From positions 1 through 44,242 of IMG/VR virus record IMGVR_UViG_3300045988_084446: 44,242 bases of DNA; one strand, 5' to 3'. This document shows positions 1 through 44,242 of this stretch, piece by piece. Below the pieces are notes generated by a model. It was not told where the DNA came from. It saw only the letters and a list, made by a program, of their open reading frames with translations, and did no database searches. A program made the translations under genes and the position numbers. Every line of letters begins with the position of its first letter. Within the stretch, counting starts at the first letter, position 1. Source of the stretch: a virus.

Positions 1-327
1 CGCGTTGTCAAAGAGCTTGCACGGATTGCCTTTGCAAACATAGCAGACTACCTACATGTTGAGACGCAAACGCGTACGAAAGACGATGGTACTGAGGTCA
101 CATATCAGACAGTTATGTTCAGTGAGACACAAGAACTCTCTGCCGATCAGCGTGCTGCACTCGCGGTTGTTAAGCAGAGCGTAAATGGTTTCGAACTAAA
201 GCTGCATGACAAGATCAAGGCCCTTGAGCTCTTAGGGAGGCATATCGGTATGTTTAACGATAAGTTGTCGCTCAGCGGTACAGACGGCGGACCATTGACG
301 TTCCGATGGGAGGGCAAGGATGGCTGA
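1..327 (+). CDS. terS: Terminase small subunit, C-terminal part. Continuation of 43987..44242; about 175 aa in total
   Basis: Frame 1 is open from position 1 to the TGA at 325-327. Bases 1..55 are identical to 44188..44242 and the codon phase is preserved across the junction. Confidence 0.75.
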   Translation, partial: RVVKELARIAFANIADYLHVETQTRTKDDGTEVTYQTVMFSETQELSADQRAALAVVKQSVNGFELKLHDKIKALELLGRHIGMFNDKLSLSGTDGGPLTFRWEGKDG

Positions 328-1648
328 GATTGTAATACCATATACGCCCCGCCCGATATGGAGAGATACGATTCATCCTGCGCTCACTGCAAATCGTTTC
401 GCGGTGCTCGTCTGTCATAGACGTTTCGGCAAGACGGTCGGCACGGTCAATGAGATGATACGTAAGGCGATACTCAATGACAAAAAGGCACCTGTATATG
501 CCTATGTTGCGCCATACCGCAATCAGGCGAAGCGCGTTGCGTGGGAATACCTGAAATACTATACCAATCCAATACCGGGGCGCGCCGTGAATGAATCAGA
601 GCTCTATATCGAACTGCCGACACGGCATGCAAGATCACCGGGCGCAAGGCTCTATATCATCGGCGCAGATCATCCCGATGCGCTCCGTGGTATCTATCTT
701 GACGGGGTAATCCTTGACGAGTACGCGGATATCAAGCCGGAGCTCTGGGGCGGGGTAATCCGTCCTGCGCTTGCAGATCGCGAAGGATGGGCGGTATTCA
801 TTGGGACGCCGAAGGGGCAGAATCAGTTTTACGAGATGTACCAACACGCGGAGAAATCGGCGGGTTGGTACTCTTGCATTTACAGGGCAGACGAAACGGG
901 CGTGCTTCCCCCGGAAGAACTCAAGGATATGCAGGCGCAGATGACAGAGATGGAGATTCGGCAAGAGCTCCTCTGTGACTTCACGGCGTCGGCGTCTGAT
1001 GTGGTTATCCCGATTGATCTTGTCACGGCCGCCGCAAACAGGCTGCTCAAGGATGATGATGTGCTCGGGCAGCCTGTGATTCTCGGTGTTGATGTAGCAC
1101 GATTTGGCGATGACAGGACGGTGCTCTGTATCCGTCAAGGGCTGTGGCTCAAAGATATTCGTACGTTCCAAGGGCTCTCCACAATGGAGACTGCAAGCCG
1201 TGTGATCGATTGCATTAACCAGTATCATCCGCATGCGACGTTTGTGGATGCAGGAGCGATGGGGGCAGGTGTGATTGATCGTCTGCGGCAGCTGCGCTAT
1301 CAGGTGTCGGAGGTCAATTTCGGTGAGATGGCAATGGATGCGCAGCGTTATGCCAATATCCGCGCGGAGATGTATTTTAAGTGCCGCTCATGGCTGGAGG
1401 CGGGCGGTGCAATTCCGCAGAATGCAGAGCTCAAGACAGAGCTCTCAACGGTAGAGTACAAATTTAACCCGACCGGGCGGATCATCCTTGAGCCCAAAGA
1501 CAAGCTCAAGGAGCGTACAGGAAAGAGCCCTGACCTTGCAGATGGCTTTGTCTTGACGTTCGCCCGGCCGGTTTATATAAATCCGTCTGCTGGAGGAATC
1601 GGAGATGATGATTTCGAGGCAGAATATGATCCGTTCGCGGATATGTAA
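320..1648 (+). CDS. terL: Terminase large subunit
   Basis: 442 aa with a Walker-A-like motif VLVCHRRFGKTV and a C-terminal nuclease-like region. Lies directly after TerS with an ATGGCTGA overlap and has an RBS. Confidence 0.8.
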   Translation: MAEIVIPYTPRPIWRDTIHPALTANRFAVLVCHRRFGKTVGTVNEMIRKAILNDKKAPVYAYVAPYRNQAKRVAWEYLKYYTNPIPGRAVNESELYIELPTRHARSPGARLYIIGADHPDALRGIYLDGVILDEYADIKPELWGGVIRPALADREGWAVFIGTPKGQNQFYEMYQHAEKSAGWYSCIYRADETGVLPPEELKDMQAQMTEMEIRQELLCDFTASASDVVIPIDLVTAAANRLLKDDDVLGQPVILGVDVARFGDDRTVLCIRQGLWLKDIRTFQGLSTMETASRVIDCINQYHPHATFVDAGAMGAGVIDRLRQLRYQVSEVNFGEMAMDAQRYANIRAEMYFKCRSWLEAGGAIPQNAELKTELSTVEYKFNPTGRIILEPKDKLKERTGKSPDLADGFVLTFARPVYINPSAGGIGDDDFEAEYDPFADM

Positions 1649-1669
1649 TGTTCGAAAGGAGGAATGCAT

Positions 1670-1906
1670 ATGCAGTTTGATCTGCAGTTGTTTGGTGGCA
1701 GTGGTGGCGGAAGCTCGTCTCCGCCGGTTAAGACTAGTGCCCCGGGCTCTACCGCTGCGGCTACGATTGACAGCGCTACGGCGGGAGAACGTCAGTCCAT
1801 CCATGACAAGCTTGCCAAGGCAAGGGGGCGCGCGTCGACGGATAAGACAGGTGGTATGTTTGGCGACATGATGGGGAGCATCAAAAAGGCTCTGTTGGGT
1901 GAGTGA
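1670..1906 (+). CDS. Hypothetical small protein, Gly/Ser-rich
   Basis: ORF with AAAGGAGG 7 nt upstream of the ATG at 1670. Sits between TerL and the portal gene. Confidence 0.45.
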   Translation: MQFDLQLFGGSGGGSSSPPVKTSAPGSTAAATIDSATAGERQSIHDKLAKARGRASTDKTGGMFGDMMGSIKKALLGE

Positions 1907-3615
1907 TCGCTATGGCACAAATGCCAAAAGCAATACAAGAGATACTGCGTGACAGTGACGCAATCCGCCGAAAGAAAAACATTGTCGCACAGATGATGAC
2001 GGAGCGAACGCAGTTTGAATCCACGTGGAAACAGCTCAGCAAGTATATCAATCCGACACGCGGACGCTTCGACGATGAGGACAAGACGCAGGACGGCAAA
2101 CGCCGTGATTACTGTTTGCTTGACCCATACCCGATGGAGGCAAGCGGGAAGTGTGCAGCAGGTCTGCATTCCGGGCTTACATCGCCGTCACGCCCGTGGT
2201 TTGCGCTCGGCCTGCAGGACAAGGAACTTGCGGAATATCACACAGTCAAGCTCTGGCTTGAGGAGTGTCAAGATGTTCTGATGGGTATTTATGCCAAGAG
2301 CAACATCTACAACATGCTGCTCAATATCGAGGCCGAACTTACGCAGTTTGGCACAGGCGCGGCACTCCTCCTTGAGGACTTCAACACAGGCGTCTGGGCC
2401 CGTCCCTACACTTGCGGTGAGTACGCAGGGAATGTGGATGCGCGCGGGCGTGTCGTACAGTTCGCGCGCAAGTTCAAACTCAATGCATGGCAGATGGTAG
2501 ATGAGTTCGGCGAGGATGTTGTAAGTGACGCTGTGCGCAATGCTTACCGCGCGAAAAACCTCAAAGACTATTTCCCTGTAACCATGCTGATCGAGAAGAA
2601 TGCGGACTATAAGCCGGATTCAAATGCGCTGCTGAATTTCAAATATAAATCCTATTACTTCGAGGATTCGCAGACAGATGTGTTTCTGAAAGTCAGTGGC
2701 TATCACGAGATACCGTTTCTGATGCCGCGCTGGACGGTCGTCGCCAATGGTATTTATGGCGTCGGTCCTGGGCATAACGCACTCGGTAACTGTATGCAGC
2801 TACAGAAGATCGAGAAGATTAACTCGCGCCTTTTGGAGCATCGTTCTGATCCTGCGTTGATCGTCCCTTCCTCTGTAGGCAAGGTCAATCGGCTTCCGGG
2901 CAAACAAACCCTTGTGCCGGATAGTCTCATCAATGGGATTCGGCCGCTCTATGAGGCGACAGGTGATCGCGGAGAGGTCTTGCAGACAATTCAGTATAAG
3001 CAGCAACAAATTGGGGCTGCTTTTTTTAATGACCTTTTTGTGATGCTTGCACAGCAGGACAATCCGCAGATGACGGCGCGGGAAGTCGCGGAGCGGCATG
3101 AAGAAAAGCTGTTGATGCTCTCTCCCGTATTGGAACAAATGCACAATGAGGTTCTTGCGCCTCTCACGCGGAGAGCGTTTGAGATTTGCTATCGCAACGG
3201 TCTTTTGCCTCCCTTGCCGGAGGAGCTCCAAGGGCAAGAGGAGAGCATCAAGGCCGAGTTTATTTCGCTCCTTGCACAGGCGCAGAAGGCTGTTGGGACA
3301 AACGCGATGGAGAAAACCCTTGCGATTGCAGGAAATCTCATGGGCGCGTCGCCTGAGATCATGGACAACCTTGATCTTGATGCGGCGATTCGCGAGCATG
3401 CACAGATGTCCGGCACGCCAGAGACAATCATGCGGGACGAGCAGGATGTGCAAAAGATACGTCAGCAACGCGCACAGCAGATGCAGCAGGAACAGCAGAT
3501 GCAGCAGGCTGCGGCAATGGCAAAACCGCTCAGAGACAGCGTAGAGGCGGCAAGGCTCCTCTCGGAAACACCCGTCAATGAGAATACGATTGGCAGCATT
3601 TTAGGAGGTGGATGA
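1903..3615 (+). CDS. Portal (head-to-tail connector) protein, T7 gp8-like
   Basis: 570 aa in the position after TerL. The Q/A/M-rich low-complexity C-terminal tail (QQRAQQMQQEQQMQQAAAMA) is typical of T7-type connector proteins. Start may be the ATG at 1912. Confidence 0.65.
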   Translation: MIAMAQMPKAIQEILRDSDAIRRKKNIVAQMMTERTQFESTWKQLSKYINPTRGRFDDEDKTQDGKRRDYCLLDPYPMEASGKCAAGLHSGLTSPSRPWFALGLQDKELAEYHTVKLWLEECQDVLMGIYAKSNIYNMLLNIEAELTQFGTGAALLLEDFNTGVWARPYTCGEYAGNVDARGRVVQFARKFKLNAWQMVDEFGEDVVSDAVRNAYRAKNLKDYFPVTMLIEKNADYKPDSNALLNFKYKSYYFEDSQTDVFLKVSGYHEIPFLMPRWTVVANGIYGVGPGHNALGNCMQLQKIEKINSRLLEHRSDPALIVPSSVGKVNRLPGKQTLVPDSLINGIRPLYEATGDRGEVLQTIQYKQQQIGAAFFNDLFVMLAQQDNPQMTAREVAERHEEKLLMLSPVLEQMHNEVLAPLTRRAFEICYRNGLLPPLPEELQGQEESIKAEFISLLAQAQKAVGTNAMEKTLAIAGNLMGASPEIMDNLDLDAAIREHAQMSGTPETIMRDEQDVQKIRQQRAQQMQQEQQMQQAAAMAKPLRDSVEAARLLSETPVNENTIGSILGGG

Positions 3616-3905
3616 TGGATTTAGTCGTTCTGGAGAACATCATGCGCCAGCCCGATGGGCGTCAATTTGTTTCAGAGTTGCTTGACCTCTGCGGAACAGG
3701 GCAGCACTACACGACCGGGAACGGCCGCGAGGATGCCTTTGTAAGCGGGCGGCTCTCTGTTGGTGATGAGATTCTGCGCCATATCCGCCTCATCAAATCT
3801 ACCAACGAATCAGAGGATGGACTTGCGCTCGAGTATCTGATGATGCGCGAGCAAAAGAGAAGATTGGAGGAATTAGAAGATGGACGAAACGACGACGATT
3901 ACTGA
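3615..3905 (+). CDS. Hypothetical protein
   Basis: ORF with AGGAGG 5 nt upstream of the second ATG. Confidence 0.4.
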   Translation: MDLVVLENIMRQPDGRQFVSELLDLCGTGQHYTTGNGREDAFVSGRLSVGDEILRHIRLIKSTNESEDGLALEYLMMREQKRRLEELEDGRNDDDY

Positions 3906-4467
3906 GCCGGCAGGGGCAGATACACCGCCTGCCGCACCGCCGGAGACCCCGCCGAGCGATCCGCCTGTACAGCAGCCGGAAACGCAGGCTAAGCCGCCGG
4001 AGAATCCGTTCGGCTTTCAGCAAGATCCGGTTGTTCCGGAGGTGTACGAGTTCAACCTTCCGGAGGGGCTTACCGTTTCTGATGAGCAGAAGGAAGCGTT
4101 TTCGGCTATCGCAAAGGAAGCGAAGATGACACAGGAGCAGGCGAACAGTCTGCTCAAGATGCACGCTGACATTGTGATGGAGCAGCAGCGACAGGCGGAA
4201 GAGATCAAAAACCAGTGGATGAATGAGTGCGCCAAGCAGGGGCTCAATACACCAGAGAATCTTGCGGCGGCAAAGATCGCTGTGGATACGTTCGGCGGCG
4301 ACGATGCCATGAATGCGCTCATTGAATCCGGTGCCGCGTATCATCCGGCCGTGCAGGCATTCCTGCAGCGCATCGGTCATCTCTTGCAGGAGGACAATGC
4401 GCCGGATGGCAAGGCAGTAACACAGACGTCGGCAGCAGATTTGCTGTTTGCGAATAGTAAGTATTAA
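3880..4467 (+). CDS. Capsid scaffolding protein (putative)
   Basis: 195 aa. N-terminus is Pro/Ala/Glu-rich and low complexity, followed by a helical charged region. Lies between portal and major capsid. RBS GGAGG. Confidence 0.55.
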   Translation: MDETTTITEPAGADTPPAAPPETPPSDPPVQQPETQAKPPENPFGFQQDPVVPEVYEFNLPEGLTVSDEQKEAFSAIAKEAKMTQEQANSLLKMHADIVMEQQRQAEEIKNQWMNECAKQGLNTPENLAAAKIAVDTFGGDDAMNALIESGAAYHPAVQAFLQRIGHLLQEDNAPDGKAVTQTSAADLLFANSKY

Positions 4468-4485
4468 GAATTGGAGGAATAAAGA

Positions 4486-5472
4486 ATGAGTGATTGCGTA
4501 ACTTTGCAGGATTGGGCAGCGCGTTTTGGCGCGCAGGGACAGCTTGCACAGCAGAAGATTATCGAGCTGCAGAGCAAGACAAACCGCATCCTTGATGTGA
4601 TGCCGTTTAAGCAGTGCAACGAAAAGACGATGGAGACGGCGCTTGTACGTGCGGAGCTTCCGGATGTTGCATGGCGCATCATCAACAAGGGAACGAAGCC
4701 CGGCAAGTCCAAGAGCAAGACCGAATCCTTCACCTGTGGCGGCATGGAGGCACTTGCTGAGATCGATGAGAAGCTCATGCAGATCAACGGCAACAGTAAT
4801 TCGTGGAGGCTTTCGGAGAATGTCGCCTATCAGGAGGCGATGAATCAGAAGATGGCGACGACCTTCTTCTACGGCGATGAGAAAGTCAACCCCGCAGGAT
4901 TTACTGGGCTTTCTGCCTACTATTACAGCAAGACGGATCAGGACCGCATTTGGGCGGACCAGATCATTGACGCAGGTGGCACTGGCAACGCGTTGACCTC
5001 GCTCTGGCTTGTCGGTTATGGTCAGGAGACGGTTTACGGCATTTTCCCCGAGGGGACGAGCGCGGGATTTAAGTATCGCGACAATGGGCGCGTCCAGATG
5101 GTTGACAAGGAAGGCGGCAAGTATTGGGGCTACCAGTCGCAGTACAACTGGGATATGGGGCTTTGCGTGCGTGACCCGCGCTATGTTGTGCGTGTTGCGA
5201 ACATCGATACCAGTCAGCTCGCGGGCACGGCCGCAGATGCGCTTGTCGATAATCTCATTCGCGCCTACAACCAGATCGAGAATCCCGATAAGTGTACGAT
5301 GGCATTCTTCGGCAATCGTGCGGTGCAGACCTATCTTGATATCCTCGCCTCGAAGAAGACGAATGTGCGTCTCTCTATTGACGAGTTTGCAGGGAAGAAG
5401 ATCACGCACTTCTGGGGCGTTCCGATTCTGCGCTGCGATGCGATTCTGAACACCGAGAGCAAGATTTCCTAA
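4486..5472 (+). CDS. Major capsid protein
   Basis: 328 aa in the scaffold-to-capsid position with a strong RBS TTGGAGGAATAAAGA-ATG. Followed by small genes and a rho-independent terminator, typical of a highly expressed capsid gene. Confidence 0.65.
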   Translation: MSDCVTLQDWAARFGAQGQLAQQKIIELQSKTNRILDVMPFKQCNEKTMETALVRAELPDVAWRIINKGTKPGKSKSKTESFTCGGMEALAEIDEKLMQINGNSNSWRLSENVAYQEAMNQKMATTFFYGDEKVNPAGFTGLSAYYYSKTDQDRIWADQIIDAGGTGNALTSLWLVGYGQETVYGIFPEGTSAGFKYRDNGRVQMVDKEGGKYWGYQSQYNWDMGLCVRDPRYVVRVANIDTSQLAGTAADALVDNLIRAYNQIENPDKCTMAFFGNRAVQTYLDILASKKTNVRLSIDEFAGKKITHFWGVPILRCDAILNTESKIS

Positions 5473-5485
5473 AGGAGGAACAACG

Positions 5486-5875
5486 ATGGCTTATATGGAT
5501 AATGAACTGATTTTCTGCAACGACGTTGCGACGGCGGCATCCGTTACGAGTTCGGTGCTTGACATCGGGCTTGGCGGTGCGTTTGTGCATCCCCTCTTTA
5601 TTGATGTCAAACTGAGCGCGCCGGTCACGTCCGGCAAGGTTGAGACGATTACGGTGCAGTCCTCGGCAACGCAGGCATTTGCATCGCCTGTTACCGAGAT
5701 GAGCGTGACGGTACCGGCCTCTGTTAATCAGACGAAGAAGGCGGCAACGCTTGCACAGTTCTATGCACCGATTCGGACGGGCAATCGCTATGTCCGTCTC
5801 GTGATCGCAGGAACGGCGCCTACGGGTGGAAAGCTTACGGCGTACATGAGTTCGGGGACGGCGGTGAATCTCTGA
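5486..5875 (+). CDS. Hypothetical head protein (possible decoration or minor capsid protein)
   Basis: ORF with RBS AAAGGAGG. Position only. Confidence 0.4.
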   Translation: MAYMDNELIFCNDVATAASVTSSVLDIGLGGAFVHPLFIDVKLSAPVTSGKVETITVQSSATQAFASPVTEMSVTVPASVNQTKKAATLAQFYAPIRTGNRYVRLVIAGTAPTGGKLTAYMSSGTAVNL

Positions 5876-6093
5876 TGATGTACCTTGTAAATACGACATG
5901 CCAGTTTAGGAACAGGCTGTACGAGAAGGGCGATACGATTGATCTTCCTGCGGAGGTGGAAGCGCCTCCGTATTTTGATGCGCTGGAAGAGGCTGCGCCT
6001 GATGCAGACAATACGCAGCCTGAAACGGTGGAATCTGTCGATGAGCCTGTAACGAACGAGATGGTCGCGGGAAAGAAAGGGCGCAAGAAATAA
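5875..6093 (+). CDS. Hypothetical acidic small protein
   Basis: ORF with a TGATG overlap with the preceding gene. Followed by a terminator. Confidence 0.35.
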   Translation: MMYLVNTTCQFRNRLYEKGDTIDLPAEVEAPPYFDALEEAAPDADNTQPETVESVDEPVTNEMVAGKKGRKK

Positions 6094-6098
6094 GGAGT

Positions 6099-6149
6099 GG
6101 GGCTGATGTGTGCAGGTGTTTTTGCCATGCGTCAGCCCTTTTTCTTTTA
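6099..6149 (+). terminator. Rho-independent terminator after the head genes
   Basis: GGGCTGATG ... CGTCAGCCC stem of 9 bp with one G-U, then TTTTTCTTTT. Confidence 0.7.
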
Positions 6150-6159
6150 AGGAGGTGGA

Positions 6160-6759
6160 ATGATGGATAAGATCGATGTCTGTAATCTTGCGCTTTCGCG
6201 GATTGGTATTGAAAACATTGAAACATTGGCAGAGGCGAGTGAACCTGCACGCGTGTGCGGTCAGTTCTATGACCATTGTCGCCGTGTTGTTTTGCGGAAA
6301 TATCCGTGGACGTGGGCCATGCGTCGCGTGCAGCTTGCAGAGCTTACAGATAAGCCGCCGGGATTTTTTTATGCGTATCGCTATCCTTCCGGTTGTGTTG
6401 CGCTGCGAAAACTCTATAATGCCTGTTTTAACAATATCCCTGCCTATACAGGGTATCAGATTATCGGCGACAAGTCGGGTCGTGTTATCTGTACGGATGC
6501 GGCAAATGCCTCGGCAGAGTATACGGCGGACATCGAGGATACAGGGCTCTTTGATGAGCAGTTTATTGAGGCACTTAGTTGGAAGCTGGCGGGAGCCATT
6601 GCATTTAAGCTGACGGGGAATGCACAGCTTCCGGGATACTGTGAGGAGCAGTATATGACGCTGTTCTTGGATGCTGTTGCCAACAACGAGGACGAGCAAA
6701 ACACAGAAGAAATAGAGCCGTATACACTTATCGCGGCACGATTCGGAGGGGATATTTGA
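6160..6759 (+). CDS. Tail tubular protein A / gatekeeper (T7 gp11-like)
   Basis: 199 aa against T7 gp11's 196 aa. N-terminal pattern NLALSRIGIENIETLAEASEPARVCGQFYDHCRRVVLRKYPWTW resembles gp11 NDILASIGEPPVSTLEG...ARRILNKINRQIQSRGWTF. Followed by a gp12-sized gene. Confidence 0.55.
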   Translation: MMDKIDVCNLALSRIGIENIETLAEASEPARVCGQFYDHCRRVVLRKYPWTWAMRRVQLAELTDKPPGFFYAYRYPSGCVALRKLYNACFNNIPAYTGYQIIGDKSGRVICTDAANASAEYTADIEDTGLFDEQFIEALSWKLAGAIAFKLTGNAQLPGYCEEQYMTLFLDAVANNEDEQNTEEIEPYTLIAARFGGDI

Positions 6760-9050
6760 TGGCAGGAGGTCAGATGTATCCACTCAAGCCTAGTTTTGCG
6801 GGCGGCGAGCTTACGCCGGCCCTCTATGGTCGAACGGATTTGCAGAAATATGACGTAGGCGCATCAAGGCTTGAGAACATGATTGTCCTGCGCTATGGCG
6901 GTGCGACACGTCGACCTGGCTTTCGCCATGTGGCAAAGACGCAGGACGGAAAGAAAGCCCGACTGATACCGTTTCAGTATTCGACGGATCAGAGTTATGT
7001 ACTTGAGTTCACGGCCGGATGTGTACGGGTATTTACGCAGAGAGGTATTGTTGTCAAAGACGGGGATCCGCTGACGATTCCGACCGAATACGCGGAAGCT
7101 GATCTCTCGGATATCAAATACACGCAGTCCGCTGATGTTCTCTTTCTCGTGCACGCCGATCATCCGCCGATGACGCTCACGCGTTACGGTGTGACAGATT
7201 GGAAACTTGAACGCATGGACATTACAGGGGGGCCCTTTGAAGATCCTAATACGAATGATGGACTGAAAATTGGCGCGTCCGATGTAAAGGGAGATATAAC
7301 GCTTGCTGCGAGCATTGACTATTTCTCAGATGATATGATCGGTTCCTTGATGCGGCTTGGCCATACGATGAGCGGCCAACTAAAGTCTGGGAATCCGCAA
7401 TCTGCGCCGCTCTCGGTTCGGTGTGCACCGGGAGGAACCGTCTATGTGGAATCGTTTGGATTCTGGAATGGCAGCTTTGTTGTGGAGAAGTATGATAAAT
7501 CTACTGGAACGTGGGTTGCACTCCAAGAACAGCATGCCAACCGCACACAGAACTATACCTTGAACTACACGAATAAAGGCGATGACATTGTAGATTATCG
7601 CGTGCGCAGCAATGCTTTTGATACTTCTGTATGGAGTAATGAGAACGAACGGCAGCGCGGCTATGTCACAATACAGACATTCGCGCAGGACTATTACGGT
7701 GTTGCGCGGATAACGTCTGTCACGTCAGGAAAGAGTGCTGCGGCAACGGTTGTTCGTGAGCTCGCGGATACGGATGCGACAAACGACTTTTCGCTCTCAG
7801 CATGGAGTGCAAAGAAAGGCTATCCGCAGGCGGTGAATTTTTTTGAAGATCGTCTTGTCTTTGCAGGGAGCAGAACGAAACCGCAGACCTATTGGGCATC
7901 GCAGTCGGGGGACTACTATAATTTCTGGGTTAACACGCCGCAGCAGGACAGCGACGCTATCACAGGCACGCTTTCGGGCGGTCAGATGAATGGTATTCGC
8001 GCGATTATCCCATTCGGGGAAATGCTCATGCTCACCTCCGGCGGAGAGTACAAAGTCGGCGGTGGGAATGAAGTGTTCACACCGACGAATCAAAAGGCAG
8101 AGCCGCAGGAGTATCGGGGCATCAACAATCTAACACCGGTTGTCATCGGCGGCCGCATTGTCTATGTGCAGCATCAGGGGAGCGTAATCCGCGATCTGAC
8201 TTATAGCTATGATGTGGATAAGTATACGGGAGATGATGTATCACTCCTTGCCGCGCACCTCTTTGAGGGGCATACCATCGTTGCGCTTGCCTACCAACAG
8301 ACACCGAACACTATTGTTTGGTGCGTTCGTGAGGATGGCGTTCTGCTCGGGATGACCTACATCAAAGAGCAGGATGTATATGCGTGGCACAAGCACAAGA
8401 CACTCGGAAATTTTGCGGATGTATGCACGATCTCTGGAAACAGGGAAGAAGAACTCTGGGCAATCGTTGAGCGGGACGGAGCACATTATGTCGAACAGAT
8501 GGGCTCACAGATACGCAACACATCACCGCGGGAACAGTTTTATGTAGACGCGGGGTATATCTATGAGGGCGCACCGAATAACGCGCTCACAGGACTTCTG
8601 TGGCTCTCTGACAAGGATGTGTCCGTGCTTGCCGATGGGAATGTCCTTGCGGATATGCGTGTGAATGAGAGTGGTGTTCTACAACTGCCGAAAGCGTTCA
8701 GCAAGATTACAGTTGGTTTGCCCTTTGAGAGCACGATTCAGACAATGCCAATTGAGTTCAGCGTGCAGGACGGCTCCTATATGGGGCGCAAGAAACGCGT
8801 CTCACGTATGACAATCCTCTTCCGCGATACACGCGGTGGGCTCTATGGCGTGGGGGAAAAGAGACTTGATGCGATCAAGTGGCGCAGCACTGAGAAGTAT
8901 GACAGCCCGATTGCACTTTACAGTGGGAAACGCCATGTCGTCATCCCGAGCGCAAGCTATGAGGATACAGTATATCTGACGATCAAGCAGACTGACCCGC
9001 TGCCGATGACGATCCTGTCCATTGTGCCGGAGGTGGAAGCGGGTGGCTAA
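6759..9050 (+). CDS. Tail tubular protein B / nozzle (T7 gp12-like)
   Basis: 764 aa against gp12's 794 aa. N-terminal LRYGGATRRPGF...QYSTDQSYVLEFTAGCVRVF parallels gp12 LRYPDQGSRQVNGW...EHEQYYAVFTNSGIRVF. Alternative start ATG at 6774. Confidence 0.6.
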   Translation: MAGGQMYPLKPSFAGGELTPALYGRTDLQKYDVGASRLENMIVLRYGGATRRPGFRHVAKTQDGKKARLIPFQYSTDQSYVLEFTAGCVRVFTQRGIVVKDGDPLTIPTEYAEADLSDIKYTQSADVLFLVHADHPPMTLTRYGVTDWKLERMDITGGPFEDPNTNDGLKIGASDVKGDITLAASIDYFSDDMIGSLMRLGHTMSGQLKSGNPQSAPLSVRCAPGGTVYVESFGFWNGSFVVEKYDKSTGTWVALQEQHANRTQNYTLNYTNKGDDIVDYRVRSNAFDTSVWSNENERQRGYVTIQTFAQDYYGVARITSVTSGKSAAATVVRELADTDATNDFSLSAWSAKKGYPQAVNFFEDRLVFAGSRTKPQTYWASQSGDYYNFWVNTPQQDSDAITGTLSGGQMNGIRAIIPFGEMLMLTSGGEYKVGGGNEVFTPTNQKAEPQEYRGINNLTPVVIGGRIVYVQHQGSVIRDLTYSYDVDKYTGDDVSLLAAHLFEGHTIVALAYQQTPNTIVWCVREDGVLLGMTYIKEQDVYAWHKHKTLGNFADVCTISGNREEELWAIVERDGAHYVEQMGSQIRNTSPREQFYVDAGYIYEGAPNNALTGLLWLSDKDVSVLADGNVLADMRVNESGVLQLPKAFSKITVGLPFESTIQTMPIEFSVQDGSYMGRKKRVSRMTILFRDTRGGLYGVGEKRLDAIKWRSTEKYDSPIALYSGKRHVVIPSASYEDTVYLTIKQTDPLPMTILSIVPEVEAGG

Positions 9051-9510
9051 GTTTACCTACCATGCGCCGACGGATGACGATCTCAGATATCTTGCCGCAC
9101 ATCTGCGCCCGGAGGATCGTCGCGAGATCGTCGGTATGACAGGACCAAATGTCGAAGCGGAGGTCATGCGCTGTTATTATAACAGTACGGCGGCGTACGC
9201 CTGTTACTGCGATGAGGTGATCATCTCGGCGTTCGGTGTCATTGAGACAAACCCGTTCCTGCGGCATGGTATCATCTGGATGCTTGCAACGGAGGAGACG
9301 GCAAAGCACAAAGTCTATACAGGAAAGAAGACGCGCGAAGGAATCCGCGCGTTTTTGCATGATTGGGAATATCTCTATAACTACGTCGACAAGGGGAATG
9401 ATGCGACGATTGCATGGCTCAGGTGGCTTGGCGCGGTCGTCCATGAACCACAGCCGATGGGCCTCTATGGACTTCCCTATCACCTGTTCGAGTTTTTCAA
9501 AAAGGAGTGA
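9022..9510 (+). CDS. Hypothetical virion/assembly protein (in the T7 gp13 position)
   Basis: 162-aa ORF. Likely starts at the GTG at 9043, which has GGAGG 9 nt upstream. No recognisable motif. Confidence 0.4.
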   Translation: MCRRWKRVAKFTYHAPTDDDLRYLAAHLRPEDRREIVGMTGPNVEAEVMRCYYNSTAAYACYCDEVIISAFGVIETNPFLRHGIIWMLATEETAKHKVYTGKKTREGIRAFLHDWEYLYNYVDKGNDATIAWLRWLGAVVHEPQPMGLYGLPYHLFEFFKKE

Positions 9511-9516
9511 TGATAT

Positions 9517-10203
9517 ATGGGTGTAGTGCCAATGGTGATTGGAACGCTCTTTACCTCATGGATGCAGGGGCGTGCGCAGCAGGCGCAGGCAGAAGCGGCC
9601 GCTCGGCAGTCCGAACAGAACGCGCAGATCGCGCAGATGAACGCCGATAAGGCACAGGAGACCGCAGAGCGACAAGATGAAAACAACAAGATCAATGTCG
9701 AGAATGAACGGCGTAGGGCGCTCCTGCGGATGGGACAGCAACGGGCGGCAATCGGAGCGAGCGGGGTCACTGCCTCGGGCAGTGCTGCGGCGGCTCTTGC
9801 GGATACAGGATATGCGATCAACGAGCAGACAGGCATGGGCCTCTACAATGGTCGTCAGCAGGTCGATAATATGCTGCAGCAGTCGACAGACTTTCAGAAT
9901 CAGTCCAATTTCCACAGTGCAAACGCACGCAATTATCGGGCCGCCGGCAAGCGTGCAATGATGAACAGTATGCTCACAGGCGCGTTCACTCTCGCGAGTA
10001 ATCTCTATACGGGCGTGAGTTCCGCAGCACAGGAGACCGCAGAGGCGGCAGGCACACAGGTTGGCTCGTTCGGCGGAAAGGATTGGAGCACGGGATTCCA
10101 CGGATGGGGCGGCAAGGACACGAGTTTCGGGCATCACATCGGAAATTATACCGCGCGTGGGTATGGGATACCGCGTCAGAGCACATTTTTTCAAATGAGA
10201 TAA
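9517..10203 (+). CDS. Internal virion protein (T7 gp14 analogue)
   Basis: 228 aa with an N-terminal hydrophobic segment and a Q/A-rich helical region. In the gp14 position. RBS AAAAGGAG. Confidence 0.45.
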   Translation: MGVVPMVIGTLFTSWMQGRAQQAQAEAAARQSEQNAQIAQMNADKAQETAERQDENNKINVENERRRALLRMGQQRAAIGASGVTASGSAAAALADTGYAINEQTGMGLYNGRQQVDNMLQQSTDFQNQSNFHSANARNYRAAGKRAMMNSMLTGAFTLASNLYTGVSSAAQETAEAAGTQVGSFGGKDWSTGFHGWGGKDTSFGHHIGNYTARGYGIPRQSTFFQMR

Positions 10204-10218
10204 GAGGAGGTTTGCTTC

Positions 10219-12384
10219 ATGGATTTTTCACCGTTTCAGAACAAAGAGGGCGTCGGCGCTCCTGCGGCGCAGATCACGCGCGTACAGTACAGCAATCAAG
10301 GCGAACAGGCGCTTGCGCAGGCACAGGGAGAAACCGGAAATGTGCTTGCTAAGGGTGCTATGGCGTTGAAAGATCAGGTGGAGCAGACACAGGCGCTTGC
10401 GGCCAACAACATGTATAACAAGCTCATGAGTGAGGGCACGTTTGAGCTGATGCAGAAGAAAGAGGAGGGCGCTCTCAATATCACGGAGGAGTATGACAAG
10501 CTCCAGCAAAAGACGAGGGATGCCGTATTTGCAAAATACAAAGGTGTCCTGCGTTATGGTACTGGAGCCCGTGCGTTCAATGAGTTCACGGAGCGGGATA
10601 ATGTAACGCGCCGCATGAATGTCATGCGGTATCAGCAGGAGCAGTTTGAAGCATATAAGGACACGCAGTATAAGAATGCTCTTGATGTTTGTAACGATAC
10701 AATCCTCGAATATGGCGGGAATGATGCAGCCATCGATATGGCGTTTAACCGCTCCGATGCCTTGATTGAAGGCAGATGGGGCGGCTATGGGCAAGAGAAG
10801 GTAAAAGAACAACAAGAGGTATTCCGCAGACAGGCAGTCGGTCAGGCGATGTCTCTCGCGATGCAGACAGCGGATTTCAAGCGGATGGATGAGATCTGCA
10901 ATAAGTACGGGCAGTACATGGATGGCAATCAACGGGCGGCGGCGCTTGGCGCAGTGCGGAAGCATGCACAGCAGGAGCTTGAGTTCGGTGAGGCACAGAA
11001 TGCAATCAAGGAGCTTGGCATTGAGGCGTCACGCGATGCGGTCAAAGCATGGGTCCAGAAGAATGCGCATGGGAATACACCGAACCTGGACAGTTTCTAC
11101 GCGTTCTGCAAGCAGACTGAGGGGGCGAAGTATCAGCTTGGCGCTCCTCTCAACGGGGCGAACGGAAAATATGACTGCGGTTCATGGGCGATGCAAGTAG
11201 GCGGGCTCTTTGGAATTCAGTTTGAGAGCCGTTGTGCGGATGAACAGTATGTCCAGTTGAAACAGATGGGAAGGACATTCAGCGATCCTAACGAGCTTCG
11301 TACGGGGGATTTTGTGTACTGGACGGGGACGGGCGCAGAGGAAGGGCAATACGGAATAGCCCATGTAGGCGTTTATGATGGACGGTCTAAAAAGGTGTGG
11401 CAGTCCGGCCTGAATGGTGTTGCAGAAATTGACGTGAACACTTACAAAGTCGTCGGCTTCGGGCGCGGCGTCACGGAAACGCCACTCTCTGACATGGAGA
11501 TTGAGGAGAGAACGGATAAGATTTTCGGTGGGATGCAGAAGCAGCTTGCGGCCCGCGACCGTGAAGATAGTAGGTTGTTTGAGCAGGGGCAGATGGCGAT
11601 TATGCAGCTCCAAAATGATGGACAATATCATTCTGTTGCTGAATATCAGTCCGCCATTACGAGCATCGCAGGGGATAATCCGCGTGTCTCGGTAAAACTG
11701 ATGAACAGCGCGATGAAAGCGGGGCAGGCAGATCAAGCACGAGCAGAAGCAGCGGCGAATCGGCGTGCTGCAGCAGAGGCGGCGGCTCTTAAAATATCGG
11801 GACCGGAGTACAAATATCAGCTCATCAACGCCTTGCAGGCGGGCAAGATCAGCATCAACGATGCTTATGACACGATCATCGGAAATCCGCATATGGAAAA
11901 TAGCATGCGAAAAGAACTGCTGGATGTCATTGATGATTACAAGACCGGAAAAGGCGCCTTTAAGTATGACTGGGGGAGCATCAAACAGGCAGTTAAGACT
12001 GGGCTTGGCGGATATGAAAACGGGATGTTTGATTCGAATTTTGCCGTGGCACAGGATTCGACAGGCTATCTTATTCGTGAGTATCAAAAAGATCATAACG
12101 GAGAAATGCCGTCTCAGCAGTGGATTATTGAGAAGATGGCGGGGGAAATGGCTCCTATGACAATCTCTGGGAGCGGCGGTTTCTTCGGCTTTGGCGGGAA
12201 TAAAATCGATACGAACGAAGCACAACTCTTTAATATCGGTATTGCCAGCGTTGTAGATGCGGGGAATGGAAATTCTATCGTTACGCTGGTTAATGGCGGC
12301 GGCGCGTATCGAGTAAAGACAGATGATCTTATCAATGGGATGCAGGACGGAAAAAGCGGAAAAGAAATCGTATACGGAGGATAA
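10219..12384 (+). CDS. Internal virion/ejection protein with a CHAP/NlpC-P60-type peptidoglycan hydrolase domain (T7 gp15 position)
   Basis: 721 aa. The central segment NGKYDCGSWAMQVGGLF...GDFVYWTGTGAEEGQYGIAHVGVYDG resembles the Cys...His catalytic core of CHAP/NlpC-P60. RBS GAGGAGG. Confidence 0.55.
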   Translation: MDFSPFQNKEGVGAPAAQITRVQYSNQGEQALAQAQGETGNVLAKGAMALKDQVEQTQALAANNMYNKLMSEGTFELMQKKEEGALNITEEYDKLQQKTRDAVFAKYKGVLRYGTGARAFNEFTERDNVTRRMNVMRYQQEQFEAYKDTQYKNALDVCNDTILEYGGNDAAIDMAFNRSDALIEGRWGGYGQEKVKEQQEVFRRQAVGQAMSLAMQTADFKRMDEICNKYGQYMDGNQRAAALGAVRKHAQQELEFGEAQNAIKELGIEASRDAVKAWVQKNAHGNTPNLDSFYAFCKQTEGAKYQLGAPLNGANGKYDCGSWAMQVGGLFGIQFESRCADEQYVQLKQMGRTFSDPNELRTGDFVYWTGTGAEEGQYGIAHVGVYDGRSKKVWQSGLNGVAEIDVNTYKVVGFGRGVTETPLSDMEIEERTDKIFGGMQKQLAARDREDSRLFEQGQMAIMQLQNDGQYHSVAEYQSAITSIAGDNPRVSVKLMNSAMKAGQADQARAEAAANRRAAAEAAALKISGPEYKYQLINALQAGKISINDAYDTIIGNPHMENSMRKELLDVIDDYKTGKGAFKYDWGSIKQAVKTGLGGYENGMFDSNFAVAQDSTGYLIREYQKDHNGEMPSQQWIIEKMAGEMAPMTISGSGGFFGFGGNKIDTNEAQLFNIGIASVVDAGNGNSIVTLVNGGGAYRVKTDDLINGMQDGKSGKEIVYGG

Positions 12385-12396
12385 CGGGAGGCAACT

Positions 12397-15300
12397 ATGG
12401 ATCCGCAGAAAAGAGCAGAAATTGAGCAGATGATGCGCCGCGACGTGGCAAGCGGAAATATCGGCGTCAAGATTAAGATGCCCGGCGAGAACAACAATGA
12501 CGAACTGAACGATATCGTAAACTATGCGCCGACAAGTGAATACACGATTTATGACACGGGCAGACGCGACGACGCGGGCAATCCGATCATGAGCAGCGAC
12601 GTGATGGATTTGATGATGACAAAATCCTATGAGCCGCAGAAAGAATCGGATTGGTCTGTCTCTAATATCGCAGATGCGGTCTATACAAAGCTGCGGGACA
12701 ACTTCTATGATGGCAGTGTTCAGCCCGTCGATTTTGACAATCCATATTACACAAAAGACATGACTGCACCGCCGGAGCCGATTACAGGGAAAGACCTTAT
12801 CAAAGGGGCTATGCCCGAGAGTTTTCAGGCATCCAAACTCTATGCGGATTATTTCTACGGTGAGGACGAAAAACGCGAGCAGATCAAGAAAGCGCATGAC
12901 CTGACGGGGATTCGCGCGGAGACGATTGCCAATGACCCCGATGTATGGGAAAAGGTTATGAAGATTGTCCAGCGTGCAGAAAAACTCAAAAAACTTCCGG
13001 GCATGGTAGATGCGAACGGCGATCTCAATATGAGCCGCGTCTATGAGGCGATGCCGTATCTTCGGGAAATCGTCGAAAAGCGCGGCACGAACGAGGCTGT
13101 CATGATGCTCCAGAATGCCGAGGGACTGCAAACAGTCAATGATGCGTACAGCAATGAGTTTATGCGCTTTGCGGGAAGTGTTGCGACGGGCGTAGAACGT
13201 GGCTACTACAATATCCGTAAACAGTTGACCTATGCGAACGCAATGATCGGCAGACGTAAACTCACCGAAGATGAGCAGAATTGGATTACGGCGCTTGACA
13301 AGAAGAAGGAGGAATTGCCCGAATACTCCTATGGCGGTGTTGGGCAAGCAGTTGGTGCGATGATCGGCGGTGCCGCCGAGAATATCCCGATGATTGCCTC
13401 TGCGCAGGGGATTGGAGCGGTTGCAGGAGGTATCACTCTTGCCGTAACAAAGAACCCAGGTACGGCGGCAAATGTCGGAAGAGCTGCTGCTATTGCCGTT
13501 ATGGGGCTTGAGATCGGTGGCAGTCAGTATGAGGAGAATCTCAGCAAACTGGACGCAAAGGGACGCGCGATGTATACGCCGACAGAGGCGGCTGCGATTT
13601 CGGCGACACAGGGGCTTACCGAGGGTGTAATCGAGCAGCTTGCTTTGCAGAAGATTGCACGCACGATTTTTGGGCGGGGTGAGGCAAAGAGCCTGCGCGA
13701 CCTCTATGCAGGTGCAGGAGCAAAAGATTTGGCACTGGCCGCAGAAGGGGCAACTGCAAACGAAGCGGCGCGTGCACTCATCAAGGAACGGATTCTTGGT
13801 GCGGCAAAAGCGGGCGCAATTACGTTTAATACGGAGCTGCAGGAGGAGTTTGCCCAGCAGGTCTCGGATATGGTCATCGAGAACATGGCGCAGATGGCAC
13901 TCAAGGGGGACGATGCCGAGATTGCATCCGTCAGAGAAATCCTGCAGAAATCTACCACCGCCGCAATCGAAGCCGCGCCCTCTATCGCCGGATTCGGGCT
14001 TCTCGGCTTTGGCGGTCATGTGGGTGCCCATACGAATACGATGCTGCATGCTCGCTCTCACATGGAACAGCTCGTGAAGAATCGTCTCTATCGGAGCGTC
14101 AATGAGAATCAGCATCTCATGAATACTGTTGAGGCGGTAGGGAATAATCTGAAGAACGTACAGGAACTCCAAGGCAAAGCACCTGATCTTGTGAATGAGA
14201 TGCTTGATTCGCAGAACCGCCGCTATGGGATAGAGACAACGGCCGTAGATATTGTATCACTCAATCAGGAAGAGAGCGGCGCGGAGCTTGTGCAGGAGAT
14301 CGCCGCCGCAAATAATATCAGCGCGGAGGAACTGCAGGCGTGCGCGGACGGGACGGGGATGCTGCCCGTCAAAACCTCGACTCTCCAACAGATGACAACG
14401 CATCTGGATGAGGGCAAACGTAAGGCACTCTTTCAGAATATCACAAAGTCCTCTGATCTCTACACGGACAAGCAGGCACAACATGAGGCGAAGATCGTCA
14501 AGGAGATTCTAGGTGCATTCCGTGAGAAGACGGAAGAGGAGGTCGGCGATTCTGTTGACCGTTATGTTGAGAGCGCGTTTGCAGAACATGAGCATCGTGC
14601 GCTTGCTCGGGATATTTTGCTTGCAGACGTCAATCATCCTGCGGCAGAAATTAAGCGGCGTATGAACCGTCTGGATTCCGATCTCGCAGAACTGACAGCC
14701 GTACAGAGTGACGGTGGTGCGGAATCGGCGGAGTATCTTGCACATATCCAGCCCGAGATCGACAAGATCAATGCGCAGAAGGCGGCGCTTTCGACTGTTG
14801 AGGGCACAATAAAAGGCCTCCAACCCGGGGATGTTGTCGCAACGGCGGAACTGTCCCCTGAGGCAAGAGGCGTCTATCATGAGCTTGCGGGTCAGCTTGG
14901 TGATGCCAAGAGCAAGAAAGCCCGCACGGCTGCGCGTGCCTCTGCGCTTCTTACTGCGCGCTATGCTGAGCGTATGGCGAAAATTTACAGCGAGGTAAAG
15001 GGCGAGCCGTACACCGCCGCAGACTATATGCGCGAACATCTCCGTGTGGATGCGCGTGCGGATGACAAGAAAAGAGAGGCGGCGAAGAAAAAGGCAGAGG
15101 TCGTCAAGGATTTCATTGACACGCATTTCCCCGATGCCGCCGAACGCGAGATGGCAGTCATTGCAACGATGCAGGATGCCGTAAGCCCCGCGAAGGGATG
15201 GCGTAGGCTCTATAACGACTTTGTGGAAGATCGCGATGAACTTCTACGTCCTGCGCTGGATGCACTGGGGCGCGGGATGGGCAACGGTGTCGATATTGTT

Positions 15301-18300
15301 CCGATTGATGATGATGGACGCGGAATACGTGTGTCCAATAATGAACCCTGGTATCGATACTTTTACAAGGAGCACGGGCGACCGCCGCGCAAGGGGGAAC
15401 TCACCGACCTTGCCTATCGTCTCACCGTCGGTGATGCATCCGCACCGAAAATCGAAGGATGGGCGCCGGCATCGCAGGAAGATATAGACGCGATGGAGGC
15501 CGCAAAAGGTCAGCTTGACGAACTGAACGGCTACATCCATACCCTTGAAAATATCAAGGAACGCATGATGCAGATGGATACGGAAGCGTTGAATCAGGAT
15601 GAGGCGCAGACGGGAGTGTTCGGGGACAGGGAAAAAGCAATTGCTGTGCGTGAGATTCGTAATCTTGTTCCGCTGGAGGTTGTTCTAACGGGGAAACCTT
15701 TGGATAAGAAGGCGGCAGAAGCTGTTTTTTCGACCTTTGGCGAAGTAGAAAATCCGCGTTATGGAACGTATGCGACATTCCCGAAAAGTATGGTCGGCAA
15801 GATTATCAAGCATCGTGGTTTGGATGTATCTCAGATGCTTACTGATATTCCACGGCTGTTTTCTTCTTCTGTACTGGCCCTTGTTGAGCCGGAGTACAAA
15901 AAAGAAGGACATAAGGAACATCCTAATATACTTGCCTATCATCACTATGTCAATAAATTTACGGCGGATGGTACGACATACTATATACGTTTTTCGCTCA
16001 GAGAAGAGAAAACAAAGAACCGCGCAAAACCAAGCGCAAAACGCATTCTTCACTCGACGGGAATCAGTGATATTCAAATCTACGAGGAAAACAAAAAAGA
16101 CGTTTCCTCTCAACGTATCCGGGTTAGTGACCCGGGCGAAGAGAGCAAAACGTCTTTTGTTGATCATAGATTAGCAGAACTTTTCGATTCTGTCAAGGAT
16201 ATTCCTGCGGATGAGAATGCAGAAACCTTAGAGCAATCCGCATGGCACGGCACGCCGCATGATTTCCGCGAGTTCCTGCTTGAGATGATCGGCACGGGTG
16301 AGGGCGCACAGACACACGGTTGGGGACTGTATTTTGCGCAGAATCGGGAGGTGTCGGAGTGGTATAAAGATGTATTAGGGGAGGTTCAACAAGCGATTAT
16401 CCACGCCGGCGATAAAACGTATGCCGTGCACCCTGACGGTTATCGCGTAGAGAGGAATAGCGGCAAACCGCTGAAAGAAGGTTCTTCAATTGAAATCGCG
16501 CTTTCTGCGTTTGAGGACAGCAATGCCAATGTAAAGCAAGCAATCAGAGAGACTGAGGAATATCTTGAAAGAATGGAGCGTATAAAAGATACCGATGTGC
16601 GTGAAAAAAACAAGGACCTCATACGCGAAGCTCTGAAAATTTTGCAAGAAGAAGCAGATACATGGAATTTGGAAAAGAAAAAATCAAGTCTTTTTCATGT
16701 CGAAATCCCCGACAATGACGTTCTTCTCGACGAGCAGAAGCCGTTTGACGAGCAGCCGCAGTTCGTGCAGGAGAAGCTGAGAGAGGTGTTTGCCGATGAG
16801 GACAATAATAGAAAAGCTCGTTTTGCCAAAGAAATAAAAAGCTACGAGGCTAAAATCAAGGACTATGACCTTGTACTCAGTGAAAACGCAACGATTGAAG
16901 AGAGACAAGCGGCGGCAGAACGCCTTATACAAGGCGGGTCTGTGTATGGAGTCCCCTTAGAACGGGCTTTAGGCCCCGAGTTTAGACAAGATTTTCAGCT
17001 GGGGAGAGAGGATGTTGAGTACTATAAAGAGCAAACGCAAGAGGCTCTTGATAACTACCAAACGATCCTTAAGAGTTATAGGAATGGCAAGGCAATTTAT
17101 GAAAGTCTTTCATATTCGCTTGGCAGTCCCAAAGCAGCATCTCTCGCGTTGAACGAGGTCGGTATCAAGGGCATCACCTACGACGGACAGCGCGACGGTC
17201 GTTGCTTTGTCATCTTCGATGATCAGGCAATCCAAATCATCGAGAAGTATAACCAAGATCACGCGCACGGGGCGAAGGGGAATATCACGGCGACGCTTGG
17301 CGGTACGCAACGTCTGATTTCTCTCATGCAGGTGGCAGATCAGTCGACGTTTATGCACGAGATGGCGCATAACTTCCTGTTTGATTTGGAACATATCGCA
17401 GAAGTTGCACCAGAGAGCCGCTATGCCAAAGACCTTGCCGCAATCCAGAAATGGGCGACGTGGACGAAAGGTGCGGCGGACGAGTACGTGGGGACAGCTT
17501 CTGCGGCAGAGTTCCGCAACCGTGAGGAGAAAATTCTTGCAGCAGAGAAGAAGGGAGATGCAGCAGAGACAGAACGCCTCAAGCGTGAATGGATGCAGGA
17601 GCGTTTTGCCCGTGGGTTTGAGGAATACCTTCGCAGCGGGGAAGCACCTGCACAGGGATTACGTGCTGTGTTCCGTCGCTTCAAGGCATGGCTCACGCGG
17701 ATTTACAAGGATGTCACGGGTGCGGGTGTGCGCGCATCTGCTGAGGTCGAAGCAATCATGGCGCGTATGATTGCAACAGACGAGGAGATCGAAGCGGCGG
17801 CGGTCGTCAAACGTGCGCAGCGTCTCCAAAAGATTGATCCTGAACTTCTCAATGCGGATTCTGCCGAGACGATGATTCAGTGGGAGACAGAGGCCAAGGA
17901 GCGCGCAAAGGAAACGCTGCTCAAAGAGCTTATCCGTGAGATGCAAGGGCGCGACGTTGACGCACACATGGAGGAATACGAAGCACAGCTGAAAGCTGAG
18001 ATGCGGGAGAATCCCGTTTGGCAGGCGGAGGCGGTTGCGGAGACATTTGGCGTTGGTCAGGTCATCGCAAGCGGCTATTATCCTACGGTGGAGTCGTATG
18101 AAAAGGCACTCAAAGATGCCGGCGGCGGATTCGACGCAGCTTATAATCGTCAGATGCGCGAGGAGCGGGAACGCTACAAGACAGAAATGCCGAACGCAGA
18201 GGCGATTGCACAGCGAGCAGAAGAGGTGCTTGCATCACAGGAATACACCGCACGTCAGACAGCCCTTGAAGGAGAACTCCTGAACGAGTATATCAAGGCC

Positions 18301-21300
18301 TATGACAACGCCCCGCAGCGTCTCAAAGATGCGATGATCGGCGTTGCGCGTGCACTGGAACGTGAGGAGGATGCGCCGTTGGAAAAGGCGGTGACGGCTC
18401 TCAAATATGCGTTCCGCTGGCAGGAGAAACAGGCGCAGGAGATTGATGATTTGCGGGCGCTCCTCTCTTCCGCGAAAGAATCAGGAGAGGAAGATCGCAC
18501 AAAGATGCGTGAGAAGTTCGGGGAGGCGTTTAACCGACTCAAACTCTCGGCGGCGCAGAACCTCGAAGCCGTGCGCAGCCTCCGTGATTCGGCGGCGGGA
18601 AGAGTTGCTGCGATGCGTGCATATGCACAGCAGCACCTTGAGAACGCTCCAACCCACGAGGCGACGAATACGCGTCATTGGATGCGGCAGGTACAGAGCG
18701 CCGCAAAAGAGACAGAACGTCATCTCACGAATATGCTCCGCAAGAATAATGGAATTGAGAAGGAGGACACAGGCGACAAAGACCTTGCGGCGGCACGTAC
18801 GGCAAAGACCCGTCAGCTTGCAATGGAGGCAATGACGCATGAGAGCGTCAAACTGAAACGCGAGCTCGATCGTATGGTGAAATACTTTGCCCGCCGGGAG
18901 AAGAATCTTGCCAATGACAAGACGGGCAAGATTGACGGAAATCACCGCTATTTCATTCACCATTTACTCTATGTGTTTGGTCTTCGTCGCTCCGATGGTG
19001 TGCCTCTCATGGGAGAAGGTGCGCGTAGTTGGTCGGAATTGATGCAAGAGATCAAGGACTCCAACGATGGCTTTGATGGCGTGGATATTCCCGAATGGCT
19101 CACTTCTGCGGCAACGTCCCGCGATACGCAGCGAAAGTATACGGAACTCTCCATGCAGGAACTCCGTGATCTGCGTATGCTCGTTGAATATCTCTATGTG
19201 ACGGGGCGCAACAAGAACACGCTCCTCACATCAGGTGAGAACATCGATGAGGTCGCGGCTCGTATGTATCAGAACTATGAGGAGCATATCGGTGAGCAGG
19301 ACGGCGGAAAAGAAGCTCACACCTATATGGTGCAGCTTTTGAAGCCGGAAACAATGCTCAAGGTCATCGGTGGCAAGAGCGGTGCGATTGTAGACTATCT
19401 CTACAATACGCTCTTTGATGCACAGGAAAAAAAGACGGAGGCACTTGAGGAGAACGCAAAACGATTGGAAGTGATCATTGGACAATACTACACGCAGAAA
19501 GACAGGCGCAAAGCGTGGAGCAAGAAACTCGGGATAAATCTCACGGATGGCACAGAACTGACAAAGGAGAATGTGCTCTCTATGGCTCTCAACTGGGGCA
19601 ACGAGGGCAACCGTTCCCGCCTCGTCGCAGGTCTCTCGACGAAAACACCGTATATAGAGAAGGATGTCGAGGAGATTTTTGCAAAGACGATGACCAAGAA
19701 AGACTGGGCATTCGTGCAGGAGATATGGGATTATCTCAATGAGCACGGCGATGCGGTCAATGAGGTCGTCGAAAAGAGCGCCGGCACGCCGATGAAGCGT
19801 GTTGCACCGGATGAATTTACGATCGAGGCATCGACAGGAGAGTTGCTGACCATTCGCGGCGGGTACTATCCGATTCGGTATGACCCGAAACGTTCTGAGC
19901 GTGCAGCAGATCAGGAGCTTGCAACTGTCGCCGAATCGGTTGGTGGCGCTATGGCGTTTGGGTCTGGAATGGGCTCAACGAAGAACCGTGCAAACGGGGC
20001 TCCGCTGGGGCGGCCGCTTGACCTCTCTTTGGATGTCATGTATCGCCATATCGATCAGCAAATCCATATTGCCGCGATGCGCCTTGCTTGCCGTGATGTC
20101 TATAAGCTACTCAACCATTCGGCGGTTAAAGAACCGATCTTGCAGACGCTCGGAAAAGACGCATATGACAGTCTGAAACGATGGGTTGAAAATACATGGC
20201 AAGAGCCAATGAATAACAATCTCTACATTGAGACTAAAGCGGAGGAGTGGCGCGCGAACACGGTAACGGCAATCATGGCGTTTCGTGTGTCGACGGCACT
20301 CCTTAATGCGTCCAATATTATGCCGATGGCAGATCGACTCGGTACAGTCAATGCAGTTCAGGCAATGTTGCAGTACCTCCGGCACCCGCAGAGGATCCGT
20401 CAATTCGTACTCAATGATTCGGCGTTTATGCGGAACCGTGCTCATAATATGGATCGCGATCTGAATACCAAAGGAAAAGACATTTTCGGCGGAAAGAACT
20501 CCGTTCGGAAGTGTCTTATTAAGTATGGGACATGGCTCATGGAGGAGACAGACATGCTCTGCAGTGTGCCAACCTATTATTGGACATATCAGGGGCGGTA
20601 CAACAAGGAGGTAGCGGACGGGACAGATGAGATTATTGCCCGTGAGCGTGCGCACAGAGAAGCCCACGAGGCAGTACGTTCGATCTTTGGCTCTGCAGAT
20701 TCGATTGACCGATCTGCGGTACAGCGTTCACAGAGTGGGCTTGTCAAGGCATTTACGCCATTCTTCAGCTTCTTCAATGCACAGATGAATGCAGTGTGGG
20801 AGAAGTATTATGCAGGGCGTTATGACAAGCACAAGAGCAACTTTGTTGAGCGTTATTCCGGGTTTGTTCGTTCCTATCTTTTCCGTTTTGTCGCAATGGC
20901 TGCAATCGAAACGATGATTCGGCAAAGCCTTGAAGCTGTTTCGGCCGGAAGTGGTGATAAAAAAGATAAAGACGAATGGTATAAGAAATTTTTGAAGCAG
21001 TGGGCGGCAAATTCTCTCGGGAGCGTCGCAAGCGGATTCCCGGTGATCAATATGGTTGGCGAGATCGCACAAGGGATGATTACAGGCAAACTGCAGCAGG
21101 GGCGCAATAGTGGTGTTGTATTCGCTGCTGTTGGGCGACTTACCGACCCCATCCAGATGGCGCATTCTTTGCAAAGCGACAAGTCCAAGATTGATGCGAT
21201 TGATTTTGGACGCGCCCTGACAAAGGGAATCGCCGGGACGATCTATGCTGTTCCGGATACCTTGACCGATGGCTTCTGGAATACGGCACGCTTCATGACC

Positions 21301-21384
21301 GACAATTACCGTCTCAATAATCCAGATGATCTGCGTGAATTTATCGCAAAGACAATTCTGGATAAGAAACTCAAACAGAAATAG
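12397..21384 (+). CDS. Giant 2995-aa ejection/core 'polyvalent' protein (T7 gp16 position) with an H-Y-E-type ADP-ribosyltransferase motif and a zincin-like HExxH motif
   Basis: Uninterrupted 8988-nt ORF with RBS GGGAGG. A Gly/Ala-rich hydrophobic stretch (GGVGQAVGAMIGGAAENIPMIASAQGIGAVAGGITLAV) looks membrane-inserting. SAWHGTPHDF...GWGLYFA matches ART motifs 1 and 2 (PARP LWHGS / GIYFA; diphtheria toxin YHGT). FMHEMAHNF is a zincin HExxH. Confidence 0.6.
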   Translation: MDPQKRAEIEQMMRRDVASGNIGVKIKMPGENNNDELNDIVNYAPTSEYTIYDTGRRDDAGNPIMSSDVMDLMMTKSYEPQKESDWSVSNIADAVYTKLRDNFYDGSVQPVDFDNPYYTKDMTAPPEPITGKDLIKGAMPESFQASKLYADYFYGEDEKREQIKKAHDLTGIRAETIANDPDVWEKVMKIVQRAEKLKKLPGMVDANGDLNMSRVYEAMPYLREIVEKRGTNEAVMMLQNAEGLQTVNDAYSNEFMRFAGSVATGVERGYYNIRKQLTYANAMIGRRKLTEDEQNWITALDKKKEELPEYSYGGVGQAVGAMIGGAAENIPMIASAQGIGAVAGGITLAVTKNPGTAANVGRAAAIAVMGLEIGGSQYEENLSKLDAKGRAMYTPTEAAAISATQGLTEGVIEQLALQKIARTIFGRGEAKSLRDLYAGAGAKDLALAAEGATANEAARALIKERILGAAKAGAITFNTELQEEFAQQVSDMVIENMAQMALKGDDAEIASVREILQKSTTAAIEAAPSIAGFGLLGFGGHVGAHTNTMLHARSHMEQLVKNRLYRSVNENQHLMNTVEAVGNNLKNVQELQGKAPDLVNEMLDSQNRRYGIETTAVDIVSLNQEESGAELVQEIAAANNISAEELQACADGTGMLPVKTSTLQQMTTHLDEGKRKALFQNITKSSDLYTDKQAQHEAKIVKEILGAFREKTEEEVGDSVDRYVESAFAEHEHRALARDILLADVNHPAAEIKRRMNRLDSDLAELTAVQSDGGAESAEYLAHIQPEIDKINAQKAALSTVEGTIKGLQPGDVVATAELSPEARGVYHELAGQLGDAKSKKARTAARASALLTARYAERMAKIYSEVKGEPYTAADYMREHLRVDARADDKKREAAKKKAEVVKDFIDTHFPDAAEREMAVIATMQDAVSPAKGWRRLYNDFVEDRDELLRPALDALGRGMGNGVDIVPIDDDGRGIRVSNNEPWYRYFYKEHGRPPRKGELTDLAYRLTVGDASAPKIEGWAPASQEDIDAMEAAKGQLDELNGYIHTLENIKERMMQMDTEALNQDEAQTGVFGDREKAIAVREIRNLVPLEVVLTGKPLDKKAAEAVFSTFGEVENPRYGTYATFPKSMVGKIIKHRGLDVSQMLTDIPRLFSSSVLALVEPEYKKEGHKEHPNILAYHHYVNKFTADGTTYYIRFSLREEKTKNRAKPSAKRILHSTGISDIQIYEENKKDVSSQRIRVSDPGEESKTSFVDHRLAELFDSVKDIPADENAETLEQSAWHGTPHDFREFLLEMIGTGEGAQTHGWGLYFAQNREVSEWYKDVLGEVQQAIIHAGDKTYAVHPDGYRVERNSGKPLKEGSSIEIALSAFEDSNANVKQAIRETEEYLERMERIKDTDVREKNKDLIREALKILQEEADTWNLEKKKSSLFHVEIPDNDVLLDEQKPFDEQPQFVQEKLREVFADEDNNRKARFAKEIKSYEAKIKDYDLVLSENATIEERQAAAERLIQGGSVYGVPLERALGPEFRQDFQLGREDVEYYKEQTQEALDNYQTILKSYRNGKAIYESLSYSLGSPKAASLALNEVGIKGITYDGQRDGRCFVIFDDQAIQIIEKYNQDHAHGAKGNITATLGGTQRLISLMQVADQSTFMHEMAHNFLFDLEHIAEVAPESRYAKDLAAIQKWATWTKGAADEYVGTASAAEFRNREEKILAAEKKGDAAETERLKREWMQERFARGFEEYLRSGEAPAQGLRAVFRRFKAWLTRIYKDVTGAGVRASAEVEAIMARMIATDEEIEAAAVVKRAQRLQKIDPELLNADSAETMIQWETEAKERAKETLLKELIREMQGRDVDAHMEEYEAQLKAEMRENPVWQAEAVAETFGVGQVIASGYYPTVESYEKALKDAGGGFDAAYNRQMREERERYKTEMPNAEAIAQRAEEVLASQEYTARQTALEGELLNEYIKAYDNAPQRLKDAMIGVARALEREEDAPLEKAVTALKYAFRWQEKQAQEIDDLRALLSSAKESGEEDRTKMREKFGEAFNRLKLSAAQNLEAVRSLRDSAAGRVAAMRAYAQQHLENAPTHEATNTRHWMRQVQSAAKETERHLTNMLRKNNGIEKEDTGDKDLAAARTAKTRQLAMEAMTHESVKLKRELDRMVKYFARREKNLANDKTGKIDGNHRYFIHHLLYVFGLRRSDGVPLMGEGARSWSELMQEIKDSNDGFDGVDIPEWLTSAATSRDTQRKYTELSMQELRDLRMLVEYLYVTGRNKNTLLTSGENIDEVAARMYQNYEEHIGEQDGGKEAHTYMVQLLKPETMLKVIGGKSGAIVDYLYNTLFDAQEKKTEALEENAKRLEVIIGQYYTQKDRRKAWSKKLGINLTDGTELTKENVLSMALNWGNEGNRSRLVAGLSTKTPYIEKDVEEIFAKTMTKKDWAFVQEIWDYLNEHGDAVNEVVEKSAGTPMKRVAPDEFTIEASTGELLTIRGGYYPIRYDPKRSERAADQELATVAESVGGAMAFGSGMGSTKNRANGAPLGRPLDLSLDVMYRHIDQQIHIAAMRLACRDVYKLLNHSAVKEPILQTLGKDAYDSLKRWVENTWQEPMNNNLYIETKAEEWRANTVTAIMAFRVSTALLNASNIMPMADRLGTVNAVQAMLQYLRHPQRIRQFVLNDSAFMRNRAHNMDRDLNTKGKDIFGGKNSVRKCLIKYGTWLMEETDMLCSVPTYYWTYQGRYNKEVADGTDEIIARERAHREAHEAVRSIFGSADSIDRSAVQRSQSGLVKAFTPFFSFFNAQMNAVWEKYYAGRYDKHKSNFVERYSGFVRSYLFRFVAMAAIETMIRQSLEAVSAGSGDKKDKDEWYKKFLKQWAANSLGSVASGFPVINMVGEIAQGMITGKLQQGRNSGVVFAAVGRLTDPIQMAHSLQSDKSKIDAIDFGRALTKGIAGTIYAVPDTLTDGFWNTARFMTDNYRLNNPDDLREFIAKTILDKKLKQK

Positions 21385-21395
21385 GAGGTATCAAC

Positions 21396-22475
21396 ATGAC
21401 TGTTGAAAATCCGAATGTCAAGAATACGTATAGGGGAAATGGTTCTACAACCGTTTTCCCTTTTACATTTCTGCTCAACCCTGAGGATGTGAATAATGTT
21501 GTCGTTACTCTGACCGATGAAAACGGAACGGAGACTTCGACGACGGATTTTGTGTTGTCTCTGAGTGATAAGAATGTGCTCTATCCAAAGAGCGGAACGC
21601 AGCCGCTGCCGAACGGGTGGAAAATCACCATTCAGCGTCAAATCCCTTACACTCAAACACTCAATCTGATTAGTCAAGGGATATTCTATGCCGAGGACAT
21701 AGAAGCGCAGCTTGATCGACAGGAGATGCAGATACAGCAACTCGCAGAGATTGTCGAGCGCACTGTGCGCGTCGCGATCAGCTCTGACATTGCCCCTGCC
21801 GAGCTGATCGCAAAAATCTTCCAGACGGGTGTTGATGTTGCTGCTCAGCTTCTCGCCGCACAGCAAAGCGCATCTGCGGCGCAGCAGGCCGCACAGAACG
21901 CGAAAGAAAGCGAAAACAGCGCATCGCATGCCGTTGCCCTCGCGACCAATGCAAAAAATACCGCAGAGGAACATCGGCGTGCCGCCGAATCCGCCGCGGG
22001 CGCAGCGCAAACGGCGCGAACGGAAGCAGAGCAGAGCAGACAGGAAGCCGGCAAAAGTCAAACGGCAAGCGCCGCATCCGAAACGCACGTCAAGGCAATG
22101 GAGGACAATATTACCTCAATAAAACGACACATCGACGGAATCAACGTCGAAGTCGACAAAGCCGAATCTGCTGCAAAGAGCGCACAGGAAAGCGCAAAAA
22201 GCGCCGCAGAATCTGCCGCCGCCGCACAAAAAGCCGTCGGTACATACTCAAAAGCCGATCTGGATAAAAAATTCCAGGAGCTCGACCAACAGAACGCCTC
22301 TAAATTTGTTGCGAAATCCGGCGACAGCATGACAGGTGCGCTCACGGTACCTGCTCTGACCGCTACCGGAAAGATCAAAGCTGATGGCGGAGTAGAGGGA
22401 AATGCCTCGACGGCATCGGCGCTCAGCACAAATGTCCTGACGTTTGCCAACGGAACAAAAATCTGGGTGGAGTGA
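21396..22475 (+). CDS. Tail fibre protein with a T7 gp17-type N-terminal domain
   Basis: N-terminus NTYRGNGSTTVFPFTFLL matches T7 gp17 YQLDGSNRDFNIPFEYL. The central region is Ala/Gln/Ser-rich and coiled-coil-like. RBS AGGAGGT. Confidence 0.65.
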   Translation: MTVENPNVKNTYRGNGSTTVFPFTFLLNPEDVNNVVVTLTDENGTETSTTDFVLSLSDKNVLYPKSGTQPLPNGWKITIQRQIPYTQTLNLISQGIFYAEDIEAQLDRQEMQIQQLAEIVERTVRVAISSDIAPAELIAKIFQTGVDVAAQLLAAQQSASAAQQAAQNAKESENSASHAVALATNAKNTAEEHRRAAESAAGAAQTARTEAEQSRQEAGKSQTASAASETHVKAMEDNITSIKRHIDGINVEVDKAESAAKSAQESAKSAAESAAAAQKAVGTYSKADLDKKFQELDQQNASKFVAKSGDSMTGALTVPALTATGKIKADGGVEGNASTASALSTNVLTFANGTKIWVE

Positions 22476-22479
22476 GATC

Positions 22480-23043
22480 ATGGCGGAACTGGTAAAAAAA
22501 CTCAAACTGCAAAATACCAAAGGCGTCGTCGAATCCTGCACGCTCTACTCAACAAAGGAAGAGGCGAACGCGATGGGCGGCGTCCTGCCGCTCCATGTAG
22601 ACGGTGTGGACTGCTTCGCAGCGCTGGGGGCTGTCACCGAAAGCGAAGCGACCAGCGGCCGGCAGGAGAAAAACGGAGTATCGCTTGCGATCCTAAAGCA
22701 GGGCGGAATTACGCCGGGGAGTATCACCGTGCAAGGAACGGGAACGTTTACCGTTCCGAAGGGCGTCGCTGTTTTGCAGCTGACATATTTAAACGTAAAC
22801 CAACAGAAAGCAACTCGCTATGTAAAAGTGGAGGCAGGGAAAACTTATGGTTATGAGACTTTGAGATTATCGGGAGAAGATCAAAATCGCCAAATTGTGA
22901 TAAATATGAGAATAGCGTTTGGAAATTTCCTCGTTAGAGAAGGAACGGGAAATATAATGAACATGGTGGAAAAACATAAACTTCCAATCACCCTCGAATG
23001 GTCAAACAGCATCAATAAAGAGACGCCCAACGGCACCGCATAA
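22480..23043 (+). CDS. Hypothetical protein, possibly a distal tail-fibre/receptor-binding module or fibre chaperone
   Basis: ORF immediately after the fibre gene with GGAG 8 nt upstream. Gly/Thr-rich beta-like sequence. Position only. Confidence 0.35.
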   Translation: MAELVKKLKLQNTKGVVESCTLYSTKEEANAMGGVLPLHVDGVDCFAALGAVTESEATSGRQEKNGVSLAILKQGGITPGSITVQGTGTFTVPKGVAVLQLTYLNVNQQKATRYVKVEAGKTYGYETLRLSGEDQNRQIVINMRIAFGNFLVREGTGNIMNMVEKHKLPITLEWSNSINKETPNGTA

Positions 23044-23055
23044 AAGGAGAGCACA

Positions 23056-23397
23056 ATGAACAAATACGCAGAAATATTGTACGGAAAAGTACGATCCGTC
23101 CACGAAGACGAACGCGACTTTGATACGTGGCGAAGCATATTCTCGCCCTCTACCTACTGGGTAGACGTTACGGGCGTGGAATGTAAAGTCGGCTACGTTG
23201 CCACATTTGACCCCAATATCGGACTTGTCCTTAGTCCTCCGAAAACGGAGACACCAAAGGGAGAGGATACGAATCCGACGGCAGAAACAGCCGACGAAGA
23301 AAGCGTATCCATATTTGAAGCTGTCGCCGCACAAGAAGTGCGTCTCACAGAAATCGAAGAGGCCCTGCAAGCACTGAAAGGAGGTGAGAAAAAATGA
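23056..23397 (+). CDS. Hypothetical protein
   Basis: ORF with RBS AAAAGGAGAG. Confidence 0.35.
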   Translation: MNKYAEILYGKVRSVHEDERDFDTWRSIFSPSTYWVDVTGVECKVGYVATFDPNIGLVLSPPKTETPKGEDTNPTAETADEESVSIFEAVAAQEVRLTEIEEALQALKGGEKK

Positions 23398-23558
23398 AGA
23401 AGTACAGCTATATGATTCCCGTCTATGCATTCCTCGTGCGTCATGAAAAATACGCAATCTCTGAGGAGAGCAAGACGGAAGGACAAAAAGTCGTGCCTGT
23501 CATCTATCAAGAGGATGTCGCCCTCTACATTGCGGAGCATGCGGAGAAAGAAGTGTAA
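23394..23558 (+). CDS. Hypothetical small protein (54 aa)
   Basis: ATGA overlap with the upstream stop. RBS GAAAGGAGGTG 7 nt upstream. Confidence 0.35.
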   Translation: MKKYSYMIPVYAFLVRHEKYAISEESKTEGQKVVPVIYQEDVALYIAEHAEKEV

Positions 23559-23569
23559 TTACAGGGAGT

Positions 23570-23600
23570 AGGGGCGTTACTCCGTCGGAATAGCGCCCCT
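23570..23600 (+). promoter_or_regulatory. Strong stem-loop between the tail and lysis modules. It lacks a U-tract
   Basis: AGGGGCG ... CGCCCCT 7-bp stem with further internal pairing. Confidence 0.35.
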
Positions 23601-23882
23601 ATGTATAAGGAAGTAATGAGGTGCAACGTGGCAAGAGGAGAAATACTGGCCGAGCTCGAGAGCATCAAAGCGCAGATTAGGACCCTTGCGGAAAAACTGC
23701 CGATGGGACGCGATCAGCTCTATGCAATCAATGAGCGGATTGCCCGTCTGGAAGAAAGCACAAAATCCGCGCATCATCGGCTGGACGAATTTAAGCATGA
23801 CGTCTGTTGGACGATTGGGATGAGTACGACCATCGTCGGCATCTTCGCGTCGATTCTGACGTGGGCGCTCGGAGGGAGGTGA
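23601..23882 (+). CDS. XhlA-like holin-associated / lysis membrane protein
   Basis: About 90 aa: coiled-coil (ILAELESIKAQIRTLAEKL...RIARLEE) followed by a single C-terminal TM (WTIGMSTTIVGIFASILTWALGG). Start is ambiguous among 23601, 23616 and 23628. Confidence 0.45.
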   Translation: MYKEVMRCNVARGEILAELESIKAQIRTLAEKLPMGRDQLYAINERIARLEESTKSAHHRLDEFKHDVCWTIGMSTTIVGIFASILTWALGGR

Positions 23883-23886
23883 GACA

Positions 23887-24240
23887 ATGCTCAAAGTCTC
23901 ACAGTGGTTCGGGCGCGCAGGAAAATATCTGCGCGACATGACAAAAAGTCACGCTGCCATGCGTTACATCGTATGGTATGCTGCAATGATCGTGATCTGC
24001 GTCATGATCTATGTGACAGCGTGGCTCTATGATTGGAACACAAAAATGCATCCTGATCTCGTGGAGATGCGAAATTTCCTCCACGAGATCAGCGGGGCGG
24101 CGTGGATTGCGGTCATCGGATTCCTCGCAAAGTCATTCATCGACCGCGACGAGAATGGAATCCCCGACCAGTACGAAGAGAAAAAGGAGGACAAAGACAA
24201 TGGAAAGAGTACATCTGAAAGATCTGAATCTGACGTATGA
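23887..24240 (+). CDS. Holin (two TM segments)
   Basis: 117 aa with TM1 YIVWYAAMIVICVMIYVTAWLY and TM2 AAWIAVIGFLAKSF plus a charged C-terminus. RBS GGAGGGAGGTG. Immediately upstream of, and overlapping, the endolysin gene. Confidence 0.6.
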   Translation: MLKVSQWFGRAGKYLRDMTKSHAAMRYIVWYAAMIVICVMIYVTAWLYDWNTKMHPDLVEMRNFLHEISGAAWIAVIGFLAKSFIDRDENGIPDQYEEKKEDKDNGKSTSERSESDV

Positions 24241-24694
24241 TGCGGGGCGACTGAGCACGCGCCGCGAAACGGATATGATCGTCCTGCATCACACAGGCAA
24301 CCCGACCGATGATGATCTCTCTGCGGAGGAGATTAATGCATCGCATCAGGCGCAGGGGTGGACGTGCATCGGGTACCACTATGTCGTCCGCAAGGACGGA
24401 ACCATAGAGGTCGGGCGGCCGCATTGGACCATCGGCGCGCATGCGTCGGGGGAAAACTACCACACGATCGGCATCCACGTCTGCGGCAATTTTGAGATCG
24501 GATATCCGACGGCCGCGCAGATTGAGAGTACAGCGATGCTGTTGGCTAACGTTTGCACGGATTACGGACTGCCGATTGACCGCGATCACATCGTCGGGCA
24601 CAGAGCGCTGATGGGGACGGCATGCCCCGGCAGGAATCTCTTTGCGCAGATGGATGAGATCGTCGGCAAAGCGAATTTCTACGCCAATCAATGA
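24200..24694 (+). CDS. Endolysin, N-acetylmuramoyl-L-alanine amidase (Amidase_2/PGRP fold)
   Basis: Translation MIVLHHTGNP...GYHYVVRKDGTIEVGRPHWTIGAHA...NYHTIGIHVCGNFE...IVGHRALMGTACPG carries the Zn-binding H/H/C signature. RBS AAGGAGG 9 nt upstream of the ATG at 24200. Out of frame with the listed ORF 24029. Confidence 0.75.
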   Translation: MERVHLKDLNLTYDAGRLSTRRETDMIVLHHTGNPTDDDLSAEEINASHQAQGWTCIGYHYVVRKDGTIEVGRPHWTIGAHASGENYHTIGIHVCGNFEIGYPTAAQIESTAMLLANVCTDYGLPIDRDHIVGHRALMGTACPGRNLFAQMDEIVGKANFYANQ

Positions 24695-24707
24695 GGAGGT
24701 GTTATAT

Positions 24708-25328
24708 ATGTTTGAACGGGTGAAAGATATCATTACAAAGCACAAAACCGTTCTTCTGGTGATCCTGTGTCTGTTGATTATAGGCGTTGCATACGCCGTT
24801 GGCCGACACTCTGCATCCGAGCAGACGGCGGCGGAAAAGCCCGCAGTCCTGACGCAGGAGCAAACGCAGGACGCGGCAGCACTGCGGGCGCAGCTCGATA
24901 TCTCACGCGCCAACGCACAGGCACTCCAAAAGCGTCTTGCAGATGTGCAGGCGGGACAACGTACGCCGGCGGCTACATATTATGTATCAGCTCCAACGGT
25001 CGAGCGTGCTGCGCAGGTGGTAGAGCGGCAAATACGAGAGGACGATCCTACACTGCCACGGGCGGCGCGTGAAAAGAGTGATCGCACCGTGGTTACTCCG
25101 ATCACAAAGGATAAGGACGGCAAAGACCTATCGCCGGCAGATCAGAAGGTTGACGTCTACAAGATCAACCTGCGCAAAGATCACCGCATCAAGGCAGGTG
25201 CATCTGTCATTGACGGCAAGGTACTGATGACCGTCGGCTACGAGCAAGGACGATTTGAGGCACTGGCACACTTTGACGGGGCGCGCTATAAGGGCGCGAC
25301 CGTCATGTATAACGTCGCCGAGTGGTGA
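24708..25328 (+). CDS. Lysis accessory protein, i-spanin-like (N-terminal TM plus periplasmic coiled-coil)
   Basis: Start ATG 24708 with GAGGAGGTG 6 nt upstream. TM segment LLVILCLLIIGVAYAV followed by AALRAQLDISRANAQALQKRLADVQAG. Directly after the endolysin. Confidence 0.45.
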   Translation: MFERVKDIITKHKTVLLVILCLLIIGVAYAVGRHSASEQTAAEKPAVLTQEQTQDAAALRAQLDISRANAQALQKRLADVQAGQRTPAATYYVSAPTVERAAQVVERQIREDDPTLPRAAREKSDRTVVTPITKDKDGKDLSPADQKVDVYKINLRKDHRIKAGASVIDGKVLMTVGYEQGRFEALAHFDGARYKGATVMYNVAEW

Positions 25329-25344
25329 ATAGTTGAATCGACTG

Positions 25345-25372
25345 GGGGGGAGATGTTTTGCGGCGTCTCCCT
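25345..25372 (+). promoter_or_regulatory. Hairpin after the lysis cassette, a possible weak terminator
   Basis: GGGGGAGA ... TCTCCC stem, followed by TTAGTTGGTTT. Confidence 0.3.
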
Positions 25373-25397
25373 TAGTTGGTTTAAGGAGGTATGGAGC

Positions 25398-26009
25398 ATG
25401 CTTGAGAGTGAACTATGCAATTACGCAGAAAAACTTGCCAATTTTATTCGGGGAAAAAACTTTGCGCCAGTTGCCAAAAGGAAGCCATACTATCACATGG
25501 GAGCAACAATAACCGACTCTATACTACAGGCAGGTTTAAATTACCATCATGTAGTCTATCCGCGTGTTCTTAAACTCCTCACAAAATATCCGGACTACAA
25601 GACGACATGTGATTTCATTATTTTGATGCAGGTCGCGCCCCTCTCGGAACTCATCTCTTGGAAAAATCCGAAAAAGCTACAACGCGTTAAAGATTTAACA
25701 TGGTTTCTATATAACAATGGCATCAAAAATGAAGATCAGCTTGCAAAATGGCTTGATATAGAAGAAAACATAAGTCAGCTAAGAAAGCTTGATGGCATTG
25801 GACCTAAGACCATTGATTACCTAAAAATGCTTTCTGGCAGTCAGGCGATTGCTATAGATCGTCACCTATTTGCATTCTTGGAGTTGGCAGGGATACCTCA
25901 TTGCTCATACCAAGAGGCTAGCCTTATATATGGCAAGACAGCAGAGTTATTGAATACGAGTCAATATGAGCTGGACAAGCAAGTATGGCTGTATATGGCT
26001 AAAACTTAA
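25398..26009 (+). CDS. Low-GC moron: HhH-GPD-like (endonuclease III/DNA-glycosylase-like helix-hairpin-helix) protein
   Basis: AGGAGGT 7 nt upstream of the ATG. LRKLDGIGPKTIDYLKMLSGSQAIAIDRHLFAF resembles the HhH motif of EndoIII (LPGVGRKTANVVL...AVDTHIFRV). Composition is markedly AT-rich relative to its flanks. Has its own terminator. Confidence 0.45.
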   Translation: MLESELCNYAEKLANFIRGKNFAPVAKRKPYYHMGATITDSILQAGLNYHHVVYPRVLKLLTKYPDYKTTCDFIILMQVAPLSELISWKNPKKLQRVKDLTWFLYNNGIKNEDQLAKWLDIEENISQLRKLDGIGPKTIDYLKMLSGSQAIAIDRHLFAFLELAGIPHCSYQEASLIYGKTAELLNTSQYELDKQVWLYMAKT

Positions 26010-26025
26010 AATTTGATGTTTGTGC

Positions 26026-26062
26026 ATAAGCCCCGGGGCTTCGGCTCTGGGGCTTATTTTTT
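26026..26062 (+). terminator. Rho-independent terminator
   Basis: ATAAGCCCC - 14-nt loop - GGGGCTTAT, then TTTTTT. Confidence 0.8.
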
Positions 26063-26063
26063 G

Positions 26064-26092
26064 TTGACAATATTGGGTTAATTGTCTATACT
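26064..26092 (+). promoter_or_regulatory. Sigma70-type promoter P1 (TTGACA - 17 nt - TATACT) with an embedded 6-9-6 palindrome GACAAT...ATTGTC
   Basis: TTGACA at 26064-26069, 17-nt spacer, TATACT at 26087-26092. The palindrome lies within the spacer and is operator-like. Confidence 0.6.
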
Positions 26093-26098
26093 ATAACT

Positions 26099-26186
26099 GT
26101 CTCACCCGCTTGGGTGTGTGGATTGAAAATTGTGATTGGATAGAATAGAAAAAGCAGAGACCTTTTATAAGGTTTCTGCTTTTTTC
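26099..26186 (+). ncRNA. Candidate phage small RNA of about 85-90 nt, from P1 to an intrinsic terminator
   Basis: No ORF or RBS. 5' hairpin CACCC-GCTT-GGGTG at 26103-26116. 3' terminator GCAGAGACC - 8 nt - GGTTTCTGC at 26154-26179, followed by TTTTTTC. Confidence 0.4.
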
Positions 26187-26227
26187 TTTGCCTAGAAATT
26201 TTTTTTGAAAAAATATAAAATAAACTA

Positions 26228-26256
26228 TTGACATAGTACTATTGCAATGGTACAAT
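26228..26256 (+). promoter_or_regulatory. Sigma70-type promoter P2 (TTGACA - 17 nt - TACAAT) upstream of the acidic protein gene
   Basis: Perfect -35 at 26228-26233 and TACAAT at 26251-26256. The spacer contains two 8-bp palindromes, TAGTACTA and ATTGCAAT. Confidence 0.6.
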
Positions 26257-26312
26257 GTAATCAAGATAAAGGTCAGGGGGCAAAAGCCCCAGAGAAAGAG
26301 GAGGATTTAAAA

Positions 26313-26633
26313 ATGATCAAGTTGACGAATGAAGTAAAATATACCGCGGAATACACTCCGATCGCCATCGCAGAAGATGGAAAGCGCTTTGTATTTCTCT
26401 GCGATGCGTTTTGGGATTGTGACTTCTACCGAGCACGGGCGTTCTGCCCCGATGATACGCCGGACGAAGACGGAGACCGTCCGACCTATGACATCTGCTT
26501 TGAGATTATCAACACAGAGTGCACCGATGAGGCAAACGCCTGCGACTGGGAATCTGTATATGATTACGAGGAGAACGGCGATTACATCGACGAGGATGCA
26601 GCGACCGTGTTGACGGAGCTTGCCTGCGAATAG
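26313..26633 (+). CDS. Highly acidic, Cys-containing small protein (106 aa). Candidate DNA-mimic or anti-defence protein
   Basis: RBS AGAGGAGG 8 nt upstream of the ATG. About 30% Asp+Glu (DDTPDEDGD, YDYEENGDYIDEDAA) and seven Cys. Own promoter and terminator. Confidence 0.5.
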   Translation: MIKLTNEVKYTAEYTPIAIAEDGKRFVFLCDAFWDCDFYRARAFCPDDTPDEDGDRPTYDICFEIINTECTDEANACDWESVYDYEENGDYIDEDAATVLTELACE

Positions 26634-26654
26634 TGATTGTCTTTTGAATCCCCA

Positions 26655-26681
26655 CCCTCACCGTATTCCGGTGAGGGTTTT
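26655..26681 (+). terminator. Rho-independent terminator
   Basis: CCCTCACCG - TATTC - CGGTGAGGG, then TTTT. Confidence 0.7.
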
Positions 26682-26707
26682 ACATTTCGCGGAATCCACA
26701 CTATAAT
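26679..26707 (+). promoter_or_regulatory. Promoter (TTTACA - 17 nt - TATAAT) for the RHH gene
   Basis: -35 at 26679-26684 and TATAAT at 26702-26707. AGGAGG at 26717-26722 precedes a TTG start at 26730. Confidence 0.5.
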
Positions 26708-26729
26708 GAAGACAATAGGAGGTGTTATT

Positions 26730-26909
26730 TTGGGCTGGGTAGAAAATAAGATTAAGCGTACCCGGGAGTATAACCGGGAAAACTACGAACAGCTGAAGAT
26801 GCAAGTGCCGAAAGGCACGAAAGCCATCATCAAGGCAGCTGCCGAGAAAGAAGGTAAGTCCATGACAGCCTATATCATGGAGGCGGTCAACGAAAAAATG
26901 AACAAGTAA
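26730..26909 (+). CDS. Ribbon-helix-helix (CopG/Arc/ParD-like) DNA-binding protein, orphan
   Basis: NYEQLKMQVPKGTKAIIKAAAEKEGKSMTAYIMEAVNEKMNK shows the typical RHH beta-strand plus two helices. TTG start 7 nt after AGGAGG; the alternative ATG at 26706 lacks an RBS. Confidence 0.5.
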   Translation: MGWVENKIKRTREYNRENYEQLKMQVPKGTKAIIKAAAEKEGKSMTAYIMEAVNEKMNK

Positions 26910-26912
26910 AAT

Positions 26913-26951
26913 AAAAAAAGCGAAGCTGTACGGAATAGGCTTCGCTTTTTT
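26913..26951. terminator. Bidirectional rho-independent terminator between the RHH gene and the convergent serine recombinase gene
   Basis: AAAAAAGCGAAGC - loop - GCTTCGCTTTTTT. Confidence 0.8.
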
Positions 26952-26961
26952 GTTTAATAGA

Positions 26962-28065
26962 TTAAGCCTCAATCGGTACTGCTATCAGTTTATTTCTGAA
27001 TATGATAACTCGATCAAGGAGCCTCTCCCAAAATAATTTTCTTTCTGCTTTCTCCATATCGGCATAGCCGGTGTCTGCGGTATCAATGCTCGCCAATAAT
27101 GCCGCCTCTATGCGATCCTCTCGCCAATACACGTTGTATGGGCAGTTACTGTGCGTGTATGATCGACACACATAATAAATGCGCACACATGTCTTTTGAC
27201 GATGGTATCTCGGCGTGAGTCCACGCCCGCATTTAGGGCATTTTAATAGACGACTGAAAAGATAGATGTTATCTGTTCGCGGGTGTTGAGTACGTCCCTC
27301 GAATGCTTTTTGTACGGTTGCGAACAAGTCATCATCGATCAAGGCTGGACAGAAATTTTTGACGCCGTAATATTCGCCGATATAAATTTTGTTTTGTAGA
27401 GCGCGACCAACGGCTCCTTCTGTTTTGCCGTAGTGATATTTTCCCAACAGCATCCGATACGTTGCAAGCACAGAATGACCTTCCGCAAAATACGCAAACA
27501 TATCTTGTACCATTGGCGCCTTTTTCCTGTCGATTACAATATGCTTGTTCTTGCTGATTTTGTATCCATCAGGTATGTGGCCAGTGATAACCTTTCCTGA
27601 ACGTAAAAGTCCCTGCTGCACATATTTGACGCGGTCACTTGTCTGATCGCTCTCGTGCTGTGCAAGTGTCAGTTTGAGGTTGAGCATCAACCTTCCGCTG
27701 CTAGTTGTTGTATTGTACAGAGATTCCTGTGAGCACTCCCAGTCTACGCTATGCGCATCAAGGATATCCTGCACAATATAATAGTCCCGAACGTTTCGGA
27801 ACCATCGATCAAGGCACTTAAATATGATGACATCAACGTCTCCTGTTTGTACATCCTCTAAGAGCCGTTGCAGACCTTTGCGAAGGTGAGGGGATTTGCG
27901 GGCGCTGACACCCTCATCGGCGTAAACCCCCACTATTTTGTAAGCGTGTTGTTTGGCGTATTGGTATAAATCATGCTCCTGCTCGGCGAGGGAGTATCCA
28001 TGCCGAGCCTGCTCCTCTGTTGACACGCGAATATAAAGCGCCGCGCGCTTCTTCGATCGGTTCAT
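26962..28065 (-). CDS. Serine recombinase (resolvase/invertase catalytic domain plus recombinase and zinc-ribbon domains; small serine-integrase type)
   Basis: N-terminus MNRSKKRAALYIRVSTEEQ carries the catalytic Ser motif. C-terminal Cys cluster CPKCGRG...C...C. RBS AAGGAG. Confidence 0.8.
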   Translation of the reverse strand: MNRSKKRAALYIRVSTEEQARHGYSLAEQEHDLYQYAKQHAYKIVGVYADEGVSARKSPHLRKGLQRLLEDVQTGDVDVIIFKCLDRWFRNVRDYYIVQDILDAHSVDWECSQESLYNTTTSSGRLMLNLKLTLAQHESDQTSDRVKYVQQGLLRSGKVITGHIPDGYKISKNKHIVIDRKKAPMVQDMFAYFAEGHSVLATYRMLLGKYHYGKTEGAVGRALQNKIYIGEYYGVKNFCPALIDDDLFATVQKAFEGRTQHPRTDNIYLFSRLLKCPKCGRGLTPRYHRQKTCVRIYYVCRSYTHSNCPYNVYWREDRIEAALLASIDTADTGYADMEKAERKLFWERLLDRVIIFRNKLIAVPIEA

Positions 28066-28078
28066 CTAAAGATTCTCC

Positions 28079-28344
28079 TTGTCTACAAATTGCCTACAAA
28101 ATACCATGATTCGCCTTTCTTACTCTTATTTTTTGTTTCGTACAAGAATATGTTTTATTCTTGTGAATCCCTGTCATTGTAAGGGATGTAGTAATGTGAT
28201 ATAATCTTTTATCCTGTGCTATTATATATCGGTGATCTTATATCACAAAATACACAGCACTGCCACATAGCTTTTTATATCAATGGTTTAGCGCCTATTC
28301 AGAGTGACTTGTCTACATCTTGTCTACATAATCACTTGCCTACA
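28079..28344. repeat. Candidate attP region: five direct TTGYCTACA arm-type repeats bracketing an AT-rich segment with inverted repeats
   Basis: TTGTCTACA at 28079, TTGCCTACA at 28090, TTGTCTACA at 28309 and 28320, TTGCCTACA at 28336, all in the same orientation with about 11-bp phasing. 10-bp IR TGTGATATAA / TTATATCACA at 28196 and 28239. Abuts the 3' end of the integrase gene. Confidence 0.45.
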
Positions 28345-29498
28345 ATCCTTTCAAAAATCTGCGCGGTCTCTTGCTTCATTTCCTCCGTATCATGCGTATA
28401 CAGATTGAGTGTAATCGTTGCATCAGCATGTCCCAGACGTGCTGCAACGTCAACAGGCTTTGCCCCTGCCTCAATGAGGCGGGTGGCGTGCGTATGCCGG
28501 AAGCTGTGTGCATTCAGATTCAGACGCTGCAGAAACGCCTCAAAACGTGCATGACTGTAAGGAGTGCCGTTGGACCGAATACAAAGGAGAGGGCGTCGAA
28601 CAAGAAATTTCGGAGGTGGTATTTTCTTCGGCAGAATAACGAGTGCGCGACCATCATGCATATCCTCGTAGATTACTTGATATGCCTCTCCTAAGCGCAT
28701 CTCCTCTTTTGCTTGTGATGCTTTTAGTGCACGCAGATAGGAGATAAGCACGGCATCCGCGTAGAATGTTCGCGTACTGGTCGTGGTCTTCGGCGTTTCG
28801 AAGTACCCGCGATATACCCGCTGTCTTGCAACCGATATTTCTCCTGTGTTAAGGTCAATATCATCCCATGTGAGCCCCAAAACCTCACTGATTCTAAGCC
28901 CCGTGTGATAGAGCAGTTTGACTGCGGGATAGTATACCCCGTCTGTTGGGATGGCTGCAAATTGCTCGGGCGTGATGACCACGCGGGGGATGATCTTTTG
29001 AGGAGCACAACGGGGGATAGATATGCCTGTGACAGGGTTCGCAGAGATCAATTCTGCCGGATATACGGCATATTTCATAGCAATAGATAACACCGTTTTT
29101 GCCTGTGCTATTGTGGTTCGCGCAAGACCTTCTTTTGCAATTTTTTTCATCCATGAATCTACATCTCGCGGGCGTAGTTCCTGAACATGGATACTGCCGA
29201 GATACGGGACGATGCGTGCAGCGATTATGCTTGAATAATTCTTATGCGTTGATCGCTTCAAAGTTGGCCGCACGACGTTCTCAAGCCACGAGGCAAGGTA
29301 GTCCCGCAGCGTCACTTTCTCCGACGTGACACCGATATTCCCGCTCTTCCAGTCGGCATAGGCTTTTACGCCTTCGTCAAATGCTTCATCCTCGGTGGCA
29401 AAGCCTCCTTTCTCTTTCATGCGGCGTGGGTTCTTCGAGATGTCGAAGCTGTACGAAAAAGTTTTCCCACGCTTTCTGATTCTGATTTTGTTGGACAT
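28332..29498 (-). CDS. int: Tyrosine site-specific integrase
   Basis: 388 aa. N-terminal SAM-like/arm-binding region and a C-terminal catalytic domain with R...HTHATR...LGH...Y (…YTHDTEEMK). RBS AAGGAGG. Confidence 0.85.
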   Translation of the reverse strand: MSNKIRIRKRGKTFSYSFDISKNPRRMKEKGGFATEDEAFDEGVKAYADWKSGNIGVTSEKVTLRDYLASWLENVVRPTLKRSTHKNYSSIIAARIVPYLGSIHVQELRPRDVDSWMKKIAKEGLARTTIAQAKTVLSIAMKYAVYPAELISANPVTGISIPRCAPQKIIPRVVITPEQFAAIPTDGVYYPAVKLLYHTGLRISEVLGLTWDDIDLNTGEISVARQRVYRGYFETPKTTTSTRTFYADAVLISYLRALKASQAKEEMRLGEAYQVIYEDMHDGRALVILPKKIPPPKFLVRRPLLCIRSNGTPYSHARFEAFLQRLNLNAHSFRHTHATRLIEAGAKPVDVAARLGHADATITLNLYTHDTEEMKQETAQIFERIVGK

Positions 29499-29520
29499 AA
29501 ATAAAACCTCCTTGAAATGG

Positions 29521-29575
29521 GAGGCGAATCATGGTAGAATTTTATTGCAACTTGGCATGATTCGCGTCATGTCTG
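29521..29575. repeat. Motif site B: GAGGCGAATCATGGTAGA plus an inverted partner (GCGAATCATG - 22 nt - CATGATTCGC), upstream of int
   Basis: Exact 18-bp match to site C (32866-32883). 15-bp match in inverted orientation to site A (28102-28115). Confidence 0.5.
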
Positions 29576-29709
29576 CCGCTCTCTCTGTTGGCGCAGAGGG
29601 GGCGGTTTTTATTCTCGTTATTTTTCTTTTTACAAAAATATGCGCTTTTACTTGTGATTTTTATAGAAAAGTGTCAAATTACTTTCAACACTATGTTTGA
29701 AAGTGGATG

Positions 29710-29740
29710 AATGCAATGTGAGGATTCTTCACATTGCATT
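29710..29740. promoter_or_regulatory. Perfect 12-bp inverted repeat AATGCAATGTGA - 7 nt - TCACATTGCATT, downstream of the minus-strand cargo operon. Terminator or operator
   Basis: Seen directly in the sequence. Lies 20 nt past the stop of the Cys-peptide gene. Confidence 0.4.
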
Positions 29741-29759
29741 TTCCGTTAAATGTAAATTG

Positions 29760-30035
29760 CTAACATCCGCAAGTGGGGCTAAAGGTTCCGTCGCAGCATT
29801 TTGTCCGTCCGTTTTCGCATCCACAGACACCTTTATGGTGACTGCAACAGCCTCTCCTTAAGTATATCATACGGTGATTGTATGTGCCGACAATGGAGCC
29901 GATCTCCGGCGGGGGAACCTCAACATTGAGTGTAAAATTTGCAATAGATCCTTCTTCTGCCTGTGGCGTTGCTGCAGATACCGTGGGGGATAGCAACATC
30001 GCAAGTATTGCTGTGAGTAAAGTGATGCGTTTCAT
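29760..30035 (-). CDS. Secreted cysteine-rich peptide precursor (signal peptide plus 8-Cys C-terminal module)
   Basis: MKRITLLTAILAMLLSPTVSA|ATP... ends GCCSHHKGVCGCENGRTKCCDGTFSPTCGC. Translationally coupled to the upstream rhodanese gene by an ATGA overlap. Confidence 0.55.
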   Translation of the reverse strand: MKRITLLTAILAMLLSPTVSAATPQAEEGSIANFTLNVEVPPPEIGSIVGTYNHRMIYLRRGCCSHHKGVCGCENGRTKCCDGTFSPTCGC

Positions 30036-30472
30036 TGATCTTTCTCTCCCTTCATATCTACCATCGGCAGCCGGCCTTTTTCAATATGCTTTGCAGCGTC
30101 TTTTAATACCTTGACGTTTATAAAGCCGTTTTGAAATAGAATCTGTGCTGCACGAATAGAATAACCATCATCGGGGCATGAACAATAAATCATGTAAGCC
30201 TTTGACTTATCTTGCTGGGCAATAAAATCATCAAGGGGTTTCTTTTTGTAGGGGTTAATCCATATTTCCCCGGGAACCTCTTTTTTGCTCCTCTCCCTAC
30301 TTTGTTCTGATCGGACATCGATTACCTGTACGGCTTCTGGAGCTTTTAAGTATTCCTTTATCGTTATGAACGAATACTCGACTTGCTCCTTTTGTTGTGA
30401 CTGCTCTGCTGATATAACGCTGGCGTTCAGCAAAACGAGCAACAACATGATGGGGATGCGTAATAGTTTCAT
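30032..30472 (-). CDS. Secreted rhodanese-domain (sulfurtransferase-like) protein
   Basis: Signal peptide MKLLRIPIMLLLVLLNASVISA. VIDVRSEQ...GEIWINP...IYCSCPDDGYSIRAAQILFQNGF.NVKVL matches the rhodanese fold with a Cys in the active-site loop. RBS GGGAGG. Confidence 0.6.
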   Translation of the reverse strand: MKLLRIPIMLLLVLLNASVISAEQSQQKEQVEYSFITIKEYLKAPEAVQVIDVRSEQSRERSKKEVPGEIWINPYKKKPLDDFIAQQDKSKAYMIYCSCPDDGYSIRAAQILFQNGFINVKVLKDAAKHIEKGRLPMVDMKGEKDQ

Positions 30473-30510
30473 TTTCTTCCTCCCTTAAATAATGATGTAG
30501 AAGTCTGACA

Positions 30511-30912
30511 TCATTTTTGTACCTCATTCAGTTCATCGCTGTTGTTCCACCCGGGACCTCTCTGTTTCAGCCCTATATCACCTGCTTTTATATCCTGCCT
30601 CATTTGATTTATAATTGCTTCCCGTTGTTCCTCTGGAGACAGGGACGGATCTGCCATTGGTTCTGGACGAGAATGTGTTCCAACTTGATTGTCAGCTTTA
30701 GGTTTTGGCGATTCTTTTGTAGTATAGAACCCAACAAAAGATAGTATGCAAATCAGGGAAATAATGCAGATTCGTTTGAGGTAAGGTCGATTTTGTATAA
30801 ATCTTATCAACTGTAACAGATATGGTTTGACGGCTCGAAAAACCGATTTAAGTACAAGGAATATGACCGCAAGTAAAGAGCAGATTGCTATGATAAGAAA
30901 TACCTCGTTCAT
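30511..30912 (-). CDS. Small membrane protein (two TM) with a charged C-terminal domain
   Basis: TM1 VFLIIAICSLLAVIFLVL and TM2 ICIISLICILSFVGFY. RBS GGAGGG. Confidence 0.5.
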   Translation of the reverse strand: MNEVFLIIAICSLLAVIFLVLKSVFRAVKPYLLQLIRFIQNRPYLKRICIISLICILSFVGFYTTKESPKPKADNQVGTHSRPEPMADPSLSPEEQREAIINQMRQDIKAGDIGLKQRGPGWNNSDELNEVQK

Positions 30913-30945
30913 GATGTTGCCCTCCGTTTAGTCTTCCTGTGTATC

Positions 30946-31056
30946 TCAATAGAAGTCAGCGTTCTTTGTTGGTATGGTGAAGTTACTATCTTTTCTCCGC
31001 ACTTTAAGCAACAAAGCATCATTAGGGAGTTCATAACCGCATTTTCGACAAAACAT
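30946..31056 (-). CDS. Hypothetical 36-aa protein with a CxxC zinc-ribbon-like N-terminus
   Basis: AGGAGG 6 nt upstream of the ATG. Translation MFCRKCGYELPNDALLLKVRRKDSNFTIPTKNADFY. Below the length cutoff of the ORF track. Confidence 0.3.
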   Translation of the reverse strand: MFCRKCGYELPNDALLLKVRRKDSNFTIPTKNADFY

Positions 31057-31065
31057 AATAACCTC

Positions 31066-31521
31066 CTATTCATAGACACAAGCTGCGCATTCTAACTCCT
31101 TTAGCAGAGAGGCGGTATCGGCAAGAGATAATAATTTTTCATCGCGGATGCTGTCGATCATCCGGACGTTGTTGCGCAAACAGGTATGCGCGAGAAGGAG
31201 AAAGGCGAACTTGTTCGCCGCAAGCTCCTTTTCGTCATGCTGCGCTGCAGATAATCGATCTACGTGAACAAATGAATCTAAACTATGATGGAGAATGATA
31301 TGCCCTAACTCGTGAGCAAGGGCAACATTACGTGCATCCTCTGAGAGAGTTGTCTTAATGGAGACACTTTGCATCCGCCCAAGGCGAACGAAGAACGCAT
31401 CTGGCAAGAAGATAATGTTGTGTGGGTGTATTTTGATGCCCATCGCTCGGAGAATTGTGGATGGGCTGTTGCTCTCGTGAGCTCGAATAACATCAATGAC
31501 GGTCGGAAGTAGTCTCCGCAT
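31066..31521 (-). CDS. immA: ImmA/IrrE-family metallopeptidase (anti-repressor protease)
   Basis: HEXXH in LAHELGHIILHH. Overlaps the 3' end of the upstream XRE repressor gene, as in immR-immA pairs. Confidence 0.75.
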   Translation of the reverse strand: MRRLLPTVIDVIRAHESNSPSTILRAMGIKIHPHNIIFLPDAFFVRLGRMQSVSIKTTLSEDARNVALAHELGHIILHHSLDSFVHVDRLSAAQHDEKELAANKFAFLLLAHTCLRNNVRMIDSIRDEKLLSLADTASLLKELECAACVYE

Positions 31522-31954
31522 CAGATGATTCCTCCTTGATTAACACCTTTACAAACTCCCGCAAGACCTGTTTTTGCTGTTCCGTTAGTGGTTTGTCGCT
31601 ATAAGTAAGATACCCACCACGTTCCAACAAGGCGTCAAGATCATTTTCTTTTTTTGTGCGTCGTGTATGTTTCCCGTAGGGGGCGATTTCTTCGGAAACC
31701 GTTCCTTGTATATAATTCTGGTCCCCCGTTGTCAATGAAGATGGATTTTCCCATCCCATAATATAGGCAGGGGTAACGTGATACACTTCGGCAAGCAGTT
31801 CTATCTTATCCACGGGGATGTTTGTTACAATATCATTTTCATATTTATATAGTGTTTGCTTTGAAACAAGCACGCGTTGACCGACTTCATCTTGAGTCAA
31901 CCCTCGATCTAAACGAAGGGCTTTAAGCCGCGCACCAATAGAACCATCTGGCAT
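31493..31954 (-). CDS. immR: XRE-family HTH repressor (ImmR/CI-like)
   Basis: HTH in LRLDRGLTQDEVGQRVLVSKQTLYKYEN. Divergent from the cro-like gene. Start ATG 31954, 7 nt after GGAGGGGG; a TTG at 31960 is an alternative. Confidence 0.75.
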   Translation of the reverse strand: MPDGSIGARLKALRLDRGLTQDEVGQRVLVSKQTLYKYENDIVTNIPVDKIELLAEVYHVTPAYIMGWENPSSLTTGDQNYIQGTVSEEIAPYGKHTRRTKKENDLDALLERGGYLTYSDKPLTEQQKQVLREFVKVLIKEESSDAETTSDRH

Positions 31955-31992
31955 ATACAATCCCCCTCCTTCTTAAATGATGTGTCATTTAT

Positions 31993-32020
31993 ATATTAAC
32001 ATAAACGGTATAAAAAGCAA
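31993..32020 (-). promoter_or_regulatory. Putative immR promoter (minus strand: TTGCTT - 16 nt - TAATAT)
   Basis: Reverse-complement reading of the immR/cro intergenic region. Confidence 0.3.
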
Positions 32021-32027
32021 CAAAAAA

Positions 32028-32072
32028 GTTACTTTTGAAGAATAAAATATCTTGACAGGTTACTTTCTTAGA
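32028..32072. promoter_or_regulatory. Operator-like repeats GTTACTTT(C)TTAGA overlapping PR. A third copy lies at 32325-32338, after cro
   Basis: GTTACTTTTGAAG at 32028, GTTACTTTCTTAGA at 32059-32072, GTTACTTTCTAAGA at 32325-32338. Confidence 0.4.
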
Positions 32073-32080
32073 GTTATACT
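32052..32080 (+). promoter_or_regulatory. Early rightward promoter PR (TTGACA - 17 nt - TATACT)
   Basis: Near-consensus boxes at 32052-32057 and 32075-32080, about 45 nt upstream of the cro-like start. Confidence 0.6.
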
Positions 32081-32124
32081 AATGGTATCCTAAAAAGCTA
32101 CCAAAGAGAAAGGGGGATGTGAGA

Positions 32125-32334
32125 ATGATAAAAACAGATGAGATTGTCGGTTTGATGGCGAAGCATCAAATCTCACGAAAAGAAATGGCGAAGAGGCTGG
32201 GGATAACACCTAAAACCTTTTCGCTGAAGCTAAAAAAAGGGCATTTTGGTTCTGACGAAATTGAAACCATGATTGAGGAACTTAAAATTGAAGATCCTAT
32301 GTCCATTTTTTTTGCCAAGAAAGTAGCTTTATAA
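32125..32334 (+). CDS. Cro-like HTH regulator
   Basis: 69 aa. HTH in ISRKEMAKRLGITPKTFSLKLKKG. Divergent from immR. GGGGG 8 nt upstream of the ATG. Confidence 0.6.
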   Translation: MIKTDEIVGLMAKHQISRKEMAKRLGITPKTFSLKLKKGHFGSDEIETMIEELKIEDPMSIFFAKKVAL

Positions 32335-32386
32335 GTTACTTTCTAAGAAAAAACACCTTTCAACAAGAGGCAAAGGAGGTGAGGGG

Positions 32387-32701
32387 ATGAAGTATTCTAC
32401 ACCGAAGACAAGCGCCGAATGCAATAAGTATTTGAAGGCACGCATCGGTGTAACGTGGGAGGAGAATGAACCGCAGGAAAAGACACTATCGGACATCAAG
32501 ATGTTGCTTGTGGAATACAGGCTTTGGCAGAAGGATGAGGATCATTTCCTACGGCGGACAATCTACACCATGCAAGCGAATCGGCGTTTGGATTGGAAGG
32601 TGTTACTTCTCGTTTGCAGCGCAGGGGGATTTGTCGGAACGGCTGCCTGTATTCTGCTCGCATATCTTTTCGGAGTGATCTTGATGGAAGTTCATGTGTA
32701 G
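32387..32701 (+). CDS. Hypothetical protein with a C-terminal TM anchor
   Basis: RBS AAAGGAGGTGAGGGG. C-terminus VLLLVCSAGGFVGTAACILLAYLFGVIL. Confidence 0.4.
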   Translation: MKYSTPKTSAECNKYLKARIGVTWEENEPQEKTLSDIKMLLVEYRLWQKDEDHFLRRTIYTMQANRRLDWKVLLLVCSAGGFVGTAACILLAYLFGVILMEVHV

Positions 32702-32714
32702 AGGAGGTGAGGAG

Positions 32715-32840
32715 ATGAAGCGACTGCTTGAACGTCTGGATGATTTCGCTTTTCGTAATCCGGGAGCGATGCTTGTGTTTAATGTTTCTTGCATAATGAT
32801 TGCCATTGTATGCACATTGATCAACGTACTGCGCTGATGA
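32715..32840 (+). CDS. Hypothetical 41-aa membrane peptide
   Basis: RBS GAGGAGGTGAGGAG. Hydrophobic C-terminal half. Confidence 0.3.
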
Positions 32841-32847
32841 TGGCGGG

Positions 32848-32904
32848 TCACGCCCCGCCCTATTACGAGGCGAATCATGGTAGATAGCAAAGATGGCGGG
32901 GCGT
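32848..32904. repeat. Motif site C: GAGGCGAATCATGGTAGA (32866-32883) inside a 35-nt loop closed by an 11-bp GC-rich inverted repeat (CACGCCCCGCC / GGCGGGGCGTG)
   Basis: Seen directly. The third copy of the 15-18 bp motif. Includes a GAGG-N6-ATG translation-initiation-like element. Confidence 0.5.
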
Positions 32905-33031
32905 GGATGCCGATAGGAGGTGAAGTATGTGCGGGGTGTCATAGACTGGGACTTCGTTATAACGATCGTCTGCCTGACAGCGCCGGTTATGCTGTTCTCC
33001 ATACTGGCGGTCTATTTCTGGAGGTGAGGAT

Positions 33032-33424
33032 ATGCCAAGGAAAGCGGCTGACGCAGTAGCCGTGGACATCGTGAAAGTGCTCACGGATGCAGTCGAGCGA
33101 ATCGCTGCAGAGAAGGTAGCGGCGCAGTCAGAGGCGGCAACGCAACGCATCATTGAGCATCTGCCAGAGGTTGTCTATCTGCCTCCGAAACCTGCGGAGG
33201 TGCCGCAAGAACGTCTGCTGAGTGTGGGGGAAGTTGCTGAGATCCTCGGCTGCTCGACGGCGACTGTTGCCAAGCGGTTCGAGAGCGGTGATCTGGCATT
33301 TGTGCTAGAGCGCGGCTCTGAGAATCGAAAGGTTCCGTATAGCTGGGTGATTGAGTACATTCACAGTCTCCCACGCTATACGGGGAAACTGAAAGAGAGA
33401 AAGGAGGTTAAAGCTCATGCATGA
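33032..33424 (+). CDS. Excisionase-family HTH DNA-binding protein (putative Xis / early regulator)
   Basis: LLSVGEVAEILGCSTATVAKRFESGDLAFVLERGSENRKVPYSWVIEYI matches the MerR/excisionase-type HTH pattern. RBS GGAGGTGAGG. Confidence 0.5.
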   Translation: MPRKAADAVAVDIVKVLTDAVERIAAEKVAAQSEAATQRIIEHLPEVVYLPPKPAEVPQERLLSVGEVAEILGCSTATVAKRFESGDLAFVLERGSENRKVPYSWVIEYIHSLPRYTGKLKERKEVKAHA

Positions 33425-33731
33425 GTTTTGGAAACACATCGCGATCGGTGGGGCGTTTGTAGGCGTTGCAGCGCTCTGCTCTGGTGCGGTGAATCCGTGG
33501 GACGATGGACACGCTGTTCTCGTCGAGGAGGTCTATGTCGTCCGCCCCGGCGATACGATCTGGGGCATCGCAGAAACGTATCTCAAGAAAAATACCGGCA
33601 CACGCCGTTACATACTCGAATACAAGAGCGGTATCGAGGAGCTTAACCCTTGGCTCATGGAGCGCAAGGGTGAGATTTACCCCGGCGATAAGATCAAGGT
33701 GACGTACTGGGTCAAGGAGGGACAGAAATGA
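33417..33731 (+). CDS. LysM-domain protein with an N-terminal hydrophobic segment
   Basis: YVVRPGDTIWGIAETYL ... IYPGDKIKV is LysM-like. Confidence 0.45.
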   Translation: MHEFWKHIAIGGAFVGVAALCSGAVNPWDDGHAVLVEEVYVVRPGDTIWGIAETYLKKNTGTRRYILEYKSGIEELNPWLMERKGEIYPGDKIKVTYWVKEGQK

Positions 33732-34030
33732 AGAAATGGATGCAGGGCTATCAAGTCCGCGGCTCCGTCAAAGAGGCTGTGGAAGGGACAAGAAGCTTGC
33801 TCCTTCTGACGCGAAGCGACAGCGGCGTATCTCAGCTATCGTATTTCTGGGATGGAGGAACAAGCGTCGAAATCGCTGATTCGGCGATGGGAATGATCTT
33901 TGAAGAAGAGACCGTGAATTTCCAGACACCCGATGAGGCAAAAGCCTACATCGTGGGAAAAGCAGAAAACTCCGGAAGTGATTTTTCGCTGCGGATTGAT
34001 AGACCTGAACAGATGGAGGTAGGTCAATGA
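33728..34030 (+). CDS. Hypothetical protein
   Basis: ORF with RBS AAGGAGGG. Confidence 0.35.
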   Translation: MKKWMQGYQVRGSVKEAVEGTRSLLLLTRSDSGVSQLSYFWDGGTSVEIADSAMGMIFEEETVNFQTPDEAKAYIVGKAENSGSDFSLRIDRPEQMEVGQ

Positions 34031-34227
34031 CAAAGTGGCAAGTATGCCGCGAAGTGTATGGCGGTATACTCCCGATCTGGAGGGCATGCCGCACAGTGGA
34101 TGGCATCACGGAGGTTGACGTGCTGATATACGGCACGCAAGCCGAGGCGATCGCCCGGATGCACGAGCTCAATGCAAAAGAAAAAGCGCCCGAGCAGAGG
34201 AACCGCTCGAGCGCAGAAATGAATTGA
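34027..34227 (+). CDS. Hypothetical protein
   Basis: ORF with RBS GGAGGTAGG. Confidence 0.3.
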   Translation: MTKWQVCREVYGGILPIWRACRTVDGITEVDVLIYGTQAEAIARMHELNAKEKAPEQRNRSSAEMN

Positions 34228-34266
34228 ACTACCGTGAGTATATCACGGAATAGGAGGTAAATCAAC

Positions 34267-36225
34267 ATGAAGATACTCAGCCTGACGCTCGAGAACTTCC
34301 GCGGCATTAAGAATCTCACCGTCAACTTTGACGGCAAGGACGCGGACATCTACGGCGCGAACGGGACGGGCAAGACCACCCTCGCAAACGCGATCTGCTG
34401 GCTACTCATCGACCGCCCTGCGACGGAGGAGGCGGATTTTACACCGAAGACCGCAGGGACGCACGGCATCAATCACAAGGCAAGCATGGAGATCGAGCTT
34501 GCGGACGGCCGGCGGATCACGCTCGCCAAGGACTTTTACGAGAAATGGACCCGCAAGCGCGGCGCGGCGGTCGAAGAGTACACGGGCAACGTCACGGATT
34601 ACTATGTTGACGGCGTAAAGTCCAAGAAGAAGGAGTACACGGAAATCCTCGAGAACGCCTGCGGCACTGATCTCGAGCGGGTCAAGATGCTCATGGTTCT
34701 CGGGTACTTCGCGGACACGATGAAGACGGATGAGAAGCGCCGCATCCTCTTCGAGATGGCGGGCGACTTCACGGACATGGATGTCATCGCCGCCAATGAG
34801 GAACTGGAAGGCATCGAAGATTTTTTCCTTATGCCGGGGACGGAGGACAAGCACTATACCGTCGAGCAGTGGAAGAAGATCGCCGCTGAACAGCGGAGCA
34901 AACTCAACAAAGATCTCGAGCTCCTGCCGGCGCGCATTGACGAGGCGAGCAAGAATATCGCCGAGAACGTCGAGGACGCGGACGCGCTGAATGCAACACT
35001 CCGCGCATTGGAGGAAAAGAAAGCCTCCATTGAGGAGAAGAAGCGCAGCCTCTCCACTCCGGACGGAAAGCAGGAGGCGACACGCGCTGCACTCGCTGGG
35101 CTCGAAGTTGACCTTGCGAAAAAACGCGCAGCCTACATTGAGCAGGGCGCGGCGGCGAATCGGGAGACCAACGCGATGATTGACTGCATGACCGCAGACA
35201 AGCGCAGCGTCGCGGATAAACTGGACGCACTGAAGCGCAAGCACGAAGAAAGCGTCCGCAGGCTCACACAGATGCAGAAAGAGCGCAAGAAACTCATGGA
35301 GGAGTACGCCGAAGTCGCTGCGCGGCAGTGGGATGCCGGGGCGGAACTTTGCCCGACCTGCAATCAGCAGATGCCCCCCGAACAGGTGGAAGAAATGCGT
35401 GCGGCGTTCAATGAGATGAATGCCACCGAGAAGGAAGAAATTAACCGTCTGGGGCAGATGTGCAGCAAGGACAAGATCGACGCGCTCACAGCAGAGATTG
35501 ATGCACAGGCGGCAGACATTGCTGCGATGGAACACCAAATCAGGGAGAAGGAGGAACTCATCGGCGAGTGGCGGGCAAAGCTCGCGACGCCGCCCCCCTT
35601 CGAGGAGACGGCGGAATACAAAGAGATCACCGCCCGCATGGAGGAGATGCGTGATCGTCTGCGCCTCGGACAGAGTGCAGAAGACGGCACGCTGAACGCC
35701 TATGACCGCGACATCCAGACAGTCAAAGACGAGATCGCATCGGTCAACATGCGGATTGCAAAGGCTAAGGCCTCCGAAAACAGCCGTAAGCGTGTCGGAG
35801 AGCTGCGTCAGGAGCTTAAGGCAGCCGCTGAGCAGATGGAATACCTCGAGCACGGAATTCATCTGTGCGAGGAGTTCGTCCGCACCAAAGCGCGGATGGT
35901 GACGGACAGTATCAATGAGCATTTCAATTTCGTCCGGTTTATGCTTTTCCGCGACCAGATCAACGGCGGACTGCGGGAGATTTGCGAACCGACGGTTGAG
36001 AGCAAGGACGGCACATGGGTCGAGTACCGCAGTGCGAACTACGCCGCGCAGGTCAATGCCAAGCTCGACATTGTGACGACGCTCGGGCGACACTACGGTG
36101 TGCATCTGCCCATCCTCATGGACCAGGGCGAGAGCGTCAGCACGCCGCTCACCGTCGATGAGCAGCTCATTCGCTTCATCGTCTCGGCAGAGGACAAGGA
36201 TATTCGTGTAGAGGTCAAGGAGTAG
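34267..36225 (+). CDS. SbcC/RecF/SMC-like AAA ATPase (recombination-associated)
   Basis: N-terminal Walker A GANGTGKTT, a long central coiled-coil, and a C-terminal D-loop region LMDQGESV. RBS AGGAGGT. Confidence 0.65.
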   Translation: MKILSLTLENFRGIKNLTVNFDGKDADIYGANGTGKTTLANAICWLLIDRPATEEADFTPKTAGTHGINHKASMEIELADGRRITLAKDFYEKWTRKRGAAVEEYTGNVTDYYVDGVKSKKKEYTEILENACGTDLERVKMLMVLGYFADTMKTDEKRRILFEMAGDFTDMDVIAANEELEGIEDFFLMPGTEDKHYTVEQWKKIAAEQRSKLNKDLELLPARIDEASKNIAENVEDADALNATLRALEEKKASIEEKKRSLSTPDGKQEATRAALAGLEVDLAKKRAAYIEQGAAANRETNAMIDCMTADKRSVADKLDALKRKHEESVRRLTQMQKERKKLMEEYAEVAARQWDAGAELCPTCNQQMPPEQVEEMRAAFNEMNATEKEEINRLGQMCSKDKIDALTAEIDAQAADIAAMEHQIREKEELIGEWRAKLATPPPFEETAEYKEITARMEEMRDRLRLGQSAEDGTLNAYDRDIQTVKDEIASVNMRIAKAKASENSRKRVGELRQELKAAAEQMEYLEHGIHLCEEFVRTKARMVTDSINEHFNFVRFMLFRDQINGGLREICEPTVESKDGTWVEYRSANYAAQVNAKLDIVTTLGRHYGVHLPILMDQGESVSTPLTVDEQLIRFIVSAEDKDIRVEVKE

Positions 36226-36238
36226 GAGGAGAAATATC

Positions 36239-37084
36239 ATGGCAAACAGTCAGGCAGTAGCCACACGGAACAACATGGCCAACGTCGCCACAATCGAAAA
36301 CTGGGTCGAGAGCGACGCCATCAAGAAAAAGTTTCAGGAGGTTCTCGACAAGGGGGCAGGGACATTTGTAACGAGCCTCCTCAGCCTCGTTAAGTCCACG
36401 CCGCAGCTTGCGGCGGCAGAACCTAAGACCATCCTCAGTGCAGCGATGACCGCCGCAACGCTCAAGCTGCCGATCAACCCGAATCTTGGGTTTGCGTACA
36501 TCATCCCCTACAAGAATGAGGCACAGTTCCAGATGGGTTGGAAGGGGTATGTCCAGCTCGCCATGCGCACGGGGCAGTACAAGACCATCAACGCCGCTGT
36601 CGTCTACGAGGGGCAGATCGAGGATATCGACTTCATCACAGGGGAGATCATCCGGGGCAAGAAAAAGAGCGACAAGGTAGTCGGCTACGTCGCCTACTTC
36701 GAGCTCGTCAACGGATTCAAAAAGACGCTCTACATGAGCGCAGAAGACATGCTCCGGCATGCAACGACATTCTCCAAAGCGTATCAGTACGACAAGCGCA
36801 GCGGAAAAAGCGCAAGCGTATGGACGACCAACTTTGAGGCAATGGGCCTCAAGACGGTAATCAAGCAGCTCATTAGCAAATACGGCATCATGAGCATCGA
36901 CATGCAGGGGATGGCACTCTCGGAAGCGCTCAGTGCAGATAAGGATTATGAGCGCCCCGCCGAACAGAACGTGACGCCGCTCGAGGAGGCTGCAGAAGCG
37001 CAGACGATTGATGCAGAGGAAGCGGCTCCGGAGGAAACTTCTGCGCCGCCGGAGGCTGATCCGCTCGAAGGAATTAACTTCTGA
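36239..37084 (+). CDS. recT: RecT-family single-strand annealing protein
   Basis: Typical RecT core (PKTILSAAMTAATLKLPINPNLGFAYIIPY...QMGWKGYVQLAMRTGQYK...VVGYVAYFELVNGF). Confidence 0.8.
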   Translation: MANSQAVATRNNMANVATIENWVESDAIKKKFQEVLDKGAGTFVTSLLSLVKSTPQLAAAEPKTILSAAMTAATLKLPINPNLGFAYIIPYKNEAQFQMGWKGYVQLAMRTGQYKTINAAVVYEGQIEDIDFITGEIIRGKKKSDKVVGYVAYFELVNGFKKTLYMSAEDMLRHATTFSKAYQYDKRSGKSASVWTTNFEAMGLKTVIKQLISKYGIMSIDMQGMALSEALSADKDYERPAEQNVTPLEEAAEAQTIDAEEAAPEETSAPPEADPLEGINF

Positions 37085-37086
37085 TC

Positions 37087-37773
37087 ATGGACATCAAGAT
37101 CATTGCGTCGGGGAGCAGCGGCAATGCCTACCTCATCGGTGATGGCAAGACCCACCTGCTCCTTGATGCAGGCATCCCGTTCAAACGCATCCAGATTGGT
37201 TGCGGATTCCGGACAAGCAGCATTGACGGCTGTCTTGTGACCCACCGCCACGGCGATCACGCTGCGGCGATCCCGAAGCTCCTGCAGCGGGGCATCACAG
37301 TTTACAGCAACGCAGACGTGGCAGGGCTTTATCCGGGAGTAGAGCAGCTGGAGGCACTCAAAGAGCACAGGATCGGTACATTCCGCATCCTCCCCTTTGA
37401 GGCAGAGCATGACGTCCAGTGTTTTGGATATCAGGTCACGTCGGAGGAGACCGGCGAAAAGCTCGTCTACATCACGGACAGCGCCTACGTCAAGTACACG
37501 TTTTCCGGATTGACGCACATTATGATCGAGGCCAACTACGCGCAGGAGATCATGATAGACAACGTAAGAGATGAGCGTGTCCCGCTCTCGCTCGCGGCGC
37601 GTGTCGCAGAAACGCACATGAGCATCGAGACCCTGCTTGACCTGTTGCGGTCCAACGACATGACGCAGGTGCGGCAAATATACCTCCTGCATCTCTCGGA
37701 TGGCAACAGCGACGCAGAGGCATTCAAACGGCAGGTGCAGCAGGAGACGGGCGCAGAGGTATACATCGCATGA
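37087..37773 (+). CDS. Metallo-beta-lactamase-fold hydrolase (putative exonuclease partner of RecT)
   Basis: HRHGDH motif with the pattern ...D...H.... Immediately after recT. Confidence 0.65.
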   Translation: MDIKIIASGSSGNAYLIGDGKTHLLLDAGIPFKRIQIGCGFRTSSIDGCLVTHRHGDHAAAIPKLLQRGITVYSNADVAGLYPGVEQLEALKEHRIGTFRILPFEAEHDVQCFGYQVTSEETGEKLVYITDSAYVKYTFSGLTHIMIEANYAQEIMIDNVRDERVPLSLAARVAETHMSIETLLDLLRSNDMTQVRQIYLLHLSDGNSDAEAFKRQVQQETGAEVYIA

Positions 37774-38438
37774 TACTTGTTGGACACATCGTAAAGGAGC
37801 GAGATGGGGGCGCTATGGTCTTTGTTCCGTATCCTCCTGATCAGAGGAGCCCTGCTGACTGTCACGAGACGGTCGCCGTGGAGTTCGTCGATAAACGCCG
37901 CATCAGTGCAAAGCAGCGTAAGAAAGCCTACGTCCTCATCTCCTACATCGCCGCGTGGTGGGGGTATACGCCCATTGAGGCGATGAAGGAAATGCTAAAG
38001 CTCATGTTTGTGGGCGAAGCAGAGACGTTGCGGAGATCGTTCTCCCTCTCGAACTGCGACATGACAACGGCAAGGCTGTTTATCACCTATCTCATCGACT
38101 TCTGCCTCTTGCACGGAGTAGACGTCGGAGAGCCGTTGTATCAGCTATCAGAGGATATCCCGCGCTATGTGTGGGCGTGCCTCATGAACAAGCGATGCGC
38201 GGTGTGTGGCAGGAAAGCGGAGCTGCACCACTGCAACGGCAGCGTGGTTGGTATGGGGCGCAACCGCAAGGAGATATGCCACATAGGGATGCGTGCGCTC
38301 CCTCTTTGCAGGGAGCATCACACGGAGATTCATCGCATAGGGCAAGGGGATTTTCTCAAGCGGTATATTCTTGAGCCCGTGCGGATTGATGAGCGGATCG
38401 CAGATGTGTACCGCCTGCGGAAGAAAAATAGGAGGTGA
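37770..38438 (+). CDS. Hypothetical phage protein with a C-terminal Cys/His HNH-like zinc-binding motif
   Basis: CAVCGRKAELHHC...CHIGMRALPLCREHHTEIHRIG. Confidence 0.4.
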   Translation: MILVGHIVKERDGGAMVFVPYPPDQRSPADCHETVAVEFVDKRRISAKQRKKAYVLISYIAAWWGYTPIEAMKEMLKLMFVGEAETLRRSFSLSNCDMTTARLFITYLIDFCLLHGVDVGEPLYQLSEDIPRYVWACLMNKRCAVCGRKAELHHCNGSVVGMGRNRKEICHIGMRALPLCREHHTEIHRIGQGDFLKRYILEPVRIDERIADVYRLRKKNRR

Positions 38439-38443
38439 ATGGT

Positions 38444-39235
38444 GTGCTGACGCTGATTGATCGGTTCAGAATGTTTGCAAGGGCAGCATCGGCGGACGAT
38501 CGAATCGGCTCCATCGAAATAGCGGTTTATACAATGCTGCTGAGCATTGACAATGACCTGCTGTTTCAGGAGTGGTTCGGGTGCTCTGATCGTCGCTTGC
38601 AAGATATGACCAACGTCGGAAGCGTGAATACCATCACAAAAGCGAAGAACAGGCTGAAGCAGCTCGGGTGGATTGATTTCAAGACAGCGGGCAAAAAGAC
38701 GACCTTGTATAAATTGACCATCCCGATATGTGAGACAGATACTGCGACAGTATGTGAGACAGATACTGCGACAGTATGTGAGACAGATACTGCGACATTA
38801 AGAAGACAAGACAAGACTGCTAGACAGATAGACAAAGCAGCTGCTGATGCGCGCGCGCGCGAGGAGGGCAACTCTCTCGCAGAGGTGGTGCAGGCGTTCG
38901 AGAATAACATCCACCCCGTCACAGGGAAGATCGAGCAGGACGCTCTTGTTGACCTCATGGACGAATACAGTGCTCTTTGGGTGACAGAGGCGATCAAGGA
39001 GGCGGCGTTATCCAACGCGCGTAATCTGCGCTATATCACGGCAATTCTTGAGCGGTGGAAGCGTGAGGGGTTCAAGGCACCTCGGAAAGGAGTGAAGAGC
39101 AGTGGAACAAGTAGGGACAATAGCCGAGAAGCTCTTGAAGCGAGGTATCCGGATTTCGTCGAAGCCGACCGAAACCACGTCTATCCGTGGGAAATACAAC
39201 CTACCGGCGGAGGAGATCGAGCGGCATCGGGATGA
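38444..39235 (+). CDS. Replication initiation / replisome-organiser protein with a DnaD-like C-terminal domain. Contains internal iterons
   Basis: C-terminal ...ALWVTEAIKEAALSNARNLRYITAILERWKREG matches the DnaD-domain YxxxIxxxW motif. Probable GTG start at 38444, 8 nt after GGAGG; the listed ORF begins at 38435. Confidence 0.55.
   Translation: MLTLIDRFRMFARAASADDRIGSIEIAVYTMLLSIDNDLLFQEWFGCSDRRLQDMTNVGSVNTITKAKNRLKQLGWIDFKTAGKKTTLYKLTIPICETDTATVCETDTATVCETDTATLRRQDKTARQIDKAAADARAREEGNSLAEVVQAFENNIHPVTGKIEQDALVDLMDEYSALWVTEAIKEAALSNARNLRYITAILERWKREGFKAPRKGVKSSGTSRDNSREALEARYPDFVEADRNHVYPWEIQPTGGGDRAASG
38729..38800. repeat. Three tandem 24-bp direct repeats (TGTGAGACAGATACTGCGACAGTA), i.e. 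iterons and a candidate replication origin, inside the initiator gene. Followed by an AGACA-rich stretch
   Basis: Exact copies at 38729, 38753 and 38777, the last diverging at its end. They encode CETDTATV x3. Confidence 0.6.
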
Positions 39236-39992
39236 GATCGTTGACATCGAGCGAGCGCAAGACTTCTGTCGCGGATGCACGGGGGAGAGCTGCAAGCAAC
39301 CCTCACAGGGGATGATCCCCGTCGTGGATACGTCCTACGGGCGATTCTGCCACGCCCTTAGCCCTTGTAAGCACGAGCGCAACAGGAGGGAGCGGCTGCG
39401 GATTGCGCGGCTCTTTGCCTCAGCGCGGATTCCGCGCACCTACGAGGGGGATACGTTCGCGGACTACACCGTGACGGACGGCAATCGCCACGCGGTGGAA
39501 TCGGCGCGCTGGATGCTGGACGGCGGCAGCGGAGTGTTTCTTTACGGGGAGAAGGGGACGGGAAAGACCAAGCTCGCGGCAATCATCGCAAATGAGCGGG
39601 CAAGAGCCGGAAAACCTGTGCTCTTTGCCTCCGTGCCTGACCTCCTGGCAGACATCCGCGCATCGTTTGACGGCGGCAATACAGCGGAGACGGTGCAGGC
39701 AGTCAAGGAGACGCCGTTTCTGGTGCTCGATGACCTCGGCAGCGAGAAAATGAGTGAGTGGGTGGGCGAGCAGCTGTTTTGCATCGTCAACCACCGCTAT
39801 AACGAGCGTTTGCAGACGGTCGTGACGAGCAATTACAGCCCGACGGAGATCATCGCGCACATGGCGACGGTGGATAGAGGCGGCAACGTGATTGACGATA
39901 TGCAGGGGCAGCGCATCATTTCGCGCATCTACGGGATGTGCGAGCGAGTGGAGATTAAGGGCGCCGATTGGCGCATGAAAGGAGCGTGCTGA
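39102..39992 (+). CDS. DnaC/DnaI-like helicase-loader ATPase
   Basis: Walker A GEKGTGKT and Walker B FLVLDDLG. N-terminal Cys cluster. GTG start with AGGAG upstream. Overlaps the upstream gene by about 130 nt. Confidence 0.7.
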   Translation: MEQVGTIAEKLLKRGIRISSKPTETTSIRGKYNLPAEEIERHRDEIVDIERAQDFCRGCTGESCKQPSQGMIPVVDTSYGRFCHALSPCKHERNRRERLRIARLFASARIPRTYEGDTFADYTVTDGNRHAVESARWMLDGGSGVFLYGEKGTGKTKLAAIIANERARAGKPVLFASVPDLLADIRASFDGGNTAETVQAVKETPFLVLDDLGSEKMSEWVGEQLFCIVNHRYNERLQTVVTSNYSPTEIIAHMATVDRGGNVIDDMQGQRIISRIYGMCERVEIKGADWRMKGAC

Positions 39993-39993
39993 G

Positions 39994-40167
39994 ATGGGGC
40001 TTGAAAGATGCGGCTGCTGCGGAAGGTATGTGCCTGAGCGGGAATTAGAGCTAAGCAGTGTATATGGGCTTGTCTGCGAAGATTGCCTTTGGGGTACAAA
40101 GCAGGAAGAACATGAGGATGAAGCGGAGTACTGGGAATGGCTGAGAAAACAGGAACAAGAAAAATAA
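39994..40167 (+). CDS. Hypothetical 57-aa Cys-rich (zinc-ribbon-like) protein
   Basis: RBS AAAGGAGCG. Cys pattern CGCCG...C..C. Confidence 0.35.
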   Translation: MGLERCGCCGRYVPERELELSSVYGLVCEDCLWGTKQEEHEDEAEYWEWLRKQEQEK

Positions 40168-40191
40168 GCGATCAGAGAGGAGCGTGCTGAG

Positions 40192-40620
40192 ATGGATTTG
40201 ACATGGGTACACAGGGCAGGGGCGATCATTGCGGAGGTAAAAGACATACAGTCCCGTATTATCCAACTGGAAGCAGAGAACGAGGAACTGCGACGAGAAA
40301 ACAAGCGGATGGGTGAGGTGATAAAGCCGCAGCCGTGCACGAAGTATCGCGATGCGAAACGGATGGAATGGATCGCGAAGCTCATGGAGGAGACGAACGA
40401 GGTTGTGCAGGAGGCGCAGATCGTTGCACAACTCGAGAAAGCGGACGAAGAAGCACTGAGCACCGTCCTTTGGGAAGCTCGGAAACGCCTTGCAATGGAG
40501 CTCACGGACGTAAAAACGCTCTGTGAATCGTGGCTTTACGCAGAAGGATGGGACGAGGAAGAGCGTGACGAGCTGCAGCGGCGTGTGAACGAGAAGAACA
40601 AGGAGCGCAGGTATTTCTGA
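40192..40620 (+). CDS. Hypothetical coiled-coil protein
   Basis: ORF with RBS GAGGAGCG. Confidence 0.4.
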   Translation: MDLTWVHRAGAIIAEVKDIQSRIIQLEAENEELRRENKRMGEVIKPQPCTKYRDAKRMEWIAKLMEETNEVVQEAQIVAQLEKADEEALSTVLWEARKRLAMELTDVKTLCESWLYAEGWDEEERDELQRRVNEKNKERRYF

Positions 40621-40632
40621 GGAGGCGGCGAG

Positions 40633-40782
40633 ATGGAACAGCCGACAAAAGGGCAGCTTGAATACGCAAAAATACTCCTGCGTGAACTCGGGTATGACAT
40701 TGACGATTATCCGCTCCTAGACATGGATAGACAGGAACTCTCAGAGTTGATTGACGATCTGAGAGAAGAACTATACGGATGA
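40633..40782 (+). CDS. Hypothetical 49-aa acidic protein
   Basis: RBS GAGGAGGCGG. Confidence 0.35.
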   Translation: MEQPTKGQLEYAKILLRELGYDIDDYPLLDMDRQELSELIDDLREELYG

Positions 40783-40791
40783 GGTGATGGC

Positions 40792-41226
40792 ATGGACGAA
40801 TACACGCCCTGCAAGAAGAACGACCCGACGGCGCGGGAGGCAATCGGGAACGTCATGCGCATCCTGCATAAGCAGCGCAAGAAGGCGAACAAGTACCACG
40901 CCCGCAAGACAACCGTTTACGGACGAACCTTTGACAGCAAGCGCGAGGCGGAAGTTTATCTGATACTCCGCGAGAAACTCAGACTCGGTGAGATCAAGCA
41001 CCTTGAATGTCAGCCAACGTACACATTGCTAGAGGGGTTCCGGGACAACCAAGGCAAGCCGCAGAAACCAATCACATATACACCGGATTTCCTTGTTGAG
41101 TATGACGATGGCCGGCGTGAGGTCATCGAGGTCAAGGGCGTCCGGACGCGGGATTATATGCTGCGCAAGAAGCTGTTTCTCTACGCGATGCGCGAGACGG
41201 ATATTGTTTTTCGGGAGGTGCGGTAA
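40792..41226 (+). CDS. DUF1064-like phage protein (putative PD-(D/E)XK-type nuclease / junction resolvase)
   Basis: The pattern KYHARKTTVYGRTFDSKREAEVY...YTPDF...VIEVKG is typical of this phage family. Confidence 0.4.
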   Translation: MDEYTPCKKNDPTAREAIGNVMRILHKQRKKANKYHARKTTVYGRTFDSKREAEVYLILREKLRLGEIKHLECQPTYTLLEGFRDNQGKPQKPITYTPDFLVEYDDGRREVIEVKGVRTRDYMLRKKLFLYAMRETDIVFREVR

Positions 41227-41921
41227 TGACGTACAAGGTGGAGCGGGACAACGGGTCGAGGGCACTTGGTTGTCACTTCGAGCATGAGGGACAGAGCAGA
41301 GTTGGAGGTTGTATGACGAAAATACGGGATTGGACGGGAAACAGTCAGGCGGCGTTTGTGACGTTCGGAGCGGAAGGGCACGCAACGCATGAGAGAGCCG
41401 AACATGACTACTATGCCACAGAGCCGCGTGCGGTTGAACTCCTGCTTGAGCAGGAACAATTTGCACCTACCATCTGGGAGCCCGCCTGTGGAGAGGGGCA
41501 TATCTCGGAGGTACTGATTGAGCATGGGCATGGGGTCATCAGTACGGATCTCATTGACCGAGGATATGGTACGGGCGGAGTAGATTTTCTCACCTGTGAT
41601 GCGCGAATTATGCGCGTTCCCTATGACATTATCACCAATCCACCGTACAAATATTCGACGGAATTTGCAGAAAAGGCACTTGAACTTGTTGCGGATGGTC
41701 AAAAGGTGGCGATGTTCCTCAAGTTGACCTTCATGGAGAGCAAGAAGCGCAAGCTGTTCTTTCAGAAATATCCTCCGCGTACGGTCTATGTGAGTTCGGG
41801 GCGACTGATGTGTGGATTTAACGGACAGTTCCATATGCATTCAGGACGTGCGATAGCCTACGCATGGTATGTGTGGAAAAAGGGCTTCAAGGGCGATCCT
41901 GTGATTCGGTGGATAAATTGA
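41226..41921 (+). CDS. Orphan DNA methyltransferase (N6-adenine or N4-cytosine; NPPY motif)
   Basis: Motif I in WEPACGEGHIS and motif IV IITNPPY. No adjacent restriction gene. Alternative start at 41310. Confidence 0.7.
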   Translation: MTYKVERDNGSRALGCHFEHEGQSRVGGCMTKIRDWTGNSQAAFVTFGAEGHATHERAEHDYYATEPRAVELLLEQEQFAPTIWEPACGEGHISEVLIEHGHGVISTDLIDRGYGTGGVDFLTCDARIMRVPYDIITNPPYKYSTEFAEKALELVADGQKVAMFLKLTFMESKKRKLFFQKYPPRTVYVSSGRLMCGFNGQFHMHSGRAIAYAWYVWKKGFKGDPVIRWIN

Positions 41922-41934
41922 GGAGAGGATAAAA

Positions 41935-42240
41935 ATGGCAGAACAGAAATATCCGCAGGATGAGGAGAAAAACGAGTACCGCTACATTGATTGCGGATGG
42001 CTCGACAAAGTGGCGACAGGTCTCACGGCGGGCGCAAGAAAGCATCCGGGCGAGACGTGGAAGGAGATTCCCGCGGTAGAACACGCAGCAAGAGCACTGC
42101 GGCATCTGTCGCTCTATCTCAAAGGCGACACAAGTGAGGAGCATCTTGTGAATGCGTCAATGCGTTGCATGATGGCGTGGGTGATGGTAGAGCAAGGTTA
42201 TGAAGATGACGACCTTGAGAAGGAAGTGTACAAGCCGTGA
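41935..42240 (+). CDS. Hypothetical protein (DUF550-like)
   Basis: ORF with RBS GAGGAGAGG. Confidence 0.35.
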   Translation: MAEQKYPQDEEKNEYRYIDCGWLDKVATGLTAGARKHPGETWKEIPAVEHAARALRHLSLYLKGDTSEEHLVNASMRCMMAWVMVEQGYEDDDLEKEVYKP

Positions 42241-42466
42241 AACAGATACTTGACGCCTGCTGCGGTTCTCGGATGTTCTGAAATTGCTTCCGGTGCAGCC
42301 GTTGTTCGGGAACCGGAGGGGTAAGACAATCTGGATGGTGTTTATGAAATTTCCAGAGGAATAACAGCTACAATCGCGTTTTTGTGGTTAAAAGCATCGA
42401 ATATCAACAAAAAGTGGGATATGTGACACTTATCTACGTGAAAAACGAGATGAAGGAGTGGAGATC

Positions 42467-42865
42467 ATGAGTAAGATATATCGTTATATCCATTTTCGGG
42501 ATGATGGGTACAGTAAAGGATTCGCGAGTGTTGAGGCAGCTCTTGCAGACGCGAGAAAGCGTTATTCGGCGGAAGAGAAGGTGTATATCGGTGAGGACGA
42601 AGAATATGTACCGGCTGTTTGGTATGACCGTGTTATTAAAAATCTGCAATGCGCGGTAGATATTGCGTGTACTGGCTACTACGGGGAATATGACGAGGTT
42701 GTTCCGGATGAAGCACGAGAGTCCTTGCATGACGCACTGACAGATGCACTTATGAAATGGGCTAAGGAGCATGGAATAACAAGATGGATTTATGTCCCGA
42801 CAGGAAAAAAAGACGTTCTCTATGATCTGAAAACGGGAAAGCCCGTAGAGGAGGAATCCAAATGA
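42467..42865 (+). CDS. Hypothetical protein
   Basis: RBS GAAGGAGTGGAG 4-5 nt upstream of the ATG at 42467. Confidence 0.4.
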   Translation: MSKIYRYIHFRDDGYSKGFASVEAALADARKRYSAEEKVYIGEDEEYVPAVWYDRVIKNLQCAVDIACTGYYGEYDEVVPDEARESLHDALTDALMKWAKEHGITRWIYVPTGKKDVLYDLKTGKPVEEESK

Positions 42866-43245
42866 ATCACTGGGTAGGAATCGGACGGCTCACGCGAGAC
42901 CCGAATGTGAAGTACACGCAGAGCGGGAAGGCTTACGCCTCGTTTACGCTTGCGATTGACAGGCGCAGGAGCGGGGATGGGAATCAACAGGCGGATTTTA
43001 TCTCGTGTGTGGCGTGGGAAAAGACGGCGGAGGTAATCAGCCAGTATTGCACAAAAGGGAAAAAGATCGCCGTCGAGGGGCGCATCCAGACGCGAAGCTA
43101 TGACGCCAACGATGGAACGAAACGCTATGTGACGGAGGTCGTCGTCAATAGCATGGAGTTCTGCGACAGCAAAGGCGGGCAACAGTTAAGCGATGCTAAA
43201 GAATTCGCGGGGGCGCCTGTGCCCGATGAGGACATTCCGTTTTGA
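42862..43245 (+). CDS. ssb: Single-stranded DNA-binding protein
   Basis: OB-fold pattern NHWVGIGRLTRDPNVKYTQSGKAYASFTLAIDR...ADFISCVAWEKTAEVISQY...KIAVEGRIQTRSY and a C-terminal DIPF tail. Confidence 0.85.
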   Translation: MNHWVGIGRLTRDPNVKYTQSGKAYASFTLAIDRRRSGDGNQQADFISCVAWEKTAEVISQYCTKGKKIAVEGRIQTRSYDANDGTKRYVTEVVVNSMEFCDSKGGQQLSDAKEFAGAPVPDEDIPF

Positions 43246-43257
43246 GGAGGGCTAAGC

Positions 43258-43767
43258 TTGCTTGAGAATGAAGTAGCTTTGCAGATGGCAGATGAGATAC
43301 GGCAAGACCGCAAGCGCGCAGAATCGATACTGCTGAACTATGCGGAGGAGCTAAGAACCTATCGACTGCAACGCGAGGAGTATGTGCGGGGCACCGTACA
43401 GGGAGGAGGCGGGAATCTGCCGGGACATCCGACGGAGGCGGAGGCGTTGCGTGGCGTCAAGTTTGACGAGACCTATCCTGCCTATACGTGGCTGCGTGCG
43501 GTGGAGTTTGTAGAGCGTGGGCTCTCGGAGCGCAAGCAAATATTTCTGGATGCACGGCGTAAGGCATCACGCCAAAAGGCAGGGAGAGGGCGTAGAGCGT
43601 GGCTTGTGCTGACACAAAGACTGTACTGCGAGGCGATACGGGAGCGGTTTCTCAATACGGAGTTCTTTGTGTCGGAGAGGACATTAAGGGCTATGTGGGA
43701 TTATATTGTTGCTCGAACTGTAGAGGCATATCTAAAACTCGAAAATAAATTAAATAGACATGTCTAA
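43258..43767 (+). CDS. Putative late-gene transcriptional activator (ArpU/RinA-like position, directly upstream of terS)
   Basis: TTG start with GAGGAGGG 8 nt upstream. Assigned by position and size only. Confidence 0.3.
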   Translation: MLENEVALQMADEIRQDRKRAESILLNYAEELRTYRLQREEYVRGTVQGGGGNLPGHPTEAEALRGVKFDETYPAYTWLRAVEFVERGLSERKQIFLDARRKASRQKAGRGRRAWLVLTQRLYCEAIRERFLNTEFFVSERTLRAMWDYIVARTVEAYLKLENKLNRHV

Positions 43768-43858
43768 TTAACGCCTTTTTCCGTGGTAATATGATAGCGT
43801 GGATTATTTAGGGAGAACCCTAAACCACTGATCTCTCCTCCTATATCCCCTCACGGTT

Positions 43859-43888
43859 AGCCGTCTCGTATGAGGCGGCTTTTCTATT
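43859..43888 (+). terminator. Rho-independent terminator upstream of terS
   Basis: AGCCGTCTC - GTAT - GAGGCGGCT, then TTTCTATT. Confidence 0.5.
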
Positions 43889-43986
43889 GGGCGAGGAGGG
43901 GGAGATATAAATTTTCGTGGTTTTTTATACTTCGTTTACGTGAAATGTAAAATATCCGGGTTTTTTATAAGTAAGGAGGTGATGAC

Positions 43987-44242
43987 GTGAAACTGACACC
44001 GAAGCAGATTAGGTTTGTAGATGAGTACCTTGTTGATTTCAACGCGACGCAGGCTGCAATCAGAGCCGGATATAGTAAAAAGACGGCGGCATTTATCGGT
44101 GCGGAAAACCTCAAAAAACCTAAAATCGCAGAAGAGATCGCACGTCGTCAGAAAGACCTCCAACGGCGCACTGAGGTGACACAGGAACGCGTTGTCAAAG
44201 AGCTTGCACGGATTGCCTTTGCAAACATAGCAGACTACCTAC
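43987..44242 (+). CDS. terS: Terminase small subunit, N-terminal part. The ORF continues across the window junction into 1..327
   Basis: GTG start at 43987 with AGGAGGT 7 nt upstream. Translation KLTPKQIRFVDEYLVDFNATQAAIRAGYSKKTAAF is a classic Terminase_2-type TerS N-terminus. The frame is open to the window end and is in phase with frame 1 at position 1. Confidence 0.8.
   Translation, partial: MKLTPKQIRFVDEYLVDFNATQAAIRAGYSKKTAAFIGAENLKKPKIAEEIARRQKDLQRRTEVTQERVVKELARIAFANIADYL
44188..44242. repeat. 55-bp sequence identical to 1..55: circular-genome closure or direct terminal redundancy
   Basis: Exact identity. The terS frame is continuous across it. Confidence 0.85.

What the first reader, a model, noticed from the sequence alone, without database searches (positions are those of the whole stretch)
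12397..21384. A 2995-aa virion 'polyvalent' protein combining a putative H-Y-E ADP-ribosyltransferase, a zincin metallopeptidase and a membrane-inserting Gly-rich segment
One ORF occupies 9 kb, about 20% of the genome, in the position of the T7 gp16 ejection/core protein. It contains WHGTPH...GWGLYFA, which matches motifs 1 and 2 of H-Y-E-clade ADP-ribosyltransferases (PARP LWHGS/GIYFA; diphtheria toxin YHGT). It also carries FMHEMAHNF, a zincin-like HExxH, and a Gly/Ala-rich hydrophobic stretch (GGVGQAVGAMIGGAAENIPMIASAQGIGAVAGGITLAV). This fits the injected effector proteins that phages deliver with their DNA to modify host targets or defences. Placing such effectors inside a gp16-like ejection protein of a temperate podovirus is unusual.
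Basis: partly seen in the sequence, partly recalled or inferred. Interest (0 to 1): 0.7.

Follow-up and report, generated by a model that had tools for sequence, protein, structure and literature searches.

The report
Giant effector-carrying phage ejection protein
The 9-kb gene is real and encodes the large internal "ejection" protein of a Selenomonas prophage, carrying a swappable cargo cassette with a well-supported ADP-ribosyltransferase domain; this type of "polyvalent" protein is already described, so it is a good new example rather than a new kind of system.

Summary
It is no chimera: a 98%-identical full-length protein and about 100 relatives of 2500-3400 aa exist, one in a prophage in a complete Selenomonas chromosome. 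It occupies the T7 gp16 (IVP-D) slot of a BPP-1-like temperate podovirus. Residues ~1615-2900 are homologous to BPP-1 Bbp10 (hhalign E 9e-73), which the literature lists as an IVP-D homologue.

The protein has three parts: a lineage-specific N-terminal scaffold, a variable cargo cassette (LPD3 + ART) and a conserved HExxH + Bbp10-like C-terminal scaffold.

Cargo-carrying ejection proteins are already published (Iyer 2017; Hardies 2016), and this ART subtype occurs in more than 17,000 protein clusters. Verdict: new member of a known kind, modest interest.

The parts
12397..21384 (+). Giant ORF, 2995 aa: the IVP-D/gp16-class internal virion (ejection) protein with polyvalent cargo
   Evidence: Uninterrupted ORF. 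A 98%-identical full-length homologue, P0056, and about 118 relatives of at least 2400 aa exist. Same gene order in a Selenomonas prophage.
12397..14676 (+). N-terminal scaffold, aa 1-760; lineage-specific, no known domain
   Evidence: Present in about 85% of the 118 giant relatives. No Pfam or PHROG hit. No match in deposited phages and none to BPP-1 Bbp10.
13333..13446 (+). Gly/Ala-rich, mildly hydrophobic segment, aa 313-350 (GxxxG-type repeats flanking a conserved E-N-x-P)
   Evidence: Kyte-Doolittle maximum 1.58. The stretch is conserved family-wide, but hydropathy is 1.0-1.6 in relatives. Membrane insertion is inferred, not shown.
14677..15582 (+). Two conserved modules of unknown function, aa ~771-904 and ~916-1062
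   Evidence: Shared with many polyvalent homologues. Their order is swapped in the distant relatives P0126-P0130.
15706..16023 (+). LPD3 domain, aa 1104-1209 (large polyvalent-protein-associated domain 3)
   Evidence: Pfam PF18798, E 4.7e-10, 40 bits against a cut-off of 27. This segment has GC3 0.41 against 0.57-0.58 in the scaffolds, and only about 44% of giant relatives have it.
16219..17289 (+). ADP-ribosyltransferase domain, aa 1275-1631: three conserved blocks (1275-1327, 1428-1464, 1554-1631) separated by two helical inserts. Predicted catalytic residues are H1284 (nt 16246-16248), Y1312 (16330-16332) and D1608/D1609 (17218-17223).
17302..17796 (+). HExxH domain, aa ~1636-1800: a predicted beta-hairpin-like stretch (KGNITAT..QRLISLM), then HEMAH (aa 1654-1658, nt 17356-17370) and the helix QERFARGFEEYL (aa 1734-1745, nt 17596-17631). 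Candidate zincin-like metallopeptidase.
   Evidence: H1654, E1655, H1658, E1735 and E1742 are invariant. The motifs are conserved in BPP-1 Bbp10, Carin1 gp32 and Nsp-JY18 and in 106-117 of 118 relatives. The fold is not confirmed.
17797..21381 (+). Bbp10-like IVP-D C-terminal scaffold, aa ~1801-2995
   Evidence: PHROG 9880, E 5e-126. tblastn to 52 podovirus records. hhalign to Bbp10: probability 100%, E 9e-73 over aa 1615 to ~2900. Bbp10 is listed as an IVP-D homologue in PMC4819975.
9517..10203 (+). Neighbour: T7 gp14-family internal virion protein (IVP-B slot)
   Evidence: Pfam PF24072, 38.2 bits against a cut-off of 27; PHROG 418.
10219..12384 (+). Neighbour: 721-aa protein in the gp15/IVP-C slot, possibly carrying an NlpC/P60 cell-wall peptidase
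   Evidence: Same size and position as BPP-1 bbp11 (720 aa, with a lytic transglycosylase). The NlpC/P60 hit is weak: 21 bits against a cut-off of 23. There is no significant pairwise similarity to bbp11.

Best explanation
The ORF encodes the largest internal virion (ejection) protein, the T7 gp16 / IVP-D equivalent, of a BPP-1/epsilon15-like temperate podovirus that lysogenises Selenomonas (oral, diderm Negativicutes). It has three parts. (i) A lineage-specific N-terminal scaffold with a conserved Gly/Ala-rich segment. (ii) A horizontally exchangeable cargo cassette, which here holds an LPD3 domain and an intact H-Y-D ADP-ribosyltransferase of the polyvalent-protein type. (iii) A nearly universal HExxH...E domain followed by the helical Bbp10-like scaffold.

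Proposed mechanism. The protein is packaged on the portal together with the gp14-like and gp15-slot proteins. On infection it is ejected through the tail, and the scaffolds help build the trans-envelope conduit. The cargo thereby reaches the cytoplasm with the DNA. There the ART uses NAD+ to ADP-ribosylate an unknown host target, so as to favour establishment of the phage or blunt a defence. The HExxH domain sits exactly at the cargo/scaffold boundary and most plausibly acts as a cis-acting metallopeptidase that releases the cargo.

Shown here: ORF integrity, synteny, homology to Bbp10, cassette variability, the ART fold and the conserved triad. Inferred: packaging and ejection, ART activity and target, peptidase activity, membrane insertion.
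For: ORF and context. Not an artefact, and a prophage of Selenomonas. IVP-D class: hhalign to Bbp10, probability 100%, E 9e-73; Bbp10 is listed as an IVP-D homologue, and IVPs are known to host cytoplasm-destined domains (PMC4819975).

Cassette. Coverage drops to 44-70% over aa ~1050-1600, against 85-100% in the flanks. Cassette length ranges from 378 to 1268 aa in about 40 clusters. Other domains fill the slot in relatives: canonical ART-PolyVal, LPD23, RadC. GC3 dips to 0.41-0.51 against 0.57-0.58 in the scaffolds.

HExxH. The HExxH and Glu-helix motifs are invariant across hosts from three phyla. The MPTase autoprocessing model comes from PMC5512222.
Confidence: 0.6

Rival explanations
1. 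The ART domain is not a protein-modifying effector. It acts on another substrate: as an NAD+-degrading or NAD-phosphorylase-type enzyme, as a nucleic-acid ADP-ribosyltransferase, or as an anti-defence enzyme that modifies an immune complex.
Against: The best-scoring enzyme matches are protein-modifying PARPs and diphtheria toxin. Iyer et al. place this clade next to protein-modifying ARTs. Nothing computed here discriminates between substrates.
Confidence: 0.25
2. The HExxH domain is not a cargo-releasing autoprotease. It is either a structural metal-binding or helical element of the ejection scaffold, or a cell-wall (muralytic) peptidase used during envelope penetration.
For: No peptidase fold or HMM was recovered. 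The domain belongs to the conserved scaffold, not to the cargo, and is kept in every lineage whatever the cargo. Ejection proteins of other podoviruses carry wall-degrading peptidases, for example the M23 domain of A4 gp28.
Against: The H-E-x-x-H plus distal Glu helix is exactly the zincin ligand set, and it is invariant at 25% overall identity. Wall-degrading activity already seems to be provided by the neighbouring gene (SLT in BPP-1 bbp11, a weak NlpC/P60 hit here). The position at the cargo/scaffold junction fits a processing role.
Confidence: 0.3
3. The central cassette is evolutionary baggage: recombination debris riding on an essential ejection protein, with the ART inactive or irrelevant in this phage.
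For: The ART is absent or truncated in many relatives that have the same scaffolds. Examples are P0110, P0124 and P0102, where motif 1 is fused directly to the HExxH-domain start or to strand 5. Only 64 of 118 relatives have all three motifs.
Against: In this protein all three blocks and the catalytic residues are intact and match residues that are invariant across 23 diverse homologues. The subtype is under selection in more than 17,000 clusters. The model is confident across the core.
Confidence: 0.1
4. The 9-kb ORF is an assembly or annotation artefact: a chimera of several genes.
For: Some database relatives are 500-1400-aa fragments, which could reflect split genes.
Against: P0056 is collinear and 98% identical over all 2995 aa. 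Dozens of independent assemblies give 2500-3400-aa proteins. One lies in a finished 2.37-Mb Selenomonas chromosome with identical neighbours.
Confidence: 0.01

Closest known systems
Polyvalent proteins of phages and conjugative elements (Iyer, Burroughs, Anand, de Souza, Aravind 2017, PMC5512222)
   Same: It is a giant multidomain protein encoded among virion genes. It contains an LPD domain, an H-Y-D ART of the polyvalent type and an HExxH domain. Its homologues carry PBECR, RadC, LPD23, DdrB-ParB and SLT domains. The predicted logic is the same: packaged, injected, possibly self-processed.
   Different: The cargo here is embedded between two long scaffolds of an ejection protein, not appended to MuF, portal or vRNAP modules. 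The HExxH domain is not recognised by any Pfam model. The ART is a long-insert variant that scores below the PF18760 cut-off.
Bordetella phage BPP-1 Bbp10 and relatives (IVP-D homologues of the epsilon15 subgroup; Hardies et al. 2016, PMC4819975)
   Same: Same gene slot and neighbours. The HExxH domain and C-terminal scaffold are homologous (hhalign E 9e-73). Bbp10 also carries polyvalent domains (LPD22, PBECR1) upstream of the HExxH motif.
   Different: Bbp10 is 2052 aa, with a different N-terminus and a nuclease rather than an ART as cargo. There is no detectable similarity in the first ~1600 aa.
T7 gp16 (internal virion protein D)
   Same: Syntenic position after the gp14- and gp15-like genes. 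Large and predicted to be mostly helical. The homology chain runs through Bbp10 and comes from the literature.
   Different: No direct sequence match to solved T7 gp16 chains. There is no N-terminal lytic transglycosylase. The protein is more than twice as long because of the cargo.
Phage N4 virion RNA polymerase gp50 and Pseudomonas phage H66 gp60
   Same: Precedents for a cytoplasm-acting enzyme embedded in an IVP-D-type ejection protein (PMC4819975). N4 gp50 also has an HExxH 'MPTase' region (PMC5512222).
   Different: The cargo differs (RNA polymerase or methylase rather than an ART). No similarity to the gp50 C-terminal region was detected.
Phage T4 Alt
   Same: A head-packaged, injected ADP-ribosyltransferase that modifies host proteins early in infection. 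It is a functional analogue (PMC5512222).
   Different: Alt belongs to the R-S-E clade, is a separate ~76-kDa protein of a myovirus, and is not part of an ejection scaffold.
Cyanophage A-4L gp27 (PDB 9k3a chain B; PMC12002296)

Membership tests
Polyvalent proteins (Iyer et al. 2017) | One polypeptide combining several effector-type or LPD domains | tested here: met
   LPD3 above the Pfam cut-off. ART fold. HExxH domain. Homologues carry PF18760, PF18798, PF18819, PF18838, PF18809 and PF04002.
Polyvalent proteins (Iyer et al. 2017) | Encoded among virion or late genes of a (pro)phage | tested here: met
   The gene lies between the gp14/gp15-slot genes and the tail fibre. Same layout in a Selenomonas prophage.
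Polyvalent proteins (Iyer et al. 2017) | Packaged in the virion and delivered into the host | not testable with these tools
   Needs virion proteomics and infection assays.
ART-PolyVal (PF18760) / Tox-ART-HYD2 clade | Pfam gathering score reached | tested here: not met
   The query scores 23.1-23.4 bits against a cut-off of 31.2. 22 of 23 aligned homologues hit the family at E <= 1e-3, best 1.7e-8.
ART-PolyVal (PF18760) / Tox-ART-HYD2 clade | His in strand 1, Tyr in strand 2, Asp in strand 5 | tested here: met
   H1284, Y1312 and D1608/D1609 are invariant in 23 sequences. The configuration is as described in PMC5512222.
ART-PolyVal (PF18760) / Tox-ART-HYD2 clade | ART fold | tested here: met
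   [not shown]
ART-PolyVal (PF18760) / Tox-ART-HYD2 clade | NAD+-dependent transferase activity | not testable with these tools
   A biochemical assay is required.
Zincin-like metallopeptidase (polyvalent 'MPTase') | HExxH on one helix and a Glu ligand on a downstream helix | tested here: met
   H1654, E1655 and H1658 are invariant, as are E1735 and E1742 in the QERFARGFEEYL helix. The motifs are conserved in Bbp10, Carin1 gp32 and Nsp-JY18.
Zincin-like metallopeptidase (polyvalent 'MPTase') | Three-stranded sheet plus helices core; structural similarity to known zincins | tested here: not met
   [not shown]
Zincin-like metallopeptidase (polyvalent 'MPTase') | Profile match to a peptidase family | tested here: not met
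   No Pfam peptidase hit in any of 14 members at E <= 5. The PDB profile search is empty. hhalign to the N4 gp50 MPTase region gives probability 0.2%.
T7 gp16 / IVP-D ejection proteins | Syntenic position after the gp14- and gp15-like genes, before the tail fibre | tested here: met
T7 gp16 / IVP-D ejection proteins | Sequence homology to recognised IVP-D proteins | tested here: inconclusive
   Homology to Bbp10 is very strong, and Bbp10 is listed as IVP-D in PMC4819975. A direct profile search finds no solved T7 gp16 chain.
T7 gp16 / IVP-D ejection proteins | N-terminal lytic transglycosylase, as in T7 gp16 | tested here: not met
   No SLT or lysozyme hit anywhere in the protein. This feature is known to vary among IVPs (PMC4819975).

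The most novel reading that the evidence does not exclude
Across BPP-1/epsilon15-like podoviruses, the IVP-D ejection protein may be a modular delivery vehicle. An invariant, Pfam-unrecognised HExxH...E domain would sit exactly at the boundary between a hyper-exchangeable cargo cassette and the conserved scaffold, acting as a built-in release protease. The highly conserved ~50-aa N-terminal block of the ART (WHG[ST]P...GTGEGAQxHGWGLYFA) would double as a homologous-recombination junction through which cargo is swapped, which would explain the truncated ART stubs fused to other modules in relatives.
Probability: 0.25. Interest if true: 0.55.

Novelty: new member of a known kind. Interest (0 to 1): 0.3.

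Why it matters
It adds a clear, intact example from an oral diderm Firmicute (Selenomonas) prophage of an effector enzyme built into a podovirus ejection protein. The family offers a natural series of about 100 proteins with the same scaffolds and different cargo. Such a series could be used to test how cargo is released, which host targets injected ARTs hit, and whether ejection proteins could be engineered as protein-delivery vehicles. It does not change current concepts, which already predict injected ARTs in polyvalent proteins and cargo-bearing IVP-D homologues.

Tried and rejected
1. A nucleotide search of the ORF against 50,697 phage records found no match.
2. phmmer of the whole protein, and profiles of A1, A2 and A3, against PDB sequences gave nothing significant. 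There were only sub-threshold tankyrase hits (E ~0.7) that align the HG[ST]/GxYFA motifs.
4. The N-terminal scaffold search (aa 1-760) returned only three fragments of the same lineage, so the origin of that region stays unknown.
5. Pairwise comparison of the 721-aa neighbour with BPP-1 bbp11 was not significant.
7. The assembly-chimera idea was rejected.
8. The 'crystallin beta/gamma motif' name attached to relatives has no support in any Pfam scan here and appears to be a name propagated from the BPP-1 record.


Full report
OBSERVATION. The window holds one ATG-initiated ORF at 12397..21384 on the + strand. It encodes 2995 aa with no internal stop and covers 20.3% of the 44,242-base window. 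By composition, a chance HExxH is expected about 0.1 times in a protein of this length. The motif alone is therefore weak evidence, and its conservation is what counts.

CONTEXT AND ORIGIN. PHROG and Pfam scans give a T7-like structural module: large terminase (320-1648), portal (1903-3615), major capsid (4486-5472), tail tubular A (6160-6759) and B (6756-9050), a T7_gp14-family protein (9517-10203, 38 bits against a cut-off of 27), a 721-aa ORF (10219-12384, with only a sub-threshold NlpC/P60 hit), the giant ORF, a tail fibre (21396-22475) and an amidase. The window also encodes a serine recombinase, a tyrosine integrase and RecT. The ORF has no nucleotide match in deposited phages. At the protein level, a 98%-identical full-length homologue (P0056) and about 118 relatives of at least 2400 aa exist, several of them named as Selenomonas noxia or Selenomonas sp. 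oral taxon 920. One relative, P0087, lies in the finished 2.37-Mb chromosome CP017042 with the same neighbours (portal, capsid, T7_gp14, 721-aa protein, giant, fibre, holin, amidase), followed by host genes. The element is therefore a temperate podovirus or prophage of Selenomonas, and the ORF is not an assembly chimera.

WHICH VIRION PROTEIN IT IS. tblastn against phage records matches only aa ~1590-2960, at 23-27% identity. The hits are the large structural proteins of BPP-1-like, Xanthomonas CP2-like, Pseudomonas, Caulobacter, Vibrio and cyanobacterial podoviruses. The BPP-1 module is collinear with the window: bbp12 (internal virion protein), bbp11 (720 aa, lytic transglycosylase), bbp10 (2052 aa), then tail fibre. 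A family profile aligns to Bbp10 with probability 100% and E 9e-73 over aa 1615 to ~2900. Hardies et al. 2016 list Bbp10 as the IVP-D (T7 gp16) homologue of the epsilon15 subgroup. [quoted passage not shown] I found no direct sequence match to solved T7 gp16 or to any other ejection protein. The gp16 assignment therefore rests on synteny plus the Bbp10 link.

ARCHITECTURE. Mapping 118 giant relatives onto the query shows that aa 1 to ~1050 and aa ~1640-2995 are present in 85-100% of them, while aa ~1050-1600 is present in only 44-70%. The region between fixed anchors ranges from 378 to 1268 aa and falls into about 40 clusters among 99 proteins. In relatives this slot holds LPD3 alone, canonical compact ART-PolyVal domains (66-77 bits), LPD23 or a RadC-like JAB domain. 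In the query, the LPD3 segment (GC3 0.41) and the ART segment (GC3 0.51) differ in composition from the scaffolds (GC3 0.57-0.58). The protein is thus a conserved two-part scaffold with an exchangeable central cargo cassette. BPP-1 Bbp10 (LPD22 + PBECR1) and Cobetia phage Carin1 gp32 (LPD22 + PBECR5) show the same logic upstream of the same HExxH domain.

THE GLY-RICH SEGMENT. The stretch is conserved family-wide (consensus ...GAMIGGAxENxPMIxSxQGxGxVAG...), but its 19-residue hydropathy is 1.0-1.6 in relatives. That is marginal for a transmembrane helix, and it contains a conserved Glu-Asn. Membrane insertion is possible, by analogy with ejection and tape-measure proteins, but it is not shown.

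MECHANISM. Most likely, the protein is packaged on the portal with the gp14-like and gp15-slot proteins and ejected on infection, and its scaffolds contribute to the trans-envelope conduit. The cargo reaches the cytoplasm, where the ART ADP-ribosylates a host target, and the HExxH domain may cleave the cargo free. My estimates are: ART domain real, about 0.9; IVP-D-class virion protein, about 0.85; packaged and ejected, about 0.7; autoprocessing by the HExxH domain, about 0.35.

VERDICT. It is unproven for the zincin and for membrane insertion, and it is wrong that the arrangement is unusual. This is a new member of a known kind, and interest is modest.

Noticed in passing
[not shown]
   Followed up: partly
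window 16219-16380 (aa 1275-1327) and relatives P0102, P0110, P0111, P0124: The ~50-aa ART N-terminal block is 67-75% identical even in otherwise divergent polyvalent proteins and occurs twice in some. In several close relatives it is fused directly to the HExxH-domain start, to strand 5, or to an unrelated module, leaving a truncated ART. It looks like a recombination junction for cassette exchange.
   Followed up: partly
window 15583-16206: The LPD3-containing segment has GC 0.44 and GC3 0.41, against GC3 0.57-0.58 in the flanking scaffold segments of the same ORF. This suggests recent horizontal acquisition of that module.
   Followed up: partly
window 14707-15582 (aa ~771-1062) versus P0126-P0130: Two conserved modules of unknown function (aa 771-904 and 903-1057) appear in the opposite order in distant relatives. 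This is module permutation inside the same protein family.
   Followed up: no
window 10219-12384: The 721-aa protein in the gp15/IVP-C slot is the same size as BPP-1 bbp11 (720 aa, lytic transglycosylase). It shows no significant similarity to bbp11 and has only a sub-threshold NlpC/P60 hit, so the wall-degrading domain may have been exchanged.
   Followed up: partly
window 26962-29498 (-): A serine recombinase (26962-28065) and a tyrosine integrase (28332-29498) lie next to each other in a low-GC region (about 0.43-0.46 over ~25-32 kb). Having two different recombinases in one 44-kb element is unusual enough to note.
   Followed up: no
window 11182-14172 (-): A 996-aa antisense ORF overlaps the 721-aa gene and the start of the giant gene. 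It is probably a by-product of the purine-rich sense strand (positive GC and AT skew, which leaves few stop codons on the complement) and not a gene.
   Followed up: no
P0056, P0070 and BPP-1 bbp10 annotations: Relatives are named 'crystallin beta/gamma motif-containing protein' or 'lysin'. No Pfam scan here supports either name, so these look like labels propagated from the BPP-1 record.
   Followed up: partly
P0176 / P0030 (both with a longest contig of 31,307 bases): In some assemblies the giant gene appears as separate 700-900-aa pieces: an N-terminal scaffold fragment and a cassette fragment whose longest contigs have the same length. I did not check whether these are frameshift artefacts or truly split genes.
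   Followed up: no

Follow-up and report, generated by a model that had tools for sequence, protein, structure and literature searches.

The locus under study lies between the lysis module and the integration genes of a temperate phage, in what we call the window, that is, the whole stretch of viral DNA that was analysed (44,242 nucleotides). On its upstream side, an amidase gene, a phrog_10797 gene and a low-GC open reading frame precede an intrinsic terminator, whose counterpart in related phages sits directly 3' of the phrog_10797 lysis-module gene. Beyond this terminator follow a promoter (P1) with a short RNA gene, a second promoter (P2) with the gene of an acidic protein, a further terminator, a third promoter (P3) with the gene of a ribbon-helix-helix (RHH) protein and, on the opposite strand, the genes of a serine recombinase and a tyrosine integrase (Table 1).

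Table 1. Features of the locus; positions are counted from the first nucleotide of the window.
Feature	Position	Strand	Basis or remark
Amidase	24200-24694		
phrog_10797 gene	24708-25328		
Low-GC ORF, no family	25353-26009		
Intrinsic terminator closing the upstream lysis/moron transcription unit	26026-26063	+	Sequence
P1 promoter, TTGACA-17-TATACT	26064-26092	+	11/12 sigma-70 match
Pseudo-repeat, 31 nt, type I-C CRISPR repeat-like, GTCTCACCCGCTTGGGTGTGTGGATTGAAAA	26099-26129	+	I-C repeat alignment, covariation
Predicted 11-nt 5' handle	26119-26129	+	Repeat alignment
Pseudo-spacer, guide-like segment	26130-26154	+	Conserved part 26130-26146, 17 nt, TTGTGATTGGATAGAAT
Rho-independent terminator of the P1 RNA	26155-26192	+	~16-bp stem, then U-run; 26154-26186 in the first-pass annotation
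P2 promoter, TTGACA-17-TACAAT with TG extension	26228-26256	+	11/12 sigma-70 match
5'-UTR hairpin, GGGGC-AAAA-GCCCC	26277-26290	+	Aligned relatives; between P2 start and RBS
Acidic 106-aa protein, first gene 3' of P2, no family	26313-26633	+	Profile searches
Terminator	26654-26678	+	P3 follows directly
P3 promoter, TTTACA-17-TATAAT	26679-26707	+	11/12 sigma-70 match
59-aa RHH protein, Arc/TacA1-like	26730-26909	+	Generic matches only
Serine recombinase	26962-28065	-	
Tyrosine integrase	28332-29498	-	

The three promoters are clustered within 650 bp and each agrees with the sigma-70 consensus at 11 of 12 positions. First-order Markov simulations predict 0.35 sites of at least 11/12 for the whole 44-kb window, in which five are present, and three such sites on the same strand within 700 bp did not arise in any of 300 simulations. 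A first-pass annotation of this DNA had described P1 and P2 as near-consensus sigma-70 promoters, a description borne out by their scores; P3 was absent from it. The same annotation had read a GACAAT-N9-ATTGTC palindrome in the P1 spacer as an operator. The palindrome does exist, at 26066-26086, but the role assigned to it does not stand: because it is broken in the related contig L024 and missing from the alternative P1 promoters of five other relatives (L004, L008, L011, L013 and L078), it is not a credible operator, and for this lack of conservation across the phage family we have ruled it out as one.

From its sequence, P1 is predicted to drive an RNA of about 90 nt that contains no open reading frame and ends at a strong terminator, with transcription starting at about 26099; the promoter itself ends 6 nt 5' of the pseudo-repeat. 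The 94-nt RNA folds at -32.5 kcal/mol (z = -5.0) and includes a CACCC/GGGTG hairpin located at 26103-26107 and 26112-26116. Its terminator was missed by a consensus terminator scan, although the RNA folds into the stem and U-run given in Table 1, and an A-tract upstream of it could allow bidirectional action. Between P1 and the terminator, the plus strand holds neither an ORF of at least 30 aa nor a GGAGG motif. A small-ORF reading of the RNA was discarded, the frame in question being 9 aa long in the window as against 26 aa in L004 and lacking a ribosome-binding site (RBS), as was the idea that two GGA motifs 18 nt apart might titrate CsrA, since these motifs are those of the I-C handle and the pseudo-spacer. 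An Rfam search at both gathering and permissive thresholds returned no family, its sub-threshold hits being driven by the terminator, and blastn of positions 25300-27000 against GenBank phages gave no match. The proposal of a discrete, ORF-less RNA gene with a strong promoter and a terminator of its own thus agrees with the features found.

About 12 distinct related phage contigs, obtained from scans of IMG/VR and of metagenomes, carry the RNA gene at a constant position, and the gene is coupled to P2, upstream of which it lies in all 12 of the IMG/VR contigs that carry this promoter. Two forms of the gene occur, the short one of the window and a long one with some 37 additional 5' nucleotides and a different P1 promoter. 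A covariation check of the 5' hairpin, an idea already contained in the first-pass annotation, finds compensatory changes among the relatives (CACCC/GGGTG, CTCACCC/GGGTGAG and CTCGCC/GGCGAG). The string GGATTGAA-NN-TTGTG-N-TTGGA is kept throughout, and the 17 nt that lie 3' of the pseudo-repeat stay conserved while hairpins, promoters and terminators vary.

What the 5' part of this RNA resembles was revealed by a metagenome match, L058, that carries a long CRISPR array and with whose repeat, GTCGCCCTCCGTGCGAGGGCGTGGATTGAAAC, the start of the P1 RNA aligns base for base. One spacer of the L058 array matches the scan pattern too, which is probably a coincidence. The pseudo-repeat aligns equally with the array repeats of Selenomonas and with the I-C repeat GTCTCACCCTTCGCGGGTGAGTGGATTGAAAT from the supplement of PMC10651486, the positions TC...G.G.GGATTGAA being invariant. 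In the alignment of I-C repeats, the hairpin, which in the window joins 26101-26107 to 26112-26118 through seven pairs, is paired in 97.4% of cells, and five of the seven pairs have changed on both sides; none of 500 shuffles reached this covariation score, and controls in which the pairing was slid gave 34-65%. Judged by alignment and covariation, the segment is a solitary type I-C repeat in sense orientation that begins at the predicted transcription start. It is the single repeat-like site of the 44-kb window, in which no second repeat was detected, and no ORF extends over it. The Cas5d product keeps an 11-nt 5' handle. In type I-C systems, it is Cas5 that processes the repeat (PMC10651486).

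The phage family can be linked to Selenomonas from several sides. A prophage with an identical tyrosine integrase adjoins trpD and a bile-acid symporter gene in Selenomonas noxia. Among 11 spacers from three Selenomonas I-C arrays, three match the family, one to L024 at 34 of 34 positions, one to L062/L005 at 31 of 34 and one to L065 at 28 of 31, and the matched protospacers are flanked by TTT, TTG and CTC, PAMs that are functional alternatives in type I-C. Some relatives of the window phage are themselves found integrated inside Selenomonas I-C arrays.

A cellular counterpart of the phage RNA is present on L051, a Selenomonas sp. metagenome contig with an ABC permease that shares 87% identity with its S. 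infelix counterpart. The contig bears a five-repeat I-C array and, about 600 nt from it, a crRNA-like RNA gene made up of GTCGTATCAGTATAACTGATGCGTGGATTGAAGC, the pseudo-spacer TTGTGTTTGGATATAAT and a terminator, transcribed from a TTGACA-17-TAAAAT promoter of its own. Its repeat hairpin (ATCAGT/ACTGAT) differs from that of the phage and its handle is identical; similarity between host and phage is limited to handle and pseudo-spacer (92% over 38 nt), hairpins and terminators being different. About 130 bp from the RNA gene stands a site, TTC followed by TTGTGTTTGGAaATAAT, that matches the pseudo-spacer of the L051 RNA at 16 of 17 positions and whose TTC is the canonical I-C PAM (pattern form of PAM plus pseudo-spacer: TTC+TTGTGNTTGGA). 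This target occupies the stretch 8-27 nt downstream of a TTGACA-17-TATTTT promoter that reads divergently; promoter and target together fall within L051 686-760 on the + strand. The promoter faces an ORF of 67 aa provided with an RBS, beyond which comes the array leader. We estimate the chance expectation of the RNA and target arrangement at about 1e-7. As far as its layout goes, L051 would harbour a crRNA-like regulator of the CreA/CreR type in a CreTA/CreR-like circuit. The 67-aa ORF belongs to no family and its homologs are near-identical only; a single-sequence structure model of one long helix has low reliability (pTM 0.33) and serves as a hint only. No cas genes occur on the 3.9 kb of the L051 contig, and in L073, a 92%-related strain in which the array is present and the RNA/ORF module absent, they were likewise not seen up to 10 kb from the array.

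Most of the phage pseudo-spacers match the L051 target at positions 1-11 and 13-17, while that of the window differs from it at positions 6, 12 and 14; within the PAM-proximal segment, the match to the host is 11/11 in the relatives and 10/11 in the window, the difference being at position 6, which is the sole position with three alleles. Type I Cascade flips out the bases at positions 6, 12 and 18; position 14 is not a flipped one, and further differences fall at positions 3, 7, 11 and 16 (L080, L077 and L078), so that the 6-nt periodicity of the differences is suggestive and not clean. The host target occurs in one Selenomonas lineage only (L051 and L074-L076) and was not found in S. noxia, the host to which the integrase of the window is tied. 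Handle plus pseudo-spacer, used as an exact pattern against 185,579 species-representative genomes, returned 23 chance-like matches in unrelated taxa, none of them Selenomonas, and the window itself contains no self-target of the P1 RNA and no site complementary to it.

The region downstream of the RNA gene combines a near-invariant promoter with variable cargo. P2 is almost unchanged across the phage family, and the two 8-bp palindromes that had been noticed in its spacer, TAGTACTA at 26234-26241 and ATTGCAAT at 26241-26248, are both there, as parts of a conserved, operator-like 22-bp imperfect palindrome (26234-26255; 9 of 11 symmetric pairs) that spans the P2 spacer and the -10 box, is unique in the window and becomes a perfect 22-mer in L053 and L077. 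We regard this palindrome, on the strength of its symmetry and position, as a candidate repressor operator. The 5'-UTR hairpin behind P2 keeps its stem and varies its loop among relatives. The first slot after P2 is occupied by at least four unrelated families of small genes: an acidic family with the motif AFCPDDxPDEDG (94-106 aa), a family of 88-90 aa, a Cys-rich protein of 208 aa and an acidic one of 109 aa; in some relatives, a gene of 190-197 aa follows, and the RHH gene closes the cassette in most contigs. The cargo proteins match no known Acr or Aca in Pfam, PHROGs, NCBIfam, PDB sequences or the names in the sources, and the predicted structure of the acidic protein, at pLDDT 58, is too unreliable to be used. 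Context nevertheless suggests an acr-aca-like layout, in which P2 with its palindromic operator would drive interchangeable small genes, the slot of the acidic 106-aa protein makes it a candidate anti-CRISPR protein, and the RHH protein, a candidate Aca-type regulator, may repress P2.

Taken with the host counterpart, these features lead us to think that the P1 RNA is probably an RNA anti-CRISPR of the Cracr type, which mimics a host regulator and heads an anti-CRISPR-like cassette. Cracrs, as described by Liu et al. (bioRxiv 10.1101/2024.10.29.618823), are viral crRNA-like RNAs in which one pseudo-repeat is followed by a pseudo-spacer and a rho-independent terminator, and they copy the spacer of a host CreR or CreA, whereupon Cas proteins repress cas or creT promoters; CracrVA1, CracrIF1/2 and the listed I-C candidates are examples, and 219 candidates have been published by these authors. 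Transferred to the present locus, the host Cas5c would cut at the 3' base of the repeat hairpin and leave the 11-nt handle UGGAUUGAAAA, Cascade would assemble on the P1 RNA in competition with immune crRNAs, and the first 17 or so nucleotides of the pseudo-spacer would guide the complex to the TTC-flanked site at the host promoter, where partial complementarity would permit binding and repression of the target site without cleavage. The phage RNA would mimic a host regulator of the L051 type because L051 carries a like RNA and a like pseudo-spacer beside a promoter target, and this is what defines the Cracr kind of RNA anti-CRISPR.

The account that comes second in our ranking takes the RNA for a pure decoy in the strict sense of the Racrs, the solitary phage repeat mimics that inhibit CRISPR-Cas and among which RacrIC1, next to acrIC5, is the I-C example (Camara-Wilpert et al. 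2023, PMC10651486). On this account, the RNA would soak up Cas5c and Cas7c into aberrant complexes and its conserved stretch would have no guiding role. It has in its favour that a solitary phage I-C repeat with a promoter within 250 bp and candidate acr genes beside it is what the SRU/Racr criteria describe, that RacrIC1 offers a precedent, and that the pseudo-spacer of the window is imperfect against the only known target. A decoy, however, has no need of a pseudo-spacer common to a host RNA with a PAM-flanked site nearby, nor would it require the 17 nt behind the repeat to be conserved while hairpins, promoters and terminators change, and we consider it unlikely as the whole explanation. 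The two modes are not mutually exclusive, and a Racr-like decoy effect could act alongside the guide effect.

The remaining readings fare far worse. A phage mini-CRISPR for conflict between phages, in which the RNA would arm the host Cascade against competitors and bring about superinfection exclusion, could draw on the known virus-borne mini-arrays and single-repeat units (PMC6858448, PMC11656645) and on the strong, constitutive-looking promoter in a lysogeny-side region; yet there is one repeat only, the conserved guide measures about 17 nt as against the 34-35 nt of a full spacer, no protospacer lies in the window or in any related phage locus compared, and a scan of IMG/VR for the TTC PAM plus pseudo-spacer produced 29 unrelated, chance-like sites with no repeat nearby, all of which makes it highly improbable. 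We give as little credence to a generic regulatory RNA, whether it worked as an sRNA by base pairing or antisense, as a processive antiterminator of the put kind or as an attenuated leader of the acidic gene. The RNA is structured, looks strongly expressed and has P2 and the acidic gene directly downstream, as such functions would have it, but the gene that follows is served by a near-consensus promoter of its own and changes between relatives while the RNA stays, neither an Rfam match nor a complementary site in the window was obtained, and the conserved features are exactly those of an I-C repeat. The antisense, antitermination and leader functions that the first-pass annotation had offered are not supported, since they leave the I-C repeat and the conserved guide-like stretch unexplained; its further suggestion of a titrating regulator comes nearest to the evidence, and the annotation did not recognise the RNA as a mimic of a CRISPR repeat. 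A non-functional relic, finally, might be expected in a family some of whose members sit inside Selenomonas I-C arrays, given that a phage integrated in an array can take pieces of it along when it excises aberrantly. Such an origin accords poorly with an element set back from the att junction, some 800 bp into the phage, with a dedicated near-consensus promoter and a terminator, with a hairpin kept paired by compensatory changes, and with presence in 12 of 12 P2 contigs, and we hold it to be scarcely plausible. The Cracr-type reading accordingly ranks first and the pure decoy second, a mini-array directed against other phages being unlikely.

A more far-reaching version of the Cracr-type reading can be put forward tentatively, as a possibility we judge rather less probable than its negation. 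In this version, L051 would represent an undescribed I-C safeguard of the CreTA kind, in which a crRNA-like antitoxin represses a 67-aa helical toxin next to an orphan array; the P1 RNA would mimic the guide of the antitoxin, so that the phage might disable Cascade with new, P2-driven AcrIC proteins under an RHH Aca without triggering the toxin, and members of the family would insert into I-C repeats by means of their serine recombinase. If the Cracr-type reading is correct, the host module would extend the CRISPR-guarding toxin systems to subtype I-C, and the phage DNA would hold a natural anti-CRISPR locus against type I-C, complete in itself and set in an oral commensal genus, in which an RNA mimic is combined with several candidate inhibitor proteins that replace one another and with a candidate regulator of the RHH class, and which is paired with the host circuit that the RNA would hijack. 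Genome editing by large deletions makes use of type I-C, for which new AcrIC proteins and compact guide scaffolds would be valuable tools, and the conserved RNA gene together with P2 may provide a landmark for the discovery of new anti-defence genes in phages of the Negativicutes.

Comparison with known systems places the locus among several recently described ones. The Cracrs resemble the P1 RNA in that a promoter of their own is followed by one pseudo-repeat, a short pseudo-spacer and a rho-independent terminator, an arrangement that CracrVA1 and the host CreR reproduce exactly; in having a pseudo-spacer common to a host crRNA-like RNA with a PAM-flanked candidate target at a promoter; and in lying beside candidate acr genes in a temperate phage. 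The overlap by which Cracrs are recognised, at least 9 PAM-proximal nucleotides in common with the spacer of a host CreA or CreR, is found in the P1 RNA. Unlike the Cracr precedents, the P1 RNA is of type I-C and occurs in Selenomonas phages, and its host counterpart adjoins an apparently orphan array outside a cas operon and faces a 67-aa protein ORF instead of a known CreT RNA or a cas promoter. The L051 RNA, for its part, shares with CreA and CreR the degenerate repeat, the partially matching guide and the PAM-flanked candidate target at a promoter (bioRxiv 10.1101/2023.03.10.532045, PMC10120712), whereas the phage RNA differs from these in lying outside any CRISPR-cas locus and in having no target in its own genome.

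With the Racrs and solitary repeat units (SRUs), the P1 RNA has in common a repeat sequence and structure that define a subtype and an intergenic position on a mobile element outside an array, and P1 supplies a promoter within the 250 bp that the SRU definition allows. RacrIC1 is likewise a solitary I-C mimic on a prophage beside small candidate anti-CRISPR genes; it differs in lying downstream of acrIC5 on the same transcript, whereas the P1 RNA gene precedes the cassette as a unit with separate promoter and terminator and, unlike RacrIC1, carries a conserved guide-like stretch. In the part of the SRUFinder table (PMC10651486) that was compared, the sequence strings of the phage family were not found. 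Virus-borne mini-CRISPRs are recognised by a repeat-flanked spacer that matches other viruses; the P1 RNA has one repeat only, and no protospacer for it was found in the window, in the related loci or in IMG/VR. For the cassette, the closest parallel is the operon of Aca14, an Aca of the RHH class whose binding site is an inverted repeat over the -10 box (bioRxiv 10.64898/2026.07.27.740549); by description, this operon too places a conserved RHH gene after small genes that vary, together with an inverted repeat that overlaps the -10, whereas the RHH gene of the window is set apart by a terminator and has P3 as a promoter of its own, and no cargo matches a known Acr. On sequence grounds, every structural feature that characterises Racrs and Cracrs is present in the P1 RNA, as is the shared spacer that distinguishes the Cracrs, and the P1 RNA most likely belongs to this recently described Cracr/Racr kind of RNA and not to a new one.

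Relatives of the window phage were found integrated inside type I-C CRISPR arrays of Selenomonas. In these relatives a 450-aa serine recombinase is adjoined by an attP of one of two types, recombination falling within the I-C repeat at GGGGCG|CGTGG for type A and at CCATAC|GGGG for type B, and beyond each hybrid junction the sequence runs on into spacers and repeats. The window recombinase, at 367 aa, lacks the C-terminal ~85 residues of that enzyme and no attP of type A or B is present in the window, and for these two reasons it is probably a relic.

Selenomonas I-C spacers also match members of the phage family, and the canonical TTC PAM flanks 0/3 of the matched phage sites; this could reflect PAM escape, or alternative PAMs could be tolerated. 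On the host side, a module adjoining an orphan-looking I-C array in the Selenomonas contig L051 comprises a crRNA-like RNA gene, a divergent promoter with a TTC-flanked target of that RNA immediately 3' of it, and an ORF of 67 aa that has an RBS, belongs to no family and is predicted to form one long helix. The module, which is absent from a strain 92% related (L073), is possibly a CreTA-like toxin-antitoxin of type I-C.

The long form of the phage RNA gene carries ~37 additional 5' nt folding as two hairpins, and the first of these, together with the GATTGG/GGTTGAGTAC that follows it, resembles a degenerate I-C repeat, which would be the second in this RNA and lies just 7-9 nt 5' of the main repeat. 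Part of this putative repeat aligns with the P1 promoter spacer of the short form.

The stem of the small hairpin in the P2 5' UTR is kept in all relatives while its loop varies (GCAA, GAAA, AAA); 5'-UTR hairpins of acr mRNAs have been reported as bound by Aca proteins. The 218-aa ORF preceding the RNA gene has a GC content of ~40% vs 50-58% for the adjacent lysis genes and is absent from most relatives, the terminator following the lysis gene directly in L005 and L062; it is present in L003 and L060. No family could be assigned to it, its sole match being a faint one to an endonuclease III-like helix-hairpin-helix (E = 0.059). Outside P1-P3, only two sigma-70 matches of at least 11/12 occur in the window, of which that on the plus strand is probably an early promoter. 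The rhodanese-like ORF of the integrase-proximal region is uncommon cargo in a temperate phage.

Coordinates of the features discussed
Feature	Location	Strand	Remarks
Host module	L051:620-1340	+	also in L074-L076
Long-form RNA genes	L004:2750-2790; L008; L011; L013		
Hairpin GGGGC-AAAA-GCCCC	window 26277-26290		P2 5' UTR, ~22 nt before start codon
218-aa ORF	window 25353-26009		between last lysis gene and terminator
Spacer L073:8914-8948	L024:9185-9218		34/34 positions; PAM TTT
Spacer L072:80-114	L062/L005		31/34 positions; PAM TTG
Spacer L051:1493-1527	L065:2367-2397		28/31 positions; PAM CTC
Array-integration evidence	L011:11861-13261; L061:~936-976		
Serine recombinase, 367 aa	window 26962-28065	-	probably a relic
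Array-integration junctions	L004:3708-3750; L013; L054; L077:13118-13160; L079:1895-1935; L080/L083:3024-3065		
Sigma-70 match TTGACA-17-TATACT	window 32052-32080	+	lysogeny/early region
Sigma-70 match	window 15953-15925	-	antisense, within 2995-aa tail gene
146-aa ORF	window 30032-30472	-	rhodanese-like domain, E = 1.3e-5

A single literature search found no case of phage integration into I-C repeats, or of integration into CRISPR repeats by a serine recombinase; type II-A repeats are a known phage integration site, as described for PhiAP1.1 (bioRxiv 10.1101/2020.10.09.333658).

Follow-up and report, generated by a model that had tools for sequence, protein, structure and literature searches.

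A conserved 15-nucleotide word at three sites of a prophage integration/excision module, most likely regulatory and possibly acting through RNA pairing

The 15-mer AGGCGAATCATGGTA occurs exactly three times in the window (the whole 44,242-nucleotide stretch of viral DNA that was analysed), and is most likely a regulatory word of the integration/excision module in a family of Selenomonas/Centipeda prophages, not a recombination site. The leading model for its action, which is held tentatively, is an RNA network that would tie integrase production to phage state through RNA pairing and not through DNA inversion. The three copies are located as follows.

28102..28116, minus strand: site A, in the int-distal attP arm, within the 5′ UTR of a serine recombinase gene and 3′ of int across the att core
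29522..29536, plus strand: site B; on the plus strand the spacer and first two -10 bases of an antisense promoter, on the minus strand the anti-motif Z of the int leader
32868..32882, plus strand: site C, in a hairpin loop; the surrounding 18-mer (32867-32884) is identical to site B

The 18-mer common to sites B and C is GAGGCGAATCATGGTAGA (29521-29538 and 32867-32884), and a 10-nt inverted partial copy, CATGATTCGC, at 29557-29566 forms a 10-bp inverted repeat with 29524-33. For a given 15-mer, the number of further exact copies expected in the window is 2 x 44242 / 4^15 = 8e-5. A shuffle test allowing up to three mismatches is weak (4 copies against an expected 1.43, with 4 or more in 6 of 100 shuffles). 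The first-pass annotation correctly described the setting of A (an arm-repeat-rich attP), of B (5′ of int, with a palindrome), and of C (the loop of a hairpin 5′ of a xis-like gene); its site A (28102-28115) was rightly located, with an end one base short of 28116.

The decisive indication that the motif is real comes from sequence comparison. Among Selenomonas/Centipeda prophage contigs, ~130 related but distinct sites have the word unchanged, and in contigs other than the window it lies in matching context at 19 A, ~60 B, and ~50 C distinct sites whose flanks differ, which bears out the earlier claim that three copies are beyond chance. The encoded proteins diverge while the word stays constant (63-99% identity for Int, 48-97% for Xis). 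Some retrievals were anchored on flanking sequence and not on the word, and in these the sole changes to the word are A1 to G at two A sites, G2 to A at one C site, and one decayed module. The C-site change, the only one of its class and found in L060, speaks against the RNA network, since G2 to A opposite the leader gives an A-C mismatch and not a wobble. Overall, a contiguous run of 13-15 bases stays constant in all three contexts, among phages with 63-72% identical Int and freely diverged flanks, which argues for purifying selection on the word itself. The same invariance counts against a relic of duplication, in which three copies of one ~35-nt unit (the word plus arm-like sequence) were kept by hitch-hiking with functional neighbors. 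Although residual similarity among the A, B, and C flanks (GTAG..GCAA..) would fit such an origin, it appears very improbable.

Site A lies 2-4 nt before arm-type repeats, on their core-proximal side, ~125 nt from the att core, and ends 36 nt ahead of the serine recombinase ATG (28065). The att core was placed by comparing the window, which has the attP form, with L077, which has a prophage junction. The surrounding features are listed below.

28078..28101, minus strand: distal arm-type Int repeats, TTGTAGGCAATTTGTAGACAAG on this strand, adjoining site A in all A-type relatives
28231..28248, no strand assigned: approximate att core or crossover region, GTGATATAAGATCACC on the minus strand, where identity between the window and L077 ends
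28221..28248, minus strand: promoter-like TTGTGA-16-TATAAT, overlapping the att core and oriented toward the serine recombinase gene, with site A in between
28308..28347, minus strand: int-proximal arm-type repeats, TGTAGRCAAG x3, overlapping the int stop codon and directly following it
28332..29498, minus strand: tyrosine integrase gene (int), 388 aa
26962..28065, minus strand: serine recombinase gene, 367 aa, an optional cargo beside attP that is missing in most motif-carrying relatives

This arrangement had led the first-pass annotation to propose an inversion switch, in which the serine recombinase flips the int segment between crossover sites A and B, as well as a deletion between B and C. 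Sites A and B are inverted around int, B and C are direct repeats, and the recombinase gene lies beside A. However, the gene is missing in most relatives that hold all site types, and site A is followed by it only in L071, L074, L077, and L192, with most A-type relatives lacking it. Wherever A shares a contig with B or C, the sites are oriented relative to each other as in the window. Furthermore, the 15-mer has no dyad symmetry, and hybrid flanks joining one class to another number zero among the ~130 distinct A, B, and C sites. Two contigs do break inside the word, L214 through an IS insertion and L215 at a single unexplained junction. Since the recombinase is mostly missing and hybrid junctions are lacking, both inversion and deletion are unsupported, and a B x C deletion would also take out the repressor module. 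Recombination at these sites is given almost no weight.

Site B is located in the int leader, where the 18-mer begins 22 nt from the integrase ATG (29498), and both strands carry signals in this region.

29512..29540, plus strand: TG-extended sigma-A type promoter (TTGAAA-17-TAGAAT), directed away from int
29547..29612, plus strand: predicted ~65-nt antisense sRNA (inferred start) with a 5′ hairpin, GGCAUGAU-UCGC-GUCAUGUC, and an intrinsic terminator
29557..29566, minus strand: int leader segment Y (minus-strand sequence GCGAAUCAUG), which repeats part of the motif and forms the 10-bp leader hairpin HP1 with Z
29506..29525, minus strand: predicted Shine-Dalgarno (SD)-sequestering hairpin of the int leader, anti-SD (G)CCUCC (29525/29524-29520) with SD GGAGG(U) (29511-29506)

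Every B-type relative retains the -35, 17-nt spacing, and extended -10 of the antisense promoter despite adjacent indels. The terminator (29575-29606 plus a T run) has three helix pairs with compensatory changes among relatives, and beyond it the sequences of different contigs are unrelated. Within the sRNA 5′ hairpin lies a 10-nt anti-motif, CAUGAUUCGC (29557-29566). On the opposite strand, Z is the complement of the word, UACCAUGAUUCGCCU, fused to the anti-SD CCUCC, and the anti-SD shares bases with the complement's 5′ end. The SD/anti-SD helix is extended by matching, lineage-specific flanks (CCUCCUUG/CAAGGAGG, CCUCCUA/UAGGAGG), and changes in the int SD are wobble-compatible (GGGAGG, GGGGG). 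HP1 (Y:Z) and the core SD helix are both invariant and therefore yield no covariation, which counts against the RNA network. In constrained folding of the leader, blocking Y causes Z to pair with the SD and AUG (-11.3 kcal/mol), and blocking Z leaves the SD open.

In the RNA network, the strong promoter on the strand opposite the int leader would produce a ~65-nt terminated sRNA antisense to Y and the upstream leader. By capturing Y, the sRNA would release Z to fold onto the SD and AUG, and int would be OFF, as in the lysogen state. Sense copies of the word would pair with Z and part of the anti-SD (15-18 bp), thereby freeing the ribosome-binding site and turning int ON. Cofolding of the int leader predicts an 18-bp intermolecular duplex with C (ddG -6.6 kcal/mol) and a 15-bp duplex, extended to 29-bp, with A (ddG -18.9 kcal/mol). 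The int transcript presumably starts 5′ of Z, and transcription starting inside or downstream of Z would make the model fail; a weak -10-like TAnAnT just 5′ of Z on the minus strand may be an int promoter element, which would count against the model.

Parts of this scheme have known counterparts. As in IS10 RNA-OUT/RNA-IN and other antisense RNAs that act in cis on the leaders of recombinase or transposase genes, a short terminated hairpin RNA has a strong promoter in the leader on the opposite strand; however, the sRNA predicted here misses the SD and start codon, and its effect would be indirect, through sequestration of one arm in the leader hairpin. Activation would resemble DsrA-rpoS and RNAIII-hla (anti-antisense activation), in which a trans RNA pairs with the SD-occluding strand and opens the ribosome-binding site. 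Here no dedicated sRNA would be the activator; for C that role would fall to a loop within a polycistronic phage mRNA, and for A to a distal stretch of either the same transcript or a neighboring one. Of the roles proposed in the first-pass annotation, a cis-acting RNA or translational one fits the anatomy best, though not by way of the GAGG-N6-ATG start-like element: no open reading frame from this element is conserved among relatives, many C variants stop after five codons, and the site B ATG is upstream of the inferred plus-strand transcription start.

Site C belongs to the early (lytic) operon and precedes an excisionase gene.

32052..32080, plus strand: early promoter-like TTGACA-17-TATACT (11/12 matches), which would transcribe a cro-like gene, site C, and xis
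32842..32911, plus strand: predicted site C hairpin of the early operon; outer 4-bp stem 32842-45/32908-11, main stem 32848-59/32895-906, 35-nt loop 32860-94
32929..33027, plus strand: hydrophobic small ORF, 32 aa, GTG start, between site C and xis, found in some relatives and not in others
33032..33424, plus strand: Xis-like gene (Xis130), 130 aa, HTH_17, phrog_66 'excisionase and transcriptional regulator'

A xis homolog is found 30-170 nt 3′ of every C-type site. The main stem has 11 Watson-Crick pairs and one G-U. In 28/28 C variants, folding gives a long GC helix with the word in its loop, and the predicted mean unpaired probability of the word there is 0.64. In the stem, 99% of cells pair, as against 41-55% with partners slid, and one position varies as C-G, U-G, or U-A. 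In the main class of C hairpins, changes are all one-sided and the covariation score is not significant (46/500 shuffles reach it). A second contig class, as well as L003 and L100, has other 5′ arm sequences or registers opposite the 3′ arm, and the outer 5′ sequence is complemented by each of two different 3′ flanks. Selection thus appears to act on pairing and not on sequence, which points to the C hairpin being selected as folded RNA. At 35 nt, however, the loop is larger than is usual for antisense recognition, a point against the RNA network.

Alternatively, the antisense sRNA, and not the int leader, could be the partner of A and C. Its hairpin loop and 5′ arm would pair with word positions 3-12, which at C belong to the xis leader and at A to the leader of the serine recombinase or the 3′ UTR of int, so that a lysogen would repress xis, and the recombinase, along with int; or C would be a sponge titrating the sRNA on induction. 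The complementarity is perfect over 10 nt, the conserved hairpin presents a UUCG loop of the YUNR form common in antisense recognition loops, cofolding of sRNA and A is favorable (ddG -11.8 kcal/mol), and C shows the word in a loop. However, this pairing explains only 10/15 invariant positions, cofolding with C yields essentially no net gain (ddG -0.6 kcal/mol), and the seed is mostly buried in the sRNA's own stem. These sRNA targets are judged decidedly improbable.

More distant phages offer layouts for comparison. L104, a Lachnospiraceae MAG with 34% identical Int, has a like layout with a different 16-17-mer, TTTCGCAGGTGGAATG, which forms the antisense promoter spacer ahead of int and recurs in an early-operon 5′ UTR, ~30 nt past a PR-like promoter. 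In its leader, the TTTCGCAGGTGGAATG complement includes the anti-SD, and folding with arm 1 blocked places arm 2 onto the SD and AUG. Judged from sequence, L104 is an independent analogue of the motif layout. L102 and L202 (Int 51% identical) also have the arm1-arm2-antiSD and antisense promoter-terminator layout, and extra spacer copies were not found within 10 kb in either, so that trans copies are not universal.

The main rival to the RNA network is that the word is a double-stranded DNA operator of one protein. That protein could be Int itself, a host factor, or a recombination directionality factor or regulator, of which the Xis-like HTH_17 protein is an example. Bound at A, it would help to assemble an excisive or integrative intasome beside the arm-type Int repeats; its binding at B would repress the sRNA promoter and/or int, and at C would autoregulate xis. 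The fixed spacing and core-proximal placement of A beside the arm repeats resemble those of lambda Xis sites, which adjoin P2, and are expected of a recombination directionality factor (RDF) site, whereas the RNA network does not require them. In addition, B occupies the -35/-10 spacer of a strong promoter, C is invariably just 5′ of a xis homolog, and Xis130 has its phrog_66 match. Degenerate arm-like GTAG..GCAA also follows the word at B and C, which counts against the RNA network and hints at a composite DNA element or common ancestry.

However, an operator leaves the conserved hairpin with changing arms that brackets C unexplained. Each locus has one asymmetric 15-bp site, with no further copies (up to three mismatches) near A or C, while known RDFs bind tandem arrays, and invariance at all of 13-15 positions is unusual for protein sites. 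The second L104 copy lies within a 5′ UTR without a neighboring xis. The dual-function excisionases P2 Cox, 186 Apl, and HP1 Cox likewise have one recognition sequence in attP and at lysis-lysogeny or int regulatory regions, as does Pf XisF (PMC7379572). All four bind arrays of repeated boxes, whereas the sites here are single and one is in an RNA hairpin loop. Furthermore, the predicted Xis recognition helices differ widely (TATVAKRF, PRTVQLRM, VDTAKKRM, KDKVHRLM, PRAAQQLM) and do not co-vary with the word, which never changes, making Xis a poor candidate for the operator protein. The earlier suggestion of operators for one regulator keeps some merit as a reading, though less with Xis as that regulator, and is considered rather unlikely.

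The RNA network would give each copy of the word a place in the phage life cycle. Site A is comparable to lambda sib, a local 3′ hairpin that is cut by RNase III and lowers Int. As with sib retroregulation, the element lies past the att core and is joined to int only in unintegrated DNA, so that int expression can depend on integration state; site A is placed exactly so. Here, however, the 3′ element is complementary to a 5′ leader ~1.4 kb away, the lytic operon would provide a second copy in trans, and the effect is predicted to be activating. Because site A is across the att core from int, the two share DNA, and potentially a transcript, only when the genome is unintegrated; in phages with the serine recombinase gene, site A is also in the leader of that gene. 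Site C would supply the word in trans, displayed in its conserved hairpin loop. Ultimately, C RNA would be made only with transcription of the early lytic operon, directly 5′ of xis, and Int and Xis would thus be produced together for excision.

The window is a complete temperate-phage-like contig, with structural genes on the plus strand up to ~26 kb (among them a single 2995-aa ORF at 12397-21384), a minus-strand lysogeny block and a plus-strand early operon. It holds three exact copies of the 15-mer AGGCGAATCATGGTA (the word) as well as a partial one, placed as follows:

26962-28065, minus strand: serine recombinase, first gene of the lysogeny block
28102-28116, minus strand: site A, exact 15-mer AGGCGAATCATGGTA
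28332-29498, minus strand: tyrosine integrase gene (int)
29522-29536, plus strand: site B, exact 15-mer AGGCGAATCATGGTA
29557-29566: fourth, partial copy of the word, inverted, CATGATTCGC
up to 31960, minus strand: remainder of the lysogeny block, with three small cargo genes, an ImmA-like peptidase and an XRE repressor
32052-32080, plus strand: near-consensus promoter of the early operon, in which a cro-like gene and two small genes precede site C, and a hydrophobic ORF of 32 aa and an HTH_17 protein of 130 aa come after it
32868-32882, plus strand: site C, exact 15-mer AGGCGAATCATGGTA

The 130-aa HTH_17 protein matches PHROG 66, 'excisionase and transcriptional regulator', and is referred to here as the Xis-like protein (gene xis). 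The genome-borne relatives of the integrase come from Selenomonas and Centipeda (e.g., S. infelix ATCC 43532, 72% identity), which identifies the host as one of the oral Negativicutes. No GenBank phage matched 26900-33100 by Megablast. Rfam gave no family matches at the gathering score over the whole window, and only chance-level matches (E > 1) for 27900-33100 at E ≤ 5. Within the lysogeny block, 29760-30472 holds two secreted-looking cargo genes, one for a Cys-rich protein of 91 aa that has a signal peptide and one for a rhodanese-like 146-aa protein, in a slot whose gene content differs between relatives. An almost perfect 15-bp hairpin, AATGCAATGTGAGGA / TCTTCACATTGCATT, directly follows the 91-aa gene (29710-29740) and may be its terminator; just downstream, TTGAAA-17-TATAAA on the minus strand (~29696-29668) is a possible int promoter. 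At 32026-32353, AAGTTACTTTC-type repeats, direct and inverted, lie around the divergent repressor/cro promoters and after the cro-like gene, and probably represent the CI/Cro operators.

The first-pass annotation had placed the three copies correctly to within 1-2 bases, distances included, and had judged them to be no product of chance. By arithmetic estimate, 8e-5 further exact copies of a given 15-mer are expected per 44 kb, and sites B and C have 18 bases in common. A shuffle test allowing ≤3 mismatches is uninformative on the repetition of the word; the reality of the repeat is established by the comparative data from relatives. An exact-match scan of IMG/VR with the word returned 93 stretches, ~60 of them relatives, in which the word occupies only three contexts, matching A, B and C. 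To avoid the bias of word-based searching, relatives were also retrieved through flanking anchors, namely the 5′ flank of C, the integrase start and the arm repeats in IMG/VR, and the integrase start in metagenomes. Across the distinct sites compared (19 A, ~60 B and ~50 C), the word changes only by A1 to G in two A sites, by G2 to A in one C site, and in one decayed B module (L287), where the promoter -10 is destroyed and the partial copy in the int leader shows no compensating change. The bases flanking the word vary freely among these sites, and protein identity in the motif-bearing phages is only 63-72% for Int in most cases and only 48-97% for Xis. The word is kept while its flanks, Int and Xis diverge, which indicates strong purifying selection on 13-15 contiguous positions in all three places. 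No relative combining a changed word with a compensating change in pairing was found by the flank-anchored scans of IMG/VR and metagenomes, and the helices that contain the word show no variation in any relative compared.

Sites A and B are inverted with respect to each other, and an inversion switch of the Hin/Gin/Cin type, driven by the serine recombinase, had been proposed on that basis, along with a deletion between the direct repeats B and C. None of ~130 distinct sites carries hybrid flanks, and the relative orientation of the sites is constant. The recombinase follows site A in only 4 of ~20 A-type relatives and is thus not co-conserved with the inverted sites. The 15-mer is also asymmetric, with only CATG palindromic, and lacks the dyad symmetry of a crossover site. 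Taken together, these observations remove the support for both rearrangements.

Several other roles for the word were considered and set aside. Its ATG does not open a conserved small ORF, as a stop follows after 5-13 codons in many variants. Matches to the LexA/Cheo box, cre and IHF consensus are poor by eye, and the role of CI/Cro operator seems to be taken by the AAGTTACTTT repeats at 32026-32353. Site C is not an intrinsic terminator, since the U tract is absent in half of its variants, and neither A nor C makes a promoter, with a poor -10 and no conserved -35.

Site A lies in an attP arm. Arm-type repeats TTGTAGGCAAATTGTAGACAA (also written TTGTAGGCAA) start 2-4 nt after the word, and similar repeats on the other side adjoin the int stop codon. 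A related contig, L077, matches the window identically from GTGATATAAGATCACC on and bears no relation to it before that point. This breakpoint places the att core at ~28231-28248, between int and A and roughly 125 nt from A; in other groups of relatives, a different core lies equally far from A. Judged by this comparison, the window is the attP form and L077 a prophage end. In most relatives, a terminator and the end of the late genes come after A and its arm repeats. The serine recombinase, being patchy among relatives, is therefore optional cargo, and on this distribution the word is to be assigned to attP and int rather than to the recombinase. In the window, A also belongs to the recombinase leader; a promoter-like site, TTGTGA-16-TATAAT (28248-28221, minus strand), lies upstream of A and overlaps the palindromic att core. 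The ATG within the word at A opens a 13-codon uORF whose TAG abuts the ATG of the recombinase, a 367-aa protein with Resolvase, Recombinase and Zn-ribbon domains.

At site B, the conserved module is ~130 nt long; it begins at the int start and ends with a plus-strand terminator, past which the contigs are unrelated. The word on the plus strand supplies the 17-nt spacer of a promoter directed away from int, together with the first two bases of its -10. The -35 of this promoter occurs as TTGAAA, TTGCAA, TTGATA or TTTACA and its -10 as TGgTAGAAT, TAATAT or TAGTAT, and the geometry of -35, 17 nt and extended -10 survives indels between the promoter and the int Shine-Dalgarno sequence (SD). The promoter is followed by ~14 variable nt, the conserved GGGCATGATTCGCGTCATGTCTGCC and the terminator, the stem of which shows three compensatory pairs. 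The predicted RNA of ~65 nt consists of a small hairpin, GGCAUGAU-UCGC-GUCAUGUC, and the terminator, and folds with z = -5.5. A conserved promoter and an intrinsic terminator thus lie opposite a recombinase leader, as in a cis-antisense sRNA. In two metagenome contigs, L214 and L215, similarity breaks off within the word at B, following AGGCGAAT and AGGCGAATC. The break in L214 is an IS3-like element; L215 continues into unrelated sequence, a single unexplained junction.

On the minus strand, the int leader consists of the partial copy Y (GCGAAUCAUG), a variable loop and the complement of the word, Z, with which Y is predicted to pair. Z is directly followed by CC, which completes CCUCC, complementary to the int SD GGAGG, so that the SD is predicted to be occluded by an upstream anti-SD, as in anti-antisense activation. 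The SD helix is lengthened by matching flanks in different lineages (CCUCCUUG/CAAGGAGG, CCUCCUA/UAGGAGG), and changes in the SD among lineages are wobble-compatible. The leader folds far better than shuffled sequences (z = -5.3), and every pair in its RNAalifold model is invariant.

At site C, a Xis homolog invariably follows the word at a distance of 30-170 nt, and the word invariably occupies a loop of ~33-40 nt closed by a GC-rich helix of 9-13 bp. In the main class of C sites, 99% of cells are paired, as against 41-55% with slid partners. One stem position varies between C-G, U-G and U-A, and all changes are one-sided with respect to the commonest pair; the covariation score is not significant, being reached by 46 of 500 shuffles. 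Stronger evidence for the helix than this covariation is the changed 5′ arm of a second class of contigs: it reads CGCCYCGCCAT and pairs in another register with the same 3′ arm. Both arms are changed in L003 and L100, and the alternative 3′ flanks GUGGAUGCC and UUUCCUCAU both complement one outer 5′ sequence. The arms of C change yet still pair, and selection therefore acts on pairing rather than on sequence. Such selection means that a single strand folds here, in the simplest case the early mRNA. The 17-mer GCTGATGATGGCAGGTC (32832-32848; loci L129-L183) runs from the end of a 40-aa gene into the start of the C hairpin. Of the 86 IMG/VR stretches that contain it, ~50 go on to wholly unrelated sequence and genes, and it resembles a conserved junction or linker between modules, common to many phage contigs.

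The same three settings can be read as those of a DNA operator for a protein, the main rival reading, which we consider less likely than not. Such an operator would account for site A abutting the Int arm-type sites, as the site of a recombination directionality factor would, for the word filling the promoter spacer at B and for site C preceding xis, and dual-function excisionases provide precedents. However, it leaves the C hairpin unexplained and fits poorly with the invariance of all positions of the word. The sites are also single and asymmetric, with one copy at A, one at C and no further copies near them at ≤3 mismatches; known directionality factors use tandem or multiple boxes per locus. 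The Xis-like protein (33032-33424) and its homologs conserve the wing RKVPYSWVVEYI and the N-terminal helical region, but the predicted recognition helix (helix 2) is hypervariable among otherwise close phages. Comparison across related prophages, which the first-pass annotation had suggested as a check, shows no co-variation of the word with this protein: the word stays identical while the helix differs greatly, so that Xis at least is an unlikely reader.

That the word acts instead through an RNA network on the int leader is the reading we tentatively prefer, with a little less than even confidence. If Y were sequestered by pairing with the fully complementary antisense sRNA, Z would fold onto the SD and start codon. 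Constrained folding with Y blocked gives GCCUCC:GGAGGU plus CAUGA:UUAUG at -11.3 kcal/mol, and with Z blocked the SD is open. The complementarity of A and C takes in Z and 3-5 nt of the anti-SD, so that they would supply a trans RNA directed at the anti-SD strand, as in anti-antisense activation; a variant in which A and C pair with the antisense sRNA instead appears improbable. In cofolds, the leader and C form an 18-bp duplex in which the SD hairpin is dissolved, and the leader and A form a 15-bp duplex extending to 29 bp. The C RNA would be produced only from the lytic operon, next to xis, and A, lying across the att core from int, would be linked to int only in unintegrated DNA. We infer the direction of regulation (ON or OFF) from the predicted folds.

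A similar arrangement is found in distant integrase lineages. L104, a Lachnospiraceae MAG with an Int of 34% identity, has the same layout of antisense promoter, hairpin and terminator as the B module, in unrelated sequence. The 16-mer that serves as spacer in its antisense promoter has one further copy within the locus (1745-1761 and 3326-3342; E = 4.5e-4). This second copy lies in the early-operon 5′ UTR, directly behind a consensus promoter, and is oriented complementary to the int leader; the complementary leader segment includes the anti-SD. With arm 1 blocked, arm 2 folds onto the SD and AUG. By its predicted folds, L104 supports the RNA-network logic as an independent analogue. In IMG/VR its 16-mer gave only single chance-level matches, and no relatives were found in which to seek a third, attP-arm copy. 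L102 and L202 (Int 51%; Selenomonas sp. F0473) show the same leader and sRNA layout before int, with no extra copy of the spacer within 10 kb. The layout shared by these lineages suggests a widespread, unannotated class of anti-int sRNAs.

A more specific form of the RNA-network reading, which we regard as possible but doubtful, is that a riboswitch-like int leader reads two phage states through one 15-nt word, and that the same logic arose with a different word in the Lachnospiraceae prophage. A constitutive antisense sRNA would then lock int translation in the lysogen. The lock could be opened in cis by A, only when the genome is circular and unintegrated, or in trans by the loop of the C hairpin, made from the lytic operon next to xis. 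A would act as a topology sensor like lambda sib, yet positively and on the 5′ leader. Site A has the position of sib, downstream of int and beyond the att crossover, as the comparison of the window with L077 shows. Unlike sib, which forms a local RNase III hairpin in the read-through transcript, the region of A folds no better than shuffled sequences (z = -0.73). The pieces resemble sib retroregulation, IS10-type antisense control, anti-antisense activation and dual sites of the Cox/Apl type; the searches of Rfam and the literature did not turn up the combination of one word in an attP arm, in an int leader and antisense promoter, and in the loop of a xis-leader hairpin.

Little is known of how temperate phages that do not follow the lambda and P2 paradigms time the synthesis of Int and Xis, above all in the Firmicutes/Negativicutes of the human mouth and gut. 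Under the RNA-network reading, the module would be a compact design in which a single leader, an antisense sRNA and two copies of a 15-nt word that act as decoys or activators could couple integrase translation to lytic transcription and integration state. The word also marks an unannotated, predicted sRNA gene beside int, in a module that recurs in distant integrase lineages. Even if it is a protein operator, it marks the regulatory core (attP arm, int and xis) of a widespread family of Selenomonas prophages.

Follow-up and report, generated by a model that had tools for sequence, protein, structure and literature searches.

The window examined here, a stretch of 44,242 nucleotides (IMG/VR record IMGVR_UViG_3300045988_084446), comes from a temperate phage whose host is an oral Selenomonas-like, diderm bacterium. 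On its minus strand lies a gene for an ImmR-like HTH repressor (31960..31493; Pfam HTH_3, 6.9e-13; repressor families phrog_8 and phrog_3), which probably starts at the ATG at 31954, followed by a gene for an ImmA-like M78 metalloprotease, the anti-repressor (31521..31066; Peptidase_M78, 1.6e-9; phrog_87 metallo-protease; capP and RmrA matches). A cro-like HTH gene (32119..32334; HTH_26 and HTH_8 matches) diverges from the repressor gene, so that an HTH_3 repressor, an overlapping M78 gene and a divergent cro-like gene, the defining elements of an ImmR/ImmA-type module, are all present. The arrangement resembles that of ICEBs1-type and phage ImmR-ImmA modules (PMC6540685, PMC10098952), in which an HTH repressor gene and an overlapping M78 gene are accompanied by divergent lytic or transfer genes and by an integrase gene downstream on the same strand; the phage gene in this position encodes a tyrosine integrase (29498..28332, minus strand, downstream of the cargo; Phage_integrase, 4.1e-22; Phage_int_SAM_3). 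Unlike the ICEBs1-type module, this phage carries four extra cargo ORFs between immA and int, in a slot whose content varies among related prophages.

Read in the direction of transcription, the cargo comprises a 36-aa ORF (31056..30946, minus strand, from the ORF list), an ORF for a 133-aa protein with two transmembrane segments and a hydrophilic tail (30912..30511, minus), a gene for a predicted exported, single-domain rhodanese of 146 aa (30472..30032, minus; PF00581; motif MIYCSCPDDG), and a gene for a 91-aa, predicted exported peptide precursor ending in RGCCSHHKGVCGCENGRTKCCDGTFSPTCGC (30035..29760, minus; assigned from its ORF, sequence and homologs). These genes, their spacing and their motifs lie where the initial annotation had placed them: the intergenic gaps of the block are 9, 33 and 38 nt, a GGAGG-type ribosome-binding site precedes each gene, and the rhodanese and peptide genes share an ATGA overlap. 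Both of the latter are real genes, with many homologs and clear constraint.

The claim that no terminator separates immA from the cargo also stands, as the terminator scan found no canonical intrinsic terminator there. The scan placed one weak site within immA (31219..31204), and its overall count of sites was not above that of shuffled controls. Expression of the cargo in the lysogen is suggested by its position on the same strand as immR-immA, its tight spacing and this lack of a canonical terminator. The promoter scan called no immR lysogenic promoter; it returned a plus-strand promoter-like site at 32052..32080 (11/12 positions matching) and a minus-strand one within immA (31157..31128), because of which the cargo may have independent transcription. 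Downstream, the 12-bp perfect inverted repeat described earlier is present (29740..29729 / 29721..29710), 20 nt past the peptide stop codon; it folds into a stable hairpin of -18.4 kcal/mol (z = -5.5) that has no U tract, and the terminator scan made no call at this repeat. The copy of the repeat in locus L098 has one mismatch. The cargo is separated from the integrase gene by a junction with features on both strands (29506..29606): a strong plus-strand terminator (29575..29606), a plus-strand promoter-like site (29512..29540), a 10-bp inverted repeat (GCGAATCATG / CATGATTCGC, 29565..29556 and 29533..29524) and a minus-strand hairpin with a T run that covers the int ribosome-binding site (29525..29506). 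The junction is kept in L098 and L100. The promoter-like site within immA and the three hairpins after the peptide gene make the transcript boundaries tentative. With respect to composition, the low GC attributed to the block is real, at 0.41 to 0.46 between 29 and 32 kb versus 0.51 to 0.58 in the structural and replication regions, but the dip extends beyond the cargo, since GC is low throughout 25 to 33 kb.

The cargo had been described as a block of four genes, with the membrane protein, rhodanese and peptide forming a trio. Our comparisons reduce the conserved unit to the rhodanese and the peptide, as homologs of the two-TM protein occur in 0/143 other peptide loci. This protein has no Pfam, PHROG or PADLOC match, and its homologs are found in other oral prophages directly after immR-immA, without rhodanese or peptide and adjoining Abi_2, a distribution by which it is an independent moron outside the rhodanese-peptide pair. 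The 36-aa CxxC ORF, previously read as a gene of its own, turns out to be the 5' half of a zinc-ribbon gene that a frameshift has disrupted; the whole gene spans 31056..30909 on the minus strand in two ORFs of different frames. The second-frame ORF (31079..30909) contributes the second CxxC (CLKCGEKIV) and ends in a TGA that shares an ATGA overlap with the start of the TM gene. Once repaired, the sequence, MFCRKCGYELPNDALFCLKCGEKIV..., scores 33.7 bits with PF13240 (cut-off 25), to be compared with 17.6 bits for the 36-aa ORF by itself. The two-TM protein and the broken zinc-ribbon gene would be unrelated cargo sharing the slot between immR-immA and the integrase.

The coupling of the rhodanese to the cysteine-rich peptide, in contrast, proved strict. 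Wherever a rhodanese at least 40% identical had room downstream on its contig, the peptide followed (42/42 loci). Among 143 peptide loci, all 19 that bear a rhodanese have the peptide directly downstream of it, and in the reverse test, which took metagenome loci whose rhodanese was at least 41% identical and had space after it, the peptide was present in 21/21. Two distant rhodaneses, in L144 (45% identical) and L145 (40%), are also followed by peptides, here six-Cys variants. The junction is always tight: at one extreme the two genes overlap by 4 bp, at the other they are 14 nt apart. As neither protein has a PHROG or PADLOC match, the view of the pair as a tightly coupled and undescribed combination is upheld. 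The pair occurs in prophages with serine or tyrosine integrases and differing repressors, in a Rep/Fic mobile element, and at a chromosomal site between flavodoxin/DUF4236 and ion channel/queA. In several differing prophages it is located in the repressor-to-integrase (lysogenic) transcription unit, and the order repressor-cargo-integrase is kept in at least four prophage types while the content of the slot differs among L098, L099, L101, L018, L016 and L238. Judged by this variable slot and by its deviating GC, the pair is a prophage moron cassette, one that oral Selenomonas phages repeatedly carry in their lysogenic operon.

We considered whether the two genes might be neighbors by descent only, parts of one hitch-hiking cassette in which each acts alone. 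The linked loci all belong to one rhodanese clade and one peptide sub-lineage, and since the linkage is limited to that clade its counts are inflated by shared ancestry. Elsewhere the peptides are mostly paired with other genes or with none: about 124 of the 143 peptide loci lack a rhodanese, including the other Negativicutes loci L019, L020 and L022, so the peptide fold does not need a rhodanese in general. Still, linkage and tight translational coupling persist down to 40% rhodanese identity, across the change from eight to six cysteines, and in at least six differing contexts in which every flanking gene has been replaced. Moreover, a motif of the peptide pro-region tracks the presence of the rhodanese, in that every rhodanese-linked peptide, the distant ones of L144 and L145 among them, has GSIxG-type motifs, against 3/114 unlinked peptides, of which just the one in L022 looks genuine. 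These observations make independent action of the two genes a very doubtful proposition.

The rhodanese assignment is robust. The protein matches PF00581 at 26 bits (cut-off 22.2) over residues 42 to 125, its AF2 model has an overall pLDDT of 87, rising above 93 in the core, and the best PDB matches of the model are all rhodanese domains with a probability of 1.00. The cysteine noted earlier in the active-site loop of this signal-peptide rhodanese is confirmed (YCSCPDDG). Across alignment A2 the loop (Y/F)-C-S-C-x-x-D is invariant, as are C97-S98-C99, D102 and IRAAQ; C97-S98-C99 and D102 are kept down to 28% identity, all the aligned rhodaneses have N-terminal signal-like segments, and C97 aligns with the catalytic cysteine of NoxA-3 and BH2092. 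The six-residue basic loop of thiosulfate type (C-R/x-x-G-x-R/T) is absent from the protein, and its loop, C-S-C-P-D-D-G-Y-S, shows two extra residues when aligned, is acidic and contains no basic residue. A similar distinction separates it from two exported proteins, E. coli PspE and Wolinella Sud, each a single rhodanese domain close to it in size and fold: both have one cysteine in a short basic loop that suits thiosulfate or polysulfide, whereas the phage protein has two cysteines in a longer acidic one and, unlike them, a dedicated co-translated partner peptide. Its nearest curated family is the rhodanese-related (seleno)protein family LYCAU (NF041203 rhodanese_LYCAU). The alignment is near full-length, pairing residues 17 to 136 with model positions 7 to 122, and has a score of 57 bits that lies below the cut-off of 115. 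The Y-C-x-(U/C) motif of that family is present as I-Y-C-S-C, and the family has selenocysteine or cysteine at the position of Cys99. The true Cys-form clade of NF041203 (YCACP.DEASIRAAQ), a sister clade scoring 102.6 bits, has no peptide neighbor and instead adjoins ccm genes, lying directly upstream of ccmA and ccmB in 45/59 loci. The ccm genes serve cytochrome c maturation, a periplasmic pathway that handles cysteine motifs.

Proteins of the rhodanese fold are canonically sulfur transferases, and it is possible that a cysteine persulfide on the enzyme gives sulfur to the peptide, which would then be a carrier or buffer, or a sulfur-modified product, in a persulfide, trisulfide or polysulfide state in the periplasm. 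The periplasmic polysulfide-sulfur transferase Sud (1qxn) is among both the sequence and the fold matches, the pair is found in sulfide-rich oral anaerobes, a peptide with eight cysteines offers many acceptor thiols, and both proteins would be extracytoplasmic, where sulfur transfer could proceed without ATP. However, the acidic P-D-D loop lacks basic residues for thiosulfate or polysulfide anions, and the second invariant cysteine, which is selenocysteine in relatives, points to a redox pair. The corresponding cysteines of Legionella Dis2, discussed below, form plain disulfides, and most members of the peptide family have no rhodanese. On balance, we regard this sulfane-sulfur chemistry as unlikely. 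Of the ideas in the initial annotation, a dependence of the peptide on the rhodanese through redox or sulfur chemistry has the best support.

The peptide precursor has the proposed architecture, a signal peptide and a C-terminal domain of 30 aa with eight cysteines, the latter invariant and separated from the former by a variable pro-region with two GSI(V/A)(G/N) motifs. The signal peptides of both proteins are predictions based on sequence features and on how well these segments are kept in alignments A1 and A2. Among 48 close homologs, 19 of the last 31 positions are invariant. The peptide has no match in Pfam, NCBIfam, PHROGs or PADLOC, but at 50% identity its very large family falls into at least 1,414 clusters, and it occurs in at least 444 species genomes, mostly not phage-linked, from Negativicutes to Myxococcota, Bdellovibrionota, Campylobacterota and Melainabacteria. 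A phage-specific peptide is ruled out by this genomic spread and by the presence of a recombinase in only 7 of 80 sampled genome loci (about 10 kb each, 5 kb on either side). The C-terminal domain ranks among the most conserved small exported domains found without a curated family.

In the AF2 model (pLDDT 79 to 88) the C-terminal domain has three strands, and its best PDB match in Foldseek is Legionella Dis2 (44% identity over 32 residues, rmsd 1.2, probability 0.82). The A1 profile finds the same protein weakly (E = 0.26), with both Dis2 repeats aligned via GCC..GG(V/I)...C.(D/N)G..S..C. Dis2 (Lpg0823) belongs to the outer-membrane core complex of the L. pneumophila Dot/Icm T4SS (PDB 7MUC/7MUD); each of its lobes, GCCSKMGGINYCD...CNNGFYSTCYC and GCCLWHGGV...CNDGYVSEEC, has the motif skeleton of the peptide, and by the model a Dis2 lobe is the sole candidate structural relative of the domain. 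Dis2 is exported, sits near the outer membrane and has all its cysteines disulfide-bonded, its two similar lobes containing five disulfides for ten cysteines (PMC8486379). It differs in having two lobes with 6 and 4 cysteines where the peptide has one lobe with 8, preceded by a long pro-region, and T4SS genes were found neither in the window nor among the recurrent or called neighbors of pair-bearing loci. Dis2 is dispensable for Dot/Icm activity and its own function is unknown (PMC12716638). 

Eight cysteines and an invariant histidine within 30 residues could also suggest a peptide that binds metal or selenium, with the rhodanese as a metallochaperone or reductase and tolerance to metals, selenite or chromate as the outcome. 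The acidic C-x-C-P-D-D loop might just as well be a metal site, the rhodanese partially matches the (seleno)protein family and the chromate-resistance rhodanese ChrE, chromate transporter genes lie 2 to 3 kb upstream in L144, and one relative, P0046, is fused to an Ada-type zinc domain. The ChrE score of 30.8 bits is, however, far under the cut-off of 120, and no conserved metal transporter or regulator adjoins the pair. Cys3 and Cys5 are lost only jointly (both present in 266 of 273 distinct domains, both absent in 7, mixed in 0), a covariation that by its pattern is the signature of a disulfide pair. Together with the Dis2 lobes, in which every cysteine is engaged in a disulfide and the first of which lacks the histidine, this weakens the case for a metal-handling peptide, and we strongly doubt it.

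We favor a reading in which the rhodanese is the dedicated periplasmic maturation partner, thiol-oxidising or sulfur-transferring, of a disulfide-rich mini-protein, with expression from the lysogenic operon, and put its probability at roughly 0.45. The pair, in its variable slot between immR-immA and the integrase gene, would be read from the lysogenic promoter, perhaps with help from an internal one. Sec would export both products to the periplasm of the diderm Selenomonas-type host, where Cys97, the canonical catalytic residue, and Cys99, the second invariant cysteine of the lengthened acidic C-S-C-P-D-D loop, may alternate between dithiol and disulfide or form a cysteine persulfide. This cycling could install or shuffle the four disulfides of the 30-residue domain in a precursor that the rhodanese may recognize through its GSIxG repeats and the basic segment RGCCSHHKG. 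The product would be a compact, disulfide-knotted mini-protein with the fold of one Dis2 lobe, probably acting in the envelope. There is a precedent in E. coli, where, as summarized in PMC5403849, which cites Chng 2012, the periplasmic rhodanese PspE can stand in for DsbA/DsbB when combined with DsbC. A terminal oxidant suited to an anaerobe is not evident.

A prophage-borne, exported, small, slightly cationic and disulfide-rich peptide also brings to mind a weapon of lysogenic conversion, that is, a defensin- or hepcidin-like secreted bacteriocin or toxin with the rhodanese as its maturation enzyme or immunity factor. A parallel, by analogy only, is the SPbeta sublancin operon (sunA-sunT-bdbA-sunS-bdbB), in which a prophage encodes a cysteine-containing exported peptide along with its own thiol-disulfide oxidoreductase; disulfide formation in sublancin needs the phage-encoded BdbB (PMC6391423). 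The SPbeta oxidoreductases are a thioredoxin-like protein (BdbA) and a membrane DsbB-like protein (BdbB), not rhodaneses, and sublancin further depends on an ABC exporter/protease, on a glycosyltransferase and on an immunity gene, all absent from this locus. In every context examined, no gene for immunity, dedicated export or proteolytic processing is conserved beside the pair, and with no receptor found either, nothing points specifically to the toxin, bacteriocin or signalling peptide proposed earlier. The core is near-invariant across phyla, whereas bacteriocins diversify; the same pair resides at a stable chromosomal locus; a Sec signal in a diderm host delivers only to the periplasm; and the sole structurally characterized candidate relative, Dis2, is a subunit of an envelope complex. 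A weapon therefore seems improbable. One family member has a weak match to the Conotoxin family, which is a point in favor of a toxin. A RiPP precursor with its tailoring enzyme was rejected, as both proteins have Sec-type signals, no RiPP enzyme, protease or ABC exporter is nearby, and a conserved core behind a variable leader is the reverse of typical RiPPs. The GSIxG motif, leader-like in position, does track with the rhodanese.

If maturation by the rhodanese is correct, the linked C-x-C rhodanese and peptide would constitute a two-gene, ATP-independent periplasmic system that could be reconstituted, and its study would bear on how multiple disulfides are formed in obligate anaerobes, on the roles of Sec/Cys rhodanese-related proteins and on the purpose of Dis2-like lobes. 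It is tempting to go further and see in it the first example of a rhodanese-fold enzyme serving as dedicated extracytoplasmic maturase of a ribosomal mini-protein, and in the peptides a large, unrecognized class of envelope cystine knots, an extension that we consider unlikely. Were it true, the reaction would be sulfane-sulfur-driven anaerobic disulfide formation or the installation of persulfide or trisulfide bridges, and the domain of about 30 residues, GCCS(H/W)HxGV...CCDGxxSPxCxC, would define that bacterial class, with a rhodanese, secreted nucleases of three unrelated folds and a T4SS core complex as partners of the module. Phages would then bring the module to remodel the envelope of the lysogen. 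Elsewhere, the same slot holds Abi_2 and restriction-like genes.

We show that the cargo between immA and the integrase gene of this phage holds a genuine rhodanese-peptide pair, consisting of a recognisable fold, the predicted exported 146-aa rhodanese (30472..30032, minus strand), and a very widespread uncurated Cys-rich domain, which ends the predicted exported 91-aa precursor hereafter called the peptide (30035..29760, minus strand), and that this pair is carried as a moron. The gene content of the window, with an integrase, a repressor region, early genes and, at its start, terminase, portal and capsid genes, identifies it as the genome of a temperate phage whose immunity region is of the ImmR/ImmA type. 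The HTH_3 repressor gene (31960..31493, minus strand, with a likely true start at the ATG at 31954) overlaps the M78 protease gene (31521..31066, minus strand) and is followed on the same strand by a 36-aa ORF (31056..30946), a 133-aa membrane protein containing two hydrophobic helices (30912..30511) and the pair. Intergenic gaps measure 9, 33 and 38 nt, the rhodanese and peptide genes overlap by ATGA, and a GGAGG-like site precedes every gene. Beyond a 260-nt spacer, the tyrosine integrase gene (29498..28332) lies on the same strand as the peptide gene, while a cro-like HTH gene (32119..32334) diverges from the repressor gene, with RecT and SMC-like early genes further out. GC is 0.41 to 0.46 at 29 to 32 kb, compared with 0.51 to 0.58 in the core, and low GC covers the entire 25 to 33 kb, beyond the cargo. 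The initial annotation had described the genes, gaps, ribosome-binding sites, overlap, inverted repeat and GC accurately. Its interpretation is supported in part, for the rhodanese and peptide, a pair without a described function, and not for the four ORFs as one system, as only these two genes are constant across related prophages.

The linkage between the two genes is strict in both directions. A close rhodanese homolog occurs in 19 of 143 peptide loci, always directly upstream of the peptide gene, and when metagenomes were scanned in reverse with the rhodanese alignment, the peptide gene came next in all 21 loci with a rhodanese at least 41% identical and room downstream; the linked loci all belong to one clade, so these counts represent non-independent events. 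Two further rhodaneses, 45% (L144) and 40% (L145) identical, are followed by six-Cys peptide variants. At the rhodanese-peptide junction, the genes overlap by up to 4 bp or are separated by up to 14 nt. The pair is found in prophages with a serine integrase (L002-L005, L018, L099), in prophages with a tyrosine integrase (the window, L098, L100, L016), in a small element (L145) that carries Rep, Fic and recombinase genes, and at one plainly chromosomal position between flavodoxin/DUF4236 and ion channel/queA/ruvAB genes (L006-L009). These differing contexts indicate that the pair persists while its surroundings are exchanged. Additionally, the pro-region of every rhodanese-linked peptide, including those of L144 and L145, contains the motif (G/N/D)-S-I-(V/A/L)-(G/A/N) once or twice; the motif is present in 3 of 114 unlinked peptides, only one of which (Sporomusaceae, L022) looks related. 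The motif could serve in recognition or could reflect shared lineage. Among the matches listed, a Selenomonas noxia ATCC 43541 prophage (L018) carries the closest genomic relatives of both the peptide (81% identity) and the rhodanese, and further relatives come from human oral metagenomes. Selenomonas is a diderm genus within the Negativicutes, and Sec-exported products would therefore reach the periplasm and not necessarily the medium.

The rhodanese scores above the Pfam threshold for PF00581, and its AF2 model (pLDDT 87) matches only rhodanese domains in the PDB. In all its homologs, the N terminus is signal-like and the sequence (Y/F)-C-S-C-x-x-D-x-x-(S/A)-I-R-A-A-Q is retained. Alignment to solved rhodaneses places the first Cys at the catalytic position, in a loop that is two residues longer than usual and acidic, not basic. 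A long loop could recall Cdc25/ArsC phosphatases; we rejected this reading since the loop is acidic and the Arg is missing from it. Among curated families, the 'rhodanese-related (seleno)protein' LYCAU comes nearest (57 bits against a cut-off of 115); its members have selenocysteine where the second Cys would be. Soil metagenomes contain a sister clade with the motif YCACP(N/H/S)DEASIRAAQ, which scores 102.6 bits to the LYCAU model and represents the Cys form of that family. The peptide is never present in sister-clade loci (L146, L169-L226), 45 of 59 of which have the order di-haem oxidoreductase, 256-aa protein, rhodanese, ccmA, ccmB. CxxCH thiols are handled in the periplasm by the cytochrome c maturation pathway. 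The association with ccmA-ccmB therefore suggests that the sister-clade rhodanese functions in this maturation or in thiol redox in the periplasm, and speaks for thiol redox chemistry in the wider family.

The last 31 residues of the peptide are near-invariant, following R-G-C-C-S-(H/W)-H-x-G-V-C-G-C-x-x-G-R-x-x-C-C-D-G-x-x-S-P-(T/S)-C-x-C, with 19 positions identical across 28 diverse sequences, and the signal peptide and linker vary freely. The family spans at least 444 species genomes, 46 IMG/VR contigs and, when clustered at 50% identity with E no worse than 0.001, at least 1,414 clusters. A recombinase lies within the locus in only 7 of 80 sampled genome loci, indicating that most of the family is carried outside phages. 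The length of nearly all members falls between 80 and 110 aa, with the domain at the C terminus, and a few have tandem copies; variants of the domain (P0125, P0175, P0060, P0144, P0155, P0046) include two or three tandem copies, fusions with Excalibur, DUF5334 or Ada-type zinc-binding domains, and six-Cys forms. The window peptide has no match in Pfam, NCBIfam, PHROGs or PADLOC. Its six-Cys relatives match NCBIfam NF007463 (PRK10040, an enterobacterial 'hypothetical protein') at 5.5e-11, with 42.1 bits against a curated cut-off of 93, and DUF3761 shares C.DGT.S and CS.HGGV elements with the peptide, its matches being marginal (E = 0.58 to 7). We discarded the label 'PilY2' attached to an identical protein in nr, which a Pfam scan of 28 family members fails to reproduce, and took a Conotoxin match of one relative (P0049; E = 0.0054, below threshold) as compositional. 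A full-text literature search with peptide motif strings returned nothing relevant, and in a tblastn search of plasmids neither the peptide nor a six-Cys relative had a match.

A possible structural parallel is provided by the AF2 model of the peptide, a three-stranded mini-domain (pLDDT 79 to 88). The PDB entry that it matches best is chain AN of 7MUC/7MUD, at rmsd 1.2 A and with 44% identity over 32 residues; the family profile also matches this chain, weakly, via both repeats. This chain is Dis2 (Lpg0823), a component of the Legionella Dot/Icm core complex that lies near the outer membrane, has two lobes alike in sequence and structure and five disulfides, and is without known structural relative or function (PMC8486379); it is not needed for secretion (PMC12716638). 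In the peptide family, the third and fifth Cys are both present in 266 distinct domains, both absent in 7 and found singly in none, as expected of a disulfide pair. We therefore read the eight-Cys domain as a probable four-disulfide knot rather than a metal site. It is tempting to hypothesize that, once both proteins are exported, C97-x-C99 of the rhodanese would oxidise or isomerise the eight Cys of the peptide domain, possibly via a persulfide, and that the folded, Dis2-lobe-like knot would act in the envelope. A precedent for such an activity is E. coli PspE, a periplasmic rhodanese described as promoting disulfide formation (PMC5403849). The toxin, bacteriocin and metal-handling roles raised in the initial annotation are possible, with nothing specific in the data to favour them. 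The pair is a tractable system that bears on several open questions.

Outside the rhodanese clade, we counted genes on the same strand as the peptide gene and within about 110 bp of it. The commonest direct neighbour, for example in Gastranaerophilales, encodes a 132-aa secreted protein, 'c3', at 13 loci, with three more adjacent on the opposite strand (L031, L060, L061, L063, L072, L073, L083, L086, L092, L093, L095, L106, L108-L110, L126). This protein has no confident annotation; a nuclease identity was considered and found no support, the single similarity, to part of GmhA, being weak (E = 0.0047). At 8 loci, the gene beside that of the peptide encodes a small Tyr/Gly/Gln-rich secreted protein. 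Other relatives, one of them in the Helicobacter prophage BK070047, adjoin genes for secreted nucleases (L001, L012, L032, L045, L055, L068, L080, L082, L091, L094, L105, L116, L117, L124), namely Endonuclease I at 8 loci, some of them in Helicobacter prophages, a PLD-type nuclease (Nuc) at 4, and a staphylococcal-nuclease homolog at 2, with one more overlapping on the opposite strand. Chance is an unlikely explanation for three unrelated nuclease folds adjoining one mini-protein, and their presence suggests that the Cys-rich domain is a general partner of exported enzymes.

The other two ORFs of the cargo behave differently from the pair. The membrane protein, proposed initially as a partner, has no homolog in the other 143 loci of peptide relatives, and a database-wide search places its family directly 3' of immR-immA in oral prophages without rhodanese or peptide, which carry Abi_2 and other genes ahead of the integrase. 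In these prophages it is the third gene after immR-immA, adjoining Abi_2 (L234-L240; P0247-P0252). Long forms (180 to 187 aa) have a duplicated C-terminal repeat, GPGWNNSDE(L/F)NEVQK, which accounts for their extra length and led us to reject the idea that they are zinc-ribbon fusions. The 36-aa CxxC ORF, annotated as a complete gene, turned out to be half of one. A 56-aa ORF in a second frame (31079..30909, minus strand) encodes a second CxxC (CLKCGEKIV), and its TGA overlaps the ATG of the membrane-protein gene (ATGA). The joined halves form a zinc ribbon, with 33.7 bits against a Pfam threshold of 25; the 36-aa ORF alone scores 17.6 bits. The frameshift between the halves lies in a T-rich run, GCTTTGTTGCTT, and could be an assembly error, mark a pseudogene or allow programmed slippage. 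In related prophages, the interval between repressor and rhodanese contains two small TM proteins (L098), a secreted protein of 169 to 177 aa (L099 and L018), two secreted proteins (L101) or an HSDR_N protein (L016). The presence of Abi_2, the HSDR_N protein and membrane proteins in the repressor-integrase slot of related phages agrees with a lysogen-benefit function, without proving one.

From the strand, the spacing, the lack of a terminator and the conserved repressor-cargo-integrase order, we infer that the pair would be expressed on the lysogenic transcript. A pattern scan, in which promoter and terminator site counts were not above those of shuffled controls, found no canonical terminator between immA and the peptide gene and one promoter-like site within immA (31157..31128). 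Three minus-strand hairpins lie 3' of the peptide gene. The first (29740..29710) is a 12-bp perfect inverted repeat (29740..29729 / 29721..29710) with a fold of -18.4 kcal/mol (z = -5.5) and no U tract, the second is at 29606..29575, and the third (29525..29506), with a T run after it, lies over the int ribosome-binding site. On the plus strand, 29575..29606 forms a strong terminator (-26.7 kcal/mol, with a U run), upstream of which, at 29512..29540, is a promoter-like site that matches at 10 of 12 positions and has an extended -10. Together, these plus-strand signals (29512..29606) could produce an antisense RNA of ~65 nt at the cargo-int junction. The junction, from 29506 to 29606, also contains a 10-bp inverted repeat, GCGAATCATG / CATGATTCGC, at 29565..29556 and 29533..29524, with arms 22 bp apart, and is conserved in two related prophages (L098 and L100). 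Rfam searches of 29.3 to 32.2 kb gave no credible match, and a DNA search of the region against phage records gave none.

Elsewhere in the phage, the repressor/protease pair also matches the PADLOC models for CapH and CapP, which are regulators of defence systems, and for RmrA, in agreement with a common HTH/M78 architecture. A tRNA scan detected no tRNA in the window, which consequently has no tRNA-type attP. The structural region contains a single 2,995-aa ORF (12397..21384, plus strand), presumably encoding a giant tail or tape-measure/fibre protein. In tandem after the tyrosine integrase gene is a gene for a serine recombinase (28065..26962, minus strand) of only 367 aa; in related prophages, serine recombinases of 449 to 533 aa are encoded directly 3' of the peptide gene, and that of the window may be truncated or may have been displaced when the tyrosine integrase was acquired.
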